Positions 1 to 58,325 of a stretch of 58,325 bases of DNA are shown here, one piece after another (the first letter of the stretch is position 1; every line of letters begins with the position of its first letter). The stretch is taken from positions 1 to 58,325 of the forward strand of contig DAOTWV010000060.1 of the NCBI GenBank assembly GCA_034435695.1, given 5' to 3'. The notes beneath the pieces were generated by a model. It saw only the letters and a list, made by a program, of their open reading frames with translations, did not search any database and was not told the origin of the DNA. The stretch comes from Anaerolineales bacterium. GTDB taxonomy: Bacteria; Chloroflexota; Anaerolineae; Anaerolineales; DRKV01. Both the position numbers and the translations under genes were made by a program.

Positions 1-2237
1 TTTTCGATGCGCGTCAGGACGCGGCTGAGTTGGGTGATATCCGTGACTTCGATGAGCAGGTCGAAAACCGCGATGTTCTGGCTGTTGACGCGCACATCCA
101 CTTTGGGCATGTTGACGCCCTCTTTTTCCAGGATGGTGGAAATTTCGCGCATCAGACCGAGACGGTCGTAGGCCTGGATGCGTACCGCCACAGGCAATGT
201 GGCATGCCCCGGCTGGGTACGGAAGCCCCAACTGGCCTGTGTGAGGCGGTCACGGTCTTTGACTTTGCGGATGTTGGGGCAATCCTGGCGGTGAATGGTG
301 ACACCGCGCCCGCGGGTAATGTAGCCGATGATGGGTTCTCCGGGCAGGGGATGGCAGCAGCGCGCCATGTTGGTCAGCAAGCCCGTCATGCCCATCACGG
401 TGATGGCCTGTTGCGGGTCTACGCTTTCGCGGCTGGTGCTGGTGTATTCGCTGAGGTCTTCTTCTTCGCTTTCCTGCCGGGCGGCGCGTTCATCCAGTTC
501 CAGGCGGTTGATGACCTTGCCGGTGGTGAAATCGCCGCAGCCGATGGAAAAATACATGGCATCTACGGAGCGGAAGCCCAGTTCCTCGGCCAGATTTTCC
601 AGGTTGATGTCGGTGAACCCCAGACGCTTGAGTTCGTGTTCCAACTGCTCGCGCCCGCGGGTGATGTTGGCCTCTCTGGCCTGCTCTTTGAACCAGCGGC
701 GAATTTTGGATTTGGCGCGCTGGGTTTTGACCATCCCCAGATTGGGGTTGAGCCAGTCCCGGCTGGGGCCGCCTTTTTTGACGGTGATGATTTCCACCCG
801 GTCGCCCGTTTTGAGTTCGTAGTTCAGGGGGACGAGTTTGCCATTGACTTTGGCTCCCCGGCAGCGGTGCCCAATTTCGGTGTGAATCTGGTAGGCGAAA
901 TCGATGGGGGTGGCTCCCGCGGGCAGGTCAATCATGTCGCCGCGCGGCGTAATCACATACACCCGGTCGGCGAACACATCCGTTTTCATGCCATCCAGGA
1001 ATTCGCGGGCGTCCTGTACATCTTGCCGCCATTCCATCAGGGAGCGCAGATACCGAATTTTGCGCTCGAACTGGGCATCGCTGGTACGGCCTTCCTTGTA
1101 CCGCCAGTGCGCTGCGATACCTTCTTCGGCTTCGCGGTGCATTTCTTCGGTACGAATCTGGAATTCCAGGGTCTTGCCGTCGTCGTACACCACGGCAGTG
1201 TGCAGGGAACGGTAGTTGTTGTTCTTTGGGGCGGCGATGTAGTCGTCGAATTCGTGCGGAATAGGCCGCCAGTGACTGTGCACAACCCCCAGGGCGGAGT
1301 AGCAATACGTGGCTTCCAGTTTCTTGTTGACTTCGGGCGGTTCATTCGGGTTGACGAAGGTGGGCACGATGATGCGCACACCGCGAATATCGCTGAGCAT
1401 CTCGAAGGGGATGCCCTTACGCTTCATTTTGCGGTAAATGGAATAGATGTGCTTCGGCCGGCCGGTGACGCGGGCAGGAATTTCTGCCGATTGCATAATT
1501 TTGCGTACGCGGGCGATAATCTCCTGCATCTCGCGCTCGCGTTCATCCCGGCGTTCCTCCAGGGCATTGGCGATTTTGTAAAATTCCTCCGGCTCCAGAT
1601 AGCGGAACGAAAGGTCTTCCAACTCCCACTTCATTTGCCAGATACCCAGGCGGTTTGCCAGTGGTGCGAAGATGTCCAGCGTTTCTCTGGCGATGCGCCG
1701 CTGTTTGCGCTCCGGGACGTGGTGCAGGGTGCGCATGTTGTGCAGGCGGTCGGCCAGTTTTATCATCACCACTTCGGGCTGGTCGGCAACCGCCAGCATG
1801 ACCTTGCGCAAAGTTTCGGATTTGGCGTCATACTCCCGGCTGCGGGTCCACAATTCCGCCTCTTCGCCGTTGTTTTCTTCGTTGGCGCTTCCCAGTACCC
1901 CGACGCGAGAGACGCGCGGCAACCCCGTCAATTTGGTCACCCCATCCACCAGGATGGTAACCTGTTCGCCGAAATCGCGGCGCAGGTCATCCAGGGTGAC
2001 GTCGGTATCCTCTACCGTGTCGTGTAACAGCCCCGCCTGGATGACATAGGGTGCCGGGCGAAATTTTTCCACCAGGATGTGTGCGACCGAGAGGCAATGG
2101 GTGATGTACGGTTCCCCCGACGAGCGCATTTGTCCCTCGTGGGCTTTTTCGGCCACGTGATAGGCGCGCAGAATCAATTCCCGGTCGGCGTGGGTGTACA
2201 CAGAGGGAAGGGCTTGCATCAAGGTATCAATATCCAT
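1..2237 (-). CDS. rel: Bifunctional (p)ppGpp synthetase/hydrolase, RelA/SpoT (Rel) family; C-terminus lies beyond the left window edge (partial)
   Basis: Absent from the ORF track because no stop lies in the window. Hand translation of the minus strand from ATG (cat at 2235-2237) gives MDIDTLMQALPSVYTHADRELILRAYHVAEKAHEGQMRSSGEPYITHCLSVAHIL...AGLLHDTVEDT (HD hydrolase signature); I translated only this N-terminal stretch and take the remainder to the window edge (position 1) from ORF 30..2027, which reads as its antisense shadow. The 665-aa plus-strand ORF 30..2027 is its antisense shadow. Confidence 0.9.
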   Translation of the reverse strand, partial: MDIDTLMQALPSVYTHADRELILRAYHVAEKAHEGQMRSSGEPYITHCLSVAHILVEKFRPAPYVIQAGLLHDTVEDTDVTLDDLRRDFGEQVTILVDGVTKLTGLPRVSRVGVLGSANEENNGEEAELWTRSREYDAKSETLRKVMLAVADQPEVVMIKLADRLHNMRTLHHVPERKQRRIARETLDIFAPLANRLGIWQMKWELEDLSFRYLEPEEFYKIANALEERRDEREREMQEIIARVRKIMQSAEIPARVTGRPKHIYSIYRKMKRKGIPFEMLSDIRGVRIIVPTFVNPNEPPEVNKKLEATYCYSALGVVHSHWRPIPHEFDDYIAAPKNNNYRSLHTAVVYDDGKTLEFQIRTEEMHREAEEGIAAHWRYKEGRTSDAQFERKIRYLRSLMEWRQDVQDAREFLDGMKTDVFADRVYVITPRGDMIDLPAGATPIDFAYQIHTEIGHRCRGAKVNGKLVPLNYELKTGDRVEIITVKKGGPSRDWLNPNLGMVKTQRAKSKIRRWFKEQAREANITRGREQLEHELKRLGFTDINLENLAEELGFRSVDAMYFSIGCGDFTTGKVINRLELDERAARQESEEEDLSEYTSTSRESVDPQQAITVMGMTGLLTNMARCCHPLPGEPIIGYITRGRGVTIHRQDCPNIRKVKDRDRLTQASWGFRTQPGHATLPVAVRIQAYDRLGLMREISTILEKEGVNMPKVDVRVNSQNIAVFDLLIEVTDITQLSRVLTRIE

Positions 2238-2375
2238 AGGCTATCCGGGCAGAACACTCTGGGGCTAATCTGGTTTTACATCCGATTGCCTGATTTTTCC
2301 ATCAGGTGAGAGTAGTATAATCCCAGGCGTATGCGTACGCAATGATGAACAGGCATCATACCACACAAGGAAGCC

Positions 2376-3542
2376 ATGAAGACGATTATCACACCTCAAA
2401 ATTTGCTTGCAATCAGCAGCCGGCTGGCGCAGGAGTGTGCCAGCCGCGCCGCTCAGGCCGATAAAGACGGCAAACTCCCTGAAGAAGACCTGCGCGCCCT
2501 GCGGGAGGCCGGGTACCTTGCCTTGAGCGTGCCCCTGGAATACGGAGGGGCGGGGCTTTCTCTGCGGGAATGTGCCGCAGCACAGGTAGAACTGGCCCGC
2601 GGCAGCGCGGCAACTGCCCTGGTGGCGGCCATGCAGATACAGGTCTTTGGGCATGCCCGCGAAATGCGTACCTGGCCAGAAGATGCCTTTGCCCGCTTTT
2701 GTCAGGCAGCCGTCCGGGAGGGTGCGCTTTTCAACTCCGTTGCCAGCGAACCCGACCTGGGAAGCCCCTCACGCGGCGCCCGCTTTCGCACCACAGCCGT
2801 ACCCGCCCCCGGCGGCGACCATTTCATCGTCAACGGGCACAAGACCTGGGTCACCGGTGGCCATCACCTCACACATTTGCTGGTGCGCGTCTCCATTGCC
2901 TCGCAGCCTGCTGTGCTGTGGATGCCAAACAACCTGCCCGGCATGACCTGGTTGACCACCTGGCGGCATGCCCTCAGTTTGCGCGCCAGCGAAAGCCACG
3001 ATTTGCGACTGGAAAACGTGGTCGTGCCTGCGGAAAACCTGCTGGAGCGCGGTGCACCAAAATCCCAACCGCCCAACCTGTGGTTCCCGGCGATGCTGAC
3101 GGCGGTTTACCTGGGGGCTGCACTGGCGGCGCGGGATGCCGCCATCCGCTACGCCCTGGAGCGCGTCCCTACTGCCCTGGGACGCCCCATTGCCAGTCTG
3201 CCATCCATTCAGCGGCAAATTGGCGAAATAGACCTTGCCTTGCAGGCAGCGCGGGCGCTGTTTTTCGAGGCTGCCTCTGCCTGGGATGGCAACGAAGCCA
3301 ACCGGGCGCACGTGATGACCCGTCTGACGGCCGCCAAGTGCGCCACGCTGGAAGCCGCCGCCCAATCCACCGAAAAAGCCTTGCGGCTGGTCGGCGGCCA
3401 GGGGTTGCTGGATACCCTGCCCGTGGAACGGCACTTCCGGGATGTGCGCGCCGGTTTCATGCAGCCCCCGGCTGGCGATGCCGCGCTGGAGAGCATCGGG
3501 CGTGCCGCGCTGGAAAGCGCAGGCCAGGCCGCCTCGCAGTAG
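2376..3542 (+). CDS. Acyl-CoA dehydrogenase family protein
   Basis: 388 aa. AAGGAAG RBS just upstream of the ATG. Family-typical segments: LRALREAGYLALSVPLEYGG, FIVNGHKTWVTGG, and C-terminal LRLVGGQG...ERHFRDVRAG. Confidence 0.85.
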   Translation: MKTIITPQNLLAISSRLAQECASRAAQADKDGKLPEEDLRALREAGYLALSVPLEYGGAGLSLRECAAAQVELARGSAATALVAAMQIQVFGHAREMRTWPEDAFARFCQAAVREGALFNSVASEPDLGSPSRGARFRTTAVPAPGGDHFIVNGHKTWVTGGHHLTHLLVRVSIASQPAVLWMPNNLPGMTWLTTWRHALSLRASESHDLRLENVVVPAENLLERGAPKSQPPNLWFPAMLTAVYLGAALAARDAAIRYALERVPTALGRPIASLPSIQRQIGEIDLALQAARALFFEAASAWDGNEANRAHVMTRLTAAKCATLEAAAQSTEKALRLVGGQGLLDTLPVERHFRDVRAGFMQPPAGDAALESIGRAALESAGQAASQ

Positions 3543-3582
3543 AAGCACATTTCCGTTGTACCGTAAGCCGGACATTCTTGTC

Positions 3583-3725
3583 CGCCGAAGGGTAGGTAGG
3601 GCGCAGCCTTGTCCTACAGGGCCTGCCAGGGGGGAGCCGCGCTGGAAAGCCCACCCTACCAGCAGGTTCGCCGAAGGGTAGCGAAGCAAAATAGCGTAGG
3701 ACAAGGCTCAGCCTTGTCCTACGCT
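3583..3725. repeat. REP-like extragenic palindrome group (GTAGG...CCTAC family)
   Basis: 13-nt direct repeat CGCCGAAGGGTAG at 3583-3595 and 3669-3681. GTAGGGCGCAGCCTTGTCCTAC at 3596-3617. Perfect 16-bp inverted repeat AGCGTAGGACAAGGCT / AGCCTTGTCCTACGCT at 3693-3725. The hairpin end TGTCCTAC recurs at 28416-28423 and 28486-28493. Confidence 0.6.
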
Positions 3726-3734
3726 ATCGTTTTT
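3693..3734. terminator. Bidirectional intrinsic terminator between convergent genes
   Basis: The perfect 16-bp inverted repeat (3693-3725) is followed by ATCGTTTTT on the plus strand and preceded by an A-rich run (U-rich on the minus strand). It sits between the stop of 2376..3542 (+) and the stop of 3733..4734 (-). Confidence 0.6.
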
Positions 3735-4734
3735 ACGCCTTGTGACGGTTGAGCCACCATATCGCCGCCAGCGCGAGTACACCAATCCCCAGTGCTGCCC
3801 ATTGACGCCAGTCACTCCCCTGGCCGGAAGCCGGGACAGGCAAACGGGTGGGGGTTCGTTGCGGGGGGATAGTGATGACGACGGTAGCCGGCGGCCCCAT
3901 CCACGCGGGCGTGGGGGTTGGTTCACGCGGCCCCGCAGGAGTCGGTGTGGGGGTTGGCGGTGCGGGCGTGGCTGTCGGCTGTGGAGTGATTTCTCCCGCG
4001 CGGTGAATCACCAGCCGGTCGCCGGGATACAGCACGGCATTGGCGGGCAAACCGTTCTGGCTCATCAATTGTGCAATACTGACCTTGTACGCGATAGCAA
4101 TGCTCCACAACGTCTCGCCGGGTTGTACGATGTGCACCACCGAGCCATCCGGACGCGGCGTAGAAGTCTGGATAGGGGTTTGCTCACCGTTTCCGGCAGA
4201 TGCCGTTACGGTGCTTTCTGGGGGTGCGGAGGATTGTTCGCCAGCCACGTACCCTGCCAGAAAGACGTAGTACACGCTATCGCCAGCAGAAGCCACCCCT
4301 GCCCCGGCATCGCGGTAATTCGGCCCCAGCATGGTATTCAGGTGCAGGTCATCTCCCTGCCACAGTGCCATAGCCTCATCCAGGCTCATCTGGTACCCCC
4401 CGGCAATGTTTTCGGAGATGAAAATCGTGCCGCCGTTGCCATACCCGGCCGCGGCTGCCCGTTCTTTGGGGCGCGTCCCGCCTTCGCCGGTATGTGTCAC
4501 CGTGCCGTTTGCGGCCTGCCAGTCGGCCTGTGCCTGTGCGGCCTGCATCAGTGCCTGATTAGCCTGATAGGCCGGTAAGCCGTTGACCTGCCGCAAGTGA
4601 TTCACAGCCGTCAGGATATCCTGGGGAGAAGCAAGGGGAGCAGGACGTCCCCAGGCAGGGGATGCCAGCCCCAACAGGAACAGCACCACCCCCAGGAACG
4701 CGGCGGGGAAACGGACTCGCTTGTGAGGGTTCAT
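3733..4734 (-). CDS. Secreted/membrane-anchored protein with a CAP (SCP/PR-1-like) domain, a LysM domain, a Pro/Thr-rich linker and a C-terminal TM anchor
   Basis: 333 aa. N-terminal signal peptide FPAAFLGVVLFLLGLASPAWG. CAP-like region (ILTAVNHLRQVNGLPAY...HTGEGG...NIAGGY). LysM-like HIVQPGETLWSIAIAYKVSIAQLMSQNGL...LYPGDRLVI. PTPTPTP linker. C-terminal WAALGIGVLALAAIWWL. The start overlaps the upstream stop (ATGA at 4731-4734). Confidence 0.75.
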   Translation of the reverse strand: MNPHKRVRFPAAFLGVVLFLLGLASPAWGRPAPLASPQDILTAVNHLRQVNGLPAYQANQALMQAAQAQADWQAANGTVTHTGEGGTRPKERAAAAGYGNGGTIFISENIAGGYQMSLDEAMALWQGDDLHLNTMLGPNYRDAGAGVASAGDSVYYVFLAGYVAGEQSSAPPESTVTASAGNGEQTPIQTSTPRPDGSVVHIVQPGETLWSIAIAYKVSIAQLMSQNGLPANAVLYPGDRLVIHRAGEITPQPTATPAPPTPTPTPAGPREPTPTPAWMGPPATVVITIPPQRTPTRLPVPASGQGSDWRQWAALGIGVLALAAIWWLNRHKA

Positions 4735-5291
4735 GCTTCCAGGGGGGCCTCATCCCCGATGGGGGAGTCTGTTTCCCCCTCCTGCTGGTAGGGCAGCCTG
4801 CCGCCCAGCCAGACGGTCATCAAACTGATGTCGTCATCACTGGCTTCGCTTTGGGGGTAAGCCTCGCGAAAAGCAGCCACAATCACATCGAAGTGCTCAC
4901 CCGCCGGCCACACAGTCAGGAAACCGGGCAGGGCGGTACGGTCGGCTTCGGGAGGCAGCAATTCCCAGCCGCGACTGGTCAACAAATCATGCACCTGCTG
5001 GCGCAGTTCGGGCAGGCTGTTCGCCCAGGCGGCCAGCAGAAGGGCGGTGAATTCCGGGTGCTTTTCGAATGCCTTGATGGTGGGTTGCACCCGCACGGCT
5101 ACAGGCGCCTTGCGCGCATCCCGAAAACCAGGCACTTTTACCAGTTTCTTCGTCAGGTTGCCAAACTTGCGCGCCAGGTCTGGCGGCAGGGAGCGGGTAT
5201 GCTGCAACGCGCGCCGCACCACCTGGGTGCGGTACTCGTTGAGCATGAACTCGTTGATGGCATGAAAGGGGAGAAAAGCGGTTTTTTTCAT
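4731..5291 (-). CDS. Hypothetical protein (186 aa), no domain recognised
   Basis: The track ORF 4731..5441 has an Arg/Pro-rich, implausible N-terminus. The internal ATG at 5291 gives MKKTAFLPFHAINEFMLNEYRTQVV.... It is co-directional with and 20 nt downstream of the patatin gene, and ATGA-coupled to the CAP/LysM gene. Confidence 0.55.
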   Translation of the reverse strand: MKKTAFLPFHAINEFMLNEYRTQVVRRALQHTRSLPPDLARKFGNLTKKLVKVPGFRDARKAPVAVRVQPTIKAFEKHPEFTALLLAAWANSLPELRQQVHDLLTSRGWELLPPEADRTALPGFLTVWPAGEHFDVIVAAFREAYPQSEASDDDISLMTVWLGGRLPYQQEGETDSPIGDEAPLEA

Positions 5292-5311
5292 GCGGGCGAT
5301 TATACCGCATC

Positions 5312-6076
5312 TTACAGCCCCAGGTCGGCGCGCAGTTGTGGAAGGGCAGCGCGCGCCGCCTGAACGCCGCGCTGGTAGAGCGCATCTGCCTGCGTAAAAC
5401 GCAGGTACGTCCGGCCTTCCAGGTCGGGGCGGATAAGACAATTGGCGTGTTGGTGTCCCAGGCCGGCATTTTGCACCATGCGCTCAATCGCGCTGAACAG
5501 GTATCCCCACGGCCCCCAACGGGTGCGCAATGCCGGGATGAAGATGTCCACGCCAATCACGTACTCCGCGCCGAGTTGGCGCGCCACATCCACGGGGACG
5601 CTATCCACGAAAGAACCGTCCACCAGTTCCCGCCCCTGCCAGTCCATGGGTTCGACGAAACCAGCCACCGAGCCGCTGGCGCGCACGGCGGGCAGGACGC
5701 GCCCACTGGTGAAGACCACCCGCTCTCCGCTCTTGATATCCATGGCAACGGTAGCGAAGGGTTTGGGTAAGTCTTCGAAGAGAGGGTCGCCAATGAGGTT
5801 TCCCATCCAGGTTTCCATTTTGCGGAAGGAAACCAGCCCGCGGCGCGGCCACACTGGAGAGACGAGGTGCCACCAGCGTGTGCTGCGTGCCAGGGAAAGC
5901 CCTCTCTCCAGGGGGACGCCACCCAGGTACAGTGCGCCCATGATGGCTCCCGCACTGGTGCCGGCCACCACGTCGATGGGAATGCCGGCCTCCTCAAGGA
6001 CGGAGAGCACCCCCAGGTGGGCGATACCGCGCACGACACCGCCTCCCAGCGCCAGACCAACTACCGGACGTGTCAT
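5312..6076 (-). CDS. Patatin-like phospholipase (RssA-like)
   Basis: This is the C-terminal 254 aa of track ORF 5312..6631, starting MTRPVVGLALGGGVVRGIAHLGVL. It has the oxyanion GGGxxRG motif, the GTSAG nucleophile elbow, and the DGS/DGG catalytic Asp (LVDGSFVD). The ATG at 6076 overlaps the Fe-ADH stop (ATGA). Confidence 0.88.
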   Translation of the reverse strand: MTRPVVGLALGGGVVRGIAHLGVLSVLEEAGIPIDVVAGTSAGAIMGALYLGGVPLERGLSLARSTRWWHLVSPVWPRRGLVSFRKMETWMGNLIGDPLFEDLPKPFATVAMDIKSGERVVFTSGRVLPAVRASGSVAGFVEPMDWQGRELVDGSFVDSVPVDVARQLGAEYVIGVDIFIPALRTRWGPWGYLFSAIERMVQNAGLGHQHANCLIRPDLEGRTYLRFTQADALYQRGVQAARAALPQLRADLGL

Positions 6077-7233
6077 GCGGGCTGCCCGTCGAATGCCGTG
6101 CGATACAGGGCTTCCAGTTCTTCTCGCACGGGGATGCGGCGTGAGGTGACCAGGGAGGGGTCCATCTCGGCGCGGTCGCACAAATCGGCGAGCCGTTCTT
6201 CCAGCATGGCCTGGGAAACGCCGGCTTGCTGCAGGGTAAGCGGCTGTCCCAGCGATTCGAGCAGGGTGCGGATGGCCGCCGCCAGCGCCATGCCGGCGCT
6301 CTCTTCGTTTTCGTGGGGCAGGCCCAGGAGGCGCGCCAGGCCGATGTAACGCCCCGCACCGCCGCGTGCAGTGTATTCGATGGTGTAGGGCAGCAGCAAG
6401 CCAGTGACGCGGCCATGCGGGATGCCAAAGAGTGCTCCGGCGCTGTGCCCCAGGGCATGCGCCAGGGCAATGTGGCTGTTGTTGATAGCCAGCCCGCCGA
6501 GGGTAGCCGCGTTGGCCATGTGGGTGCGGGCTTCCATGTCGTCGGCGCCATTGCGGTAGGCCCGCGGCAGGTAGGTGAAGACCAGTTGGGCGGATTGCAA
6601 TGCCAGGCCATCGCTGAAATCGTTGTTCCACGTGCTGGAGAAGGCCTCCACGGCGTGGGTGAGCACGTCTATGCCGGTATCTGCGGTGACCTGGGCTGGC
6701 AGATTGGCCGTGAAGGACGGGTCAATGAGTGCCAGTGCGGGCAGCAATTCGTAGGAGGCGACTTCCAGTTTGCGCACCTCGTCCGGGTCTTTGATGACTG
6801 CGGCGGTGGTCACTTCTGCGCCGGAACCAGCGGTGGTTGGAATGGTAATCAGGCGGGCTTTGGTGCCCAGTCCAAAGTGCTCGAATGGGTTTACGGCCTC
6901 CAGGGGCACATCCGGGCGCTCATAGCGGAACCAGGCGGCTTTGGCTGCATCCAGGCTGGAACCGCCGCCCAGTCCGATAACCCAATCCGGGGAGGAATCG
7001 GCCATTTGGAGGGCGCAGCGTTCCACGGTGGGGATGGATGGGTCAGGTTCCACATCGGCAAACAGGGACACCTGTAAGCCGGCTTGTTCCAGCAGGGTGC
7101 GGACGCGCTCTGCGAAACCGAGGTGTACCATGTTTTGGTCGGTGACAATCAGGGCACGGTGTCCCTGGATTTGTGTCAATTCATCCAGGGCTTCTTCACC
7201 GAAGACGATGCGAGGGCTACGGAAAAACCACAT
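6073..7233 (-). CDS. Iron-containing (group III) alcohol dehydrogenase
   Basis: Start moved to the internal ATG at 7233 (MWFFRSPRIVFGEEALDEL), which has an AAGGAG RBS 8 nt upstream. Fe-ADH signatures present: GLGGGSSLDAAKA, DTGIDVLTHAVEA, HALGHSAGALFGIPHG. Confidence 0.88.
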   Translation of the reverse strand: MWFFRSPRIVFGEEALDELTQIQGHRALIVTDQNMVHLGFAERVRTLLEQAGLQVSLFADVEPDPSIPTVERCALQMADSSPDWVIGLGGGSSLDAAKAAWFRYERPDVPLEAVNPFEHFGLGTKARLITIPTTAGSGAEVTTAAVIKDPDEVRKLEVASYELLPALALIDPSFTANLPAQVTADTGIDVLTHAVEAFSSTWNNDFSDGLALQSAQLVFTYLPRAYRNGADDMEARTHMANAATLGGLAINNSHIALAHALGHSAGALFGIPHGRVTGLLLPYTIEYTARGGAGRYIGLARLLGLPHENEESAGMALAAAIRTLLESLGQPLTLQQAGVSQAMLEERLADLCDRAEMDPSLVTSRRIPVREELEALYRTAFDGQPA

Positions 7234-7301
7234 GAGGGCACTCCTTTTGTCTCGTGGTAGAATGGTGGGGCGAGGAAAGACATATAGCAAAAGAAAACAG
7301 C

Positions 7302-8573
7302 ATGGACGAACTCAAAAAAACAGCCCTGGTGCTGGCGGGCGGCGGCCTGACCGGCGCGGTGTATGAAATTGGTGCGCTACGCGCCATCAATGACCTGTTG
7401 ATTGACCGCACGGTCAATGATTTCGATATTTTCGTGGGCACCAGCGCCGGTGCGCTGGTGGGGGCAATGCTGGCCAACGGGATAACGCCTGAAGACATGA
7501 TGCAGGCTGTAGCCGGTTCGCACCCGGAATTGCTGCCCATTGAACGCAAGCATATTTTCAACATCAAACGCAGTGAATTGTTGCAACGCGGCCTGGCGCT
7601 GCCGAAAAAGGTGACGCGTTCCTGGTGGCGGTTTTTACGCAGCAGCGACATGACTTTTTTCGACCTGGCATGGTCTCTGCTGGATGTGCTGCCTGCCGGG
7701 TTCTATGATGGCATGGCGCTTGACCGGTACGTGCGCGAGACGCTACGGCAGCGCGGAAAATGCAATTGTTTCACGGAACTGGAAAAAGACCTCTTCATCG
7801 TGGCAACAGACCTGGATTCAGGAGACCGTGCGGTTTTCAGTCGCGAGACGCCGGATGTGCCTGTTTCTCTGGCGGTGGCGGCTTCCTCGGCTATCCCGTT
7901 GGTGTACCGCCCGGTGCGCATTGGGGAATGTGAGTACGTGGATGGCGGTTTGCGCGGGAACGCCAGTCTGGATATCGCTATCGAGGCGGGAGCCACGCTG
8001 ATTGTGTGTATCAACCCGATGGTGCCCTTCGATAATCGGGACCACCACTCCATTCCAGAAAGGATACTGATGGGGAGCCGGGGAGCGCGATACCTGAGCG
8101 AGAGCGGGATGAACTTCATTGCCAATCAGGTGACGCGCATCCTGACTCATGCCAGCATCCGATATCACGTCAAGCAATTGCGCCGCACCCACCCGGAGGT
8201 AGACATCATCCTGATTGAGCCGCGTCCGGATGACTATGAAATGTTTTTCTACAACCCGATGCGGTATTCTGCCCGACTGGAGATTGCGCGTTACGGCTTT
8301 GAATCGGCGACGGTGGGGCTGGCGGAGGAATACGCGTTGTACAAGGCTACGCTGGCACGCCACGGCATTCCCATTACGCGCCGGCTGGTCATCCAGGAAC
8401 TGGCAGCCCTGGAAGAGGTAGAGGACGGAGAGGCACGCCGCGAGGTGTTACGGCGTATTCTCGAAGCCCGCAAGGTAACCTACCAGCACCGGGAGGGCAA
8501 CCCGCTGTGGCAGTTGCAGCGCACCCTGACGGAGTTGGAATACCTGCTGGCCGATTCCAGCGGGTCAGAGTAA
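7302..8573 (+). CDS. Patatin-like phospholipase with a long C-terminal extension
   Basis: Start at the internal ATG 7302 (MDELKKTALVLAGGGLTGAVYEIGAL). It has GGGxxG, GTSAG and VDGGLRGN motifs. An extended -10 TGGTAGAAT lies at about 7254-7262. The 3' end overlaps the convergent SCP2 gene by 9 nt. Confidence 0.85.
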   Translation: MDELKKTALVLAGGGLTGAVYEIGALRAINDLLIDRTVNDFDIFVGTSAGALVGAMLANGITPEDMMQAVAGSHPELLPIERKHIFNIKRSELLQRGLALPKKVTRSWWRFLRSSDMTFFDLAWSLLDVLPAGFYDGMALDRYVRETLRQRGKCNCFTELEKDLFIVATDLDSGDRAVFSRETPDVPVSLAVAASSAIPLVYRPVRIGECEYVDGGLRGNASLDIAIEAGATLIVCINPMVPFDNRDHHSIPERILMGSRGARYLSESGMNFIANQVTRILTHASIRYHVKQLRRTHPEVDIILIEPRPDDYEMFFYNPMRYSARLEIARYGFESATVGLAEEYALYKATLARHGIPITRRLVIQELAALEEVEDGEARREVLRRILEARKVTYQHREGNPLWQLQRTLTELEYLLADSSGSE

Positions 8574-8966
8574 TTTTGCGCTTATCTCAGGGTAGAGTTT
8601 GCGTCCCTGGGTGAAGATATCCCCCAGGGCGGTAGCCTTCCAGATGGGGCCGCGCACGTGCACCTGACGGCGTGCCAGGGCCTCCTTGAGGGAAAGTTCG
8701 TCCAGCAGGATGCGATGCAGGGTTTCGGCTTGCAGGCGCACATCCAGGTCGGGACGCAGTTTTTTCTGGTTGCCGTAGTGCACCTGTACAGGGGGCATGC
8801 GGCCGTCAATCAGAACGGTGGCTTGCGGGGCAGTGGTTTCCAGGCGGATGACCAGACGGGAGCGCGTCAGGGCATCCAACGCGTTGCCGTTCTGGTGTTG
8901 CAGGGTCTCGAAGAGGTGCTGCAGCACGGTGTACAGGTGGGTATCATCGCGGTAGGGGGAGGACAT
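8565..8966 (-). CDS. SCP2 sterol/lipid-carrier domain protein
   Basis: 133 aa, last gene of the minus-strand operon, 3 nt after the acyltransferase stop. SCP2-like layout: VIRLETT...VLIDG...V....D..L.A.TLHRILLDELSLKEALARRQVHVRGP. Confidence 0.7.
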   Translation of the reverse strand: MSSPYRDDTHLYTVLQHLFETLQHQNGNALDALTRSRLVIRLETTAPQATVLIDGRMPPVQVHYGNQKKLRPDLDVRLQAETLHRILLDELSLKEALARRQVHVRGPIWKATALGDIFTQGRKLYPEISAKLL

Positions 8967-8969
8967 GGC

Positions 8970-10139
8970 TTATCCGAAGAATATCGAGCGGCGTTGTGAG
9001 AGGCGCTTGTAAATCATCTCCTGGACGATGTTGCGCGTCTGGTCGGTGAGTTGGGAGACCAGGACGAGGTTATCGGCAGCGTCCGGGCTGTAGCCGTCCA
9101 TGGCAAGGGGTTCTCCGAAGTCGATGTACCATTTGGTGGGCAGGGGAATCAGCCCCAGCAGCCCCAGCCAGGGCCACGTCGGGCTGATAGGGAAGTAGGG
9201 GAAACCTGTGAGTTTTGCCAGAGTTTGCGATTTGTAAAGCGAGATGTAGGTTTCCTCTGCGCCTACGACGGCTACGGGAATGATGGGGGCGCGTGCTCGC
9301 AATGCCATGCGCACAAATCCACCCCGGCCAAAGCGCGCCAGACGATACCGGTCGCGGAAGAGTTTGCCCACGCCCTTGTACCCTTCCGGGAAGACGGCCA
9401 CCAATTCATCGGCTTCCAGCAGGCGGATGCCGTTTTCTTCGTTTGCCATAGCCTGTCCCAGTTTCTCGAATGTGGCTGAGATGAAGGGCAGGGTGGGGAA
9501 CCAGTCGGCGTACAGGGTGCGCACCAGACGGCGGGCGGGGTGTTCGTTGTACACGGCCAGGCCAATCATGCTTCCGTCGAAGGGGAGTTGCCCGGAGTGG
9601 TTGGCCACCAGCAAGGCCCGGCCCTCCTCCGGGACGTTTTCCAGCCCGGTGACTTCCACGCGCCAGTACTTGTAATACAGGAACTCGAAGAAGGGGCGCA
9701 CGGCTTCCAGGAATTCCATGTCCAGGCCCCATTCATCGGTTTCATATTCGCCTGTCATGCGGCGTTTGAGGATATCCCCCTGGTATTCCAGGGTGTAGTT
9801 GAGCATGTACCAGATGCCTTTCCAGGTATCCGGGTCGAAAAGGTCTTCGTTGATAGTCTCGCGCAGACGTTCCAGGATGTTGAGTTGGAAGTCGGCAGGA
9901 AGACGGGCGATGTTTTCGCGAATCAGGTCGATGAGGGCGCGCGGGGTGAAGGGAGGCGGTGTGTAGTCGGGTTGCCGGGCACGGATGCGCTCGATGAGGT
10001 CATCCAGTTCTTTTTTCAGGTCGGCGCGAAAGGCTGCGTCGTCCTCTGGCGAGGCGGCTTCGGGTTGTTGCGAGGTATCCTGGGGGGCAGCGGCGGGTTC
10101 CTCCGTCGGTGTGGTTTGCAATTCGTCCTGTTCGTTCAT
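8970..10139 (-). CDS. PlsC/LPLAT-family acyltransferase (lysophospholipid acyltransferase-like) with an acidic N-terminal extension
   Basis: 389 aa. Motif I-like LLVANHSGQLPFDG, motif III VFPEGYKG, motif IV APIIPVAVVGAEE. Only 3 nt gaps to both neighbouring genes. Confidence 0.8.
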   Translation of the reverse strand: MNEQDELQTTPTEEPAAAPQDTSQQPEAASPEDDAAFRADLKKELDDLIERIRARQPDYTPPPFTPRALIDLIRENIARLPADFQLNILERLRETINEDLFDPDTWKGIWYMLNYTLEYQGDILKRRMTGEYETDEWGLDMEFLEAVRPFFEFLYYKYWRVEVTGLENVPEEGRALLVANHSGQLPFDGSMIGLAVYNEHPARRLVRTLYADWFPTLPFISATFEKLGQAMANEENGIRLLEADELVAVFPEGYKGVGKLFRDRYRLARFGRGGFVRMALRARAPIIPVAVVGAEETYISLYKSQTLAKLTGFPYFPISPTWPWLGLLGLIPLPTKWYIDFGEPLAMDGYSPDAADNLVLVSQLTDQTRNIVQEMIYKRLSQRRSIFFG

Positions 10140-10142
10140 CGT

Positions 10143-11195
10143 TCAGGCTCCTTTGGATTGGCGAGCGGCGTAGGTTCTGCGACGACGTTCGATGATATCG
10201 CGCAGGCGTTCTTCGTCATAAGTGCGACTGGCGGCTTCGGGCATATACCGACGCATGCGTTGCTGCCCGGCAAATTCCCGTAAGGCCTCCTCGGCAGTGT
10301 ACTGAGGCATGAAGCCCAGCACTTCGTGCATACGCTGCGTGTCGGCTACCCAGCGATAGCGCAGGTAATCCGGTTCGATGGGGAAATGCCGCGCCAACGG
10401 CCCGCCGGCACTGACAGCCCAATAGGCTGCCGGGTGCAGCACAGGGAGGGGGATTTTGCCCACAATGGCCAGTATTTTGGTCAGGGGCAAGATGCCTTCC
10501 GCTGCGACGTTGTATACGCCGGGGTAATCCTCCTGGATGGTGTGCATCAGAGCAGCGAGGACATCTTCCTGGTGGATGACTTGCATCATGGGGTCAAAGC
10601 CCAGCAAAATGGGGGCTTTGCTATCGCTCAGGAAACGTACAAGGGGGGTGTTGACATCCGGCCCAATGATTCCAGGGAAGCGCAGGATGGTGAGGGTAAT
10701 TTTCGGGTATTGGCGTCGGAAGCCGTTGAAGAAAGATTCGATTTCCAGGTTATCCCGGTTATACCCGTACTGGCGGCTGCCGTGTACGGGGCGTTCTTCG
10801 CGCAGGAAAGCAGGATTGCGCGGGGACGCGCCGTACACCCGCGTGCTGCTTTTGAAAACCACCTTGCGCACACCGGCCTCGGCGCAGGCGCCCATGAACT
10901 TCATGGTGCCGATGACGTTGTGGTCGAAGGCCGATTCGGTGCGCCGGTAACTCTCGATGAAGGCCAGGTGACACACCGTGTCCACTTTTTCCAGTTGCAG
11001 TAATTCCAGCAGGAGCGGGTTGCGGATGTCTGCCTGGATGAAGTCCAGGTTTTTGATTTCTTTTTTGGGCGGATGGGCGTCAATGCCTATCACACGCAGG
11101 CCAGGGGTATCACACAAACGCGTGGCCAGGCGGCTTCCCCACTGGTTGGCTACGCCAGTGATGAGGACGGTTTTGGGTTTTTTCTTTCGGGGCAT
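10143..11195 (-). CDS. Extended-SDR, NAD-dependent epimerase/dehydratase-family protein (atypical active site)
   Basis: 350 aa with an AGGAG RBS. N-terminal Rossmann VLITGVANQWGSRL. Epimerase-like core VVFKSSTRVYG...QYGYNRDNLE, where the expected YxxxK reads YxxxR by eye. Confidence 0.75.
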   Translation of the reverse strand: MPRKKKPKTVLITGVANQWGSRLATRLCDTPGLRVIGIDAHPPKKEIKNLDFIQADIRNPLLLELLQLEKVDTVCHLAFIESYRRTESAFDHNVIGTMKFMGACAEAGVRKVVFKSSTRVYGASPRNPAFLREERPVHGSRQYGYNRDNLEIESFFNGFRRQYPKITLTILRFPGIIGPDVNTPLVRFLSDSKAPILLGFDPMMQVIHQEDVLAALMHTIQEDYPGVYNVAAEGILPLTKILAIVGKIPLPVLHPAAYWAVSAGGPLARHFPIEPDYLRYRWVADTQRMHEVLGFMPQYTAEEALREFAGQQRMRRYMPEAASRTYDEERLRDIIERRRRTYAARQSKGA

Positions 11196-11223
11196 GGTGA
11201 CTCCTGAAGACTGGAAGGGCAGG

Positions 11224-13404
11224 TTACTTTTTGCGGCGGAACAAGAGGAAGAGGCTCAAGAGGGCAAAACCGGCGGTCAGCCAGGCCCAGGTGCTTTCTT
11301 CGTCTCTGCGGCGGACGCCTTTGGCGGCTGGCGGAAGTTTGGCCAATTTTTGGGCAGCCTCAGCCTGGAAGCGGGCGAAACGTTCAGGGTCATTGCGCAG
11401 CGCATCGGCCAGGGCGCGTTTTTCGGCGACGAAGTCATCGGTGACGTAGCGTCCAAAGGAACGAAGCCCGGCAATCTGGAACTGGTGTTTTTTGAAGAGT
11501 TTGTAGATTTCCTTGACTTTTTCGATGGAGATGTTGCGTCCCAGCGTGTAATCTTCGAAGCGCCCTTCCATTGCCAGGAGGGCCGTTTCTGCCAGGCAAG
11601 CATAGGCTGTCTTGGGCGGCAGGCCGATGTCGTAGCCAAAGTCGATATCGCCGGGAATCAAGACTTCTCCGCTTTCGATGACGAGTACATCCGGGCGCAG
11701 GGCGGCTTCTTCCTCGCTGATATCGGGGGGGCGGGCTACATCGCAGATGACAGCCCCTGGTTTGCAGCGGGTGATGTCAATCACGCGTTGACCAAAGGCC
11801 GATGTGGTGGTAACAATCAAATCACAATCGCCGACGACTTCGTCGGTGCGGGTGGCGATGGTAACGTGTGCCTGAGGGGTTTCTTCCAGAATGCGGCGTT
11901 TCAAGTCTATCAATTTGGCGGGGTTGGGCGCTACCAGAACGACATCGTAAATGGCTTGTGCCAGCAGGCGGGAGCACACCGCCCCAATGGAGCCGGTTGC
12001 GCCCACGACCATGGCTTTGCCTTTGGTCAGGTCTTGCGCGCCCATCTTGATTACCGCCTGTTTGGCGGCTTCAAGCGTGGCGGCCACTGTCAGACTGTTG
12101 CCGCTGGTAATGGCGATATCGGCTTCGTGCGCCACGGTGATGCCGGCATCTCCCACGACGCTGGTGAATGCTCCCAGCCCCATGATGCGCGCTCCCAGGC
12201 GTTCAGCCATACGGGCAGCCTGATTGAGTTTCCGATAGGTGAAATGTTCGCTGTGGCGCATCATCTGGCGCGGGGTAGCGCCCAGGGAAATCAAATGCCC
12301 TTCGATTTTTTGCCCCGTGGTGGGAGATTGCCCGCCGGTGATACGCGAGATGTAGATGGGCGGAATGTAGGCCGCGATGGTCTCGACGAGTGCATCGGGC
12401 AGGTACCGCGTCCACCGGAACCACTTGTGCTTGTGGATGAATTCTACGTTGAGGGGGTGGATGACGAAGGCGAAGCGGTTGATTTCGGCTTCGTCAGGTT
12501 GCAAAAAGTGAATTACCGGCTGCCACTCGAGGTCGGCGACCATATCCAGGTACGTGTTTTCGGTCAGCGGTTGGGATTCATCGTGGCGCAAAGCCACGAG
12601 GACAGCCTCTACCATGGCCGCGGAACGATGGTCCAAATCCCCATCCGATTCGAGTTTGGGAATGAGGTTGACCACAATGGAGACCCCGCGCTGGCGCAAG
12701 TCGTCCAGGTCTTCGGCGCTTGCCCATTCGGTGACCACAATTTTGCGTTTGAGTCTGGCAGGGGCGTAACGGCGGATAGCGCCAATGTCTCCCGCGAGCA
12801 CATCTGCCCAAAGGAATGGCTTTTCGCTGCGCGGTGTCCCAGGGTTTCCCGCCTGGGGCGTGATGCGCCGGAAAGGAGCCTCGTTGAGTTGTTCCAGGGT
12901 AGGGAGAGCGATGCGTGAAGCCAGGTTGGGGGAGGTGAACAGTGGAAAATCGGGTAAAGCGAAATACACAACAGGGTCGGCGTAGCGAATGTCCTCGGTG
13001 TAGCGCCGCATTCCTTTTACCAAACTCTGATGGTTGAGGCCGGGAACCATCAGAACGCGCTTTTTGCTGAACAAACCAGGCTGGGCGCGCTCTGCGAGGA
13101 TGAGGCTCCAACTCTCCAGGCTGTGACGCACCCCATGTCCGTCCACCACCGGGGTGTTGGGGGCCGCCTCAGGAAAGGTACTACCTGTTTTGTGATACAT
13201 GCGATAGCCGGCCAGGTTGAGTTCTGCCGGGTACCCTTCCAGGCCGATAGCGTCCACCTGCCCATCGTGTTCCTGCAACAGGGCACGGACGCGTTCGGGG
13301 TCTCCCCCAGCCCCAACCCTGCGTACATGAATTTCTTCTCCCAGAATGCGGGCAACGGTTTGCTCTTCTCCCTCACCCAGGTGTACAATCAGAACTTTCT
13401 TCAT
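11224..13404 (-). CDS. Tripartite fusion: uncharacterised N-terminal domain (about 330 aa), long-chain acyl-ACP reductase (AAR)-like dehydrogenase domain, and a C-terminal TM anchor
   Basis: 726 aa. The C-terminal half aligns by eye with cyanobacterial acyl-ACP reductase: [37 protein letters not shown] (Rossmann), [35 protein letters not shown] (Cys at the position of the AAR catalytic Cys). The tail [21 protein letters not shown] is a TM anchor. GAGG RBS. Confidence 0.7.
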
Positions 13405-13419
13405 GATGGCCTCGGTTTT

Positions 13420-13851
13420 TCACTTCAATGCCAGGTGTCCATACCCTTTTTCTCGCAAGAGTGCCGGATATCGTTTGTACAAAGGTTGCACGGCGGGGAG
13501 CAACTTGAGAATTTTAGGGATTGGGCCTTCGGCGATGATGTCTTTTTTGGCCAACGCCCCCATCAAATTGACTTTGCCATGCCAGAATGCGTGTGCAATG
13601 TCGGCCTTCATGCGCATCACTACGTCAGGTTTGAGGTCGCAGTCTCCGTGAATAACATCCACATAAGCGCCAGGCTGCGTGGGTTTGCTGCGCGCATTGA
13701 TGGTCGTCATGGCCTCTGGTTCGGTATAGCGAAACTGGATGACGATACCCGATTTCCCGATTTTCCCCCCCACCTTGGGGTCCATCTTAGCCTCATCCAT
13801 CAAGGCACCGACGCAATCGTAAAACTCCTGGGATGTTTTGAAAACGGACAT
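13420..13851 (-). CDS. SCP2 lipid-carrier domain protein (first gene of the operon)
   Basis: The internal ATG at 13851 of track ORF 13420..14028 gives MSVFKTSQEFYDCVGALMDEAK...GIVIQFRYTEPEAMTTINA...MRMKADIAHAFWHGKVNLMGALAKKDIIAEGP (SCP2-like). GAGGAG RBS 7 nt upstream. Confidence 0.7.
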   Translation of the reverse strand: MSVFKTSQEFYDCVGALMDEAKMDPKVGGKIGKSGIVIQFRYTEPEAMTTINARSKPTQPGAYVDVIHGDCDLKPDVVMRMKADIAHAFWHGKVNLMGALAKKDIIAEGPIPKILKLLPAVQPLYKRYPALLREKGYGHLALK

Positions 13852-13911
13852 GACACGCTCCTCTGTGTGTTGAAAAAGCCTGCAAAGAAAGTTGTACGGA
13901 CGTATAAAGGT

Positions 13912-13940
13912 AGTATAGTCACCTTGCTGCATCGCGTCAA
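13912..13940 (-). promoter_or_regulatory. Sigma-70-type promoter of the SCP2/AAR-like/SDR/acyltransferase/SCP2 operon
   Basis: The minus strand reads TTGACG (13940-13935), a 17-nt spacer, then TATACT (13917-12), about 60 nt upstream of the SCP2 ATG. It is back-to-back with an extended -10 TGGTACAAT (13962-13970) for dsbA on the plus strand. Confidence 0.5.
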
Positions 13941-14007
13941 GCAGAGAAATGGGTGCACTCTGGTACAATTGGGCGAAATCCCCATCGCATTTACGGAGAA
14001 GAATTTC

Positions 14008-14850
14008 ATGGACATGCAACCAGAACAAGAAGAACTGAAATCCCCCGAAACAACCGAACAGAGCATCTCCCCGAAAGAATCAGAGTCCTCCCCTGTGTTG
14101 AGCATCCAACTGTATTCGTGGGCGACCCCCATAGTTGCCCTCGTCGCCCTGGTGGTAGGGTTGCTGGGAGGCTATTTTTTGCGCCCCGTGATTAGCGGCG
14201 AGAAAAGCGCGCCTGTGGCGGCTGGCACCGTTGCCACCGCAGAACCCATAGACCCGCAAGCCGCGTTACCAGCTACACCTCCGGAAGACCTGGAAGCCCG
14301 CCGTAAGGCGCTCATGGACGCGCTGCTTGCACAAACCAAGCACTTCAAAGGCAATCCGGATGCGCCAGTTACGATTCTGGAGTTCAGTGATTTTCAGTGC
14401 CCATACTGCGGGCGCTTTTTCGCTGAAGTGGAACCACAAATCAATCAACAGTACATCGAGAACGGACAGGTGCGCATGGGGTACATCCACTTTGCCTTTC
14501 TGGGACAGGAGTCTCTGTGGGCGGCTGAGGCCAGCGAGTGCGCTGCCGACCAGGATGCCTTTTGGGAGTTTCACGATAAACTTTTCAACAGCCAAAACGG
14601 CGAAAATCGTGGCGCGTTCAGCAAGGATAACCTGAAGAAATTTGCCGCAGAGTTAGGACTGGATACGGATACCTTCAACCAGTGCCTGGATGGCGGCAAG
14701 TACAGCGCCTACGTTCAGTCACAAGTAAACGTGGGGCGACAGATTGGTGTGCAAAGCACCCCCACGTTTCTTGTCAATGGACAGGCTGTCGTCGGTGCAC
14801 AGCCATTCAGTGCTTTTCAGCAGGCTATCGAGAACAGTCTTGGGCAGTAG
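14008..14850 (+). CDS. DsbA-family thiol:disulfide oxidoreductase, membrane-anchored
   Basis: This is the C-terminal 280 aa of track ORF 13030..14850, with the ATG at 14008 after a GGAGAAG RBS. It has a TM segment (WATPIVALVALVVGLLGGYF) and a thioredoxin-fold CPYC motif (FSDFQCPYCGRF). Confidence 0.85.
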   Translation: MDMQPEQEELKSPETTEQSISPKESESSPVLSIQLYSWATPIVALVALVVGLLGGYFLRPVISGEKSAPVAAGTVATAEPIDPQAALPATPPEDLEARRKALMDALLAQTKHFKGNPDAPVTILEFSDFQCPYCGRFFAEVEPQINQQYIENGQVRMGYIHFAFLGQESLWAAEASECAADQDAFWEFHDKLFNSQNGENRGAFSKDNLKKFAAELGLDTDTFNQCLDGGKYSAYVQSQVNVGRQIGVQSTPTFLVNGQAVVGAQPFSAFQQAIENSLGQ

Positions 14851-14853
14851 GGT

Positions 14854-15474
14854 ATGAAGCAAAAGCATTTCATCGACTCGCACAAAGGCGCCACCTTTTT
14901 CTTTGTGTTGGCGTTGATTGCCTGGTACCGGCAATGGGAAAATCCCACTGCGTGGATATACCTCGCCCTGCACGGCTCTTACGGTTTCCTGTGGGTGCTG
15001 AAGAGTCGCATTTTTCCCGATAAGCAATGGGAACAGCCCGCTTCTATCTGGTATGGGCTGTACATCTGGGGTGGGCTTTCGCTTTACTGGGTGGCTCCCT
15101 GGATGTTGACTTCCCGCAGTGTACACGCGCCTGCATGGCTGCTTGGTGCGTGCGTATTCCTGTATGCCTTTGGCGTGTTCACGCACTTTAGCAGTGACAT
15201 GCAAAAGTACGTACAATTGCGCCTGAACCCCGGCCACTTGATTACGGATGGCTTTTTTGCTTATAGCCGTAATATCAATTACTTTGGGGAGTTGTTGATT
15301 TACCTTAGTTTTGCTTTGCTCCCCATGCATTGGTTGCCGGTGCTTATTCTTGTTGTGCTCATAGGCTTTGGATGGATGCCTTACATGCGTCGCAAGGAGG
15401 CCTCCATTTCTCGTTATCCTGAATTTGCGGACTACAGCCGGCGGGTGAAGAAATTCATTCCCTTTGTGTGGTAG
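14854..15474 (+). CDS. Polytopic membrane protein, ICMT/PEMT/DUF1295-like putative methyltransferase
   Basis: 206 aa, 3 nt after the dsbA stop. Multiple TM segments. The C-terminal LITDGFFAYSRNINYFGELLIY...RRKEASISRYPEFADY is typical of the isoprenylcysteine carboxyl methyltransferase / steroid-reductase-like superfamily. Confidence 0.6.
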   Translation: MKQKHFIDSHKGATFFFVLALIAWYRQWENPTAWIYLALHGSYGFLWVLKSRIFPDKQWEQPASIWYGLYIWGGLSLYWVAPWMLTSRSVHAPAWLLGACVFLYAFGVFTHFSSDMQKYVQLRLNPGHLITDGFFAYSRNINYFGELLIYLSFALLPMHWLPVLILVVLIGFGWMPYMRRKEASISRYPEFADYSRRVKKFIPFVW

Positions 15475-15505
15475 CGAAGCCAGGTGCTTTCAGCGTAAAA
15501 TCAAA

Positions 15506-15538
15506 CGGCAGCCCGATGCAAAATCGGGCTGCCGTTTT
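15506..15538. terminator. Bidirectional intrinsic terminator
   Basis: CGGCAGCCCGAT-GCAAA-ATCGGGCTGCCG is a perfect 12-bp stem. It is followed by TTTT and preceded by AAA, and lies between convergent 14854..15474 (+) and clpP (-). Confidence 0.85.
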
Positions 15539-15568
15539 GGGTAAAGGTACCCGCCCTTTGGAGGGGGG

Positions 15569-16207
15569 TCATAATTCGGCGGGTTCGCTGCGGTGAGGCA
15601 CGGCTTTGTCATCCGGGGGAGATAAAACCTTGTCCACCAGGCCGTATTCGGCAGCCTGCTGTGCGCTCATGTAGAAATCGCGTTCGGTGTCCCGCTCGAT
15701 GACCTCAATGCTTTGTCCAGTATGGAAAGAGAGAATTTCGTTCAAGCGGGCCTTGAGGCGCAAAATTTCGCGTGCCTGGATTTCGATGTCGGATGCCTGT
15801 CCCTGTGCGCCGCCCAAAGGCTGGTGCATGTGGATGGTGGCATGCGGCAGGGCAAAGCGACGCCCTTTGGTGCCGGCGGTCAGGAGAACGGTGCCAAACG
15901 AAGCGGTCACACCCACGGCAACTGTGCTGATGGGGTTGCTGAGCATTTGCATAGTATCGTAAATCGCCATGCCTGCATAGACCTGTCCGCCAGGAGAATT
16001 GATGTACATCTGAATTTCACGTTCCGGGTCTTCCTGATTGAGGTATAGCAGTTGTGCCACAATCAGGTTCGCGACCTGGTCATTGATGGGGGTGCCGAGG
16101 AAGACGATGCGATTCTTCAACAGCAGCGAGTAGATATCAAACGCTCTTTCGCCGCGTCCAGTGGTTTCGATGACCATAGGCACAAGCGATTGCGGAATGT
16201 TGTTCAT
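15569..16207 (-). CDS. clpP: ATP-dependent Clp protease proteolytic subunit
   Basis: The internal ATG at 16207 has a GGAAGGAAG RBS and gives [38 protein letters not shown]...YINSPGG...TASFG...HMHQP. The Ser/His/Asp triad context is present. Confidence 0.95.
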
Positions 16208-16351
16208 AGTACTTCCTTCCCTTCTCAGTGGATGACGGAAATCGTCCGGGTAACGATGGTGGCTTGAAACAGCCACCTGTATTTTACCCGCAATCTAAAG
16301 GGTTCTGGTGTTGGAGTTTCGTTAGATGTTGCCTTTTGTGGCTGGAGACGT

Positions 16352-16383
16352 AAAAAAAGGCGGCCTGGAGAACAGACCGCCTT
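16352..16383 (-). terminator. Intrinsic terminator downstream of tig
   Basis: The minus-strand RNA reads AAGGCGG-13 nt-CCGCCUU followed by UUUUUUU (A-run 16352-16358 on the plus strand), 24 nt after the tig stop. Confidence 0.7.
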
Positions 16384-16406
16384 TGGAAGGTTCACCGGGA
16401 ATTTTT

Positions 16407-17864
16407 TTATTCTTCTGCGGTGGTTTCTTCTTCAGCCGCGGGGGCGGCTTCTTCGGAGGTGCTTTCCTCTTCCGATGGCGCTTCTTCAGGGGCGGCTTCT
16501 TCAGCCGTCTCTGTTTCGCTTTGCGGCTCCTCGGCCTTGCCCTGAGCGATTTCGCTCAAGCGGGCGGTCGCTTTGTCGGTTACCAAATCCATCATGACCG
16601 AACTGACCAGTTCGTTGATGGCCTGTCGGTTTTTGAGCAATTTGCGAAATTCTTTTTCCGGCATGCGATTGGCGAGGGTATCCAACACAGCCAGGGTACC
16701 GTTTTGCACTTCTTCTTCACTGGGCTCGATTTTTTCTTCTTCAGCGAGTTGGTAGACTACCAGAGAACGGCGTACCCGGTATTCTGCGGCATCACGCAAT
16801 TCCGCATTGAACTCCTCTTCATTTTGTTCTTTGATTTTCAGGTACGTTTCCAGTGAAATGCCCTGTTGCGCAAGGTTGCTGGTAAAGTCCTCGCGCAGTT
16901 CCTCCAGTTCTCTCTCCAGGGCTACCGGCGGATATTTGATTTCGGACTGCTCGACCAGGGCATCCAGCGCCTGATTTGCGTATTCCTTATCGTATTCTGC
17001 GCGCTTGGACTCTTCCAACATGGTGCGCACTTCAGCACGCAAGTCATCCATGGTTTCGAAATCGCCCACGGATTGTGCGAATTCATCGTCCAGTTCGGGA
17101 AGTTCCCGCTCGGTGACTTTTTCCACTTTGATGTGGAAACGTGCCTTGACGCCCTGGAACATCTCGCTTTCGAAATCTTCGGGGAATTCGTGTTCGACTT
17201 CTTTTTCCTCACCCGTGGACATGCCCACCACCAGACGCGAAAAACCAGGGAATGGCCACTCGTGTTTGGTGTCTGCGTCTTCCGGCTCCACAAGTACCGG
17301 CACGTGACGGTCGGTGAGCAGGGCTTTTTCTTCACCCTCAGCAGCATCCAGGCGTTCTGCATTCAGGGTGATGTGCACCATGTCCCCATCTTGCGCCGGG
17401 CGGTCAACGGTGATGACCGTAGCCTGCCGTTGTCGCAACATCTCGATGAATTCGTCCACCTCTGCATCCGTGATTTCTTCATATTCGTAGGGCAGGCGCA
17501 GGGATTTGTAATCTCCCAGGGTGACTTCAGGCACCAATGGGACGGTGAAAACCAGTTTGAGCGGTTTGAGGTTGACGATATCCTCCAGTTTGCCTGGAGC
17601 AGCCGGTTCCACCTCGGCTTCGTCCAGCGCTTTAGGGTAGATTTCGTCAATCAGGATATCGATGGCCTTTTCAATGATGGCAGCCTCTCCCACCTGGCGG
17701 GCGACCACATCGTAGGGGGCTTTGCCCGGGCGGAAGCCAGGGATTTTGGTTTTGCGCGCGATATCGCGTGCAGCACGGCGCTGGGCACGTTCAAAGGTTT
17801 TGTCTTCGACCTCAATGGTCAGCGTTACCTGATGGTCTTCGGTGTATTTCTTTTCGAGTTTCAA
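16407..17864 (-). CDS. tig: Trigger factor
   Basis: The true start is most likely TTG at 17864 (caa at 17862-17864), preceded by GAAGGAAGTGGAG. The product (M)KLEKKYTEDHQVTLTIEVEDKTFERAQRRAARDIARKTKIPGFRPGKAPYDVV matches the trigger-factor N-terminus. It has an acidic low-complexity C-tail. The track ORF extends spuriously to 18089, across the tRNA. Confidence 0.9.
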   Translation of the reverse strand: MKLEKKYTEDHQVTLTIEVEDKTFERAQRRAARDIARKTKIPGFRPGKAPYDVVARQVGEAAIIEKAIDILIDEIYPKALDEAEVEPAAPGKLEDIVNLKPLKLVFTVPLVPEVTLGDYKSLRLPYEYEEITDAEVDEFIEMLRQRQATVITVDRPAQDGDMVHITLNAERLDAAEGEEKALLTDRHVPVLVEPEDADTKHEWPFPGFSRLVVGMSTGEEKEVEHEFPEDFESEMFQGVKARFHIKVEKVTERELPELDDEFAQSVGDFETMDDLRAEVRTMLEESKRAEYDKEYANQALDALVEQSEIKYPPVALERELEELREDFTSNLAQQGISLETYLKIKEQNEEEFNAELRDAAEYRVRRSLVVYQLAEEEKIEPSEEEVQNGTLAVLDTLANRMPEKEFRKLLKNRQAINELVSSVMMDLVTDKATARLSEIAQGKAEEPQSETETAEEAAPEEAPSEEESTSEEAAPAAEEETTAEE

Positions 17865-17901
17865 GGCTCCACTTCCTTCAATATAATAAAATTCATACAA
17901 C

Positions 17902-17925
17902 AGGGGCGACTGGGTTGCCGCCCCT
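17902..17925 (-). terminator. Hairpin downstream of tRNA-Leu (possible terminator)
   Basis: The minus strand reads AGGGGCG-10 nt-CGCCCCU followed by the U-rich GUUGUAUGAAUUUUAUUAU. Confidence 0.35.
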
Positions 17926-17956
17926 GAATACTCACAGGAGGTTGTTGTCAACACAA

Positions 17957-18038
17957 TGAGGAAGGAGGGACTCGAACCCTCACGCCTTACGGCACGTGAT
18001 CCTAAGTCACGCCTGTCTGCCAGTTCCAGCACTTCCCC
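17957..18038 (-). tRNA. tRNA-Leu, anticodon UAG
   Basis: The reverse complement folds as a class II tRNA: acceptor GGGGAAG/CTTCCTC, D-arm CTG-GAACTGGCAGA-CAG, anticodon stem CGTGA/TCACG with loop CTTAGGA (anticodon TAG, G37), long variable arm TGCCGTAAGGCGT, T-arm GAGGG-TTCGAGT-CCCTC, discriminator A. No CCA is encoded. Confidence 0.92.
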
Positions 18039-18050
18039 AAAGCGGAAAGG

Positions 18051-18079
18051 ATTATACGCCAGGATGTTTTTTTCGTCAA
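18051..18079 (-). promoter_or_regulatory. Consensus-like promoter for tRNA-Leu
   Basis: The minus strand reads TTGACG (18079-18074), a 17-nt spacer, then TATAAT (18056-18051), ending 12 nt upstream of the mature tRNA 5' end. Confidence 0.65.
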
Positions 18080-18205
18080 ACAATCGCACTGGCGGGCAGC
18101 ACTTCCAGATATGGGCTAATTCATCCGCAGATGGCGCAGATTACGCAGAGGAAAGAAGAAAAAATCCGTTCAATCTGCGGATACTACGCGGCAAATTTTC
18201 CGGGC

Positions 18206-18234
18206 TTGCGTTCCCCCTCATTTACGACTAGAAT
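18206..18234 (+). promoter_or_regulatory. trmD promoter with leaderless geometry
   Basis: TTGCGT (18206-11), a 17-nt spacer, TAGAAT (18229-34), then only GAAAAC before the trmD ATG at 18241. No Shine-Dalgarno sequence. Confidence 0.5.
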
Positions 18235-18240
18235 GAAAAC

Positions 18241-18936
18241 ATGCGTTTTGACATTTTCACCCTTTTCCCCGAATCGCTGCTCTCCTATCTGGATGCCAGC
18301 ATCCTCAAGCGTGCCCGGCAACGCGGCCTGCTGGAAGTACGCCTGCACAACATTCGCCATTGGGCCATTGACCGTCATCGCATGACCGATGACCTGCCCT
18401 ATGGCGGTGGCGGGGGCATGGTCATGAAACCGGAACCCATCTTCTCTGCTGTCGAGGGGGTGTTGGGCGCGCCTCCCCCCTGCCCTGTAGTGCTGCTCAC
18501 CCCACAGGGGCGTCCATTCACCCAAAAAGTGGCTGCTGAACTGGCTGCACACCCGCGCCTGGCCTTACTCTGCGGGCATTACGAGGGAGTAGATGAGCGC
18601 GTCCGGCAGCACCTGGTAACCGATGAAATTTCTATCGGCGATTATGTGCTTACAGGAGGTGAACTGGCTGCCCTGGTTGTGGTGGATGCCGTCGCCCGCT
18701 ACCTGCCCGGCGTACTTGGCGACCCTCAGGGAGTCCACCAGGATTCTCATGCCACAGGGCTACTGGAATATCCACATTACACCCGCCCTGCCGAATTTCG
18801 CTCCTGGCGAGTTCCTGAAGTCCTGCTCTCTGGCGACCATGCCCGCATCGCTCGTTGGCGGCAGGACCAATCCCTCACGCGTACCCGCAAACGTCGCCCC
18901 GACCTGCTCGACGGACGAGCACAGAACCCTGAATGA
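18241..18936 (+). CDS. trmD: tRNA (guanine37-N1)-methyltransferase
   Basis: 231 aa. [25 protein letters not shown]...[25 protein letters not shown]...[13 protein letters not shown]...[16 protein letters not shown] is the canonical TrmD pattern. Confidence 0.95.
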
Positions 18937-18972
18937 AGAAGTGCTCTTCCCCTTTTTCCCCCCTTTTGCGCC

Positions 18973-20193
18973 ATGAACAAAAAATTCCCCTACGCCCGTA
19001 CCTTCCTCCTGGGATTTGGCTTTTTCGGCATCAGTCTCATCTGGCCTATCTTCAACAACTACGTGCCTATCTTCTTGCGGGAACTCGGTCTTTCTGCCAC
19101 AGCCGTGGGCTTCGTCATGACCTGGGACAATTACCTCAACATGTTCGTGCAGCCCATCGTGGGAGAACGTTCCGACCGCATGCACACCCGCATGGGACGC
19201 CGCAAGCCGTGGATGCTGGTAGGAGCGCCGCTGGCGGCAGTGTTTTTCGTTCTCGTCCCTGCTCTGCGTACGGTAACGGGCATCATGCTGGCCGTTTTCG
19301 CTACCAACGTGTGCATGGCGCTTTTCCGCGCACCCACCGTTGCCCTGCTGGGTGACCTTTACCCCGCTGAGCAGCGCAGCACAGCCAACGGCATCATTAA
19401 CCTGATGGGAGGCGTCGGCGCTATCCTGGCTTTTCTGGTGGGCGGCGCACTCTACAAACTGGGACGCATCCCGCCCTTTGCCTTTGGGGCGGTGGTCATG
19501 TTGATTGCCATTGGGATGGTATTGCTCTTCATCCGTGAGCCGGATGCCCCTGCCCAGAGTACCGATTCCCACGCCCAGGGGGCTTTTCTGGAGCATTTGC
19601 AGCAGGTCATCAATGCCTCAGACCGTTCAGGACTGTTGATTTTGCTGGCCATCCTGTGCTGGTTCATCGGATACAATGCCCTCGAAACCTGGATTTCTTC
19701 CTTTGGCAAGTACACCCTGGGAATTGACCCTGGCCGCATGAGCGTGCTGACCTCTGGGCTGGCACTTACCTTTGTGATTTTTGCGCTTCCCAGTGGGTTG
19801 CTGGCCACGCGCTTTGGGCGGCGGCGGGTTATCCTGGTGGGGATTACCGGCCTGACGGTGCTCTTTCTCTCTGGGCTGGTAATCAGCAACCAGAGCATGT
19901 TGATTGTCATGCTGGTGCTTTCCGGTATCTTTTGGGCGCTCATCAATGTCAATTCCCTGCCCATGGTCTACGATGTAGGGGGCGATGCCAACATTGGCGC
20001 TTTTACCGGAATGTATTACCTGGCCTCCAACATCGCCGCTGTGGGGGGGCCGCAGGTGGTAGGTATCCTCATTGACCTGAGCAATGGCAACTATCGCGTC
20101 ATGTTCATTTTCGCGGCTGCCTTTATGGCGTTGGCTGGTTTGTTGATGCTGCGGGTTCGGGAACACTCCCCTCTTCCTGCGCCCCAAACGTAA
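18973..20193 (+). CDS. MFS/GPH-type transporter
   Basis: 406 aa with about 12 predicted TM segments. It has the MFS loop motif GERSDRMHTRMGRRKPWMLVG between TM2 and TM3. The 278-aa minus-strand ORF 18760..19596 is its shadow. Confidence 0.8.
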   Translation: MNKKFPYARTFLLGFGFFGISLIWPIFNNYVPIFLRELGLSATAVGFVMTWDNYLNMFVQPIVGERSDRMHTRMGRRKPWMLVGAPLAAVFFVLVPALRTVTGIMLAVFATNVCMALFRAPTVALLGDLYPAEQRSTANGIINLMGGVGAILAFLVGGALYKLGRIPPFAFGAVVMLIAIGMVLLFIREPDAPAQSTDSHAQGAFLEHLQQVINASDRSGLLILLAILCWFIGYNALETWISSFGKYTLGIDPGRMSVLTSGLALTFVIFALPSGLLATRFGRRRVILVGITGLTVLFLSGLVISNQSMLIVMLVLSGIFWALINVNSLPMVYDVGGDANIGAFTGMYYLASNIAAVGGPQVVGILIDLSNGNYRVMFIFAAAFMALAGLLMLRVREHSPLPAPQT

Positions 20194-20232
20194 GCCTTGT
20201 ATAAGAAAAGCCCCTCAGAAAAGACCCCTGGC

Positions 20233-20261
20233 TTGACCCGCCTTGGGGCACATGGTATCAT
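20233..20261 (+). promoter_or_regulatory. hrcA-dnaK operon promoter
   Basis: TTGACC (20233-38), a 17-nt spacer, then TATCAT (20256-61) with an upstream TG (extended -10). The CIRCE element lies immediately downstream. Confidence 0.6.
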
Positions 20262-20274
20262 GGTTTGCGGGCTT

Positions 20275-20301
20275 TTAGCACTCTCGGCACGAGAGTGCTA
20301 A
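20275..20301. promoter_or_regulatory. CIRCE operator (HrcA binding site)
   Basis: Perfect consensus TTAGCACTC-N9-GAGTGCTAA, 12 nt upstream of the hrcA ATG. Confidence 0.95.
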
Positions 20302-20312
20302 AACAGGGCATC

Positions 20313-21353
20313 ATGAGCGAGAAAAAACTCACCCAACGACAAAAACTCATCCTGGCGCTGGTTGTGCGCGAACACATCGAGGGCGCACAGCCAGTTGGCT
20401 CGCGCACGCTGGTAGAAAAATACCACCTCAACTTCAGCCCTGCCACAGCGCGCAACGAGATGCTTGCCCTCAGCGAAATGGGGTACCTGCACCAGCCGCA
20501 TACCTCTGCCGGGCGGGTTCCTACCGAAGCCGGCTACCGCTACTTCGTGCGCCAATTGATGGGACAATATCGCCTGCCCGAAGAAACCCAGCGCACCATT
20601 GCCCACCAGTTCTACCAGGCCGGCGGCGATGTGGATGAATGGATGCGTCTGGCCGCCTCTGTGCTCGCACAGCAATCACAGGCCGCCTCTATGGTGACTC
20701 CCCCGCAGCCCGCCGAAGCGCGCTTCAAGCACATCGAATTGATTGCCACTCGCGGCCGCCAGGTGCTTATGGTGCTGGTTTTGCATGGCGGGCAGGTGCG
20801 CCAGCAGATGCTTTACCTGGGTGAACCCGTCGGACAGGCCCGCCTCAGCGCAGCCGCCGACCACCTCAATCAGTTGTGTGAAAACCTGAAGGCAGATGAC
20901 ATCCTCGCTTTGAGCGCCCGCTTCGATGCCCTGGAACAGGACGTACTGCGCCTCACCGTCGACGAAATGCGCCGTGCCTCTGGCAGCATTGCCGATGAAC
21001 TGTATCACGATGGCCTCACCAATGTCCTCTCCGAACCAGAATTTGCCGAAGCCGGCGCAGCCCGCCGGGCGCTGCGTCTCTTCGATGAACGCCCCATGAT
21101 GGAAAACCTGCTCAATCGGGCGCTTTCTACCACTGCCGTGGGCGGCGTACAGGTGCTCATTGGCGGAGAGACCGATTGGGAAGAATTGCGTCAGTGCTCT
21201 GTCGTCCTGGCGCGCTACGGCGCCCCCGGCATCATCACGGGGACGCTGGGTGTGTTGGGGCCGATTCGCATGCCCTACGGACGCACCATTTCCACAGTAC
21301 GCTTTGTCGCTGGCCTGCTCAGCGATTTGGTAACGGAACGATTGGTAGATTGA
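20313..21353 (+). CDS. hrcA: Heat-inducible transcription repressor HrcA
   Basis: The internal ATG at 20313 gives MSEKKLTQRQKLILALVVREHIEGAQPVGSRTLVEKYHLNFSPATARNEMLALSEMGYLHQPHTSAGRVPTEAGYRYFV, a canonical HrcA N-terminus. Confidence 0.93.
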   Translation: MSEKKLTQRQKLILALVVREHIEGAQPVGSRTLVEKYHLNFSPATARNEMLALSEMGYLHQPHTSAGRVPTEAGYRYFVRQLMGQYRLPEETQRTIAHQFYQAGGDVDEWMRLAASVLAQQSQAASMVTPPQPAEARFKHIELIATRGRQVLMVLVLHGGQVRQQMLYLGEPVGQARLSAAADHLNQLCENLKADDILALSARFDALEQDVLRLTVDEMRRASGSIADELYHDGLTNVLSEPEFAEAGAARRALRLFDERPMMENLLNRALSTTAVGGVQVLIGGETDWEELRQCSVVLARYGAPGIITGTLGVLGPIRMPYGRTISTVRFVAGLLSDLVTERLVD

Positions 21354-21379
21354 ATTTTGCCACGAAAACGCAGAGACTT

Positions 21380-22018
21380 ATGAACGAAGAACCCCTTACC
21401 CAAACCCCCGAATTGCAAGAACCCGCCCCTGAGGAAGAAACCCCCTCAGGGGATGTCGCTTCTCCTGAGGAAGAAACGCCTCAGACTGCCTCCTCCGAGG
21501 AGGGGCAGGCAGCCCCCGAAGAGGACGAAACTCCCCAGGAAAGCGCGCCAGATGAACTTTCCGCCTTACGGTTGCAACTTGACGAAGCCCAGGCACAGGC
21601 ACAGGAATACCTGGATGGCTGGCAGCGGGCACGCGCCGATTTTGCCAACTACAAACGCCGCGTAGAGCGCGACCGCGAACAAATGCAGCGGGACGCCACC
21701 GCACGCGTGGTACAGCGCTACCTGCCCATCGTGGATGACCTTGAGCGTGCCCTGCAAAACCGCCCTGCCGAGGGCGAAGGGGCCGCCTGGGCTGAAGGCA
21801 TCGAACTGATTTACCGCAAATTGCTGGCTGCGCTGGAAGCCGACGGAGTCCTCCCCATGGAGGCCGAAGGCCAACCTTTCGACCCCAACCTGCACGAAGC
21901 CATCATGCAGGAAGAAAGCGATGACCACGAAAGTGGTTACATTATCGAAGTGCTGCAAAAAGGATACTTGATTGGCGAACGAGTCCTCCGCCCGGCGCTG
22001 GTCAAGGTGGCAGCCTGA
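21380..22018 (+). CDS. grpE: Nucleotide exchange factor GrpE
   Basis: The internal ATG at 21380 gives MNEEPLTQ.... It has an acidic N-terminus followed by LDGWQRARADFANYKRRVERDRE...VLQKGYLIGERVLRPALVKV. Confidence 0.93.
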   Translation: MNEEPLTQTPELQEPAPEEETPSGDVASPEEETPQTASSEEGQAAPEEDETPQESAPDELSALRLQLDEAQAQAQEYLDGWQRARADFANYKRRVERDREQMQRDATARVVQRYLPIVDDLERALQNRPAEGEGAAWAEGIELIYRKLLAALEADGVLPMEAEGQPFDPNLHEAIMQEESDDHESGYIIEVLQKGYLIGERVLRPALVKVAA

Positions 22019-22036
22019 TAGGCATAGGAGTGAGAC

Positions 22037-23884
22037 ATGAGCAAAATCCTTGGTATTGACCTGGGCACCACCAACTCTGTCATGGCTGTCATGGAGGGCG
22101 GGGAGCCTACCGTCATCCCCTCAGCCGAAGGGGAACGCACCATCCCTTCGGTGGTTGCCATCAACAAGAATGGAGAGCGTCTGGTGGGACGTGCCGCGCG
22201 CAACCAGGCCGTCGTCAACCCGGAGAACACCATCTTCTCCATCAAGCGTTTCATGGGACGCAAATACGACGACCCCGAAGTGCAGCGCACCATCAAACGC
22301 GTCCCTTATCAGGTCACCGCGGCCCCCAATGGCGATGTGCGCGTGGTGATGGGGGGACGCGAATACTCCCCGCCGGAAATCTCGGCCATGATACTGGCCA
22401 AACTCAAGGCCGATGCCGAAGCCTACCTCGGCGAACCCGTTACGCAGGCCGTCATCACCGTTCCAGCGTATTTCGATGACGCTCAGCGTAACGCCACCAA
22501 AGACGCCGGCAAAATCGCTGGCCTGGAAGTACTGCGCATTATCAACGAACCGACTGCCTCCTCTCTGGCCTATGGCCTGGATAAAGAGCACAACCACAAC
22601 ATTGCCGTCTACGACCTGGGCGGCGGCACCTTCGATATCTCCGTCCTGGATGTGGGCGAGGGCGTCTTCGAAGTGCGTGCTACCAGCGGCGACACCTTCC
22701 TGGGCGGCGATGACTTCGACCAGCGCATCATGGATTACCTCATCGGCGAATTCTTGCGCGAAGAAGGCATCGACCTGCGCAACGACCGGCAGGCGCTGCA
22801 GCGCATCAAAGAGGCCGCGGAAAAAGCCAAAATCGAACTTTCCAGCATGATGCAGACGGAAATCAACCTGCCCTACATCACGGCAGATTCCAGCGGTCCC
22901 AAGCATCTCGTGACCACCCTGACGCGTGCCCGCCTGGAGCAATTGACCGCCGACCTGGTAGAGCGCTCGCTCAAACCCGTTAAGCAGGCCATCTCGGATG
23001 CCGGTCTGAACCTCGCGGATATTGGCGCGGTAGTCATGGTCGGCGGCATGACGCGCATGCCCGCCGTACAACAGGCTGTGGAACGCCTGTTTGGCAAACC
23101 GCCGCACAAGGGCGTCAACCCCGATGAAGTGGTCGCACTAGGCGCAGCCATTCAGGCTGGCGTTCTCGGTGGGGAAGTCAAAGACATCCTGTTGCTGGAT
23201 GTCACCCCTTTGACGCTTTCGATTGAAACATACCGCGGGATTGCCACTCCCCTCATCGAACGCAACACCACCATCCCCACGCGCAAGAGCCAGATTTTCT
23301 CTACCGCCACGGATAACCAGTCGCAGGTCGAAATTCACGTGGTGCAGGGAGAACGTCCCCTGGCGCGGGATAACAAATCGTTGGGAAAATTCATCCTGGA
23401 TGGCATTCCTCCAGCCCCGCGCGGTGTGCCCCAAATCGAGGTGACGTTCGATATCGATGCCAACGGCATCCTCAAAGTGACTGCCGAAGACAAGGCCACT
23501 GGGCGCAAACAGCACATTACCATTACGGCCTCCTCAGGTCTGACGGATGCCGAAGTGGAGCGCATGCAACGCGAGGCAGAGCAGCATGCCGAAGAAGACC
23601 GGCGTCGCAAGGCCCTGCTGGAAGCCCGTAACGAGGCCGATGCTGCCATTTACACCGCCGAAAAAGCGATGCATGACCTGGGAGACAAGGTGCCTGCGGA
23701 GACACAGGAGGCTATTCGCGCACAGGTAGCAGAGGTACGTTCCCGTATGGAGGGCGAAGACCTGGCAGAACTGGAAGCCGCTACCCAACACTTGAAAAAC
23801 CTCGTCGCTCAAATGGGGGCTGCGGCTTATGGACAATCTCCTCCACCCCCGACAGACCAGGAAGGCCAGACGGCCAATTTGTGA
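22037..23884 (+). CDS. dnaK: Molecular chaperone DnaK (Hsp70)
   Basis: 615 aa with an [44 protein letters not shown] and [13 protein letters not shown] are the Hsp70 signatures. Confidence 0.98.
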
Positions 23885-23964
23885 GCATGGCAGGCTCCTG
23901 CAAGAAGCCTGCGTAACCTTCGCAAGCACACGAACCACCTAAAGACAGATTTTCCGACCATCTC

Positions 23965-25086
23965 ATGCCACGCGATTACTACGAAGTACTTGGCGTTCCC
24001 CGCAACGCCGATAAAGAGACCATCAAAAGAGCGTTCCGTACGCTGGCGCGCAAATATCACCCCGATGTCAGCCAGGAGCCGGATGCAGAGGAGCGCTTCA
24101 AGGAAATCAACGAAGCCTACGCCGTGCTCTCGGATGATGAAAAACGCGCCGCGTATGACCGCTTTGGTCATGCAGGCGTGGGAGGCGCAACAGGCGCCCC
24201 CGATTTTGGGGTAGATTTTTCCGACTTGGCCGATATCTTTGGCGACCTGTTCGGCTTTGGTACGGCGCGTACTGGCCGGCGGTCGCGTACCATGCCGCGC
24301 CGGGGTGCCGACCTGCAAATGCGCGTTGACCTGACCTTCGAAGAGGCCGTCTTCGGAGTCGAAAAGGAAATTGCCATTACGCGTGACGAGGTGTGCAGCG
24401 CATGCAACGGCAGCGGCGCAGAACCCGGCACTTCGCCTGTGCGGTGCGCCACCTGCGGCGGCAGCGGCGAAGTACGGCAGGCGCGCCAGACCATCTTTGG
24501 TTCCATGGTGCAGGTCACGACATGTCCGGCCTGCGGTGGAAAAGGCGAGACGATTGCGACGCCCTGCCATACCTGCCGTGGCTCTGGCCTGGAGCGCAAA
24601 ACCGTGTACAAGGTGGTTTCCATTCCCGCAGGTGTGGATAATGGCACCCAGATTCGCCTGGCCGGTGAAGGGCAGCCCGGCGTCAATGGCGGCCCCAACG
24701 GCAATCTGTACCTGGTGCTCAACGTCAAACCGCACAAATACTTTCGCCGTAAGGGTAATGACATCTTGCTGGAACTGGACATCAATGTGGCGCAGGCTGC
24801 CCTGGGGGCGGAAGTGGAGGTGCCCACCGTAGATGGCCCGGTAGAACTCCGCATCCCCGCAGGCACGCAATCGGGCAAAGTGCTGCGCATTCGCGGCAAA
24901 GGGGTGCCTCACCTGCGTTCCAGTGGACGCGGTGACCAACTGGTGGTCATCAACGTCACCATACCCACACACCTGACCTCGGAACAGCGAGCGTTGTTCG
25001 AGCAACTGGCGCGCAGCCTGGGCAGTGAAGTCAAACCCCAGGAACGCAGTTTCTTCGACCGGTTTCGGGATTTCCTTGGTGGGTAA
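23965..25086 (+). CDS. dnaJ: Molecular chaperone DnaJ
   Basis: 373 aa. J-domain DYYEVLGVPRNADKETIKRAFRTLARKYHPD, a G/F region, and four CxxCxGxG zinc-finger repeats. Confidence 0.97.
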   Translation: MPRDYYEVLGVPRNADKETIKRAFRTLARKYHPDVSQEPDAEERFKEINEAYAVLSDDEKRAAYDRFGHAGVGGATGAPDFGVDFSDLADIFGDLFGFGTARTGRRSRTMPRRGADLQMRVDLTFEEAVFGVEKEIAITRDEVCSACNGSGAEPGTSPVRCATCGGSGEVRQARQTIFGSMVQVTTCPACGGKGETIATPCHTCRGSGLERKTVYKVVSIPAGVDNGTQIRLAGEGQPGVNGGPNGNLYLVLNVKPHKYFRRKGNDILLELDINVAQAALGAEVEVPTVDGPVELRIPAGTQSGKVLRIRGKGVPHLRSSGRGDQLVVINVTIPTHLTSEQRALFEQLARSLGSEVKPQERSFFDRFRDFLGG

Positions 25087-25088
25087 GC

Positions 25089-26018
25089 ATGCCGCACTGG
25101 ATTGAAGTCTCGTTGTGTGTGGATGGAGAACTGGCCGAGGCGGTGGCCGATGTACTGGCGCGCTACGTTCCTGGCGGTGTGGTCATCGAGTCCACGCAAG
25201 TGGATGTGAGCACCGAGGACGAGGGGCGGGTGGTTGGCCCGTTGCGGGTGTGTGGATATCTTCCGGTGGATGAGCACCTGGAAGACACGCGGCAAAGAAT
25301 CCTGGAGGGGTTGTGGCACCTGGGGTTCATCCGTCCTCTGCCTGAGGCGCAGTTTCGTCCCGTGGAGGAGCGCAATTGGGCAGAGGCCTGGAAACAGCAC
25401 TACCGGCCTATCCCCATTGGCCGCCGGCTGCTAATTGTCCCCTCCTGGATGCAGCCCGAACCTGGAGAGCGCACGCCCATCCTGCTGGAGCCGGGCATGG
25501 CCTTTGGCACCGGTACGCACCCCACCACGCAGTTGTGCCTGCAATTTTTGGAAGAAATCCCCTTGCAGGGGAAACAAGTGATAGACGTGGGGTGCGGTTC
25601 CGGCATTCTGGCGATTGCGGCGTTGAAATTGGGCGCGGCGCATGCCCTGGGGGTGGATGTGGACGCCGACGCGGTGCACTCAGCCCGCGAGAATGCCGCC
25701 CGTAATGGCGTGCACGAGCGGCTGACCCTGGGGGTGGGGTCTGTCCCAGAGGTGCGCGGCGGCGATTTTGGGCTTTCTCAGGCCCCTGTGGTTGTCGCCA
25801 ACATCATTGCCCCCATCCTGGTGCGTCTGCTGGATGATGGCCTGGCGCACCTGATGGCGCCCGGCGGCCTGCTACTGCTTTCGGGCATTCTGGATGTACA
25901 GATGGATGGGCGAGAAGGGCATGTCTCCATGCTGGAGGCTTTGCAGCGTCATGGCCTGCGCATCCAGGCGCAAAAATCCATTGGAGATTGGCAGGGGCTG
26001 TGGGTGCGCCGCATCTAG
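25089..26018 (+). CDS. prmA: Ribosomal protein L11 methyltransferase
   Basis: 309 aa, 2 nt after dnaJ. W..AWKQHYRPIPIGRRLLIVPSW, GMAFGTGTHPTTQLCL and VIDVGCGSGILAIAA are the PrmA pattern. Confidence 0.9.
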   Translation: MPHWIEVSLCVDGELAEAVADVLARYVPGGVVIESTQVDVSTEDEGRVVGPLRVCGYLPVDEHLEDTRQRILEGLWHLGFIRPLPEAQFRPVEERNWAEAWKQHYRPIPIGRRLLIVPSWMQPEPGERTPILLEPGMAFGTGTHPTTQLCLQFLEEIPLQGKQVIDVGCGSGILAIAALKLGAAHALGVDVDADAVHSARENAARNGVHERLTLGVGSVPEVRGGDFGLSQAPVVVANIIAPILVRLLDDGLAHLMAPGGLLLLSGILDVQMDGREGHVSMLEALQRHGLRIQAQKSIGDWQGLWVRRI

Positions 26019-26590
26019 CGTGCTACCCAGCGCTCCAACCCCGCTGGAGGCTGGTAGGCTTCTAAGGCATCCAGCAGGGCGGCCGGTTGCGAAGCGTGCA
26101 GCAGCAATTTTTTGTGTTCCGGGAAGATGAACCCTTCCCGGCCAGCGTGTTCTACCATCTTGAGCAAGGGGGTGAAGTACTCGGCCACGTTGAGCACACC
26201 GACAGGTTTACGGTGCAGGCCGATTTGCGCCCAGGTGACAATCTCGAACAACTCATCGAATGTGCCAAACCCGCCCGGCAAAGCGATGAACGCATCGGCC
26301 AGTTCGGCCATGCGCGCCTTGCGGGTGTGCATATCGGGGGTCACCTCCAGGCGAGTCAGGCCATCGTGTGCCAGTACAGGGGTGTAGAACATTTTGGGGA
26401 TGATGCCAATCACTTTGCCGCCGTGCGCCAGCGCCCCATTGGCGACTGCGCCCATCATTCCGGTGCGCCCTGCCCCGTACACCAGCCGTAAGCCCTTTTG
26501 TGCCAGGGTAGCCCCCATTTCGTAAGCGGCTTTCAAATAATGCTCTGGCAGGTTGTCCGCCGAACCGCAGTACACGCATACCGTCTTCAT
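26015..26590 (-). CDS. LOG-family (TIGR00730-type) nucleotide phosphoribohydrolase
   Basis: 191 aa with a GGAGG RBS. VCVYCGS, GLRLVYGAGRTGMMG and the PGGFGTFDELFE motif. Its stop overlaps the prmA stop within CTAG (26015-26018). Confidence 0.85.
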   Translation of the reverse strand: MKTVCVYCGSADNLPEHYLKAAYEMGATLAQKGLRLVYGAGRTGMMGAVANGALAHGGKVIGIIPKMFYTPVLAHDGLTRLEVTPDMHTRKARMAELADAFIALPGGFGTFDELFEIVTWAQIGLHRKPVGVLNVAEYFTPLLKMVEHAGREGFIFPEHKKLLLHASQPAALLDALEAYQPPAGLERWVAR

Positions 26591-26758
26591 ATTGCCTCCA
26601 GGAGTAATGTAGAATGCTGCCCATTATACCCGTCTCTGGCGAGGAGAACCCTCCGCTTGCCACATATCCCAGGAGTACCGGGATGTGTGTTGGTATGCCA
26701 TCCCGCCAGAGCGCGGAGAACGCGGATATCCGTTGGTTTTTGCGGTAATGCGGGCGGG

Positions 26759-26773
26759 TATAATCGCTGTATG
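26759..26773 (+). promoter_or_regulatory. -10 element with leaderless geometry for the TPR gene
   Basis: TATAAT (26759-64) followed by CGCTGT and then the ATG at 26771. No SD sequence, and the -35 is weak. Confidence 0.4.
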
Positions 26774-28144
26774 TCCCGTAAAGGTCTGCCCTGGTTCCTG
26801 GTTCTGGTAGTGGGGGCGCTGGCGCTTTCCTGGTGGCAGGTAAGCGCGCCGCGCCGCGCGGCTGTGCGCGCCCTGCAGAGCGGCGGCGCGGGTTACTCAG
26901 CAGCACAATTGGCCGATTGGGCGCAAAATATCCCTCTGCCGGCGCTGTGGGAAGTGGCCGGGAAGGTGGCCCTGGAGGAAGAACACCCTTCCCAGGCGCG
27001 CGCCTTCTGGTTGCGGGCTGCAGCCGAGGAACGCCTCAGCCCCGATGGGTACGGACGCCTGGGCGACCTGTTCGCTGAAAACGGCTACCTGGAAACGGCG
27101 GCCGCGTTCTGGCAGCGCGCCCTGGACTCCCCGCATCCTGCCCCCTGGCTGTTGCGGCTGGCGCAAATGGAAGAAAGCCGCCGTAACTGGCAGGCGGCGT
27201 TGGGGTGGTATCGCCAATTGGCGCACATTGCCCCGGCATACACCTGTCAAACAGGCCGCCTGTTGGCCGTTCTGGAGCCGCAGGCGGCTGACGCGTATTT
27301 GTCTCAGGCTGTGGAAAGCGCGCAGTCCTGCAAGCCGCTGGCGCAGGCCTTGCAGGAAACCTTGCTCCTGGGGGATATGCAGGATGCCCCCGCATATACC
27401 ATGCTGCTGATTGGACGTACCCTGGCGCGCTTCGATGAATGGCCTTTGGCCGCCGAAGCCTTTCGCCGCGCGGTGACGTATGAACCAGCCTATGCTGAGG
27501 CCTGGGCTTTCCTGGGACAGGCGCAAGAGCGCAGCGGAGAAGATGGCCGCGAATCTCTGGAAATCGCCCTGCAACTGGACCCAAATTCGCTGGCGGCCAG
27601 CAGCCTGATGGCACTCTACTGGCGTACGCACGACGCACCAGAAAAGGCGCTGGTGTACTTCTACCGGGCGGCGCAGACTGAACCCCAAAATCCGATTTGG
27701 GAACAGGAAATTGGCGCCACCCTGGCACAAATGGGGAATGTGCCAGAGGCCACCCGTCACTACCAACGCGCTACTGAAATCAGTCCCAAAAAACCTGAAG
27801 TGTGGCGTGCCCTGGCTGGATTTTGCTTGCAGTATAACGTCGAATTACAATCCCTGGCGCTGCCGGCTGCTCGACAGGCGGTGTTGTTGGCGCCGAAGGA
27901 AGCCGCATCTCAGGAAATGATGGCACGCCTCTACCTGCGCATGGGAGACCTGCCCCTTGCCCGGCGTTTTGCGCGTCAGGCGCTGCAACTGGACTCCGGC
28001 TATGCCCCTGCCTATTACGACCTGGGCGTGATTGCTGCCCTGCAAGATGATGATGCGCTGGCGCGGCGCATGTTCGATACGGTTATCGCGGTAGCCCCGC
28101 AAAGTATCTGGGCTACCCAGGCGCGGCGCTGGCTGGAGCCGTGA
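26771..28144 (+). CDS. Membrane-anchored tetratricopeptide-repeat (TPR) protein
   Basis: The internal ATG at 26771 of track ORF 26498..28144 gives MSRKGLPWFLVLVVGALALSWW (signal anchor). This is followed by repeated TPR-like A..Y..A/W..LG motifs. Confidence 0.75.
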   Translation: MSRKGLPWFLVLVVGALALSWWQVSAPRRAAVRALQSGGAGYSAAQLADWAQNIPLPALWEVAGKVALEEEHPSQARAFWLRAAAEERLSPDGYGRLGDLFAENGYLETAAAFWQRALDSPHPAPWLLRLAQMEESRRNWQAALGWYRQLAHIAPAYTCQTGRLLAVLEPQAADAYLSQAVESAQSCKPLAQALQETLLLGDMQDAPAYTMLLIGRTLARFDEWPLAAEAFRRAVTYEPAYAEAWAFLGQAQERSGEDGRESLEIALQLDPNSLAASSLMALYWRTHDAPEKALVYFYRAAQTEPQNPIWEQEIGATLAQMGNVPEATRHYQRATEISPKKPEVWRALAGFCLQYNVELQSLALPAARQAVLLAPKEAASQEMMARLYLRMGDLPLARRFARQALQLDSGYAPAYYDLGVIAALQDDDALARRMFDTVIAVAPQSIWATQARRWLEP

Positions 28145-28205
28145 CCCGTTGGCATTTCCAGGAGCGCATGAACCCTATGCAGAGTAGCCGGCAAAAAATA
28201 GCGAT

Positions 28206-28629
28206 GTTACTGCGAACCCCGAAGGGGCGAAGCAATCCCCTTCAAACTGCTCAGGAGACTGCTTCCTCGCGGGGCACAGGTCGGCGGTTATGCCGCCTTG
28301 TAGTGACAACTACGGTGAACCTTCGGGTAGGTTCAGAAGCCAATCAAAATCCGCGTGCGTCCGCGCCATCCGCCTCTCGTTTAGGCAACGGGGGGGGGGA
28401 CAACTGGCAAGCAGTTGTCCTACCAATCGTGATGGCACCTGTGATGTAGCGCAAGGCTTTGCCTTGCGCAGACAGGCCGAAGGCCTGTCCTACGATGCCG
28501 ACCTTGACCCAGGGGCTGTCCCTCAACCAATTTTTGCAAACATCATCTGACGATGCTCTGGGGATGTGGCGGTTATGCCGCCTTGTAGTGACAACTACAG
28601 TGCATTTTCGGATGGGTTCTTTGGATGCA
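28206..28629. repeat. Cluster of REP-like extragenic palindromes with a 31-nt perfect direct repeat and a G10 tract
   Basis: Hairpin modules: CCCCGAAGGGG (28217-27); GAAGCAATCCCC...GGAGACTGCTTC (28229-65); GGACAACTG-GCAAG-CAGTTGTCC (28398-28420); composite GTAG-[CGCAAGGC TTT GCCTTGCG]-CA-[GACAGGCC GAA GGCCTGTC]-CTAC (28446-93). GGCGGTTATGCCGCCTTGTAGTGACAACTAC occurs at 28283-28313 and again at 28568-28598. G10 tract at 28390-28399. Confidence 0.65.
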
Positions 28630-28650
28630 GCCCCGGCTATACGGTACAAT
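28621..28650 (+). promoter_or_regulatory. Putative promoter of the lipoprotein-mtaB-acpS-herA-like operon
   Basis: TTGGAT (28621-26), an 18-nt spacer, then TACAAT (28645-50), 48 nt upstream of the ATG at 28699. Confidence 0.4.
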
Positions 28651-28698
28651 TGCATCGTCTGTTCCTGGTTTTTTGCTCACTTGTGGAGAAATGACCCC

Positions 28699-29370
28699 AT
28701 GAAACGCAACCTTGTTTTTCCCCTCATTGGCGTGTGTGCCCTGGTGCTCACCTCGTTGGCCTGCCAGACTCTTCTTGGCGGTGGCTCGAACCTCCCCCAG
28801 GCAGGTTCCGCACCAGCGGACACCATCCTTTTCCAGGATGATTTTTCCGATTCCAATAGCGGGTGGGATGCGGTACGCGTGGACGAAGGCATTACAGACT
28901 ATGAAAACGGCGCATACCGCATTTTCGTGAACATGCAAAACAACGACGTATGGGCTAACCCCGGCCTGTCCTTTACGGACGTCCACATTGCGGTGGATGC
29001 CACCAAAATTGGCGGTCCCGATGATAACGATTTTGGTGTGATTTGTCGCTACGAGGATGCCGATAATTTCTATTTTTTCATCATCAGCAGTGATGGCTTT
29101 TATGGCATTGGCAAAGTCTCTGGCGGAGAACAAAGCCTGTTGGGGATGGATGGCATGGGACAGAGCGATGCCATTCTCCAGGGTGCGGCCACGAACCATA
29201 TCGAGGCCGAGTGCAAAGGCAGCCAGTTGACCTTGTGGGCCAACGGGACGCAATTGTTTAGCACCGAGGATTCTGAATTTTCCTCCGGTGATGTTGGCCT
29301 GATTGCCGGCACGTTTGATACTGTCGGCACAGATATTTCCTTCGATAACTTTATCGTTACCCGTCCGTGA
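28699..29370 (+). CDS. Probable lipoprotein with a concanavalin-A-like (jelly-roll) domain, function unknown
   Basis: The internal ATG at 28699 follows a GGAG RBS and gives MKRNLVFPLIGVCALVLTSLAC (lipoprotein-type signal with Cys). The rest is a beta-rich domain: FQDDFSDSNSGWD...YENGAYRIF...DNDFGVICRY.DADNFYFFIISSDG.YGIGK...FDNFIVTRP. The track ORF start at 28459 lies inside the repeat cluster. Confidence 0.7.
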   Translation: MKRNLVFPLIGVCALVLTSLACQTLLGGGSNLPQAGSAPADTILFQDDFSDSNSGWDAVRVDEGITDYENGAYRIFVNMQNNDVWANPGLSFTDVHIAVDATKIGGPDDNDFGVICRYEDADNFYFFIISSDGFYGIGKVSGGEQSLLGMDGMGQSDAILQGAATNHIEAECKGSQLTLWANGTQLFSTEDSEFSSGDVGLIAGTFDTVGTDISFDNFIVTRP

Positions 29371-29376
29371 GTGTAC

Positions 29377-30654
29377 ATGAAAATCTATCTGGATACTGTT
29401 GGTTGTCGTTTGAATCAAAGTGAAATCGAGACCTTCGCGCGTCAGTTTCGTGCCGCGGGGCATGAAATTGTGGCTCGCCCGGAAGATGCGGATTTGGCGG
29501 TGGTGAATACCTGTGCCGTTACAACACAGGCCGCAGCCGATTCCCGGAAGACCATTCGGCGGGCAGCACGTGCCGGTGTGGAAGAGATTGCTGTTACCGG
29601 TTGCTGGGTGACACTGGAACCGGAGGCGGCCGCCTCTCTCCCTGGGGTGCGCCGCGTGGTGGAAAACTCCCGTAAAGAGGCCCTCGTTCCCCAGGTGTTG
29701 AACCTGCCTCCCGAAGCATTCGACCTGGAACCGCTGGAGCGGCAGCCCATCCCTGGCGCACGGCTGCGTACGCGGGCATTCATCAAGGTGCAGGATGGCT
29801 GTGATAACCGGTGTACGTTTTGCATCACCACGGTGGCGCGCGGCGCGGGACGGAGCCTCCCCTTGTCCCGTGTTCTGGAAGATGTCCAGGCTGCCCTGGA
29901 TGGCGGCGCGCAGGAAATCGTGCTTACCGGTGTGCACCTGGGGTCATGGGGCAAAGATTTGTCCCCGCGCCGGCATCTGCGTCACCTCATAGAGGCCATT
30001 TTGTCGCACACCTCAGCCCCGCGCGTACGCCTTTCCTCGCTGGAACCGTGGAATCTGGATGCTTCGTTCTTTGAACTCTGGCAGGAACCGCGCTTGTGCC
30101 GACACCTGCATCTGCCGCTGCAATCGGGGTGCAATGCCACACTGCGCCGCATGGCGCGTAAAACCACGCAAGTTTCCTTCGCTGCACTGGTGGATGCAGC
30201 CCGGCGCGTCGCCCCCGATATGGCCATCACTACCGATATCATCGTCGGTTTCCCCGGCGAGAGCGAAGCAGAATTTGCCGAAAGTGCGGCGTTCGTACGC
30301 CAGATGGCCTTCGCCGGTGGGCACGTGTTTACCTATTCTCCGCGTCCCGGCACAGCCGCGGCTCGCATGCCGGGGCAGGTGCCGCATGCTGTACGCAAGG
30401 AGCGCAATACCCGTATGCGTCAGATTTTGGCTGACAGCGGGGCGCGGTACCGCTCGCGTTTCATCGGGCATACGCGTGAGGTATTGTGGGAAAGCGCGGT
30501 TGCCCTTGGGCCTGCCGGGTGGACTTTGAGCGGCCTGACGGACAATTACCTGCGGGTGCACGCCCAGGCTCCACAGGATTTGTGGAATCGCCTGTCTCGT
30601 GTGCGGATTACGGCGGAGGATGGCAGCGCCCTGCGCGGTGTGTTGGTGGAGTAA
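29377..30654 (+). CDS. mtaB: MiaB-like radical-SAM tRNA methylthiotransferase, MtaB type
   Basis: MKIYLDTVGCRLNQSEIE (UPF0004 domain with Cys), radical-SAM CDNRCTFC, and a C-terminal TRAM-like region. ATG at 29377 (a GTG at 29371 is also possible). Confidence 0.8.
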   Translation: MKIYLDTVGCRLNQSEIETFARQFRAAGHEIVARPEDADLAVVNTCAVTTQAAADSRKTIRRAARAGVEEIAVTGCWVTLEPEAAASLPGVRRVVENSRKEALVPQVLNLPPEAFDLEPLERQPIPGARLRTRAFIKVQDGCDNRCTFCITTVARGAGRSLPLSRVLEDVQAALDGGAQEIVLTGVHLGSWGKDLSPRRHLRHLIEAILSHTSAPRVRLSSLEPWNLDASFFELWQEPRLCRHLHLPLQSGCNATLRRMARKTTQVSFAALVDAARRVAPDMAITTDIIVGFPGESEAEFAESAAFVRQMAFAGGHVFTYSPRPGTAAARMPGQVPHAVRKERNTRMRQILADSGARYRSRFIGHTREVLWESAVALGPAGWTLSGLTDNYLRVHAQAPQDLWNRLSRVRITAEDGSALRGVLVE

Positions 30655-30661
30655 ACTAACC

Positions 30662-31027
30662 ATGCCTTTGCGTGTTGGCACCGACCTTGTGGAAGTCGAG
30701 CGCCTGCAAGGGGTGATATCCCGACAGGGAGAGCGCTTTTTGCAGCGCGTGTATACGCCCGCTGAATTGGAAGAGTGTGCCTACAGTCTGCCCTCTCTGG
30801 CCGCCCGGTGGGCAGCCAAAGAGGCGGTTGCCAAAGCCCTGGGGACGGGGATTGGCCCCGTTGCCTTTCGCGAAATCGAGGTGCGGCGAGGCCCGCTGCG
30901 AGAACCTGTGCTGCATTTGCATGGACACGCTGCAGCGCTTGCAAAGCAACTTGGGTTGACAGAGTGGGCTATCAGCCTCAGCCACACGAAAAATTATGCG
31001 GTGGCTGTGGTGACTGCAATGGGATGA
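30662..31027 (+). CDS. acpS: Holo-[acyl-carrier-protein] synthase
   Basis: The internal ATG at 30662 gives MPLRVGTDLVEVERL...ERFLQRVYTPAELE...LAARWAAKEAVAKALGTG...EIEV....G.P.L.L.G...ISLSHT..YAVAVV, the canonical AcpS pattern. Confidence 0.92.
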   Translation: MPLRVGTDLVEVERLQGVISRQGERFLQRVYTPAELEECAYSLPSLAARWAAKEAVAKALGTGIGPVAFREIEVRRGPLREPVLHLHGHAAALAKQLGLTEWAISLSHTKNYAVAVVTAMG

Positions 31028-32784
31028 AAGGAAATTCTCGAAGCGATAACCTCATGAACCAGTCTCAAGAAACTGCTATCGGCTATGTTATCGGCGGAGG
31101 CTTGAAGGAAAACTTCCGCGTGCGATTGACCGTTTCGCCGCACGAGGTGCAGGAAGGCGCGTTTGTCGTCATCCAAAGCGGCGAGTGGTTGTTCTACGGC
31201 CTGGTGACCGACCTGCAACTGGGCGCCACCGACCCGCGTTTTGCGGATGAACAAAGCGAACAACGGCTGCCCCCAGCCCTGGCACGCGCCCTGCATGGGC
31301 AAACCTTGTTCACCAATTTAGAAGTGTTGCCTTCCCGTATGTTGGAGCAAGGCCCCGATGAGGAAAAGGACCCGGCAGTGCATCGCCGCTGGCAGCAGGC
31401 CATCGACGCGGAATTGCGTGAAAAGCCGCATCCCATGCCTGTTAAAACCGTACCTGCTCATCATGCTCCTGTGCGCCTGGCTACGGAAGGTGATATCGAT
31501 GAAATCTTTGGCCGGCCGGAGGAGAAAGGCAAGGCCAACTTCGTCATCGGGTATACGCGCGAACAGGAACACCCCGTACGCATTGACCTGAAGAAACTGG
31601 TACAACGCTCATCTGGTATTTTCGGTGCTACCGGTACGGGGAAATCTTTCCTGACGCGCATCGTGCTTTCTGGGCTGGTGAAGCACGATGTGGCCTCGGT
31701 GTTACTCTTCGATATGCACAATGAATATGGGTATGATGACGTGGCCTCTGATACTGGCGTGCAGGTGAAGGGGCTGCATACGCTCTTTCGCAGTAAGGTG
31801 CGCGTGGTGGGGCTGGGTGCCGGGGCCACCATTCGGGGGCAGGTGCCTGACTTCAACCTCGAAATCCCCATGCGCGCGCTGCGCCCGGCGGATATCGAAA
31901 TGCTGACGCGCGAACTTAACTTGAAAGAGACTACCCCTACGACTCTGGAAGCCCTGGTGCACACGTTTGGCCCGCAAAAGTGGTTCAAGGCCTTCAAAGA
32001 GATGAACCAGGAACAGGTTGAAGTGACCGATGAAAACGGGAAAACCCGCAAGGTGCCGCATCCCGATAGCGTGGCTGCCTGGGCAAACGAAAACGGCGTC
32101 AACCAGATGGCCGCTGAGGGGCTGCACAACAAGTTGCGTCGCCTGTTCAACAAACCCTACATTGTGGAAAATCCCGCCCAGGATGGTATTGCAGAAATCA
32201 TCAAGGCGCTGGAGGCCGGGCAGCATGTCATTTTGTCTTTTGGAAAGTACGAAAGCGACCTGGACTACCTGTTGGTGAGCAATTTGTTGACGCGGCACAT
32301 TCGTGAACGTTGGGAAAAGGCAACCAACGCGTACCGTACCCACGGGAAAGAAGAGCCGCGCCCCCTGGTGATTGCTGTTGAAGAAGCCCACAAGTTGTTG
32401 AATCGTGAAATGGCCGCCCAGACTACCTTCAGCACTATCGCCCGCGAGTTGCGCAAGTACTACGTTACCTTGCTCATCATTGACCAGCGGCCCTCCCAGA
32501 TTTACGATGAGGTCATGTCTCAATTGGGAACGCGCATTTCCGGCTGGTTGGGCGATGACGATGATATCCGGGCCGTGCTTTCTGGTCTGGCTGGACGTGA
32601 AGCCCTGCGAGGAATGCTGGCGCGTTTACAACCCAAAGAGGAAGTGTTGTTGCTGGGGTGGGGGGTGCCCATGCCGCTGCCAGTACGTTCCCGCCGGTAT
32701 GATGACGAATTTCAGAAGGAATTGCTGGGGAAAAAGCCCACCCGGCGTAACCCGGACGATGCTGTGCGCGAGTTGGGGTTTTGA
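31024..32784 (+). CDS. HerA-like (DUF87, FtsK/HerA superfamily) P-loop ATPase
   Basis: The ATG at 31024 overlaps the acpS stop (ATGA); an alternative ATG is at 31054. It has an N-terminal barrel-like region, Walker A GIFGATGTGKSF and Walker B LVIAVEEAH. The track ORF start at 30775 is an artefactual extension into acpS. Confidence 0.75.
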   Translation: MKGNSRSDNLMNQSQETAIGYVIGGGLKENFRVRLTVSPHEVQEGAFVVIQSGEWLFYGLVTDLQLGATDPRFADEQSEQRLPPALARALHGQTLFTNLEVLPSRMLEQGPDEEKDPAVHRRWQQAIDAELREKPHPMPVKTVPAHHAPVRLATEGDIDEIFGRPEEKGKANFVIGYTREQEHPVRIDLKKLVQRSSGIFGATGTGKSFLTRIVLSGLVKHDVASVLLFDMHNEYGYDDVASDTGVQVKGLHTLFRSKVRVVGLGAGATIRGQVPDFNLEIPMRALRPADIEMLTRELNLKETTPTTLEALVHTFGPQKWFKAFKEMNQEQVEVTDENGKTRKVPHPDSVAAWANENGVNQMAAEGLHNKLRRLFNKPYIVENPAQDGIAEIIKALEAGQHVILSFGKYESDLDYLLVSNLLTRHIRERWEKATNAYRTHGKEEPRPLVIAVEEAHKLLNREMAAQTTFSTIARELRKYYVTLLIIDQRPSQIYDEVMSQLGTRISGWLGDDDDIRAVLSGLAGREALRGMLARLQPKEEVLLLGWGVPMPLPVRSRRYDDEFQKELLGKKPTRRNPDDAVRELGF

Positions 32785-32844
32785 CCCTGCGGCTTTGTTC
32801 GTGGCGTATTTGCTGATGCACTCGCCTTTGCAAACCGTCCGTTT

Positions 32845-32873
32845 TTGCATAAATATCGCTGATATGCTATACT
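32845..32873 (+). promoter_or_regulatory. Promoter with leaderless geometry
   Basis: TTGCAT (32845-50), a 17-nt spacer, TATACT (32868-73), then GAATTT and the GTG start at 32880. No SD sequence. Confidence 0.55.
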
Positions 32874-32879
32874 GAATTT

Positions 32880-34037
32880 GTGAAAATCCCGCGTGCCTTG
32901 CTTCCCCAGATGAAAAATTTGCTCCTGCCCGGTAAGGTGCTGGTGCTGTATGGCCCGCGCCAGGTAGGAAAGACCACACTGGCGCGGGACTTACTGGCGG
33001 ATATGCCCATGCAGAGCCGCTTTGTCAATGCCGATGAATTGTTTTATCGGGATATTCTCGCCAGTCAGGACCGGCAGCGCCTGGGGGAATTACTGGACGG
33101 TGCAGACCTGCTTGTTATCGACGAAGCCCAACGCGTTTCCAATATCGGTTTGAATCTCAAAATCCTGGTGGATTCCTATCCGCAGGTGCGTATTCTGGCC
33201 ACAGGTTCGGCTTCTTTTGACCTGGCCAACAAGATTAGCGAGCCTTTGACAGGACGCAAAATCACACTGACGCTTTTCCCCGTGTCTTATGCGGAGTTGC
33301 GGCAAACCTTCGGTACTTTGCGGGCACGTGCCATGCTGGAACGCTGGTTGATTTGGGGCGGATATCCGGCGATAGTCACGGAAGAATCGCTGCAAATGCG
33401 CACGCGCTTGCTGGGAGAACTTGTCGGTTCGTATCTGTACCGTGACATCCTCGAACTGGATGGTTTGCGGCGGGCGGACAAAATTGTGGATTTGCTGCGT
33501 CTGCTTGCTTTTCAAATCGGGTATGAGGTTTCTCTTTCCGAACTGGCTTCCCGCCTGGCAATCAACCGGCAGACGGTTGAGCGTTACCTGGATTTGCTGG
33601 AGAAGGTTTTCGTCATTTTTCGGGTAAGCGGGTTCTCGCGCAATTTGCGCAAAGAAATTACACGCAATGCGCGTTACTATTTTTACGATAACGGAGTGCG
33701 TAACGCGCTCATCCAGAATTTCAATCCCCTGCATTTGCGGCATGATGCCGGGCAATTGTGGGAAAACTTCCTGATGGTGGAGCGCCGCAAAGCCAATCAG
33801 TTTCTGGGGAGGCAGGTCAACGGGTACTTCTGGCGCACGTATGACCGCAAAGAAATTGATTACATCGAAGAAGCAGGCGGGACTTTGCAGGCATTTGAAT
33901 TCAAGTGGAACCCGCGCGGGGCTGTGCGGCGGGCAACACGCCGGGCTTTTCTGGATGCCTACCCGAATGCCTCTCTGGAAACGATTACCCCTGAAAATTT
34001 CGAGGCCTTTATTCTTCCCGCAGTTGAAGGAGCGTGA
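32880..34037 (+). CDS. AAA-family ATPase (AAA_14 plus DUF4143 architecture)
   Basis: 385 aa with a GTG start. Walker A LYGPRQVGKTTL, Walker B LLVIDEAQ, and a C-terminal DUF4143-like YFYDNGVRNAL...WRT....EIDYI. Confidence 0.8.
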   Translation: MKIPRALLPQMKNLLLPGKVLVLYGPRQVGKTTLARDLLADMPMQSRFVNADELFYRDILASQDRQRLGELLDGADLLVIDEAQRVSNIGLNLKILVDSYPQVRILATGSASFDLANKISEPLTGRKITLTLFPVSYAELRQTFGTLRARAMLERWLIWGGYPAIVTEESLQMRTRLLGELVGSYLYRDILELDGLRRADKIVDLLRLLAFQIGYEVSLSELASRLAINRQTVERYLDLLEKVFVIFRVSGFSRNLRKEITRNARYYFYDNGVRNALIQNFNPLHLRHDAGQLWENFLMVERRKANQFLGRQVNGYFWRTYDRKEIDYIEEAGGTLQAFEFKWNPRGAVRRATRRAFLDAYPNASLETITPENFEAFILPAVEGA

Positions 34038-34042
34038 TTGCA

Positions 34043-34864
34043 ATGAAATTTTATCCCTTGCCCGATGGTAGTCAACTTCCCGCACTGGGGTTGGGAACGT
34101 GGCGTATGGGAGGGGGGACTGTCCCGGATACTTCTCAGGATTCCCGCGTGTTACATGCTTTGCGTTACGCTCTGGAAATTGGCTACCGGCACATTGATAC
34201 TGCTGAAATGTATGCGGCCGGACATACCGAGGAATTGGTAGGGCGGGCGTTGCGTGAAAGCGGTGTGCCGCGTGCGGAGGTTTTCCTCACCAGCAAGGTG
34301 TGGCACACGCACCTGCGGTATCAGGAGGTGGTACGTGCCTGTGAAGATTCGTTGCGCCGCTTGCAGACGGATTACCTGGACCTGTACCTCATCCATTGGC
34401 CGTCATCTGATGTTCCGCTGGAAGAGACGTTCCGGGCGCTCAATGACCTGGTGCGGCAGGCTAAAATCCGTTTTGTAGGGGTCAGTAATTTCGATGTACC
34501 CTTGCTGCAAAAGGCAGTATCTCTTTGTGAAACGCCCTTGCTTACCAATCAGGTGCCTTATAGTTTGCATAATCGCACCTACCAGCGTAATGGCGTGTTG
34601 TCCTTTTGCCGGGAAAATGGTCTCCTGCTAACGGCATACACTCCCCTGGAAAAAGGGCATCTGGCGCAAGATGACGTATTGGAAACCATTGCTGCCCGAC
34701 GCGGGGTGAAACCTGCACAAGTGGCGCTGGCCTGGTTGTTGAACCAGCCAGGGGTGGTGACTATTCCCAAAACGCTTTCTCCCGTACATCTGGAAGAAAA
34801 TCTCGCTGCGGCGGAGATGCAACTTTCGGAGGAGGAGATGCGGTTGCTGAATGCGTTGGAGTAG
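34043..34864 (+). CDS. Aldo/keto reductase (2,5-diketo-D-gluconate reductase-like)
   Basis: MKFYPLPDGSQLPALGLGTWRMG...GYRHIDTAEMY...VFLTSKVW...YLDLYLIHWP. The ATG at 34043 follows a GGAG; the GTG at 34034 would overlap the upstream stop. Confidence 0.88.
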   Translation: MKFYPLPDGSQLPALGLGTWRMGGGTVPDTSQDSRVLHALRYALEIGYRHIDTAEMYAAGHTEELVGRALRESGVPRAEVFLTSKVWHTHLRYQEVVRACEDSLRRLQTDYLDLYLIHWPSSDVPLEETFRALNDLVRQAKIRFVGVSNFDVPLLQKAVSLCETPLLTNQVPYSLHNRTYQRNGVLSFCRENGLLLTAYTPLEKGHLAQDDVLETIAARRGVKPAQVALAWLLNQPGVVTIPKTLSPVHLEENLAAAEMQLSEEEMRLLNALE

Positions 34865-34868
34865 CCCC

Positions 34869-35759
34869 ATGCGAGTACGGGTGCGCGTGCCTGCGACGAC
34901 GGCCAACCTGGGGCCGGCCTTCGATTGTTTGGGGCTGGCGCTCAACCTGTGGAATGAGACTCTGTTTTCCCTGGAGGGGGAAACGATTGTCTGGGATGTT
35001 CGCGGAGAGGGGGCGGTGTTTTTGCATCGCGGCGAGCGTAACCTGGTATGGCGCGCGTTCCAGGCGGGGATGCAGGCCGCCGGCTTGCCGATTCCCTCCG
35101 GGATGCGTATTTCCTGTGAAAACGGTATCCCTCTGGGGTCGGGGCTGGGGTCCAGCGCAGCGGCGGTGTTGAGTGGTCTGCTGGGGGCGCAGGCGATTTC
35201 AGGGGGGGCGCTGTCCGATGAGGCGTTGTTCCGCCTGGCGCTTTCTCTGGAGGGGCATCCCGACAATATCGCCCCAGCCCTGCAGGGGGGACTGGTCATC
35301 GCTGTGGATGATATCACGCTGAAAATCGCGGTGCCGCGCTGGTACGTGGTGTATGCCCTGCCAGAGGTGCGTCTGACCACCTCCCAGGCGCGGGCGGCCT
35401 TGCCGGCGCAGGTTTCCCTTGCCGATGCTGTATTCAACATTGGGCATGCCTTGCTGGTGGTGGAAGCCATACGCAGCGGAGACCTGGCATTGTTGGGCAA
35501 GGCCATGCAGGACAGGTTGCACCAACCTTATCGCGTATCCCTGATTCCCGGAATGGCGGAGGCCCTGGAAGCAGCCAGAGAGATGGGAGGGGCAGCCGCT
35601 TTTTCGGGGGCCGGGCCGGGAATGGTCGCCTTTTGTCAGGAAACGCAGGTGCGGCATATCGGGCAGGCTGTGCGCAAGGCTTTCGGGAAGCATGGTATTG
35701 CCTGCCGGTTGTGGTGTCTCCCCCCCGTCAATCGCGGGGCGCAGGTGGAAATCTCTTGA
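34869..35759 (+). CDS. thrB: Homoserine kinase
   Basis: The internal ATG at 34869 gives MRVRVRVPATTANLGPAFDCLGLAL. It has the GHMP kinase motif IPLGSGLGSSAAA. Confidence 0.9.
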   Translation: MRVRVRVPATTANLGPAFDCLGLALNLWNETLFSLEGETIVWDVRGEGAVFLHRGERNLVWRAFQAGMQAAGLPIPSGMRISCENGIPLGSGLGSSAAAVLSGLLGAQAISGGALSDEALFRLALSLEGHPDNIAPALQGGLVIAVDDITLKIAVPRWYVVYALPEVRLTTSQARAALPAQVSLADAVFNIGHALLVVEAIRSGDLALLGKAMQDRLHQPYRVSLIPGMAEALEAAREMGGAAAFSGAGPGMVAFCQETQVRHIGQAVRKAFGKHGIACRLWCLPPVNRGAQVEIS

Positions 35760-35807
35760 GGCTGGTGTGGTATAGTTGCACAAATCGCCACGGAAACGGA
35801 GGAACCC

Positions 35808-36485
35808 ATGAGCAATAGAATTCTGGTGATTGAAGACGATGAGGCCATTGTCAAGTTTGTGCGCCGTGGGCTGGCGTATGAGCGATATGAGGTGGAGGTG
35901 GCCATGGATGGGCGCACTGGCCTGCAGATGGCGCAGGATAACCCGCCTGACCTGGTGGTGCTGGACCTCATGTTACCCGGCTTGGATGGTCTGGAAGTAT
36001 GCCGCCGGTTACGGATGGTAAGCAATGTGCCTATTTTGATTTTGACTGCCCGCGATTCGGTCAACGACCGGGTTATGGGGTTGGATATGGGGGCAGATGA
36101 TTACATGGTGAAGCCCTTCAACCTGGATGAGTTGCTGGCACGTATTCGCGCTTTGTTGCGCCGCACCAATCCCGCAAAGCCCGAGGTGCTGCAATTTGCC
36201 GATTTGCAACTGGATACGGGCACGCGCCAGGCCCGACGCGGTGACCGGGTTATCTCGTTGACCAGCAAGGAATATGACTTGCTGGAACTTTTCATGATTC
36301 ATCCGCGGCAGGTGTTGACGCGTGATTTCATTTTCGACCGCGTGTGGGGGTACGACTTTGGTGGTGAGAGTAACATCATCGAAGTGTACATGCGTTATCT
36401 GCGTCAGAAACTGGAAAAAGGCGGAGAACCGCGTCTGCTGCACACTGTGCGCGGCGTGGGATATGTGCTGAGAGAACCCAACTGA
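35808..36485 (+). CDS. OmpR-family response regulator
   Basis: 225 aa with a GGAGGA RBS. Receiver domain ILVIEDD...[14 protein letters not shown], and a winged-helix C-terminus [11 protein letters not shown]......V.TR......VWG...TVRGVGY. Confidence 0.93.
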
Positions 36486-36486
36486 A

Positions 36487-37893
36487 ATGACGCTGCGTTC
36501 CCGGTTGACGGTGCTGTACATCGTACTCCTGGTGGGGTTGCAACTGGTGTTGGGGGTGACGCTTTACCAGGTTATTTCCGCGACCCTGTTGAAGGATGTG
36601 GATGCTCTGCTGGAAAGCACCTCCAGGCGCGTGCTGGCGCAAATCAATCGTTCGGGCGGGCAGGCTTTTTCCCCTGAGATTTTCGCCCCGCTGGTAGAAG
36701 AATTGGAAGCCGAGCATTTGAATGTGGCTTTACAACTTTGGGGCGTGCAGGAAAATCTGTTGTGGCAATGGCCGGCACAAATCGGGCGTCCCACCAAACC
36801 GCTTTCTCGTTATGACCTTTACCAGCAACACTCGCGCTTCAATACCGTAACCCTGGATGGTGAACGGTTGCGGGTGTTCTCGCTTTACCTGCGGCGGGGC
36901 AACGAACCCTTTGGCGTGCTGCAAATTGGGCAAAGCCTGGCCTTTCTCGACCGCTTGCGAAACGCCATGCTGCGCATTCTGGTCGTGTGGAACCTGGTTA
37001 CGACGCTTGGGGTAGGGCTGTTGGTCTGGACTGCCACGCACCGCATGCTGGAACCTGTAGAAGCCGTAACGCAAACCGCCCTCCAGATTACGCGCGCCGA
37101 TGACCTCTCGCGGCGCATACCCCGCTTTGGCTTGCCGAAACACGATGAAATTGGGCAACTGATTAATGCTTTCAATCAGACCCTGGAGCGCCTGGAGCAA
37201 TTGTTTTGGGTGCAGCGCCGTTTTCTGGAGGATGTCAGCCACGAACTCCGCACGCCTCTTACGGTTATCAAAGGCAATCTGGCGCTTTTGCGGCATGTAC
37301 CGGCGCAAGACCTGGAGTCTGTGGATAGCATCGAAAACGAGGTAGACCGTTTGACGCGCCTGGTAGGTGATTTGCTGGTTTTATCGCGTGCAGAGAGCGG
37401 GAACCTGCCCCTTACCTTCCAATTCATGGAACTGGATACCCTCGTGTTGGAAGTGTTGAGCGACCTCAAGATGGTAGCCGGAGAACGCGTCCAACTGCGC
37501 CTTGGGGAACTCGACCAGGTGGTGTTATGTGCCGACCGCGACCGTTTGAAGCAAGTGCTGGTCAATCTGGTGGGGAATGCCATCCGCTATACCCCTGAAG
37601 GGGGCAGTGTCGAAGTGGGCTTTGGGAGAACGGAAACGCAGGCCTATGTACGGGTGCGAGACACTGGCCCAGGTATTGCACCAGAAGACCTGCCGCACAT
37701 TTTCGAGCGCTTCTACCGCGCAGAAAAAGCCCGAACGCGTTCCAAAGATGGACACGGATTCGGGCTGGGGTTGTCGATAGCCTATTGGATTGTGCACGCC
37801 CACGAAGGGCGTATTGAGGTCGATTCGCAACCCGGAGAGGGGACTACCTTCACGGTGTGGCTCCCCCTTGAACGCCCGGATTGTGCTACTTGA
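36487..37893 (+). CDS. Sensor histidine kinase (2 TM, HAMP, HisKA, HATPase_c)
   Basis: 468 aa, 1 nt after the regulator stop. H-box FLEDVSHELRTPLT, N-box VNLVGNAIRYT, and G-boxes DTGPGI / GFGLGLSI. Confidence 0.93.
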   Translation: MTLRSRLTVLYIVLLVGLQLVLGVTLYQVISATLLKDVDALLESTSRRVLAQINRSGGQAFSPEIFAPLVEELEAEHLNVALQLWGVQENLLWQWPAQIGRPTKPLSRYDLYQQHSRFNTVTLDGERLRVFSLYLRRGNEPFGVLQIGQSLAFLDRLRNAMLRILVVWNLVTTLGVGLLVWTATHRMLEPVEAVTQTALQITRADDLSRRIPRFGLPKHDEIGQLINAFNQTLERLEQLFWVQRRFLEDVSHELRTPLTVIKGNLALLRHVPAQDLESVDSIENEVDRLTRLVGDLLVLSRAESGNLPLTFQFMELDTLVLEVLSDLKMVAGERVQLRLGELDQVVLCADRDRLKQVLVNLVGNAIRYTPEGGSVEVGFGRTETQAYVRVRDTGPGIAPEDLPHIFERFYRAEKARTRSKDGHGFGLGLSIAYWIVHAHEGRIEVDSQPGEGTTFTVWLPLERPDCAT

Positions 37894-38734
37894 TTCCCAG
37901 GGCGTTCCTCGCCTGTTGACATAAACTTGCCCCCCCGGCCTGCAGCCATTCATTCAGGCGGGGGCTTTTCTTTTTTCCGGCGCGGGCATCATCGTAAATT
38001 CCGCTGCCCCAGTACGCATAGCGCACGGTTTCCGCTGCCCAGTTGGCCTCCCCGCGACTTACCCCGCCTATTCCCCCATTGTATCCTGCAAGGGCCAGGC
38101 GCGCGTCATGAGAGAACGCCTCCAATGCCCGGTGCAGATAGGCCAGTCCGCGTTGGGCATTGATTTCTGGCGCAAAGGGGTCTTCTCCTGCCTGGAAGTG
38201 GTAAGGCATCACCTGAAACAGGCCCATTGCCCCAGCACGGGAACGTGCCCGCGGATTACCACAAGATTCGATTTGCATCACAGTGGCTATCAGGTTGGGG
38301 TCCATATTCCACTGACGTGCCCAACGCTGGATGTCCTGGCGCCAATACTGTACTTCCTCGGTAAACAGAGGCGCCAGAGTGCCTTTCTTGTGTGCTGGGG
38401 GCTGGGGAGGTATGGGTTGTTCCGCTGCCAGTGATGCAGTGGCTGGCGCCTCTTGCACTGGCGAGGTGCTCAACACCCACAAGGCAAACAAGACGCCAAA
38501 GAAGAGAGCCACTACAGGAGGAAGTAACATGGGGAAGAAACAACCTCCCGGCGCATTTTCAGACCAGGAGGCTGTTTCAGAGAGATATGGGGGGGAAAGG
38601 GAGGGGGCAGGCCAATCTGTTTCGGGGATGTTTGCCTCTGGGTATGGGTAGTCCTCTTCGTAGTCGGGGTAGTCCCAGTCTGGCTCTTCGTCGTAGTAAG
38701 ATTCGTACTCAGGCCAAAATTCATCCATAATCAT
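37886..38734 (-). CDS. Membrane-anchored lytic transglycosylase (SLT domain)
   Basis: 282 aa. Acidic/aromatic N-terminus, a TM segment (LLPPVVALFFGVLFALWVL), and SLT catalytic context VMQIESCGNPRARSRAGAMGLFQVMPYHF...AGYNGG. The ATG overlaps the upstream stop (ATGA, 38731-34). Confidence 0.85.
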   Translation of the reverse strand: MIMDEFWPEYESYYDEEPDWDYPDYEEDYPYPEANIPETDWPAPSLSPPYLSETASWSENAPGGCFFPMLLPPVVALFFGVLFALWVLSTSPVQEAPATASLAAEQPIPPQPPAHKKGTLAPLFTEEVQYWRQDIQRWARQWNMDPNLIATVMQIESCGNPRARSRAGAMGLFQVMPYHFQAGEDPFAPEINAQRGLAYLHRALEAFSHDARLALAGYNGGIGGVSRGEANWAAETVRYAYWGSGIYDDARAGKKKSPRLNEWLQAGGASLCQQARNALGIK

Positions 38735-39480
38735 CGCCGGGGGTATCGCCGCTGAGAATCGGGGGCGCTCATGGATACCGGGTGATAGGTTGGTTCGGGG
38801 CGGGCGTATGCACCTTCAAGGGGAGCATATTCAGGCTCTTCCCGGTATTGCTGGCGACGGGCAGCGCTTTTCGGTGCTGGACGGAAGGAAGTTGCTGGCG
38901 CCGGATTTCGACGGTTTGCACTGGCTGCTGGACGATAGGCAGGTTGAGGCCGGCGAGGAGACATGGTGTTGCGGGCGCGTTGCTCTGCCTGGCTGAAGAG
39001 ACGGTCTCCGGCGACAGAGAATGTGCCAATGATGAGCACCCGAATAAGCCACACCATGATGGCAACGAAAATGGGCACTACTTTGAGCAACGTCTCGCGG
39101 GCAATTACGGCATTTCCCAGTGTTTCATGGTTCAGAATGGCGATGGATACGCCCCACCAGGTGAGCATGGCATTCATTGCAGCAGCCAGCAGCCATGCAC
39201 CAAACAAATACCAGATTTCTGCTGGTTCGTCTGCGCCTTGCTCGGGTGTGAACAGGCGGGCAATACCGGCAAAGTCAATACCACAAAAAGCAATGGCCAG
39301 GATGCTTGCCCAGCGAATACCGATAAATTGCAGGTCGCCAAGCAAATCTCCCAGGGCAAATTCGGTGGTGCTGAAATTGAACAACTCAAATGCCAGCAGG
39401 GCAGCGATGATGAGCACCCCGAATAACATACCGCGCTGCATACGCAGACGGCGAAGGGCAAATGGAACGGCGCGATTCAT
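38731..39480 (-). CDS. Integral membrane protein with an Arg/Pro-rich C-terminal tail, function unknown
   Basis: 249 aa with a GGAGG RBS 6 nt upstream. About 5 TM segments, then a low-complexity tail (RRPQPAYRPAASANRRNPAPATSFRPAPKSAARRQQYREEPEY...). Confidence 0.65.
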   Translation of the reverse strand: MNRAVPFALRRLRMQRGMLFGVLIIAALLAFELFNFSTTEFALGDLLGDLQFIGIRWASILAIAFCGIDFAGIARLFTPEQGADEPAEIWYLFGAWLLAAAMNAMLTWWGVSIAILNHETLGNAVIARETLLKVVPIFVAIMVWLIRVLIIGTFSVAGDRLFSQAEQRARNTMSPRRPQPAYRPAASANRRNPAPATSFRPAPKSAARRQQYREEPEYAPLEGAYARPEPTYHPVSMSAPDSQRRYPRR

Positions 39481-39596
39481 GAGAAACCTCCAGGGTAATC
39501 AGGCTCCGGCCAATGCCGGATAGGGCAAACCGGGCAGGTAGGTTTTCGGCGCGCAGGTACCTGATTGAAAAAAACATGCATTGCAATGGTATTTAG

Positions 39597-39650
39597 TTTA
39601 TAGCACAATTGTTCTATATTTGTCAAGGAAAAAGTAGAACGAATTTTCTA
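39597..39650 (-). promoter_or_regulatory. Consensus promoter overlapped by two TAGAAC-N4-GTTCTA-like palindromic operators
   Basis: The minus strand reads TTGACA (39626-21), an 18-nt spacer, then TATAAA (39602-39597). Box 1 is TAGCACAATTGTTCTA (39601-16) inside the spacer. Box 2 is TAGAACGAATTTTCTA (39635-50) just upstream of the -35. Each box is one mismatch from GAAC-N4-GTTC. Confidence 0.55.
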
Positions 39651-39855
39651 TGCTTGCGACCAGGGTGCCCCGAGGCCTCCGTAAGGGGGGAGCACTAAAA
39701 ATGTGTTGGAAGGTACACGCTCCACCCGGCGATTATCCCCCCGCGGCGATGCCTGCGAAGCATCCCGCGCGGAAACGGCGGTCTGAGCATGCTCGAAGTG
39801 ATTTCAGCCGCCGCGCAGTTCAACCAACAACCTTTTCGTGCTCCTCCGTGATGGC

Positions 39856-40341
39856 TCAAGACAGAATATCGTCTTGCCCACAGGGATAGAAGTACACTTC
39901 GTGCCGCTGCAAACGCCCATCCTGGTACACGAATTTGGCCGAGAAGAAACGTTCCTGGGAAAGCCAGGGAATGAAAATGCGGTCTCCCTCCCATAAAGGC
40001 AAATCCAGCAACTCGGTATCCGGAATCCAGCGCAATACCCCCTCGCGCGAATCAATTAGACTGCCCTCAAATTGGGTGGCCGTAAATACGAACACATACC
40101 AGTCATCCAGCGCATCGAAAGCGGGGAACGTAATTACCCCGTGCAGGCGCGGGTGTTGAATGCGCAGTCCGCTTTCCTCATACACTTCGCGGATGACGCA
40201 TTCCTCCGGGCTTTCGCCTGGTTCGAGTTTCCCGCCCAGGCCGTTCCACTTGCCCTGATGCATGTCATTTGCTTTTTTGATGCGGTGTAGCATCAGCGTA
40301 TGTTCATTTGCGCGCAGGTAACACAGGGTTGCCAGTTTCAT
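39856..40341 (-). CDS. NUDIX hydrolase (MutT-like)
   Basis: 161 aa with an AGAGG RBS. Nudix box GGKLEPGESPEECVIREVYEESGL. Confidence 0.88.
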   Translation of the reverse strand: MKLATLCYLRANEHTLMLHRIKKANDMHQGKWNGLGGKLEPGESPEECVIREVYEESGLRIQHPRLHGVITFPAFDALDDWYVFVFTATQFEGSLIDSREGVLRWIPDTELLDLPLWEGDRIFIPWLSQERFFSAKFVYQDGRLQRHEVYFYPCGQDDILS

Positions 40342-40497
40342 GAGTACCTCTTTTTAGGGAAAAGAATGTCACGGAGCATTGTAGCACCGATTGAAGGGGA
40401 GCGAAGGAATGGAGGAAAGTAGTTTTTCGTATGCGGCTTGCCTGTTGTTGGGTATAGCAGCAATATCAGCGTTTTGTAAGAATTTGTATACCCCTCC

Positions 40498-40527
40498 TTG
40501 ACTTTCCCGGTTGCTTACGAGTATGAT
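40498..40527 (+). promoter_or_regulatory. groESL promoter
   Basis: TTGACT (40498-503), an 18-nt spacer, then TATGAT (40522-27), followed directly by CIRCE. Confidence 0.55.
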
Positions 40528-40538
40528 TAGCAGCGCAT

Positions 40539-40565
40539 TTAGCACTCTGTTATCGTGAGTGCTAA
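40539..40565. promoter_or_regulatory. CIRCE operator (HrcA binding site)
   Basis: Perfect consensus TTAGCACTC-N9-GAGTGCTAA upstream of groES. Confidence 0.95.
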
Positions 40566-40617
40566 ACGATTGAAACTACCTGCGAAATCCAACCTTGTTT
40601 CCTCACAGGAGGTGTCT

Positions 40618-40914
40618 ATGTCCATCACACTCAAGCCCCTGGGCAACCGTGTTGTGATTAAACCCATCGAAGATGAAGGCAAGACTGCTGGCGGTATCTT
40701 CTTGCCCGACAATGCCAAAGAAAAACCCCAAAAAGGTACCGTCCTGGCTGTTGGTCCTGGCGAACGCGATGACAGCGGCAAACGCATTCCGTTGGATGTA
40801 GCCGAGGGCGATACCGTTTTGTTCGCCAAATACGCCGGTACCGAAATCAAGATTGACGGCGAGAAATTGCTCATCATGCGCGAAAGCGACCTGCTCGCCA
40901 TTGTGAAAGAGTAA
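40618..40914 (+). CDS. groES: Co-chaperonin GroES
   Basis: The internal ATG at 40618 follows a GGAGG RBS and gives [48 protein letters not shown]. Confidence 0.96.
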
Positions 40915-40990
40915 ATTTTCCGGGCAATCTTGCCCCCCGGTTGTGTAAACGGAAGCACCAAACCATAAAAAGTAAAAGGAGCAACAACCT

Positions 40991-42622
<1,632 letters not shown>

Positions 42623-42641
42623 AAAACGGCTGGTAAATCTG

Positions 42642-42676
42642 ACGTGCGGCGGAAATACCCTCCGCCGCACGTTTTT
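42642..42676 (+). terminator. Intrinsic terminator after groEL
   Basis: ACGTGCGGCGGA-AATACCC-TCCGCCGCACGT is a perfect 12-bp stem followed by TTTT. Confidence 0.85.
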
Positions 42677-42678
42677 CC

Positions 42679-42707
42679 TTTACAAAACATGCGCTTCGTG
42701 CTACAAT
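42679..42707 (+). promoter_or_regulatory. Strong promoter upstream of the rnj leader
   Basis: TTTACA (42679-84), a 17-nt spacer, then TACAAT (42702-07). This is about 285 nt upstream of the rnj ATG. Confidence 0.6.
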
Positions 42708-42809
42708 CCGCCCGGCTTCAAACCGGCCTTTTGGCCTTGTAGTGATTTGTTAGGTTATCTGGCATCATTTTTTCAGATTTTCTCTTCACTTTCTGGCATT
42801 GTTACGTTT

Positions 42810-42851
42810 CGCCCTGGCCGGTGGTATCTGCACAGGGCGCTTTCTTTTTTT
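42810..42851 (+). terminator. Terminator-like hairpin inside the rnj leader (attenuator, or the 3' end of a small RNA)
   Basis: CGCCCTG-16 nt-CAGGGCG (42810-42839) followed by CTTTCTTTTTTT (42840-51). Confidence 0.45.
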
Positions 42852-42992
42852 AGGGTTTCGACCCACATGGGGGCGCAGAGTTTCACCTGCCATCAGGCAC
42901 GGTATGCTTTGCTTCCTTCCCCATCCCACAATTTTGACTCCTTCGGCCTGCATGGGCAGGTCGTTTAAACAACAAAGTAGAGGTTTTTGCAC

Positions 42993-44636
42993 ATGAACAA
43001 TGAAATATTGCGTATTATCCCGATTGGTGGCTTAGGTGAAATTGGGAAAAACATGACTGCCATTGAATACGGCGAGGACATCCTCGTCATCGATACGGGC
43101 ATCATGTTCCCTGAGAACGATATGTTGGGGATTGATTACATCATCCCCGATTTCCAGTATCTGTTGGAACGGCGTGACCGCGTGCGCGCCATCGTCATCA
43201 CCCACGGACACGAAGACCACACCGGCGCACTGCCGCACGTTTTGCAGGATATCAACGTGCCCATTTACGCCACACGCTTGACACGTGGCTTGCTGGAAGT
43301 CAAACTGGCACGCAGGGGCATGTCCGGCATGGCTGACCTGCACACCGTCAATGCCGGGGATGTTATCAAGGCCGGCCCCTTCAGCGTAGAATTCTTCCAC
43401 GTATGCCACTCCATCCCCGATGCCACAGGGGTGGCTATCGAAACCCCCGCCGGCCTGATTGTGCACTCTGGCGATTACAAATTTGACCCCACACCGGTGG
43501 ACGGCTGGCCTCCCGACTATGCCAAACTTGGCGAACTGGCCGGGCGCGGCGTACTGGCTTTGCTGGCCGATTCCACAAACGCCGACAAAGCCGGCTGGAC
43601 CCCCTCGGAGCGTGTCATTGAACCTGCCTTTGAGCAGGTCTTCCGGGAGGCCCCCGGACGCATTCTGGTTGCCACCTTTGCCTCCTTGATTTCCCGCATG
43701 CAGCAGGTGGCCAACGTCACCCAGCGCATGGGGCGCAAGATGGCCTTTGTGGGTACCAGCATGCGTGAAAACGCAAAAATGGCGCGTAAAATGGGCTACC
43801 TGGATATCCCCGATGACCTGGTGGTTAGCGTAGACCAGGCCCTCAAGATGCCTCCCAGCCATGTGGTCTTGATGTGTACCGGCTCACAGGGGGAACCGTC
43901 TTCCATCATGGGACGCCTCTCGACAGGACGCAACCGCCAGTTCCAGATTGAGGAAGGGGATACGGTCATCCTGTCCTCTCATCCCATCCCTGGCAACGAA
44001 GAGACGGTGTACCGTACCATCAACCGCCTGTTGCAGCGCGGCGCAGAGGTGATTTATGACCCCATCGCTCCGGTGCATGTCTCCGGGCATGCCAGCCAGG
44101 AAGAGATGAAATTGCTCATCCAATTGTTGCGCCCCAAATACCTGATACCGGTACACGGGGAACTGCGCCACCTGCGCATGCACCGTAACCTGGCCGTGCA
44201 GTTGGGCATGTCCCCGGAAAACGTGGCCGTTGTAGAAAACGGGCAAACGATTGAATTCGTCAACGGAGAAATGCGCCTTGGGGAACGCATCCCCGGAGGG
44301 TATGTCTTCGTGGATGGTTCTGGCGTGGGCGACATCGTTCCCAGCGTGGTACGCGACCGTGAGCGCCTGGCGGATGACGGCGTTGTCATCGTCAACCTGG
44401 TGGTGGATAAATTCACCGGCGATTTGGTGGGTGAGCCGCTGATTCGTACCAAAGGGTTCGTTTATGAACGCGAAGCCGGCGATTTGCTGGACGGCGCGGA
44501 ACGCGAAATTCGCAAGGCGCTTACCCGCAACCTGAACGGGAAAATGGAGCGCCATCTGGAAGACCGCCTGCGCGGCTTCTTCTACAGCGAAACGCAGCGC
44601 CGCCCGGTGCTGTTTGTCAACGTGCAGAAAGTCTAG
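42993..44636 (+). CDS. rnj: Ribonuclease J
   Basis: ATG at 42993 gives MNNEILRIIPIGGLGEIGKNMTAIEYGEDILVIDTG. It has the metallo-beta-lactamase motif ITHGHEDHTGALP, beta-CASP, and the RNase J C-terminal domain. Confidence 0.93.
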   Translation: MNNEILRIIPIGGLGEIGKNMTAIEYGEDILVIDTGIMFPENDMLGIDYIIPDFQYLLERRDRVRAIVITHGHEDHTGALPHVLQDINVPIYATRLTRGLLEVKLARRGMSGMADLHTVNAGDVIKAGPFSVEFFHVCHSIPDATGVAIETPAGLIVHSGDYKFDPTPVDGWPPDYAKLGELAGRGVLALLADSTNADKAGWTPSERVIEPAFEQVFREAPGRILVATFASLISRMQQVANVTQRMGRKMAFVGTSMRENAKMARKMGYLDIPDDLVVSVDQALKMPPSHVVLMCTGSQGEPSSIMGRLSTGRNRQFQIEEGDTVILSSHPIPGNEETVYRTINRLLQRGAEVIYDPIAPVHVSGHASQEEMKLLIQLLRPKYLIPVHGELRHLRMHRNLAVQLGMSPENVAVVENGQTIEFVNGEMRLGERIPGGYVFVDGSGVGDIVPSVVRDRERLADDGVVIVNLVVDKFTGDLVGEPLIRTKGFVYEREAGDLLDGAEREIRKALTRNLNGKMERHLEDRLRGFFYSETQRRPVLFVNVQKV

Positions 44637-44653
44637 CCCCAACAGCATGCAAA

Positions 44654-44691
44654 CGGGGTTCGCACCATTGGCGCGAACCCCGTTTTTTTTT
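44654..44691. terminator. Bidirectional intrinsic terminator between rnj and pcm
   Basis: CGGGGTTCGC-9 nt-GCGAACCCCG followed by a T9 run and preceded by AAA. Confidence 0.85.
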
Positions 44692-44721
44692 CTGATGTAC
44701 CCGAGGCAAAGCAGTTTTGCT

Positions 44722-45381
44722 TCAGGAACGTTCCTCAGGCCAGCCTTGCTTGCCAATCAATGGCACAAATGCCACTGGGGCCACGACCTGCCGGCGAAAG
44801 CCCTGGGGGGTATGTTGCCAGCATTCCAGGTACTGCATTCCCCGGCTGCCCACCGGAATGACGATTTTCCCCCCTGGGCGCACCTGTGCCTTGAGCGCCT
44901 CAGGAACCTCTGGCGCGGCGGCGGTGACCAGCACCCCATCGTAGGGCGCGTGCTCCACCCACCCCAGGGAACCATCCCCCACGCGCAGGTGGACGTTCTC
45001 TATGCCCAGGGCTTGCAGCCGTACCCGGGCATTTCGTGACAGCGCGGCCTTCCGCTCGATGCTGTACACTTCGGCAGCCAGGTGCGCCAGGATGGCCGTC
45101 TGGTAGCCAGAACCGGTACCGATTTCCAGCACGCGTTCCTCTCCTTGCAAGTCCAGTAAGGCGCTCATCAAAGCCACGATGTATGGCTGGGAAATGGTCT
45201 GCCCATACCCGATGGGCAGTGGCCCATCGCTGTACGCCCATTCCTGGTATTCCGGCAACACGAATACATGGCGGGGCACCGTGCGCATGGCTTCCAGCAC
45301 GCGTGCATTGGTGATGCCGCGCTGGGCGACTTGCTGTTCCACCATCAAGAGGCGCTGGCGGTGGTAACTCTCCTCATCCAT
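44722..45381 (-). CDS. pcm: Protein-L-isoaspartate O-methyltransferase
   Basis: 219 aa. VPRHVFV...AY.D.PLPIGYGQTISQPYIVALM...VLEIGTGSGYQTAILA. Confidence 0.93.
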   Translation of the reverse strand: MDEESYHRQRLLMVEQQVAQRGITNARVLEAMRTVPRHVFVLPEYQEWAYSDGPLPIGYGQTISQPYIVALMSALLDLQGEERVLEIGTGSGYQTAILAHLAAEVYSIERKAALSRNARVRLQALGIENVHLRVGDGSLGWVEHAPYDGVLVTAAAPEVPEALKAQVRPGGKIVIPVGSRGMQYLECWQHTPQGFRRQVVAPVAFVPLIGKQGWPEERS

Positions 45382-46372
45382 TGTGCAGGGTGGTAATCAA
45401 GTGTTTCCAGAAGGCATCGCGCTTTCCAGGGATGTAGGGCATGTACAGGGTCAGGCGGTCGGAGAGGCCGCGGTAGCGTTCCAGCAGGATGTGGGGAACC
45501 TCTTCGGGAGCGGCAACCACTGCGAAGGTGTTCAGCATTTCCTCGCTAATCAGGGCGGGCATCTCCGTCCAGCGGCCGCGCGCTGCCAGCATGGATAGTT
45601 TCTCGGCTTCTGTCTCCCATCCGTGCAGGCGCATGACTGCCCGGTAAGAGGGGGTGGAAGCGTAGAAGGCAATCTGTTGTCGGGCGTAGGCGGTTTCTTC
45701 GGGGGTGGTGGCGACGAAAACGGTGGTGGATAGCCGGGCGCGTGGCCGGCCGCTGCGCTGCGCACCCTCTTCGATAGCCGGGATGAGCACCTCCCGCAAA
45801 TAGCGTGGCGTGTGGAAGGGGTGGACGTGGAAGCCATCGGCTACCTCTCCAGCCAGGCGCGCCATGGCAATGTTCACGCCGGCGATGTAGATGGGAATTT
45901 CGGGGTGTTCGATAGGCCCTGGATTGAAGAAGGGAGTCATCAGGTTCAGCCGATAGTACTTGCCCTGAAAATCCAGTTTTTCGCCCATTTGCCAGGCATC
46001 CCAGAAGGTGCGGATGGCCTGGATTTGTTCGCGGAATTTCCCTACAGGAGAATCCGGCCATTCCATGCCGAAACGGCGTTTGATGTGTGCCTTTACCTGC
46101 GTCCCCAGCCCCAGGATGAAGCGCCCCTCCGATGCGCTGGCCAAATCCCAGGCCGTGTAGGCCATCGTGGCTGGGCTGCGGGCAAAACCCACCGCAATGG
46201 CCGTGCCGAATTGCAATTTTTGCGTATGTTCGGCTATCAGCGCCCCCGGCAAGAAGGGGTCGTGCTGGGTCTCCGTGCTCCACAGGGCGTCGAATCCCAT
46301 CGCTTCCACACTGCGGGCAATGGCGGGGATGTGTTTCAGCCCGATGGGACCTAAGGTGGTGTCTACGAACAT
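45374..46372 (-). CDS. Luciferase-like (LLM class), probably F420-dependent, oxidoreductase
   Basis: The internal ATG at 46372 follows an AGGAGG RBS and gives MFVDTTLGPIGLKHIPAIARSVEAMGFDALWSTETQHDPF...LGLGTQVKAHI. The 3' end overlaps the pcm start by 8 nt. Confidence 0.75.
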   Translation of the reverse strand: MFVDTTLGPIGLKHIPAIARSVEAMGFDALWSTETQHDPFLPGALIAEHTQKLQFGTAIAVGFARSPATMAYTAWDLASASEGRFILGLGTQVKAHIKRRFGMEWPDSPVGKFREQIQAIRTFWDAWQMGEKLDFQGKYYRLNLMTPFFNPGPIEHPEIPIYIAGVNIAMARLAGEVADGFHVHPFHTPRYLREVLIPAIEEGAQRSGRPRARLSTTVFVATTPEETAYARQQIAFYASTPSYRAVMRLHGWETEAEKLSMLAARGRWTEMPALISEEMLNTFAVVAAPEEVPHILLERYRGLSDRLTLYMPYIPGKRDAFWKHLITTLHNG

Positions 46373-46576
46373 GGCGATGCCTCCTGTTATCTGAAACGGG
46401 TGCGGAGGACGGCGCCATACTGCCGGCATTCATGTGGTGCCCCCACGCCTCCCAGCCTGGTGCAGATGTGCCGCCCCGGATGTGAAAAGTATACCAAAAG
46501 CGCGGTACAATGTTCCCGCTATGGGACGCCGTTTCTTTCACTATTCGATGGTGCGTACCTTTGCTGGATGTACTTC

Positions 46577-47476
46577 ATGAAAACTCTGGATTTTCCCTCC
46601 CCCGATATCCGCTTCTTGCTGGCCAAAAAGAGCGTGGACGACCGCGCCCTCAACCGCTACGTCTTTGGCACCCTGGCGCGCGAATTGGCCAAGCATCCCC
46701 TGGATGAACCCCTGCGTGTCCTCGAAATTGGTGCAGGGGTTGGCACCATGCTTTCCCGTCTGATGGAATGGCGGCTTTTTGCACGCGCCCGTTACACCTT
46801 GCTGGAGCCTGAAGAGACTTTCCTCTCCTATGCCCCGCAATGGTGGAAATTTTGGGCCAAAACATGGAATGCCTCCCTGGAACGGAAGCGGGAAGGGGTG
46901 TACATTGTGCGCTACGGCAAGCAGCGCGTGCGCGCCCGGTTACGCCAGCGTACACTCGAAGAGCATTTGCAGAACGCCCGCAAGGCCCGATATGATTTGC
47001 TGATTGCCCACGACGTGCTGCACATGCTGCCGATGGATACCCTGCTGCCGGCGTTGCTTCGCGTGTTGAAGCCTGGAGGATACCTTTGGTTTACGGCGAA
47101 TTTCGATGGCGTAACCCTGTGTGAGCCTCCTTTTCCTGAGCCAGAGGTCGAAACTGCAATCCTGTCCCGATACGCGGCACAGCACACGCCGGCGCGGCAT
47201 CTGATAGGCTTCTTGCGGGCGCAAAGCGATGTGCACCTGCGCGCAGCAGGCAGTTCCGATGCCGTGGTATACCCGGAAGAAGGCAATACCTACCCGGCAG
47301 ATGAGCGCTTTTACCTGACGCATTTCCTGGAGGAAATAGTTTCCGGAGACGCCTCGGATGCCGCAAATGCCTGGCGCACCCATCGCCTGGAAGATTTGGC
47401 AAATGGTACATTGACCTGTATCCAGCACCGCCTGGATATCCTGGCACAACTTCCCTCATCTGCAGAGGGTAATTGA
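46577..47476 (+). CDS. Class I SAM-dependent methyltransferase
   Basis: The internal ATG at 46577 gives MKTLDFPSPDIRFLL.... It has motif I VLEIGAGVGTM and post-I/II regions (YDLLIAHDVLHML, LKPGGYLWF). The start is uncertain; ATG 46568 is also in frame. Confidence 0.7.
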   Translation: MKTLDFPSPDIRFLLAKKSVDDRALNRYVFGTLARELAKHPLDEPLRVLEIGAGVGTMLSRLMEWRLFARARYTLLEPEETFLSYAPQWWKFWAKTWNASLERKREGVYIVRYGKQRVRARLRQRTLEEHLQNARKARYDLLIAHDVLHMLPMDTLLPALLRVLKPGGYLWFTANFDGVTLCEPPFPEPEVETAILSRYAAQHTPARHLIGFLRAQSDVHLRAAGSSDAVVYPEEGNTYPADERFYLTHFLEEIVSGDASDAANAWRTHRLEDLANGTLTCIQHRLDILAQLPSSAEGN

Positions 47477-47486
47477 GGACGTTGTT

Positions 47487-48020
47487 TTGAAGAAAGATAC
47501 ATTTTTCCTGCTCCTGGGGGGCGGGCTGGTTTTGGCGCTTGACCAGTGGACAAAATCTCTGGTACGCCAGAACCTGGCCATTGGAGAACAATGGGCGCCC
47601 TGGGATTGGCTTTATCCTTATGCCCGCATCGTCCATTGGACGAACCGCGGCGCGGCTTTCGGTATTTTCCAACGCGGCAGTGCCTTTTTTACCGTGTTGG
47701 CCTTCATCGTCGGCATACTCATTCTGTACTACTTCCCGCGCGTCTCATGGCGGGATTGGAGCCTGAAAGTGGCCATGATGCTGCAATTTGGCGGCGCGCT
47801 GGGCAATCTGACCGACCGCTTGCTGCGCGGACATGTCACCGATTTCATCTCGGTGGGGTCTTTTGCGGTTTTCAACGTTGCGGATGCCAGCATTTCCATC
47901 GGCGCGGCAGTGCTTGTCCTCGGCATGTGGCTGAGTGAACGCCGCTCTCAGGTGGGAGGCGAGGACACCCTGCCCCTGGTTGGTGAACACGCCCCCGAGG
48001 AGTCTTCTCTGGATGGGTGA
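47487..48020 (+). CDS. lspA: Signal peptidase II (lipoprotein signal peptidase)
   Basis: 177 aa with a TTG start as given in the track. LALDQWTK, NRGAAFG and FAVFNVADASISIGA are the LspA motifs. Confidence 0.88.
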   Translation: MKKDTFFLLLGGGLVLALDQWTKSLVRQNLAIGEQWAPWDWLYPYARIVHWTNRGAAFGIFQRGSAFFTVLAFIVGILILYYFPRVSWRDWSLKVAMMLQFGGALGNLTDRLLRGHVTDFISVGSFAVFNVADASISIGAAVLVLGMWLSERRSQVGGEDTLPLVGEHAPEESSLDG

Positions 48021-48933
48021 GAAGCGTCTGGAACTGCATTTCGAGTGGGGCGCGCCTCCCCAAAGGTTAGACCGCTTTTTGGCGGATTCCCTGCCCGATA
48101 TCTCCCGCTCCCAGGTGCAGCGTCTGGCGCGTGAGGGATGCATCACGGTCAATGGAGAAACACCCAAAAAACCGGGCATGCGCCTGGAGGGGGGCGAACA
48201 CATCGTGGTGTGCATCCCGGCCCCCAAAGAGAGCCGCTTGCAGCCTGAAGCCATCCCGTTGGACGTGCTCTATGAAGACGCGCACGTCCTGGTGGTCAAC
48301 AAACCGGCGGGGATGGTGGTGCACCCTGCAGCCGGCCACGATAGCGGAACGCTGGTGCACGCCGTCCTGGCGCACGTGCCCGAACTGGAAGGCGTGGGTG
48401 GCGAAAAGCGCCCTGGGGTAGTGCACCGTCTGGATAAAGACACATCCGGCGTCATCGTTCTGGCCAAAAACGATACCGCCCACCGCTTTTTGCAAAAACA
48501 ATTTCGCTTGCGAGAGGTACACAAAACCTACCTGGCGCTCACCGATGGGCATCCTCCCACCCCGGAAGGGCGCATCGAAGCCCCCATCGGGCGCGACCCC
48601 TCTCACCGGAAGCGCATGGCCATCGTCCCCGCCCACCGCGGCCGCCCGGCGGTGAGCGAATACCACACCTTGCAGCGCTTTGCGGCTCATTCCCTGCTGG
48701 CGGTGCATCCCGTCACCGGACGCACCCATCAAATACGCGTCCACCTGGCTTTCCTGGGCTGTCCCATTGTTGGCGATTCCGTGTATGGCCGGCGTAAGGC
48801 CAGCCTGCCCATCAAGCGGCATTTTTTGCACGCCCACCGTCTGCGCATCACGCTGCCTGGAGAGCATGAGCCGCGTACCTTCGAGGCCCCGTTGCCTGCC
48901 GACCTCCAGGCCGTTTTGGATACCCTTTCCTGA
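48013..48933 (+). CDS. rluD: RluA-family 23S rRNA pseudouridine synthase (RluD-like)
   Basis: The internal ATG at 48013 overlaps the lspA end by 8 nt. It has an S4 domain (RLDRFLADSLPDISRSQVQRL) and the catalytic HRLDKDTSGV. Confidence 0.9.
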   Translation: MGEKRLELHFEWGAPPQRLDRFLADSLPDISRSQVQRLAREGCITVNGETPKKPGMRLEGGEHIVVCIPAPKESRLQPEAIPLDVLYEDAHVLVVNKPAGMVVHPAAGHDSGTLVHAVLAHVPELEGVGGEKRPGVVHRLDKDTSGVIVLAKNDTAHRFLQKQFRLREVHKTYLALTDGHPPTPEGRIEAPIGRDPSHRKRMAIVPAHRGRPAVSEYHTLQRFAAHSLLAVHPVTGRTHQIRVHLAFLGCPIVGDSVYGRRKASLPIKRHFLHAHRLRITLPGEHEPRTFEAPLPADLQAVLDTLS

Positions 48934-48960
48934 CCTTCGCTTTGCAAACGCTCTGTGCTC

Positions 48961-50007
48961 ATGAACACTCCCCGTCTCGATTTCCGTTCCGATACCGTAA
49001 CGCATCCTACCGCAGCCATGCGGGAGGCCATGGCGCAGGCCGCCGTGGGAGATGACGTCTATGGAGAAGACCCTACCATCAACCGGCTGGAGGCGCTGGC
49101 TGCCGAGATGACCGGCAAGCAGGCCGGGCTTTTCGTTCCGTCGGGTACGATGGGCAACCTTACCGCCGTGCTTACCCACTGTGGGCGCGGGGATGAAGCC
49201 ATTGTGGGACATCTCTCGCACACCTTTTTGTATGAGGCCGGCGGTATCTCCGCTTTGGGCGGCGTTCATTCTCGTCAGGTTGTCAATCAACCGGATGGCA
49301 CGCTGAAACTGGAAGACATCCGGGCGGCCATTCGCAGCGACGACCCGCACTTCCCGCCCTCCCGGCTGCTGGTGCTGGAAAATACGCACAACCGCTGTGG
49401 TGGTGTGGCGCTGACGCCAGCCTATACGCGCGCGGCTGCCGATTTGGCGCACGAGCATGGTTTGGCGGTGCACCTGGATGGGGCGCGGTTGTTCAACGCC
49501 GCAGCGGCGCTGGGTGTTTCGGCAGCGGAACTGGCCGCAGCGGTGGATTCGGTGACTTTTTGTCTCAGCAAGGGGTTGTGTGCGCCGGTTGGTTCGGTGT
49601 TGTGTGGTTCCCGCGAGTTCATTCACCGCGCACGGCGTATTCGCAAGCAATTGGGGGGAGGCATGCGGCAGGCAGGTGTGTTGGCTGCGGCTGGCCTGGT
49701 GGCCTTGCAGGAAATCGTCCCCCGTTTGGAAGAAGACCATCGCCGGGCGCGTGCCCTGGCCGATGGATTGCGCGCCATCCCTGGGATACGGCTTGACCCT
49801 GGAACGCCGCATACCAACATGGTGTACCTGTCCCTGGAGCCGGCATTGCCAGTGGATGCTGCGGATGTGGCTGCCCGCTTGAAGGCGCGCGGCGTCCTGG
49901 TGGGAGTGGTCGGCGCGCGGCGTTTCCGCCTGGTGACCCACTACTGGATTGATGATGAATCCGTCTCCACCGCCGTGGAGGCCTTTCGCGAGGTGCTTAC
50001 GTTTTGA
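48961..50007 (+). CDS. ltaE: Low-specificity L-threonine aldolase
   Basis: ATG at 48961 (a GTG at 48955 is also in frame). DFRSDTVTHPT..MREAMA.A.VGDDVYGEDPT, SGTMGN, and the PLP-Lys context FCLSKGL. Confidence 0.88.
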   Translation: MNTPRLDFRSDTVTHPTAAMREAMAQAAVGDDVYGEDPTINRLEALAAEMTGKQAGLFVPSGTMGNLTAVLTHCGRGDEAIVGHLSHTFLYEAGGISALGGVHSRQVVNQPDGTLKLEDIRAAIRSDDPHFPPSRLLVLENTHNRCGGVALTPAYTRAAADLAHEHGLAVHLDGARLFNAAAALGVSAAELAAAVDSVTFCLSKGLCAPVGSVLCGSREFIHRARRIRKQLGGGMRQAGVLAAAGLVALQEIVPRLEEDHRRARALADGLRAIPGIRLDPGTPHTNMVYLSLEPALPVDAADVAARLKARGVLVGVVGARRFRLVTHYWIDDESVSTAVEAFREVLTF

Positions 50008-51559
50008 TGTGTTTCCAGTGTGCAGGTGAAGGGAAAATTTGATTACGGCCGTTGTTCTTGGCCTGGTACAGGCGCTGGTCGGCCAAATCCACCAGGGTAT
50101 AGATGTCGTCGCTCTCGTATGGGAAGAGCGCAATCCCCTGGCTGATGGTCGGTGCAGGAATGGGATTGCCCTGGCGGTCGTGCATTTGTAACTTTTTCAT
50201 GGATTCGGCGATACGCCGGGCAATCTGCGTGGCCTGCACGCCATTGGCCTCGGGCAGGCCAATGGCAAATTCCTCGCCGCCCCAGCGCCCTACCAAATCC
50301 CCCTTTTTGATGTGCCGTTTGATAACGTCTGTGAATTTAATGAGCACCTGGTCGCCTACCAGGTGTCCATAGGTATCGTTGTAACTCTTGAAAAAGTCGA
50401 TATCCAGCATGATGAGCGCCAGGGGTTTGCCTTGTTGCTGTGCCTGGCGCGCTTTTTCCGCCAGCGCCATCAGAAAATAGCCGTGATTATAGGCACCGGT
50501 CAGGCTGTCCCGGCGGGAACGCTCCTCCACCTCAGCGTGGTGATAGGCGTTATCCAGTGCCAGGGCAGCCTGCTGGGCGATGCTTTCGAGTAATTCCAGG
50601 TCGCTGTACCGAAAGGCGTTTTCACGGTATGCGCCTACTGCCACAACCCCAATGAGGTGCCCTCCGGCTTCCATTGGGGTGCCCATCCAGGAAAGATTGA
50701 TTTTGTCCTTGCCCACCGTTTGCGGGGAGATGCCCAGCGCAGGGGCTTCTTTGGGAATGTTGTGCAGCAACAGAGAGCGATGCTGGGCGATTACCAACGC
50801 GGCCAGGCTGTTTTTTTCGGGGATTTCCTGGGGTGGGTAAAATTCTCCATCGTCATAGAGTACCTCCAGGCGCAGAGTGCCATCGTGTTGTATGCCGATG
50901 TAGTAGGTGTCGGCCTCCAGCGCTTCTTGAATGGCCGCGCTTAACAATTCGATGACCTGGGGTGGTTCGATAGTGACGTTGATACGCCGTGCCACACCAT
51001 TGATGGTCTCCAGATAGGTGATATGGCGTGCCAGCATGTTCCCGACGATAGAGAAGGTTTCTATCAGCGTCAGGCCAAACAGAGGAATGGCCACGGCAAG
51101 AAATGTATGCCCTCGGGGGATGTTTCCCAGCGTGTACACGACCAATCGAGGCAGGGTATTGCTTGTCAGAAAAGTATAGGCCGGCCAGCGTCCAAACAGA
51201 ATGACCACCAGAATAACGGTGAGCAGACTCATGATAGCATCGAAAAGCAGGCCTACATTAGCAAACAAGAGCGAGATAAGGGGGATACCGATGGCATGTC
51301 CCACCAGAATGACCCACCGCAGGACGGGATACTGCTCCGCATAGGGAAACAGGTAGCGCAGCAATACCCAACTGTATAGCGTAAAAGTGATACTGGCTGC
51401 AATGTACAACCGGCGCTCATCTGGCTGCACGGAAGGATGTAATGCCACCAGAAAGAGTCCGCCCACTATCAACAACACAAGTCCCAAAATTGGGGCGATG
51501 ATGCGTTGTCGTTCTGTAAGCGTAAGGTGGTGGAAAGATGTGTGGAAGAAGGATTTCAT
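49997..51559 (-). CDS. Membrane-bound GAF-GGDEF diguanylate cyclase
   Basis: The internal ATG at 51559 gives MKSFFHTSFHHLTL.... It has about 6 TM segments, a GAF-like region, and a GGDEF domain with RWGGEEFAI and LDIDFFKSYND. The GTG at 51619 is an alternative start. Confidence 0.88.
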   Translation of the reverse strand: MKSFFHTSFHHLTLTERQRIIAPILGLVLLIVGGLFLVALHPSVQPDERRLYIAASITFTLYSWVLLRYLFPYAEQYPVLRWVILVGHAIGIPLISLLFANVGLLFDAIMSLLTVILVVILFGRWPAYTFLTSNTLPRLVVYTLGNIPRGHTFLAVAIPLFGLTLIETFSIVGNMLARHITYLETINGVARRINVTIEPPQVIELLSAAIQEALEADTYYIGIQHDGTLRLEVLYDDGEFYPPQEIPEKNSLAALVIAQHRSLLLHNIPKEAPALGISPQTVGKDKINLSWMGTPMEAGGHLIGVVAVGAYRENAFRYSDLELLESIAQQAALALDNAYHHAEVEERSRRDSLTGAYNHGYFLMALAEKARQAQQQGKPLALIMLDIDFFKSYNDTYGHLVGDQVLIKFTDVIKRHIKKGDLVGRWGGEEFAIGLPEANGVQATQIARRIAESMKKLQMHDRQGNPIPAPTISQGIALFPYESDDIYTLVDLADQRLYQAKNNGRNQIFPSPAHWKHIKT

Positions 51560-52066
51560 GGTATCCCAGCCCGGAGAAAACACAATAATTGTACTCGATT
51601 TTAATTCCCCGATTTCCACCCTCTGTCTTACGGGGGCACGAAAGACATGTTGTTCAGTAGTAACAACTCAGCCACCCACGCCCAACGATAAATCGTCGGG
51701 CTGAGCAGTTACGTTCAGTAGAACGCTGATAACGCTGGTGCCCCTGCTCTCGCTGGTTGTGTTGGTTTTCGCCGCTTCGTTAGCCGTATCTGCGGCATCT
51801 GCCCTGTCTTTGTGCCGGACACCCGCTTGCGATGGATGGGAAACAGTCCTTGCCCCCCACGAGGAAAGGCCAGGAGGGGGACTCTACGCCATTCGCATGC
51901 AGTCTCTTCAGGCCATCGCTATAATTCAGGGCGAATTAGGGTAAAATAACATGCAATGGCATCGGTTGTGGATGACGGGCATGAGATTTTCCGGTACACG
52001 CCAAAACATCGGATGTGTATGGATGAGAATTCCTGGTCACCACTGTCAAAGGAAAAAGGTAGTGAT

Positions 52067-53749
52067 ATGGTCATTCTGACGCGGGAGCAATTGGAGGAGC
52101 GATTAGCGGCGCTACACCAGGCCAGTCTGGAACTGGTGCGCAACCTTTCCCTGCAAACAGTGCTACAGCGTATCGTTTCTCTGGCCTGTGAACAAGCCGA
52201 CGCTGAATATGGCCTGCTGCGGGTCGTGGACGAAAATGGCAACCTGGAAGCCTATGTCCAGGTTGGCATGAGTGATGAAGAAGTAGCCCGTATGCCGCAC
52301 CCTCCCCAGGGGCTGGGGCTGATTGGCGCCCTGTACACTGAGCGAAAGTCCATTCGCATTCCCAAAGTTTCCGCCGATTCTCGAAGTGTAGGATACCCTG
52401 AGGGACACCCCCCCATGCACAGTTTTCTGGGGGTTCCCATCATCCAGGGGGACCGCCTGTTAGGGCAACTGTACCTGGCAAACAAGAAAAACTGGCATGA
52501 GTTCACCGAAAACGACCAGCGCGTTATCGAGATGTTGGCGGCTTATGCGGCCAGCGCCATTACCAACGCGCGTTTGTATGAAGGCATCCTGCAGCGGGAT
52601 AGGGAATTGGTGCAGCGCAACGAAGACCTGGCACTGACCAATGATATCGCGGCCACCCTGGCAAGTTCCCTGGACCTGGAGCAAATCCTGGAGCATACCA
52701 TGGAACGGGTGATGGATTACCTGGGGGTCGAGGCAGGCGAAATCTGGCTGCGGGATGAAGGAGAAGGTTCGTTTCTGCGCATGGCGCTGCATCGCGGCGA
52801 GGCTGCCGAGGCCTTCTGGACGCGGGATACCTTCCGTATAGGAGAGGGGTTCATTGGCCTGACCGCCCAGCACAACGATGTGCTCGTTTCTTCTGACCTG
52901 GCGCACGACATGCGTTACCTGCGCACCGCAGTGGTGGAAGCCGGCTTTCGCAGCATGATTGGGGTACCGCTGGTAGCCCAGCAAGGGCGGGTGGTTGGTG
53001 TATTGGGGCTGGTGGCCCGCGACGAGCGTACCTTCCAGCCGCGGGAAGTAAACTTGTTGCGCTCTATCGGCGTGTGGGCGGGGACGGCTATCGAGAATGC
53101 CTGGTTACACCGCCGCGCCCGGCAGGTCGCTGTTTTGGAAGAGCGCGAGCGCATTGGCATGGATTTGCATGACGGCATCATTCAGTCTATCTATGCGGTT
53201 GGGCTGGTGCTGGATTATGCCCGCCTCTCCATTCACGAAGACCCAGAGCAGGCACTCGAAAAAATCAATCAGGCCATCAACGGTCTCAATCACGCCATCC
53301 GCGATATCCGCACCTATATTCTGGATTTGCGCCCCCGTCAATTCCGTGAGAACGAAAGCCTGGCTGATGGTATCCGGCGCCTGGTGGACGAATTCCGCGC
53401 CAACAGCACTACGGCAATTTCCCTTTCCCTGGGGGAAGAAACCGACCTCACTCTGCCCGTGGAGGCCGCGACCACCATCTTCCACATTTGTCAGGAGGCG
53501 CTGGCCAACATCGCCAAGCATGCCCAGGCCACCCGCGCTACTGTGGCCCTGTGGGGAACCCCTGACCGTGTGTTGCTGGAGGTCAGCGATGATGGACGTG
53601 GTTTTGACCTGGAACGCATGAGCACCACCCTGGGACATGGCCTTTCCAACATGCATCGTCGGGCGCGCAAGGTCGGCGGAGATGTGGAGATGAATTCCGC
53701 ACCCGGCGAAGGCACCACGGTTTTGGTCTGGGTACCTCGTACAACATGA
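52067..53749 (+). CDS. Cytoplasmic GAF-GAF sensor histidine kinase (HisKA_3 / NarX-type)
   Basis: The internal ATG at 52067 gives MVILTREQLEERL.... It has two GAF domains, the HisKA_3 H-box ERERIGMDLHDGIIQSIY, and HATPase_c (QEALANIAKHA, DDGRGF, GHGLSNM). Start uncertain; ATG 52019 is also possible. Confidence 0.85.
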   Translation: MVILTREQLEERLAALHQASLELVRNLSLQTVLQRIVSLACEQADAEYGLLRVVDENGNLEAYVQVGMSDEEVARMPHPPQGLGLIGALYTERKSIRIPKVSADSRSVGYPEGHPPMHSFLGVPIIQGDRLLGQLYLANKKNWHEFTENDQRVIEMLAAYAASAITNARLYEGILQRDRELVQRNEDLALTNDIAATLASSLDLEQILEHTMERVMDYLGVEAGEIWLRDEGEGSFLRMALHRGEAAEAFWTRDTFRIGEGFIGLTAQHNDVLVSSDLAHDMRYLRTAVVEAGFRSMIGVPLVAQQGRVVGVLGLVARDERTFQPREVNLLRSIGVWAGTAIENAWLHRRARQVAVLEERERIGMDLHDGIIQSIYAVGLVLDYARLSIHEDPEQALEKINQAINGLNHAIRDIRTYILDLRPRQFRENESLADGIRRLVDEFRANSTTAISLSLGEETDLTLPVEAATTIFHICQEALANIAKHAQATRATVALWGTPDRVLLEVSDDGRGFDLERMSTTLGHGLSNMHRRARKVGGDVEMNSAPGEGTTVLVWVPRTT

Positions 53750-54564
53750 TTACCAGTTTCCGTAACGCCAAAGTTAAAGCCGCGCGTGCCCTCAAGCAGC
53801 GCAAACAACGCCTCGCCAGTGGCCTGTTTTTGGTGGAGGGAATTCGTCAGGTGGGGGATTTGCTGGACAGCGCATTTCCCATTCGCAATGTGTTTTACGC
53901 CCCCGATTTGCTGACCAGTGAGTACGCCCTGGAACTGGTGGCAAGGGCGCAAAAGACAGGCATCGAAACCCTGGCGCTTTCTGCCGAAGTTTTTGCCAGT
54001 CTGACCGCGCGTGAACATCCCCAGGGGATACTCGCGGTGGCAGAGTGGCGCCGCCGCTCGCTGGAGTCCCTGTCTCCCCCCAGGTGGGGCGTCGCCCTCG
54101 TGGAGCCGCAAGACCCTGGGAATATCGGTACTATCCTGCGCACCATGGATGCCGTGGGAGCAGATGTCCTTTTCCTGGTGGGAAATTCTGCAGACCCCAC
54201 GCACCCTGGGGCTGTGCGCGCCAGCATGGGAGCACTGTTCTGGATACCGGTGGTGCAATGTGATTTTCCCGCCTTTGCTGCCTGGTGTCGCCAGGCAGGC
54301 TGTCACGTGTACGGGACTTCTGCCCATGCCCGTGGTGGCCTGGAGGTTTTGCGTTCTGCTGTTCCCCCCAGCGTTTTGTTGCTGGGCAGCGAGCGCACCG
54401 GATTGAATGCAGAGCAGCAGGCATTGTGTGAGGAAAGCGTCCGCTTACCGATGTATGGGCATGTTTCCTCGCTGAACCTGGGGGTAGCCGCGGGGGTGTG
54501 CCTGTACGCCATGCTGGAAGGGGCGCTGGGGGAAGAGTCAGGCAGCCCGCGCCAGCGCAGTTAA
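53746..54564 (+). CDS. TrmH/SpoU-family RNA 2'-O-methyltransferase (RlmB-like)
   Basis: 272 aa. The ATG overlaps the kinase stop (ATGA). L.EG...V.....AF, VEPQDPGNIGTILRT, LLLGSERTGL and LPMYGHVSSLNLGVAAGV. Confidence 0.85.
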   Translation: MITSFRNAKVKAARALKQRKQRLASGLFLVEGIRQVGDLLDSAFPIRNVFYAPDLLTSEYALELVARAQKTGIETLALSAEVFASLTAREHPQGILAVAEWRRRSLESLSPPRWGVALVEPQDPGNIGTILRTMDAVGADVLFLVGNSADPTHPGAVRASMGALFWIPVVQCDFPAFAAWCRQAGCHVYGTSAHARGGLEVLRSAVPPSVLLLGSERTGLNAEQQALCEESVRLPMYGHVSSLNLGVAAGVCLYAMLEGALGEESGSPRQRS

Positions 54565-55038
54565 TCCCAATACGACGACTCCCAACACCAGGTTAAGCCA
54601 CAACCAGCGCCGCGCGGTGCGTTGCAAGGTCTCGCTGTGTGGCACCTCCCTGCCGCTACTGAGCAGCAAAGCGGCGCGTTGCAACGCCGGCAGGGTGTGT
54701 AAACTGAGCACGGCGTTGATGCCCAGCATTCCTCCGTAAGCCAGGTGCTTGAGCAAAATGGCCACAGCCCACCGGTTGGTGATGGCCAGCAACCCTTCAT
54801 AATTTGGACTGGCGCTCATTTGAAACATGCCAGTAGCCAGCAGCATTGTGGCGCTCAGCCATTGCCAGGGAAGTGCTTGCTTAAGTGTGTGTGCCAGGTG
54901 GGGCAACTGTTGTTCTGGAGACAGGTATTGCTTTCCAAAGGGGAGTACCCACAACAAAATGGCGGCCTGACTGCCAAGCCAGGCCACCGTTGCCAGGATG
55001 TGTATCCAGTACAATGTGCTCAACGTGACAAAGGACAT
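54538..55038 (-). CDS. Integral membrane protein (about 4 TM, CopD-like?), function unknown
   Basis: ATG at 55038 preceded by GGAG (the track gives the GTG at 55044). It is a hydrophobic protein, MSFVTLSTLYWIHILATVAWLGSQAAILL.... The 3' end overlaps the convergent TrmH gene by 27 nt. Confidence 0.55.
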   Translation of the reverse strand: MSFVTLSTLYWIHILATVAWLGSQAAILLWVLPFGKQYLSPEQQLPHLAHTLKQALPWQWLSATMLLATGMFQMSASPNYEGLLAITNRWAVAILLKHLAYGGMLGINAVLSLHTLPALQRAALLLSSGREVPHSETLQRTARRWLWLNLVLGVVVLGLTALARAA

Positions 55039-55067
55039 ACGCACTCCGGGAAAGTGGTAAGAGATGG

Positions 55068-56054
55068 TTACCCGCCAGGCGTGGGACTGGGCGCGCCGCC
55101 CTCAGGGGTAGGCGTTGGAGGAAGTGGTGTGGGGGTGGGGGGCGAGCATTTGTTGTGTGCGCGTTTCAATGCTTTTTCTACATCAGCACCCAGGGATTGT
55201 GCGATTCGATATTGTTCTTCGGCTTTGCACCACGCCTTATTGTCCATCAGATAATCGGCATATTTTTGGGTTGCAATCAAATAGCGTTGAGAGGCAGTCA
55301 TGCCAGATGCATCACGCAGGTTGGGCGCCAGCGGCGCGACCTGCCCAAAGTAATATGCAGCCTGCCCCCAATCGATTTCCCAGAAACTTGCCCCGGTGAC
55401 GTACAAACTGACCCAGATGCGGTAGTTCTTTGCTTCGGCATCCAGAGGCCCGAAACGTTCCGCCAGTGCGAGGTCATAAGTACCGCCTTCCAAATCGGCT
55501 TGCTGCAGAATTTTCTGTACGCCGCGATTGCGCAGAGCGATGTAGAGCATGCCGTCTACCTGCACAGCCTGGTAAGATGCATTGCGCTTACGCAGCGCGA
55601 GCAACGTTTCTATGGCGGTATCCCAATCTTCCTCTTGCAACGCGGCCTGTGCCTGCTCAAAGAGTTGCTGTTCTCCACGCAGGTCTGGGGTAGGGGTAAG
55701 TGTAGGGGTGGGAACGATAGTCGGCGTGGCGGTGGCATTGAGTGCCAGCATGGCTTCTGTGAGTTTGTCCACTGCCCCAGGGTAGTTGGGGTCTTGTTCG
55801 AGTACGAATTCGAAGCGCTGACGCGCCAGGTCATACCGTTTGGCCTGTAAATCTTCCAGCCCCAATTGGAATTGAGTCTGAATATCGCTGGCTATTTGGG
55901 TGGCTTCTGCAGCGCGACGTTGCTGCATGCCATTGGCATACCCTGCGTAGGCACTGGCCGCGGCTATCAATAGCAGCAGTGCCAGCCCGATGAGCAATGT
56001 GCGCAGCACGCCTTTTTTCCGAGAACGAGGGGTTTCAGAGGGATTTGCTTCCAT
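55068..56054 (-). CDS. Membrane-anchored TPR-like protein with Pro/Thr-rich segments, function unknown
   Basis: The internal ATG at 56054 of track ORF 55068..56282 gives MEANPSETPRSRKKGVLRTLLIGLALLLLIAAASAYAG (signal anchor). Helical repeat regions and PTPTP linkers follow. TATAAT lies 7 nt upstream of the ATG (leaderless geometry). Confidence 0.65.
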   Translation of the reverse strand: MEANPSETPRSRKKGVLRTLLIGLALLLLIAAASAYAGYANGMQQRRAAEATQIASDIQTQFQLGLEDLQAKRYDLARQRFEFVLEQDPNYPGAVDKLTEAMLALNATATPTIVPTPTLTPTPDLRGEQQLFEQAQAALQEEDWDTAIETLLALRKRNASYQAVQVDGMLYIALRNRGVQKILQQADLEGGTYDLALAERFGPLDAEAKNYRIWVSLYVTGASFWEIDWGQAAYYFGQVAPLAPNLRDASGMTASQRYLIATQKYADYLMDNKAWCKAEEQYRIAQSLGADVEKALKRAHNKCSPPTPTPLPPTPTPEGGAPSPTPGG

Positions 56055-56368
56055 GCGGCAAATTATACCGCTTCCCGGCACGAGGTGTAGGGAATGGCGA
56101 AAGGTGGTGGATATTCGGACACGAGAATGTTTATCTACCATTGCGAGATGGTGTTTCGCCCTCTGGAATTTTGTGCACAGAAAATGTGTCATGTGGAAAA
56201 AGTGACGATTGTCATGCCTGCAGGTCTCAAAAGAGCGCGCTTTAGCAAAACCGGTGGAATTCAATGATGCTATAATTAGCACGTTTCCCCTTTTTATTCA
56301 GGCCATCTGTTCCCTGTAAGACGACAGGAAACCGATTCCCAAAAAAATTTCAGCGTAGGAGTACAGAT

Positions 56369-57775
56369 ATGCCCTATACCATTATCGAAGTCCCCCAAGA
56401 AGGTGAAAAAATCACCATGCAGGATGGCGTGCTGCAGGTTCCCGACCACCCCATTTTGCCCTTCATCGAAGGCGATGGTACTGGCCGCGACATCTGGCGC
56501 GCATCAGTGCGCGTTTTCAACGCCGCAGTGGAGAAGGCTTATGGCGGCAAGCGCAAAATCCACTGGATGGAAGTTTACGCTGGTGAAAAGGCGTATCACA
56601 AATTCGGTGACTGGCTGCCCTCCGAAACCGTGGATGCCTTCCGGGAATTCATCGTCGGCATCAAAGGCCCGCTGACCACGCCCATCGGCGGCGGCATCCG
56701 CTCGCTGAACGTGGCGCTGCGCAAGGCGCTGGATTTGTACGTTTGCCAGCGGCCGGTCAAATACGTGGACGGCGTGCCTTCGCCCGTCAAGCACCCCGAA
56801 TACGTGGACATGGTCATCTTCCGCGAAAACACGGAAGACATCTACACCGGTATCGAATTCGCCTACGATACGCCGGAATGGGAGCAATTCATGGCGCTCT
56901 TCAAGGAAAAGTTCCCTGATGAATACGCCAAGATGCGTTTCCCGAACACTGCCGGCATCGGCATCAAACCCGTTTCGGTGGAGGGCACAGAGCGTCTGGT
57001 GCGTGCTGCCATCAAATGGGCATTGGCCAATGGCCGCAAGCGCCTCAGCCTGGTGCACAAAGGCAACATCATGAAATTCACGGAAGGTGCCTTCCGCAAT
57101 TGGGGCTACGCTCTGGCCAAGCGCGAATTCCGCAACGAAATCGTCACCGAGCGCGAATCCTGGATTTTGGGCAACAAAGAAGCCAACCCGGACTTAAGCG
57201 ATGAAGAAAACGCCCGCATGATTGAGCCTGGCTTCGATATGCTCGCCCCGGACAAACAGCAGGAAGTGATTCAAGAAGTGCGCGATGCCCTGGCGCTCTG
57301 GGAGACCCACGGCAACGGGCAATGGAAGGACAAATTGCTCATCAAAGACACCATTGCCGATATCGTCTTCCAGCAGACGATTACCCGCGCCCGCGAATTC
57401 GACGTGCTGGCAACCATGAACCTGAATGGCGACTATCTTTCGGATGCCCTGGCCGCGCAAATCGGTGGCATGGGCATTGCGCCGGGTGCCAACATCAACT
57501 ACGATACCGGCCACGCCATCTTCGAAGCCACGCACGGCACCGCCCCCAAGTACGCCGACCTGGACAAAGTCAACCCCGGCTCTGTCATTCTCTCCGGTGA
57601 GATGATGTTCCGCTACATGGGCTGGCACGAAGCCGCCGACTTGATATGGAAAGGCATTGAAGGCGCTGTCAAAGCCAAGACAGTGACTTATGACTTCCAC
57701 CGCCTGATGGATGGCGCCACGCTGTTGAAGTGCTCTGAATTTGGCGACGCCATCATCAAGCACATGGACGACTGA
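56369..57775 (+). CDS. icd: NADP-dependent isocitrate dehydrogenase
   Basis: 468 aa with an [51 protein letters not shown], and [26 protein letters not shown]. Confidence 0.95.
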
Positions 57776-57783
57776 GGCTGAAG

Positions 57784-57824
57784 ACGCCACTCCACGAGAT
57801 ACGCCATCGTTGGAGTGGCGTTTG
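57784..57824 (+). terminator. Hairpin after icd (weak terminator or attenuator)
   Basis: ACGCCACTCCA-16 nt-TGGAGTGGCGT is a perfect 11-bp stem followed only by TTGC, so the U-tract is short. Confidence 0.4.
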
Positions 57825-57868
57825 CATACATTCATCGCTGTTTTCGTTCTCTCTCAGGAGGAGGTTCT

Positions 57869-58267
57869 ATGTCTGCTCTCAAAACCACCCTGCAAGGGTA
57901 CCTGTCCTATAAGGGACGCGAGGGTCACCTGGGGTTCGTGCTCCACCGCCTGACGGGGTTGGGCACGCTGCTCTTTTTGGTGATTCACATCTTCGATATG
58001 GCAGCGTTTTACTGGTGGCCGACATTCTTCCAGGATGCCCTCAACCTGTACCGCACCCCGCCCTTCATGCTGGGCGAAATCGGCCTGGTGTTCTGCGTGT
58101 TGTACCATGGCGCGAACGGCCTGCGCATTGCCTTCGTGGATATGTTTGCCCCGCACAAGTGGGCAATTCATGCCCAACGGAATGCGGTGCGCTGGACGCT
58201 GGCGATTGCCATCATCCTGTGGCTGCCGGCGGCAATCATCATGGGTTCTCGCCTCTTTGGCGGTTAG
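57869..58267 (+). CDS. sdhC: Succinate dehydrogenase / fumarate reductase cytochrome b subunit
   Basis: The internal ATG at 57869 follows an AGGAGGAGG RBS and gives MSALKTTLQGYLSYKGREGHLGFVLHRLTGLGTLLFLVIHI. It has three TM helices with conserved His residues. Confidence 0.8.
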   Translation: MSALKTTLQGYLSYKGREGHLGFVLHRLTGLGTLLFLVIHIFDMAAFYWWPTFFQDALNLYRTPPFMLGEIGLVFCVLYHGANGLRIAFVDMFAPHKWAIHAQRNAVRWTLAIAIILWLPAAIIMGSRLFGG

Positions 58268-58282
58268 GAAGGAGTTGTAATC

Positions 58283-58325
58283 ATGGCTACCCGACAAGTG
58301 CAGGTTCCCGCCAATTATGAAACCA
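58283..58325 (+). CDS. 5' end of the next gene, possibly the second SDH membrane subunit (partial, runs off the right edge)
   Basis: An AGGAAGGAG RBS precedes ATG 58283 (MATRQVQVPANYET...). Only 14 codons are visible, so the product is inferred from position only. Confidence 0.4.
   Translation, partial: MATRQVQVPANYET

Follow-up and report, generated by a model that had tools for sequence, protein, structure and literature searches.

Organization of the gene cluster

The window, a 58,325-nt stretch of an Anaerolineales bacterium (contig DAOTWV010000060.1), contains five tightly packed minus-strand genes, g1 to g5, encoding in order a divergent SCP2-like protein, a thioester reductase, an extended SDR, a PlsC/LPLAT-family acyltransferase and an SCP2-family protein. 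They are accompanied by genes for a patatin (patatin-1), an iron-containing alcohol dehydrogenase (Fe-ADH) and a second patatin (patatin-2) (Table 1). Successive genes from g1 to g5 are separated by 15, 28, 3 and 3 nt. These gaps of 3-28 nt, together with the ATGA coupling, point to co-translation. A preliminary description of this DNA had placed all ten ORFs correctly, and the same holds for their spacing, the overlap of the convergent genes, the ATGA coupling, the promoter-like site and the GAGGAG ribosome-binding site. For g2 to patatin-2, gene calling carried out independently on a nearly identical NCBI MAG contig yields identical lengths (726, 350, 389, 133, 423, 386 and 254 aa).

A near-consensus promoter had also been proposed upstream of g1. 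The site, TTGACG-17-TATACT, is indeed present and matches the consensus at 10 of 12 positions. However, four promoter-like sites were found in the region against 3.2 expected from shuffles, which is no enrichment. Because such sites are not commoner than in shuffled sequences, this one is only a plausible candidate promoter.

Table 1 Positions of the genes and of the candidate promoter in the window
Feature	Position	Strand	Length	Remarks
g1	13420-13851	-	143 aa	GAGGAG 8 nt 5' of ATG
g2	11224-13404	-	726 aa	
g3	10143-11195	-	350 aa	
g4	8970-10139	-	389 aa	
g5	8565-8966	-	133 aa	
patatin-1	7302-8573	+	423 aa	Convergent with g5; 9-nt overlap at g5 end
Fe-ADH	6073-7233	-	386 aa	
patatin-2	5312-6076	-	254 aa	Start overlaps Fe-ADH stop (ATGA)
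186-aa ORF	4731-5291	-		
CAP/LysM gene	3733-4734	-		
Sigma-70-like promoter candidate	13912-13940	-		TTGACG-17-TATACT, 5' of g1

The g2 thioester reductase

The g2 protein consists of a two-lobed α/β N-terminal domain (residues ~1-300) and an AAR/PigE-type NAD(P)H thioester reductase (~305-665), which carries a GATGSIG motif at position 468 and Cys603. The reductase is followed by a helical linker, which contains the motif LPPAAKGV, and by a hydrophobic tail at the C terminus (~701-722), after which comes RRKK. In the AF2 model (pLDDT 87), the C-terminal half adopts the fold of cyanobacterial AAR (PDB 6JZQ/6JZU; Foldseek TMt 0.73-0.77). The N-terminal domain gave weak fold matches at most in the structure comparison. 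Searches of PDB sequences retrieved 4ppm (E 1e-31) and 6jzq (E 1e-16), and the catalytic cysteine and the GATGxIG NADPH motif of g2 align with those of both AAR and PigE. Of 66 locus homologues, 63 retain Cys603, which lies at the position of AAR Cys294, and 54 retain GATGSIG. The expected chemistry, as in AAR, is reduction of a thioester to an aldehyde via an acyl-enzyme.

The preliminary description had called this protein AAR-like, a name to be given up if unrelated dehydrogenases scored better and the cysteine varied among orthologues; the fold and the conserved cysteine bear the name out. Identity to AAR is only ~25%, and g2 has in addition the ~300-residue N-terminal domain and the C-terminal membrane tail. 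Since its score of 82 bits falls far below the 450-bit cut-off of the AAR equivalog (TIGR04058), specificity for acyl-ACP should not be assumed. The top-scoring characterized relative of the reductase half is instead PigE/TamH of prodiginine and tambjamine synthesis (NF053554, 194 bits; PDB 4PPM), in which the cysteine is conserved. Experiments support thioester-to-aldehyde reduction by the N-domain of PigE, in which Cys296 is the equivalent residue (PMC8341465). However, PigE is fused to a class-III aminotransferase and acts on a medium-chain 3-acetyl thioester in a pigment pathway (PMC8341465), whereas g2 lacks the aminotransferase and stands in a lipid gene context. Plasmid-borne relatives are all PigE-type fusions.

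Proteins encoded with g2

Pfam searches bore out the families named for the other proteins, g1 excepted. Two SCP2 carriers had been proposed. This stands directly for g5 (Pfam SCP2, 24.1 bits; cut-off, 21.3), and 11 of 13 g5 orthologues also match SCP2 (best E 6e-13). For g1, no Pfam, NCBIfam or PDB sequence match was found, and the relationship appears at the profile level alone: hhalign aligns it over its full length with the g5 family (probability 99.8%, E 9e-28), at 31% identity between g1 and g5. Across seven orthologues, g1 identity is 65-92%. Both are small proteins and putative lipid carriers.

The assignment of g3 as an extended SDR of the NAD-dependent epimerase/dehydratase family is supported by Pfam Epimerase (82 bits); among PDB sequences, GalE comes closest to it (E 4e-13). 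The canonical catalytic lysine is nevertheless absent. In an alignment of 11 orthologues, YGxxR replaces YxxxK, and TGVANQWG is found where the orthologues have TGxxGxxG. Because it is without both the lysine and, here, the middle glycine, g3 may be weakly active or non-catalytic.

In g4, Pfam PF01553 covers residues 160-291 (64 bits), with the catalytic-type motifs NHSGQLPFDG and FPEGYKG that are kept in orthologues. It is preceded by an N-terminal extension of ~150 residues carrying the DTWKGIWYMLNY motif, and this domain exists as a standalone protein in three related loci. More than 6,000 relatives of g4 are found in the database and none among PDB sequences; its best NCBIfam matches, which are weak, are lysophospholipid or AGP acyltransferases. 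As judged from its sequence, g4 belongs to a subfamily of PlsC enzymes that has not been classified.

Patatin-1 (Pfam Patatin, 102 bits) contains the GGG, GTSAG and DGG motifs and occupies the same position in seven related loci. Patatin-2 (108 bits) is RssA-like, scoring 116 bits, below cut-off, with the NCBIfam RssA model. Fe-ADH is a group III enzyme (Pfam Fe-ADH, 151 bits; ADH_Fe_C, 147 bits) and a candidate aldehyde reductase. Its NCBIfam scores with the AdhE C-terminal half (331 bits), ErcA (243 bits) and lactaldehyde reductase (226 bits) are all below the equivalog cut-offs.

Conservation of the cluster

We surveyed the neighbourhoods of the 80 best species-level g2 loci. The eight-gene block (SCP2a, reductase, SDR, acyltransferase, SCP2b, patatin, Fe-ADH, patatin) occurs with different flanks in at least six independent contigs, and three other loci contain the same set in rearranged order. 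This recurrence with different flanks indicates clustering beyond chance. At 55-70% protein identity, the genes are still found together although their order and flanks have changed. Fe-ADH lies close to g2 in 15 loci and is accompanied by patatin-2 in 12. Moreover, 20 of the best 120 g2 matches lie on a contig of exactly the same size as that of a best-120 g4 match. The 186-aa and CAP/LysM genes, which the preliminary description had counted in, both fall outside the conserved unit.

Co-conservation thus holds in a sizeable set of relatives, but most reductase homologues are solitary. The SDR and acyltransferase genes adjoin the reductase in only ~14 of the 80 loci, and in ~60 it has none of these neighbours, so g2 can do without nearby partners. 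Loci with the operon are chiefly from Anaerolineae-type Chloroflexota. An AMP-binding ligase recurs in three of the loci. In Gammaproteobacteria, the order is a small HX4D PlsC acyltransferase, a standalone reductase and a lipocalin, these partners being non-orthologous to those of the Chloroflexota cluster. In a Clostridia MAG, a g2-like protein is followed by a FAR-type (NAD_binding_4) reductase. The partners that recur across loci (SCP2, CoxG/SRPBCC, lipocalin, PlsC acyltransferase, FAR) bind or act on long-chain lipids.

A further association, absent from the preliminary description, is with PhaR (PF07879/TIGR01848) and phasin (PF05597/TIGR01837) genes, which adjoin g2 in ~14 of the 80 loci, including a Cloacimonadota MAG.

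Proposed function and alternatives

The cluster has not yet been characterized. We consider that it is a real cluster conserved in uncultured Chloroflexota and that it most likely converts acyl chains through aldehydes or alcohols into an esterified lipid, which is probably stored. The order of the genes, the protein families, the fold, the conservation of catalytic motifs and that of the gene set are established here; from these we infer substrate, direction, product, localization and storage role as follows. Anchored by its C-terminal hydrophobic tail at a membrane or lipid-inclusion surface, g2 would load a long acyl chain from acyl-ACP or acyl-CoA onto Cys603 and, using NAD(P)H, convert it to a fatty aldehyde in the manner of AAR and the PigE reductase domain. 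The SCP2-like g1 and g5 would hold the hydrophobic intermediates, and Fe-ADH, possibly with the atypical g3, would form an alcohol by reducing either the aldehyde or a keto intermediate. The PlsC-type g4 would then esterify this alcohol or an alcohol-bearing backbone, and the two patatin esterases would mobilize or remodel the product. The route from acyl-ACP to aldehyde, alcohol and ester put forward in the preliminary description is a plausible proposal. Because a PhaR-like repressor and a phasin adjoin the reductase in many relatives, the product may be kept in hydrophobic inclusions. Our preferred reading, with a probability of roughly 45%, is that the cluster makes and turns over a neutral lipid derived from fatty aldehyde or fatty alcohol; the product could be wax-ester-like, which is simplest, an alkyl-acylglycerol or a diol ester.

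Several points count against this reading. It leaves the N-terminal parts of both g2 and g4 without an explanation, neither PhaR nor phasin occurs in this window, and the cluster contains no WS/DGAT-type wax synthase or AGPS-like enzyme. The low AAR score of g2, the altered motifs of g3 and the solitary state of most g2 homologues weigh in the same direction. The bacterial wax-ester pathway (acyl-CoA/ACP reductase and WS/DGAT) resembles the proposal in its thioester, aldehyde, alcohol, ester sequence, its storage-lipid context and its lipases for mobilization. It differs in that the cluster has neither a WS/DGAT domain nor a FAR-type reductase, the ester-forming candidate being g4. The AAR system differs as well: the aldehyde-deformylating oxygenase partner is missing here, and acyltransferase, SDR and SCP2 proteins are found instead. 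In Mycobacterium tuberculosis, an SDR of the epimerase family (Rv0501, or GalE2) likewise neighbours a PlsC homologue (Rv0502), a likeness by annotation only; we know of no AAR-like reductase or SCP2 genes associated with them. Rv0502 is a conserved, uncharacterized PlsC homologue (PMC10593935).

By gene content, the closest analogue is Myxococcus xanthus elbA-E with MXAN_1676-1674 (Lorenzen 2014, reviewed in PMC9131029), where ElbD and ElbE are genetically required for ether lipids (PMC9131029). The cluster could, by analogy, be an AGPS-independent glycerol ether-lipid pathway, in which g2 makes the aldehyde, Fe-ADH or the SDR processes the aldehyde or a DHAP-type backbone, and g4 acylates glycerol phosphate or DHAP. 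The result would be a 1-O-alkyl(-acyl)glycerol lipid, with alkyl-diacylglycerol as a possible storage form. In both M. xanthus operons, an acyl reductase is grouped with an AGPAT/GNPAT-like acyltransferase and a protein of the NAD-epimerase family (PMC9131029), and fatty-acid activation is represented near some relatives of the cluster, where the AMP-binding ligase matches the ACS function of ElbD. The weak matches of g4 fit such a role, and possible ether-lipid production by Chloroflexota was recently pointed out (bioRxiv 10.64898/2026.06.23.733905). However, ElbD unites a FAR-like reductase, from a family other than that of g2, with ACS, ACP and acyltransferase in a single protein, and the second operon has AGPS, whereas the cluster has neither ACP nor AGPS; an FAD-oxidase gene adjoining one related locus does not recur in the others. 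The M. xanthus operons, for their part, lack SCP2, patatin, Fe-ADH, PhaR and phasin. The chemistry of the elb route itself is not established, and we found no literature report of ether lipids in cultured Anaerolineae. We regard this pathway as unlikely, while giving it real weight.

That the genes form no single pathway and are membrane-lipid housekeeping or remodelling genes linked by descent in one lineage would agree with the solitary g2 homologues and with the mainly Anaerolineae-type distribution. This is improbable, given that the set survives rearrangement at such divergence, that its spacing indicates co-translation, and that in Gammaproteobacteria a non-orthologous acyltransferase and lipid binder have come to accompany the reductase. 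Somewhat more doubtful is a role in polyhydroxyalkanoate granules and not in long-chain lipids, with g2 acting on 3-hydroxyacyl thioesters, patatins on the polyester and Fe-ADH on hydroxy-aldehydes. The PhaR and phasin genes directly beside g2 in several phyla would suit it, but the annotated loci contain no PHA synthase or classical depolymerase, this window has neither PhaR nor phasin, and the recurring partners handle long-chain lipids. Phasins can also coat triacylglycerol inclusions. A pathway to long-chain alkane-1,2-diol lipids, in which g2 would convert a 2-hydroxyacyl thioester to a 2-hydroxyaldehyde, Fe-ADH would yield the 1,2-diol and g4 would acylate it, seems to us very improbable. 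Such lipids are a Chloroflexota trait of unsettled biosynthesis (PMC2615216), Roseiflexus MAGs carry g2 homologues, and lactaldehyde reductase, whose model Fe-ADH matches below cut-off, converts a 2-hydroxyaldehyde to a 1,2-diol. But Fe-ADH is nearer to the AdhE and ErcA models, the cluster has no fatty-acid 2-hydroxylase, and Thermomicrobia are absent among the 80 best g2 loci; the pathway is conjectural throughout.

On the preferred reading, a neutral lipid made from fatty aldehyde or fatty alcohol, the cluster could help explain how the unusual lipids of Chloroflexota are synthesized.

Organization of the gene cluster

Every ORF of the preliminary description was found where it had been placed, and a near-identical NCBI MAG contig, whose genes were called independently, gives product lengths identical to those of the window. 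Five minus-strand genes encode an SCP2-like protein (g1), a reductase fusion (g2), an SDR (g3), an acyltransferase (g4) and an SCP2 protein (g5). They are tightly packed, with gaps of 15, 28, 3 and 3 nt, and the proposed ribosome-binding site of g1 is in place. Patatin-1 is convergent with g5, which it overlaps by 9 nt, and the stop codon of Fe-ADH is coupled to the start of patatin-2. These three genes and g1-g5 are hereafter called the eight-gene block. The promoter proposed upstream of g1 is present as TTGACG-17-TATACT. However, in a scan of the region promoter-like sites are no commoner than in shuffled sequence (4 observed versus 3.2), so that this site remains a promoter candidate, not statistically separable from background.

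Two further genes, included in the Fe-ADH operon by the preliminary description, encode a 186-aa protein, with no Pfam or NCBIfam match, and a secreted CAP/LysM protein. Both are present but are not conserved with the eight-gene block; none of the related loci has either of them close to the cluster, which suggests that these neighbours are specific to the lineage. Upstream of g1, DsbA-like and DUF1295 genes precede ClpP and trigger factor; this arrangement shows synteny with L085, the closest relative, and not with L084 or L001. A tRNA-Leu gene lies within the 5' end of the trigger factor ORF; the true tig start is therefore downstream of the mechanical ORF start. At the window start lies a 665-aa mechanical ORF that matches no Pfam family and whose translation looks odd; it probably shadows a gene on the opposite strand that extends beyond the window start.

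Positions of the features in the window and in related loci of other genomes (L numbers)
Feature	Sequence	Positions	Strand	Remarks
g1	window	13420-13851	-	ATG at 13851, preceded by GAGGAG
g2	window	11224-13404	-	726 aa
g2 C-terminus	window	11224-11360	-	residues ~683-726
g3	window	10143-11195	-	extended SDR
g4	window	8970-10139	-	PF01553 acyltransferase
g4 N-terminal extension	window	9690-10139	-	~150 aa
g5	window	8565-8966	-	SCP2
patatin-1	window	7302-8573	+	divergent from Fe-ADH
Fe-ADH	window	6073-7233	-	PF00465 and PF25137
patatin-2	window	5312-6076	-	start overlaps Fe-ADH stop in ATGA
promoter candidate	window	13940-13912	-	TTGACG-17-TATACT, upstream of g1
186-aa and CAP/LysM genes	window	3733-5291
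DsbA-like thioredoxin; DUF1295/steroid-5-alpha-reductase-like membrane protein	window	14095-15474	opposite to g1
trigger factor ORF	window	16407-18089
tRNA-Leu	window	17956-18039	-	anticodon TAG
mechanical ORF	window	30-2027	+	665 aa
standalone g4-extension protein	L031	5601-6263
standalone g4-extension protein	L063	12255-12935
standalone g4-extension protein	L074	12280-12957
PhaR/phasin beside g2 homologue	L001	7995-9248
PhaR/phasin beside g2 homologue	L002	8584-9727
PhaR/phasin beside g2 homologue	L064	4628-5872
gammaproteobacterial reductase operon	L073	9265-13980		similar in L076, L078-L083
g2-like and FAR-type reductases	L068	10001-13576		low-GC Clostridia MAG

g2 combines an AAR/PigE-class reductase with a second domain

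In NCBIfam, the C-terminal half of g2 (residues ~305-665) best matches the reductase domain of PigE, a thioester-reductase/aminotransferase (193.7 bits). Reduction of a thioester to an aldehyde by this domain is experimentally supported (PMC8341465). The match covers positions 45-356 only of a profile (NF053554) that joins reductase and class-III PLP aminotransferase and has a cut-off of 850 bits; Pfam and NCBIfam found no class-III aminotransferase domain in g2. In the plasmid collection, the relatives of g2 are PigE-type fusions only. The second NCBIfam match is acyl-ACP reductase (AAR, TIGR04058), with 82.1 bits, far under the equivalog cut-off of 449.7. The C-half also matches PDB entries 4ppm (PigE, E 1e-31) and 6jzq (AAR, E 1e-16). 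In the AF2 model of g2 (pLDDT 87), it superposes on AAR (6jzq, 6jzy and 6jzu; Foldseek E about 1e-18, TMt 0.73-0.77); 'TAD', an AAR-like domain from the carmabin pathway, is a further structure on which the model superposes. Cys603 (AYACLAET) aligns with AAR Cys294 (FACFAE) and PigE Cys296, and the NADPH motif GATGSIG is found at residue 468. Conservation of the aligned Cys had been put forward as a test; this Cys is kept in 63 of 66 g2 homologues, and GATGSIG in 54. Hence, the proposed likeness to AAR holds for the fold, the catalytic Cys and GATGxIG, whereas the score stays under the AAR equivalog level and PigE is the better match.

The N-terminal half (residues 1-300) has no Pfam, NCBIfam or PDB profile match. 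The folds matched by its separate AF2 model (pLDDT 88) are those of sugar-binding proteins, AAR/TAD and amino-acid dehydrogenases, all with weak similarity (TM 0.3-0.46). These are two-lobed alpha/beta proteins, AAR itself among them, and the half might be a degenerate duplicate of the reductase fold. Because sequence matches are absent and fold matches weak, we assigned no function to this half. At the C-terminus, a conserved [LI]PPxAKGV motif is followed by a hydrophobic helix and then by the tail RRKK, which we read from the sequence as a putative tail anchor; 37 of the 66 homologues have a similar hydrophobic tail.

Tail-less gammaproteobacterial reductases (L073) keep [LI]PPxAKGV at their very C-terminus. 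One g2 homologue is labelled 'LPXTG-motif cell wall-anchored protein' by JGI, probably owing to the tail. The name 'serine carboxypeptidase', given to several NCBI homologues, agrees with no domain or structure search and looks like a propagated misannotation. Distant full-length paralogues (P0134, P0150, P0155, P0203 and others; alignment A1) share the two-domain architecture at 28-37% identity. P0134, P0150 and P0203 retain the hydrophobic tail with its basic end, and the alignment of P0155 stops short of it. In all four, the catalytic Cys and GATGSIG are both gone, so that from their sequences they look like pseudo-enzymes.

Partner proteins of the cluster

Pfam and NCBIfam searches bore out the families proposed for g3, g4, g5, both patatins and Fe-ADH. 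The assignment of both g1 and g5 as SCP2 carriers was confirmed directly for g5 (PF02036, 24.1 bits versus a gathering cut-off of 21.3), with SCP2 matches in 11 of 13 orthologues of its family. For g1, Pfam gave no direct match, SCP2 included, but the likeness emerges at profile level: g1 is 31% identical to g5, and the two orthologue families align over their full length (probability 99.8%, E 9e-28).

g3 matches Epimerase (PF01370, 81.7 bits). Its cofactor motif reads TGVANQWG in the window copy, and orthologues retain TGxxGxxG. The catalytic Ser is present; in place of YxxxK, 9 of 11 orthologues carry YGxxR, with Lys changed to Arg, and the HMMER alignment of g3 with GalE has Asn at the Lys position. 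g4 scores 63.8 bits in Pfam, versus a gathering cut-off of 23, with variant motifs: the His-Asp distance in NHSGQLPFD exceeds that of HX4D, and FPEGYKG stands in for FPEGTR. Its orthologues conserve NHSGQLP[FW]DG and FPEGYKG. Overall, g3 and g4 are members of unclassified subfamilies.

The N-terminal extension of g4 carries a repeated DTWKG.WYM.NY motif and has no Pfam match. It recurs as a separate ~220-aa protein between g2 and SCP2 in three loci (L031, L063 and L074), all without SDR and acyltransferase; there, a Cys/His-rich segment (C..C..C..H) lies ahead of it. The extension may serve as a module that binds membranes or inclusions.

Patatin-1 and patatin-2 match PF01734 with 102 and 108 bits. 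Both contain GGG and GTSAG; patatin-1 has DGG at the Asp position, and patatin-2 DGS, a variant of DG[GA]. Fe-ADH exceeds the gathering scores of PF00465 (151 bits) and PF25137 (147 bits) and reaches no NCBIfam equivalog cut-off.

Distribution and genomic neighbourhood of g2

The g2 family has more than 3,400 matches; the best 120 share 66-88% identity, measure 699-753 aa (most 725-745) and, where organisms are named, all come from Chloroflexota. More than 6,000 relatives of g4 were found. Twenty of the best 120 g2 matches lie on contigs of a size identical to those of top g4 matches, which implies that g2 and g4 are widely linked in metagenomes. A 50%-clustered library yielded 3,516 representatives (E up to 0.001), among them full-length relatives to ~30% identity and standalone ~350-aa proteins. 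A genome scan from 15 Cys-containing sequences gave the 80 best species-level loci. Within Chloroflexota, these fall in Anaerolineae, Caldilineales, Ardenticatenaceae and Chloroflexales (Roseiflexus, Oscillochloris, Herpetosiphon); others belong to Myxococcota, Acidobacteriota, Cloacimonadota and Clostridia, and the gammaproteobacterial loci have the C-domain alone (60-63% identity).

According to tblastn and clustering over these loci, g2 neighbours SCP2 in 18, Fe-ADH in 15, acyltransferase in 14, patatin-2 in 12, SDR in 11 and patatin-1 in 7. The full eight-gene block is kept in the lineage of the window (L001, L029, L047, L084, L085 and L086), with varying flanks: MutS, DsbA with DUF1295, or PhaR with phasin. 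L002, L026 and L037 have the same gene set in rearranged order, and an AMP-binding ligase joins the set in three of these lineages. The expected co-conservation is seen in these loci, but the majority of the g2 homologues in the 80 loci are solitary; solitary and clustered paralogues also occur in one MAG (L016, L031).

A PhaR-like regulator (PF07879, TIGR01848; PHB_acc_N) and a phasin (PF05597, TIGR01837) adjoin g2 in about 14 of the 80 loci, including L024, L026, L028, L029, L031, L037, L042, L047, L062 and L063. They are divergent and upstream of g2, or directly downstream in a Cloacimonadota MAG, and in some loci PhaR has lipid-binding proteins of the CoxG/SRPBCC type on its flanks. In Gammaproteobacteria, the standalone reductase lies in an operon between a small HX4D PlsC acyltransferase, not orthologous to g4, and a Blc-like lipocalin; in L073 the operon continues with rhomboid, DUF6627 and a C39-like peptidase with TPR repeats. 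In L068, the gene directly after that of an 808-aa g2-like protein encodes a FAR-type thioester reductase (NAD_binding_4, 172 bits; PRK07201, 301 bits). With these neighbours, the g2-type reductase is repeatedly tied to acyl transfer, hydrophobic-ligand binding and inclusion proteins.

A possible route to neutral lipids

The best-supported reading, with a probability of about 0.45, is that the cluster serves neutral-lipid synthesis/turnover from fatty aldehyde or alcohol. At the surface of a membrane or an inclusion, g2 would reduce a long-chain acyl thioester to the aldehyde, with the SCP2 proteins carrying pathway intermediates. Fe-ADH, perhaps with g3, would complete reduction to the alcohol, g4 would esterify it and the patatins would mobilise the product, for which a wax-ester-like lipid, an alkyl-acylglycerol and a diol ester are candidates. 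The PhaR and phasin of relatives may point to storage in hydrophobic inclusions.

An ether-lipid route like that of the myxobacterial elb operons is rather unlikely. Both M. xanthus operons do contain a reductase, acyltransferase and epimerase-family trio (PMC9131029), but ElbD unites FAR-like, ACS, ACP and AGPAT functions in one protein, accompanied by ElbE, whereas Pfam detects no NAD_binding_4/FAR, AMP-binding or ACP domain in the window cluster. The only counterparts are the acyltransferase and the SDR, matched by family rather than by ElbD/ElbE sequence. Domain searches found no AGPS, WS/DGAT, ADO or PhaC in the cluster; none of the ten products has a WS/DGAT domain, as in the wax-ester pathway, or matches ADO, the partner of AAR, or a ferritin-like family. 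A 994-aa FAD-oxidase gene beside L001 was rejected as an AGPS-like candidate because it is not recurrent.

That the genes are merely linked, with no shared pathway, is improbable: solitary g2 homologues favour it, and the conserved block speaks for association. PHA-granule metabolism, which the PhaR and phasin of relatives would suit, appears somewhat less probable still. A pha locus combines both with PhaC, whereas tblastn found neither PhaR nor phasin in the window, and no PhaC was seen in the annotated loci. Least probable is a 1,2-diol route; according to the genome paper on T. roseum, the synthesis of diols 'remains to be clarified' (PMC2615216).

The neutral-lipid reading draws on known superfamilies, and its logic resembles the wax-ester and myxobacterial ether-lipid systems; a categorically new mechanism is not indicated. 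In contrast to the FAR-class reductases of those systems, however, g2 is of the AAR/PigE class, with an extra domain and a predicted tail anchor, and the acyltransferase and SDR come from unclassified subfamilies. Our literature searches on g2-type reductases and on Chloroflexi phasins and wax esters found no published description of this reductase family or of its association with SCP2, patatin, Fe-ADH, PhaR and phasin.

Significance for Chloroflexota lipid biology

Sediments, hot-spring mats and activated sludge harbour Chloroflexota in abundance. Among the diagnostic lipids of the phylum, whose genetics are poorly defined, are wax esters, alkane-1,2-diol lipids and perhaps ether lipids. The cluster is very common in metagenomes and conserved, its proteins are unannotated or misleadingly annotated, and it bears on this open question of Chloroflexota lipid biochemistry. 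More speculatively, the two-domain, tail-anchored AAR-like reductase with SCP2, PhaR and phasin might define an unrecognised neutral-lipid storage system of Chloroflexota. It is a similarly tentative thought that wax ester, alkyl-acylglycerol or diol ester would be held in phasin-coated inclusions, with analogues in other phyla. The cluster could conceivably be the missing genetic basis of the fatty-alcohol-derived biomarker lipids of the phylum, and, at the same low confidence, g2 an AAR-class enzyme that acts neither in cyanobacteria nor in a hydrocarbon or pigment pathway. If true, this would provide a concrete gene set for a fatty-aldehyde/fatty-alcohol lipid pathway and new enzymes for making fatty alcohols or esters, link phasins and PhaR to the storage of lipids other than PHA, and give AAR-class thioester reductases a new biological role.

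Follow-up and report, generated by a model that had tools for sequence, protein, structure and literature searches.

A Chloroflexota fusion of an AAR/PigE-type thioester reductase domain with a partner domain from an uncharacterised family and a putative membrane tail

Acyl-ACP reductase (AAR)-type domains have already been documented beyond cyanobacteria, in PigE (PMC8341465), in TamH (PMC9594044) and in the terminal amidation domains (TADs) of NRPSs (bioRxiv 10.1101/2024.10.28.620694). In this superfamily (AAR, PigE, TamH and TAD), acyl chains bound to a carrier are converted to aldehydes, which go directly to a partner enzyme. The characterised relatives turn fatty-type thioesters into aldehydes via the aligned cysteine (PMC8341465; PMC9594044), TamH converting C12-ACP to the C12 aldehyde (PMC9594044). 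Glutamyl-tRNA reductase (GluTR) and the TAD have a cysteine mechanism and the fold in common (PMC8341465; bioRxiv 10.1101/2024.10.28.620694), and the chemistry of the TAD is considered unresolved in the latter study.

The window analysed here (the whole stretch of DNA, 58,325 nt) carries on its minus strand a tripartite fusion ORF (11224..13404; 726 aa, ATG start) comprising an N-terminal domain, an AAR/PigE-type thioester reductase domain and a tail anchor. A GAGG sequence is located 6 nt 5' of the ATG, and the start methionine aligns with that of the homologues. The AlphaFold model of the full-length protein had a pLDDT of 87 and a pTM of 0.79, with a linker of only ~8 residues between the N-terminal and reductase domains. 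The product is a genuine enzyme, highly conserved in Chloroflexota, in which a reductase is combined with a partner domain of an uncharacterised family and a predicted membrane tail, and its fold, motifs, fusion history and gene neighbourhoods are directly supported by the analyses. We give about an even chance to the reading that this protein is a fusion of two enzymes that is located in the cytoplasm and tethered to the membrane through its C-terminal hydrophobic tail, and that it represents the Chloroflexota form of a conserved two-gene module.

The reductase domain and its relatives

The initial annotation had placed an AAR-like reductase at residues ~330–650, with a cysteine at the AAR catalytic position. 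The reductase was recovered concordantly by phmmer, NCBIfam and Foldseek, and all five sequence blocks quoted in that annotation align with AAR, but the boundary lies at ~308 rather than 330 (residues 308–655; 11440..12483, minus strand): the FAFVIHPL sequence at 311–318 opens the fold, and the stand-alone homologues begin there. In phmmer searches of the PDB, AAR (6jzq) was matched with an E value of 1.1e-16 (residues 347–647) and PigE (4ppm) with an E value of 9.7e-32 (residues 362–657). The NCBIfam PigE model NF053554 matched over model positions 45–356 (E 5.7e-57; 193.7 bits vs a whole-protein cut-off of 850) and scored far higher than the AAR model TIGR04058 (E 4.5e-23), for which the 82.1 bits obtained are below the family threshold of 449.7. 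With Foldseek, the AlphaFold model matched AAR (E ~1e-18, TM 0.74–0.79 normalised to AAR, 24–25% identity) and the TAD fold (TM ~0.7), and the TAD was also matched in sequence, with an E value of 5e-4. Formal alignment with phmmer placed Cys603 (codon 11596..11598, minus strand), the predicted acyl-enzyme nucleophile, in the column of AAR Cys294 and PigE Cys296 (numbering from PMC8341465). The dinucleotide-binding motif GATGSIG (468–474; 11983..12003, minus strand) was aligned with the AAR sequence VVGATGDIG, and both this motif and Cys603 are invariant across the homologues, fused and split.

By sequence and predicted structure, residues ~308–655 are an AAR-superfamily thioester reductase, which is closer in sequence to the reductase domains of PigE and TamH than to cyanobacterial AAR, and we predict thioester reductase chemistry with high confidence. 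The occurrence of such a domain outside cyanobacteria, initially presented as a novelty, is thus not new, PigE, TamH and the NRPS TADs being known already. The class-III PLP aminotransferase domain fused to the reductase in PigE and TamH was not detected in the fusion protein by Pfam or NCBIfam, nor were NRPS domains, and the resemblance to the TAD is at the superfamily level only. A plasmid-wide tblastn search matched only PigE-like reductase-aminotransferase fusions from Proteobacteria, and the N-terminal domain was not found in the plasmids. Two other candidate relatives were rejected: TabE of Streptomyces is an ALDH-type enzyme, and the haloarchaeal wax-ester reductase is unrelated.

The fold, the cysteine and the nucleotide motif are as in AAR, and would also suit a genuine acyl-ACP reductase of alkane biosynthesis, that is, an AAR orthologue with a deformylating oxygenase (ADO) encoded elsewhere. 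However, the score with TIGR04058 (82 bits vs a cut-off of 450), the identity of 24–25% and the closer relationship to PigE argue against orthology, and the obligate partner in unfused genomes is the N-terminal-domain protein rather than ADO. The statement that no ADO gene is nearby also held, since PF11266 was absent from the 24 Pfam-scanned ORFs at 0–28 kb (all but several smaller ORFs of this part of the 58-kb window; four of the 24 had no Pfam match at all), and alkane synthesis is therefore not indicated. The claim of AAR orthology is effectively refuted, and we consider this explanation highly improbable.

The partner domain, the split module and the membrane tail

The N-terminal domain (residues 1–~305; 12490..13404, minus strand) was modelled by AlphaFold as a two-lobed alpha/beta fold (pLDDT 92, pTM 0.91). 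The initial annotation had related it to proteins often mislabelled as quinate/shikimate 5-dehydrogenase, and it is indeed homologous, over the full length, to ~300-aa proteins publicly named 'quinate 5-dehydrogenase' (24–33% identity, E 1e-16 to 1e-35). The family, with stand-alone and fused members, comprises 536 clusters at 50% identity. No relatives of the domain were found by sequence in Pfam (E<=10), NCBIfam or the PDB (single sequence and profile), Pfam gave no meaningful match for 50 members of the family, and no recognisable cofactor motif was found in the Pfam searches. Foldseek yielded only weak matches to type-I periplasmic-binding-protein (PBP) folds (TM 0.3–0.43); these nearest folds, of the hinge type and binding sugars or amino acids, are ligand-binding proteins rather than enzymes. 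Foldseek similarity to AAR and the TAD (TM ~0.4) raised the option of a diverged copy of the AAR fold, but the profile-profile probability was just 0.2, and no such relationship is therefore claimed.

Several charged residues (R29, D47, D88, D143, D206, K221 and E266) are near-invariant in fused and stand-alone N-terminal domains, and the motifs SLGSSxRD, TNTTT and GRSFGTN of the stand-alone family are altered in the fused Chloroflexota form. A second class of partners of this family consists of alpha-oxoamine synthases (AOS), which are acyl-thioester-using, carbonyl-forming enzymes with an amino acid co-substrate; the domain is either fused to them (P0257, P0390) or encoded two genes downstream from them. 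The other oversized proteins of the family revealed only one more partner, in a probable chimera with a histidine-kinase ATPase.

The N-terminal domain could be a regulatory, sensor or substrate-presenting domain that gates the reductase, rather than a second catalyst, and the protein would then be a membrane-associated producer of fatty aldehyde or, with cellular reductases, of fatty alcohol. The hinge-type ligand-binding neighbours identified with Foldseek, the lack of a recognisable cofactor motif and the loss in the fused form of the putative active-site motifs of the stand-alone family are consistent with this possibility, as are the separate iron-type alcohol dehydrogenase (Fe-ADH) and SDR of the gene cluster described below, which could process the aldehyde. 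However, the near-invariant charged set is more suggestive of a reaction centre than of a ligand pocket that varies, and a sensor domain would not usually be inherited strictly together with enzymes of two different classes. We regard a gating role as rather unlikely.

The fusion is no oddity and belongs to a core Chloroflexota family. At least 401 species genomes, mostly from Chloroflexota, encode the fusion (65–88% identity), more than 3,400 proteins of the family are found in databases, with full-length homologues at 66–88% identity, and conservation across orders is 65–70% identity. The view that it had not been described stands, in that no paper on the fusion or on the two-gene module was found in the literature searched. 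In all five unfused genomes examined, the 'quinate 5-dehydrogenase' gene adjoins a gene for a reductase of 350–373 aa; the organisms with this split form are Clostridia, Eremiobacterota and relatives. The N-terminal half of the fusion matched the stand-alone proteins with E values down to 1e-29. In the only pair compared, the C-terminal half of the fusion and the stand-alone 362-aa reductase of Thermoanaerobacter (L081) were 46% identical (E 3e-101). A gene for a ~175-aa HTH protein usually precedes the split module, which is set, in the same five genomes, among housekeeping genes (coaX/dusB ... greA-lysS; birA) with no lipid genes. The fusion is best seen as the Rosetta-stone form of a widespread conserved two-gene module. 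Its two domains are probably coupled functionally, because the split genes adjoin in the five unfused genomes, the linker has only ~8 residues, the pTM is 0.79 and the second partner class consists of alpha-oxoamine synthases. The partner family has no Pfam or NCBIfam model and no solved relative, and is misnamed, but in Chloroflexota, Clostridia and Eremiobacterota it goes strictly together with the reductase.

The reductase domain is followed by two helices (656–671 and 673–689 in the AlphaFold model; residues 656–689, 11338..11439, minus strand), which are only partly present in the Firmicutes stand-alone reductases, and by a flexible, disordered linker (690–704; 11293..11337, minus strand; pLDDT <50 at 696–706) with a conserved P-x-x-A-K-G-V sequence (P691, A694, K695, G696 and V697 in the homologue alignment). 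The C-terminal hydrophobic anchor of the initial annotation (residues 705–726; 11227..11292, minus strand) was borne out by an AlphaFold helix at 705–725 and by the top hydropathy window (704–722); W706–F722 is the most hydrophobic 17–19-residue window of the protein and is followed by RRKK. The tail and the preceding [AS]KG[VI] motif are kept in 113 of 120 close homologues, and the split Firmicutes proteins lack the anchor, as do roughly half of the distant fusions. On sequence grounds, the membrane tail is best seen as an addition in one lineage. An N-terminal signal peptide is absent, residues 2–8 forming the first beta-strand of a confidently folded domain, and the lone hydrophobic helix at the extreme C-terminus thus conforms to the layout of tail-anchored proteins. 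Basic residues flank the hydrophobic stretch of 17 residues at either end, and this anchor may be monotopic instead of spanning the membrane.

Close homologues are publicly labelled 'serine carboxypeptidase', which is wrong, and one source adds an LPXTG label. There is next to no chance that these annotations are right, that is, that the protein is a serine carboxypeptidase, a quinate/shikimate or amino-acid dehydrogenase, or a secreted, sortase-anchored surface protein. The source names are accompanied by a sub-threshold match to PF01488 over the Rossmann part, and the motif, hydrophobic stretch and basic tail together resemble a sorting signal. However, no peptidase domain was matched in Pfam or NCBIfam, and PF01488 scored 23.9 bits against a gathering cut-off of 24.3, over the nucleotide-binding strands only and without the shikimate-binding domain (Pfam), so the carboxypeptidase and quinate/shikimate dehydrogenase identities are refuted by the domain evidence. 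The sortase reading was rejected because the protein lacks a signal peptide and carries AKGV instead of LPXTG; an enzyme that uses NAD(P)H would also be out of place outside the cell.

Gene neighbourhood and proposed function

The fusion gene is part of an operon-like run of five minus-strand genes with gaps of 3–28 nt (8565–13851), within which no terminator-like site was seen on the minus strand. A promoter-like site, TTGACG-17-TATACT (13912..13940, minus strand; a consensus match only), is located ~60 nt upstream of the first gene, which encodes a 143-aa SCP2-like protein (13420..13851, minus strand; weak SCP2 match) with a start that is probably the ATG at 13851 rather than the TTG at 14028. 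This protein is a paralogue (E 3e-11) of the product of the second SCP2 gene, a 133-aa lipid-transfer protein encoded by the last gene of the unit (8565..8966, minus strand; PF02036, 24.1 bits vs a cut-off of 21.3) and conserved in related loci. Downstream from the fusion gene, after a gap of 28 nt, there is an extended SDR of the epimerase/3beta-HSD type (350 aa; 10143..11195, minus strand; Pfam/NCBIfam), followed by a PlsC-family acyltransferase with an N-terminal extension of ~150 aa (389 aa; 8970..10139, minus strand; PF01553, E 1.9e-17). A convergent patatin-like phospholipase gene (7254..8573, plus strand) and the Fe-ADH gene (6073..7290, minus strand), both assigned with Pfam, are co-conserved with the cluster.

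Neighbourhood counts cover the best 80 of the 401 loci, in which the upstream SCP2-like gene and the SDR gene are each co-conserved in 11, the acyltransferase gene in 10 and the patatin gene in 8 (54–61% identity). Fe-ADH genes at 49–62% identity were found within 6 kb of the fusion gene, on either side, in L003, L004, L009, L040, L064 and L072, and L005 has only weaker, partial matches (35–39%). The whole cluster, including Fe-ADH and the patatins, is conserved in ~10 related genomes despite rearrangement. Among the distant fusions, a patatin gene follows in L089, and in L090 the final base of the fusion gene (9136) is also the first of an acyltransferase gene (DAGAT and PlsC-family Pfam matches), whose product is homologous to the acyltransferase of the window (29% identity, E 2e-17); the contexts of L091 and L093 were uninformative. 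The similarity of the window SDR to the SDRs beside the AOS fusion (L084) and a distant fusion (L092) was generic for Rossmann proteins, and a recurrent SDR link is therefore not claimed.

By analogy with AAR, PigE and TamH, we infer the reaction, the hand-over and the lipid destination as follows. The C-terminal domain (308–655) would load onto Cys603 an acyl chain from a phosphopantetheine thioester, acyl-ACP or, with lower likelihood, acyl-CoA; the acyl-enzyme thioester would be reduced by NAD(P)H held by the GATGSIG motif (468–474), and the aldehyde would be released. The aldehyde, or the acyl group, would be handed straight to the rigidly attached N-terminal domain, a two-lobed cleft protein that may bind a co-substrate or acceptor, or may itself convert the aldehyde. 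Such a hand-over would parallel those from AAR to ADO and from the PigE reductase domain to its aminotransferase, and may take place at the membrane, feeding a lipid pathway. Given the clustering with two SCP2 carriers, an SDR, a PlsC acyltransferase, patatin lipases and Fe-ADH, a fatty acyl chain is the most likely substrate, and a fatty aldehyde- or alcohol-derived building block of a membrane or neutral lipid the most likely product; taken on its own, a fatty or lipid substrate is a proposition that we would put at even odds.

Several observations run counter to this. Lipid neighbours are lacking in 69 of the best 80 (of 401) Chloroflexota loci, the Firmicutes split module follows a gene for a small HTH protein in a housekeeping neighbourhood, and the very high conservation is more in line with a core role than with an accessory lipid. 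The best explanation also has against it that the nearest folds of the N-terminal domain are ligand-binding and that the stand-alone motifs are changed in the fused form. The same applies to the basic residue after strand beta2, which is Arg in AAR and Arg or Lys in the split proteins and is replaced by Pro or Ile in the fused Chloroflexota form.

The module might instead act on a carrier-bound acyl group that is not a lipid, for instance a thioester of the aminoacyl or peptidyl kind, or, as GluTR does, on the ester of an aminoacyl-tRNA, or might perform TAD-like chemistry rather than a simple reduction, with the PBP-like domain supplying a polar co-substrate (an amino acid or amine) for a housekeeping metabolite. 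We consider this possible but not probable. It would account for the position of the split module beside greA-lysS, coaX and birA in the five unfused genomes, for the high sequence conservation and for a fold like that of sugar- and amino acid-binding proteins, and the alpha-oxoamine synthases, the other partners of the domain, use an amino acid co-substrate. The NCBIfam GluTR models gave weak but consistent matches to the reductase domain, in keeping with the shared cysteine mechanism and fold of GluTR and the TAD (PMC8341465; bioRxiv 10.1101/2024.10.28.620694). However, the best-scoring characterised relatives (PigE and AAR and, from the literature, TamH) all take fatty-type acyl chains (PMC9594044). 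Furthermore, lipid-gene neighbours recur in three independent fusion lineages, and a membrane tail makes most sense with a hydrophobic product. The dusB-greA-lysS arrangement is common in Firmicutes, so the position of the split module may reflect inheritance and not function.

A bolder extension of the fatty acyl reading, for which we hold out only a slim chance, is that the N-terminal domain founds a new aldehyde-processing or acceptor-presenting family, and that the fused reductase, together with the SDR or Fe-ADH, the PlsC acyltransferase and SCP2, constitutes the missing route to non-glycerol or alcohol-based lipids of Chloroflexota, of the alkane-1,2-diol or wax-ester type. Lipids with 1,2-diols are known from Thermomicrobium, Nitrolancetus, Roseiflexus and Thermus, and wax esters from Chloroflexus and Roseiflexus. 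The biosynthesis of these lipids was still unclarified in PMC2615216, and lipid structures are given in PMC3504966. More broadly, the module would then be an unrecognised aldehyde-channelling two-enzyme system spread across Chloroflexota, Clostridia, Eremiobacterota and relatives. If its product were known, thousands of genes that are now mis-annotated would gain a function, a new type of domain that consumes aldehydes or presents acceptors would be defined, and some of the lipid chemistry of Chloroflexota that is still poorly understood could be explained, in a phylum abundant in activated sludge, sediments and hot springs. The fusion would also be a natural module that is targeted to the membrane and makes fatty aldehydes, which oleochemical engineering might exploit.

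Comparison with known systems

AAR (EC 1.2.1.80; PDB 6JZQ/6JZU/6JZY) shares with the fusion protein the two-subdomain fold, the catalytic cysteine column and the GATGxIG motif and, by analogy, the predicted ping-pong acyl-Cys mechanism, in which the aldehyde goes directly to a bound partner. However, the partner of AAR is the ferritin-like ADO, whereas that of the fusion reductase is a fused, uncharacterised alpha/beta domain. With 24–25% identity, the fusion protein falls far under the AAR family cut-off; it does not keep the Arg after beta2, it has a membrane tail, and it occurs in non-phototrophic Chloroflexota. The TAD of NRPSs, as in CarI (PDB 9E4S/9E4U), is alike in superfamily, fold and the invariant cysteine next to the nicotinamide, but it is found where NRPS modules end and its bound nucleotide is NAD, not NADP, and its sequence relation to the fusion reductase is much weaker than that of PigE or AAR.

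The myxobacterial ether-lipid cluster elbB-elbE provides an analogy, with no homology claimed: a fatty aldehyde/alcohol-forming reductase, ElbD, is genetically coupled to a PlsC-type acyltransferase, but the architecture of ElbD is adenylation-ACP-FAR (NAD_binding_4) and has no relation to the AAR fold. Background on the ElbD ether lipids is reportedly given by Lorenzen et al. 2014. Such background is also available in bioRxiv 10.64898/2026.06.23.733905.

PigE (prodigiosin) is the best-scoring characterised relative, with Cys296 aligned with Cys603, and is itself a natural fusion of a reductase to an aldehyde-consuming enzyme. In PigE and TamH (tambjamine), however, the partner is a class-III PLP aminotransferase, whereas that of the fusion reductase is unrelated and is located at the opposite, N-terminal end. 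PigE and TamH belong to specialised metabolism in Proteobacteria, whereas the fusion gene is a conserved core gene of Chloroflexota. The split pairs of 'quinate 5-dehydrogenase' and AAR-like proteins in Clostridia, Eremiobacterota and relatives are unfused and lack the membrane tail, usually have a ~175-aa HTH protein in front and housekeeping rather than lipid neighbours, and differ in several motifs of the N-terminal domain. The window protein nevertheless corresponds to the head-to-tail fusion of these two proteins.

Architecture of the fusion protein and its reductase domain

The fusion gene (11224..13404, -) comprises 726 codons and starts with ATG, with GAGG six bases 5' of the start, and its full-length homologues share the initiating methionine and align end to end. 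The opposite-strand ORF 10978..12918 (+, 646 aa) is an antisense shadow of this gene, as is common in 58% G+C DNA. The full-length AlphaFold model (42 sequences; mean pLDDT 87, pTM 0.79) contains an N-terminal alpha/beta domain (residues 1 to ~305), a linker of ~8 residues, a second alpha/beta domain corresponding to the reductase (308-655), two helices (656-689), a disordered stretch (690-704) and a terminal helix (705-725). The two domains recognized in the initial annotation were recovered, but their boundary, placed there at residue 330, was not: in the model the reductase domain starts at ~308 with FAFVIHPL as its first strand, and the unfused proteins start exactly there.

A phmmer search of all PDB sequences yielded PigE as the top match (4ppm; E 9.7e-32, residues 362-657), followed by the Synechococcus acyl-ACP reductase (AAR; 6jzq, E 1.1e-16, residues 347-647). 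With NCBIfam, the domain matched both the PigE model NF053554 (E 5.7e-57, model positions 45-356) and the AAR model TIGR04058 (E 4.5e-23), the latter with 82 bits versus a cut-off of 450. In Foldseek searches with the predicted model, AAR structures ranked first (E ~1e-18; TM 0.74-0.79 on AAR length; 24-25% identity), and the carmabin terminal amidation domain (TAD) came after them (TM ~0.7). These three methods formally confirm the alignment with AAR initially made by eye, and the phmmer alignments also uphold the proposed catalytic Cys, as Cys603 (codon 11596-11598) shares a column with AAR Cys294 and PigE Cys296, the acyl-enzyme nucleophiles of these enzymes (PMC8341465). The dinucleotide motif GATGSIG (468-474) aligns with GATGDIG of AAR, and both this motif and Cys603 are invariant in 20 close homologues and five stand-alone relatives. 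Sequence comparison and modelling thus indicate that an AAR-superfamily fold, a nucleophilic Cys and a nucleotide site are present. The position following strand beta2 is occupied by Arg in AAR, by Arg or Lys in the unfused proteins, by Pro in the window protein and by Ile in most fused homologues. Given this variation, together with the NADH specificity of TamH (PMC9594044) and the NAD selectivity of TAD (bioRxiv 10.1101/2024.10.28.620694), the sequence does not allow the cofactor to be called.

The most hydrophobic window of the protein is W706-F722 (17 residues), with RRRDEES before it and RRKK after it. This hydrophobic tail, together with the following basic residues and an [AS]KG[VI] motif ~10 residues before, was found in 113 of 120 close homologues. 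The tail is missing from the unfused Firmicutes reductases, which end soon after the catalytic domain, and from about half of the distant fusions, and is thus a lineage-specific addition. Its layout resembles that of a sorting signal, a reading that was rejected because the protein has no signal peptide, its N-terminal residues instead forming the opening strand of a folded domain (pLDDT 96), and because an enzyme that depends on NAD(P)H has to remain cytoplasmic. A hydrophobic anchor is present at the C-terminus, and we read it as a predicted tail anchor; however, a monotopic in-plane anchor is equally possible, since there are only 17 hydrophobic residues with basic residues at both ends. 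Of the transmembrane helix initially proposed, the hydrophobic helix is therefore retained, with the membrane-spanning form only on a par with the monotopic one.

The N-terminal domain and the split two-gene module

No match to the N-terminal domain was found in Pfam, NCBIfam or the PDB by sequence or profile searches, and a profile-profile comparison with the reductase family was negative (probability 0.2). Modelled alone with 50 diverse relatives (pLDDT 92, pTM 0.91), the domain has a predicted fold with a cleft between two Rossmann-like lobes. Its Foldseek matches were weak (TM 0.3-0.43) and mostly to type-I periplasmic sugar-binding proteins, with two-lobe enzymes of the amino-acid dehydrogenase type, including AAR, matching at an equal level. 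When 1.8 billion cluster representatives were searched exhaustively with HMMER, 536 clusters were assigned to this family; their members are either ~300 aa long (the domain alone) or ~690-750 aa long (with a fused reductase). The stand-alone proteins, mainly from Clostridia, carry the public names 'hypothetical' or 'quinate 5-dehydrogenase', a mislabel that the initial annotation had correctly pointed out and that no domain evidence supports. Residues R29, D47, D88, G89, D143, D206, K221 and E266 show little or no variation across fused and stand-alone members. The Chloroflexota fusion has other residues in place of the SLGSSxRD, TNTTT and GRSFGTN motifs of the stand-alone family.

In all five unfused genomes examined (Thermoanaerobacter, Anoxybacter, Thermincola, an 'Actinobacteria' MAG and a Baltobacteraceae (Eremiobacterota) MAG), the ~300-aa gene directly adjoins a gene of 350-373 aa, the product of which has the same weak Shikimate_DH signature as the fusion protein. 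The Thermoanaerobacter neighbour is 46% identical to window residues 308-655 (E 3e-101). These findings identify the window gene as the Rosetta-stone form of a conserved two-gene module, in which the genetic coupling of the reductase to the N-terminal domain is obligatory, and the fusion is strong evidence that the two halves function together. The genes greA-lysS lie 3' of the split pair in all five genomes, and wherever upstream sequence was available (four loci), it holds coaX and/or dusB. An ORF of ~175-200 aa precedes the pair in four of the five, and an HTH-like segment was recognized by eye in the two that were translated. In the Firmicutes, this upstream protein is conserved at ~175 aa (locus L081, 5472-5996; L082, 5465-5986; L088, 5459-6004), has no Pfam match and contains the segment GLSQxEVAxxxxVxRxFVSRLESLG; it may regulate the split module, and no counterpart was seen beside the Chloroflexota fusions.

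The domain has a second partner, as two proteins (P0257 and P0390) carry it at the C-terminus of a BioF/Kbl/SPT-type alpha-oxoamine synthase, and on another contig a stand-alone gene (28% identity, E 4e-27) lies two genes past such a synthase, separated from it by a HAD gene. These associations (L084, 2309-4663; L085, 8001-11142), with HAD phosphatase, methyltransferase and SDR genes alongside, have the look of a distinct pathway, as yet uncharacterised, for a small molecule or lipid base. AAR-type reductases and alpha-oxoamine synthases both use an acyl-thioester and yield a reactive carbonyl compound; the candidate roles of the N-terminal domain are thereby reduced to two, handling the carbonyl product or presenting the acyl donor or a co-substrate.

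Distribution and genomic context

More than 3,400 relatives of the fusion protein were retrieved by a word-indexed search of 5.8 billion proteins, the best 120 of which are all full-length (66-88% identity), and relatives were confirmed in 401 stretches by a scan of one genome per GTDB species. The best 80 of these 401 (65-84% identity) are nearly all from Chloroflexota of the Anaerolineae, Caldilineae, Ardenticatenia or Promineifilum type, and we suspect that the few other labels are binning errors. More distant fusions (27-50% identity) were also found, at least one of which adjoins RND efflux genes, suggesting a diderm host. The public labels 'serine carboxypeptidase', 'predicted amino acid dehydrogenase' and, once, 'LPXTG-motif cell wall-anchored protein' do not match the domain content. 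The first and the last of these, deposited for the close homologues P0004, P0009, P0047, P0052 and others, are a propagated mis-annotation.

Five closely spaced genes form a run on the minus strand with the fusion gene in second place, the others encoding an SCP2-like protein (13420-13851), an extended SDR (10143-11195), a PlsC-family acyltransferase with an N-terminal extension of ~150 aa (8970-10139) and an SCP2 protein (8565-8966), with gaps of 3-28 nt among the last four. Consensus matching alone revealed one promoter-like site upstream of the first gene and no terminator-like site on the minus strand within the run. The mechanical ORF of the first gene (13420-14028, -) opens at TTG 14028, and ATG 13851, preceded by GAGGAG, gives a 143-aa protein with the length of its homologues, which falls under the Pfam SCP2 threshold and is a paralogue (31% identity, E 3e-11) of the 8565-8966 protein. 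A patatin-like phospholipase gene (7254-8573) converges on the run, followed by an iron alcohol dehydrogenase gene (ADH; 6073-7290) and a second patatin gene (ORF 5312-6631), which probably starts near 6070, since its ORF overlaps the ADH gene.

On the other side, ORF 13030-14850 (+, 606 aa) is a run-on in which only the 3' part (14008-14850) is a real gene, for a DsbA/thioredoxin-like protein with an N-terminal membrane helix. Directly after it, 14854-15474 (+) encodes a DUF1295/steroid-5-alpha-reductase-like membrane protein, possibly another lipid-modifying enzyme. The regions 15569-28144 and 2376-4734 hold ordinary housekeeping genes (ClpP, trigger factor, TrmD, MFS transporter, HrcA, DnaK, PrmA, TPR protein), with no sign of a mobile element or biosynthetic island; an acyl-CoA dehydrogenase and a secreted CAP+LysM protein are encoded upstream. 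As initially noted, no aldehyde-deformylating oxygenase (ADO) was found, the scan covering 24 ORFs at 0-28 kb with Pfam (four without a match; some smaller ORFs and 28-58 kb lay outside it).

The lipid-type gene set (5312-13851 in the window) is kept around the fusion gene in ~10 of the best 80 of the 401 loci, in three of which the ADH-patatin pair lies on the other side of the fusion gene, still within 6 kb. A patatin gene also follows a distant fusion 36% identical to that of the window (L089), and in another (L090, 27%) an acyltransferase gene begins at the last base of the fusion gene, its product having DAGAT and PlsC-family Pfam matches and 29% identity (E 2e-17) to the window acyltransferase. 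Lipid genes thus neighbour the fusion in three lineages. The other ~69 of the best 80 loci have no recurrent neighbours. As most Chloroflexota loci are without lipid neighbours, the Firmicutes split module has a housekeeping setting and the N-terminal domain reaction is uncharacterised, some weight is left to a non-lipid carrier-bound substrate and, about equally, to a purely regulatory N-terminal domain, both of which we consider unlikely.

Proposed reaction and comparison with known systems

In the reading that we prefer, based on gene context, the substrate would be a fatty acyl chain. By analogy with AAR, PigE (PMC8341465) and TamH (PMC9594044), this chain would pass from a phosphopantetheine thioester to Cys603, NAD(P)H would provide the hydride, and the reductase domain would set the aldehyde free. 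The logic of the fusion suggests that the aldehyde would be handed to the N-terminal domain with no free diffusion, in parallel with AAR to ADO, PigE reductase to aminotransferase and GluTR to GSAM. The ADH or SDR and then the acyltransferase, with the SCP2 carriers, could make an ester-type lipid component from the product at the membrane. Alkane-1,2-diol lipids, in which the second hydroxyl is acylated, have been reported from three Chloroflexi (Thermomicrobium, Nitrolancetus and Roseiflexus) and from Thermus (PMC3504966); how they are made had not yet been clarified when the T. roseum genome was described (PMC2615216). A reductase-ADH/SDR-acyltransferase set has the sort of enzymes that this pathway would require, and a link to the fusion cluster is speculative.

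The initial annotation took an AAR-like domain outside cyanobacteria as new, but such domains are already documented, and reductase-aminotransferase fusions are common on proteobacterial replicons. PigE-like fusions of this type occur on large replicons (plasmid records H1-H25) of Ralstonia solanacearum (128 records), Thioclava, Leisingera, Methylocystis and Pseudoalteromonas, and many Ralstonia records have no annotated feature beneath the match. The partner domain, the fusion or module itself and the membrane tail remain new, as no paper on any of them was found in the literature searched, consistent with the initial statement that a tail-anchored fusion had not been described. The fusion works like an AAR/PigE-type reductase, yet it is not an AAR orthologue: it differs from cyanobacterial AAR in scoring below the family cut-off, in having no ADO among the neighbouring ORFs scanned and in having another obligate partner, and from PigE in having no aminotransferase, and hence it is not a PigE-type enzyme.
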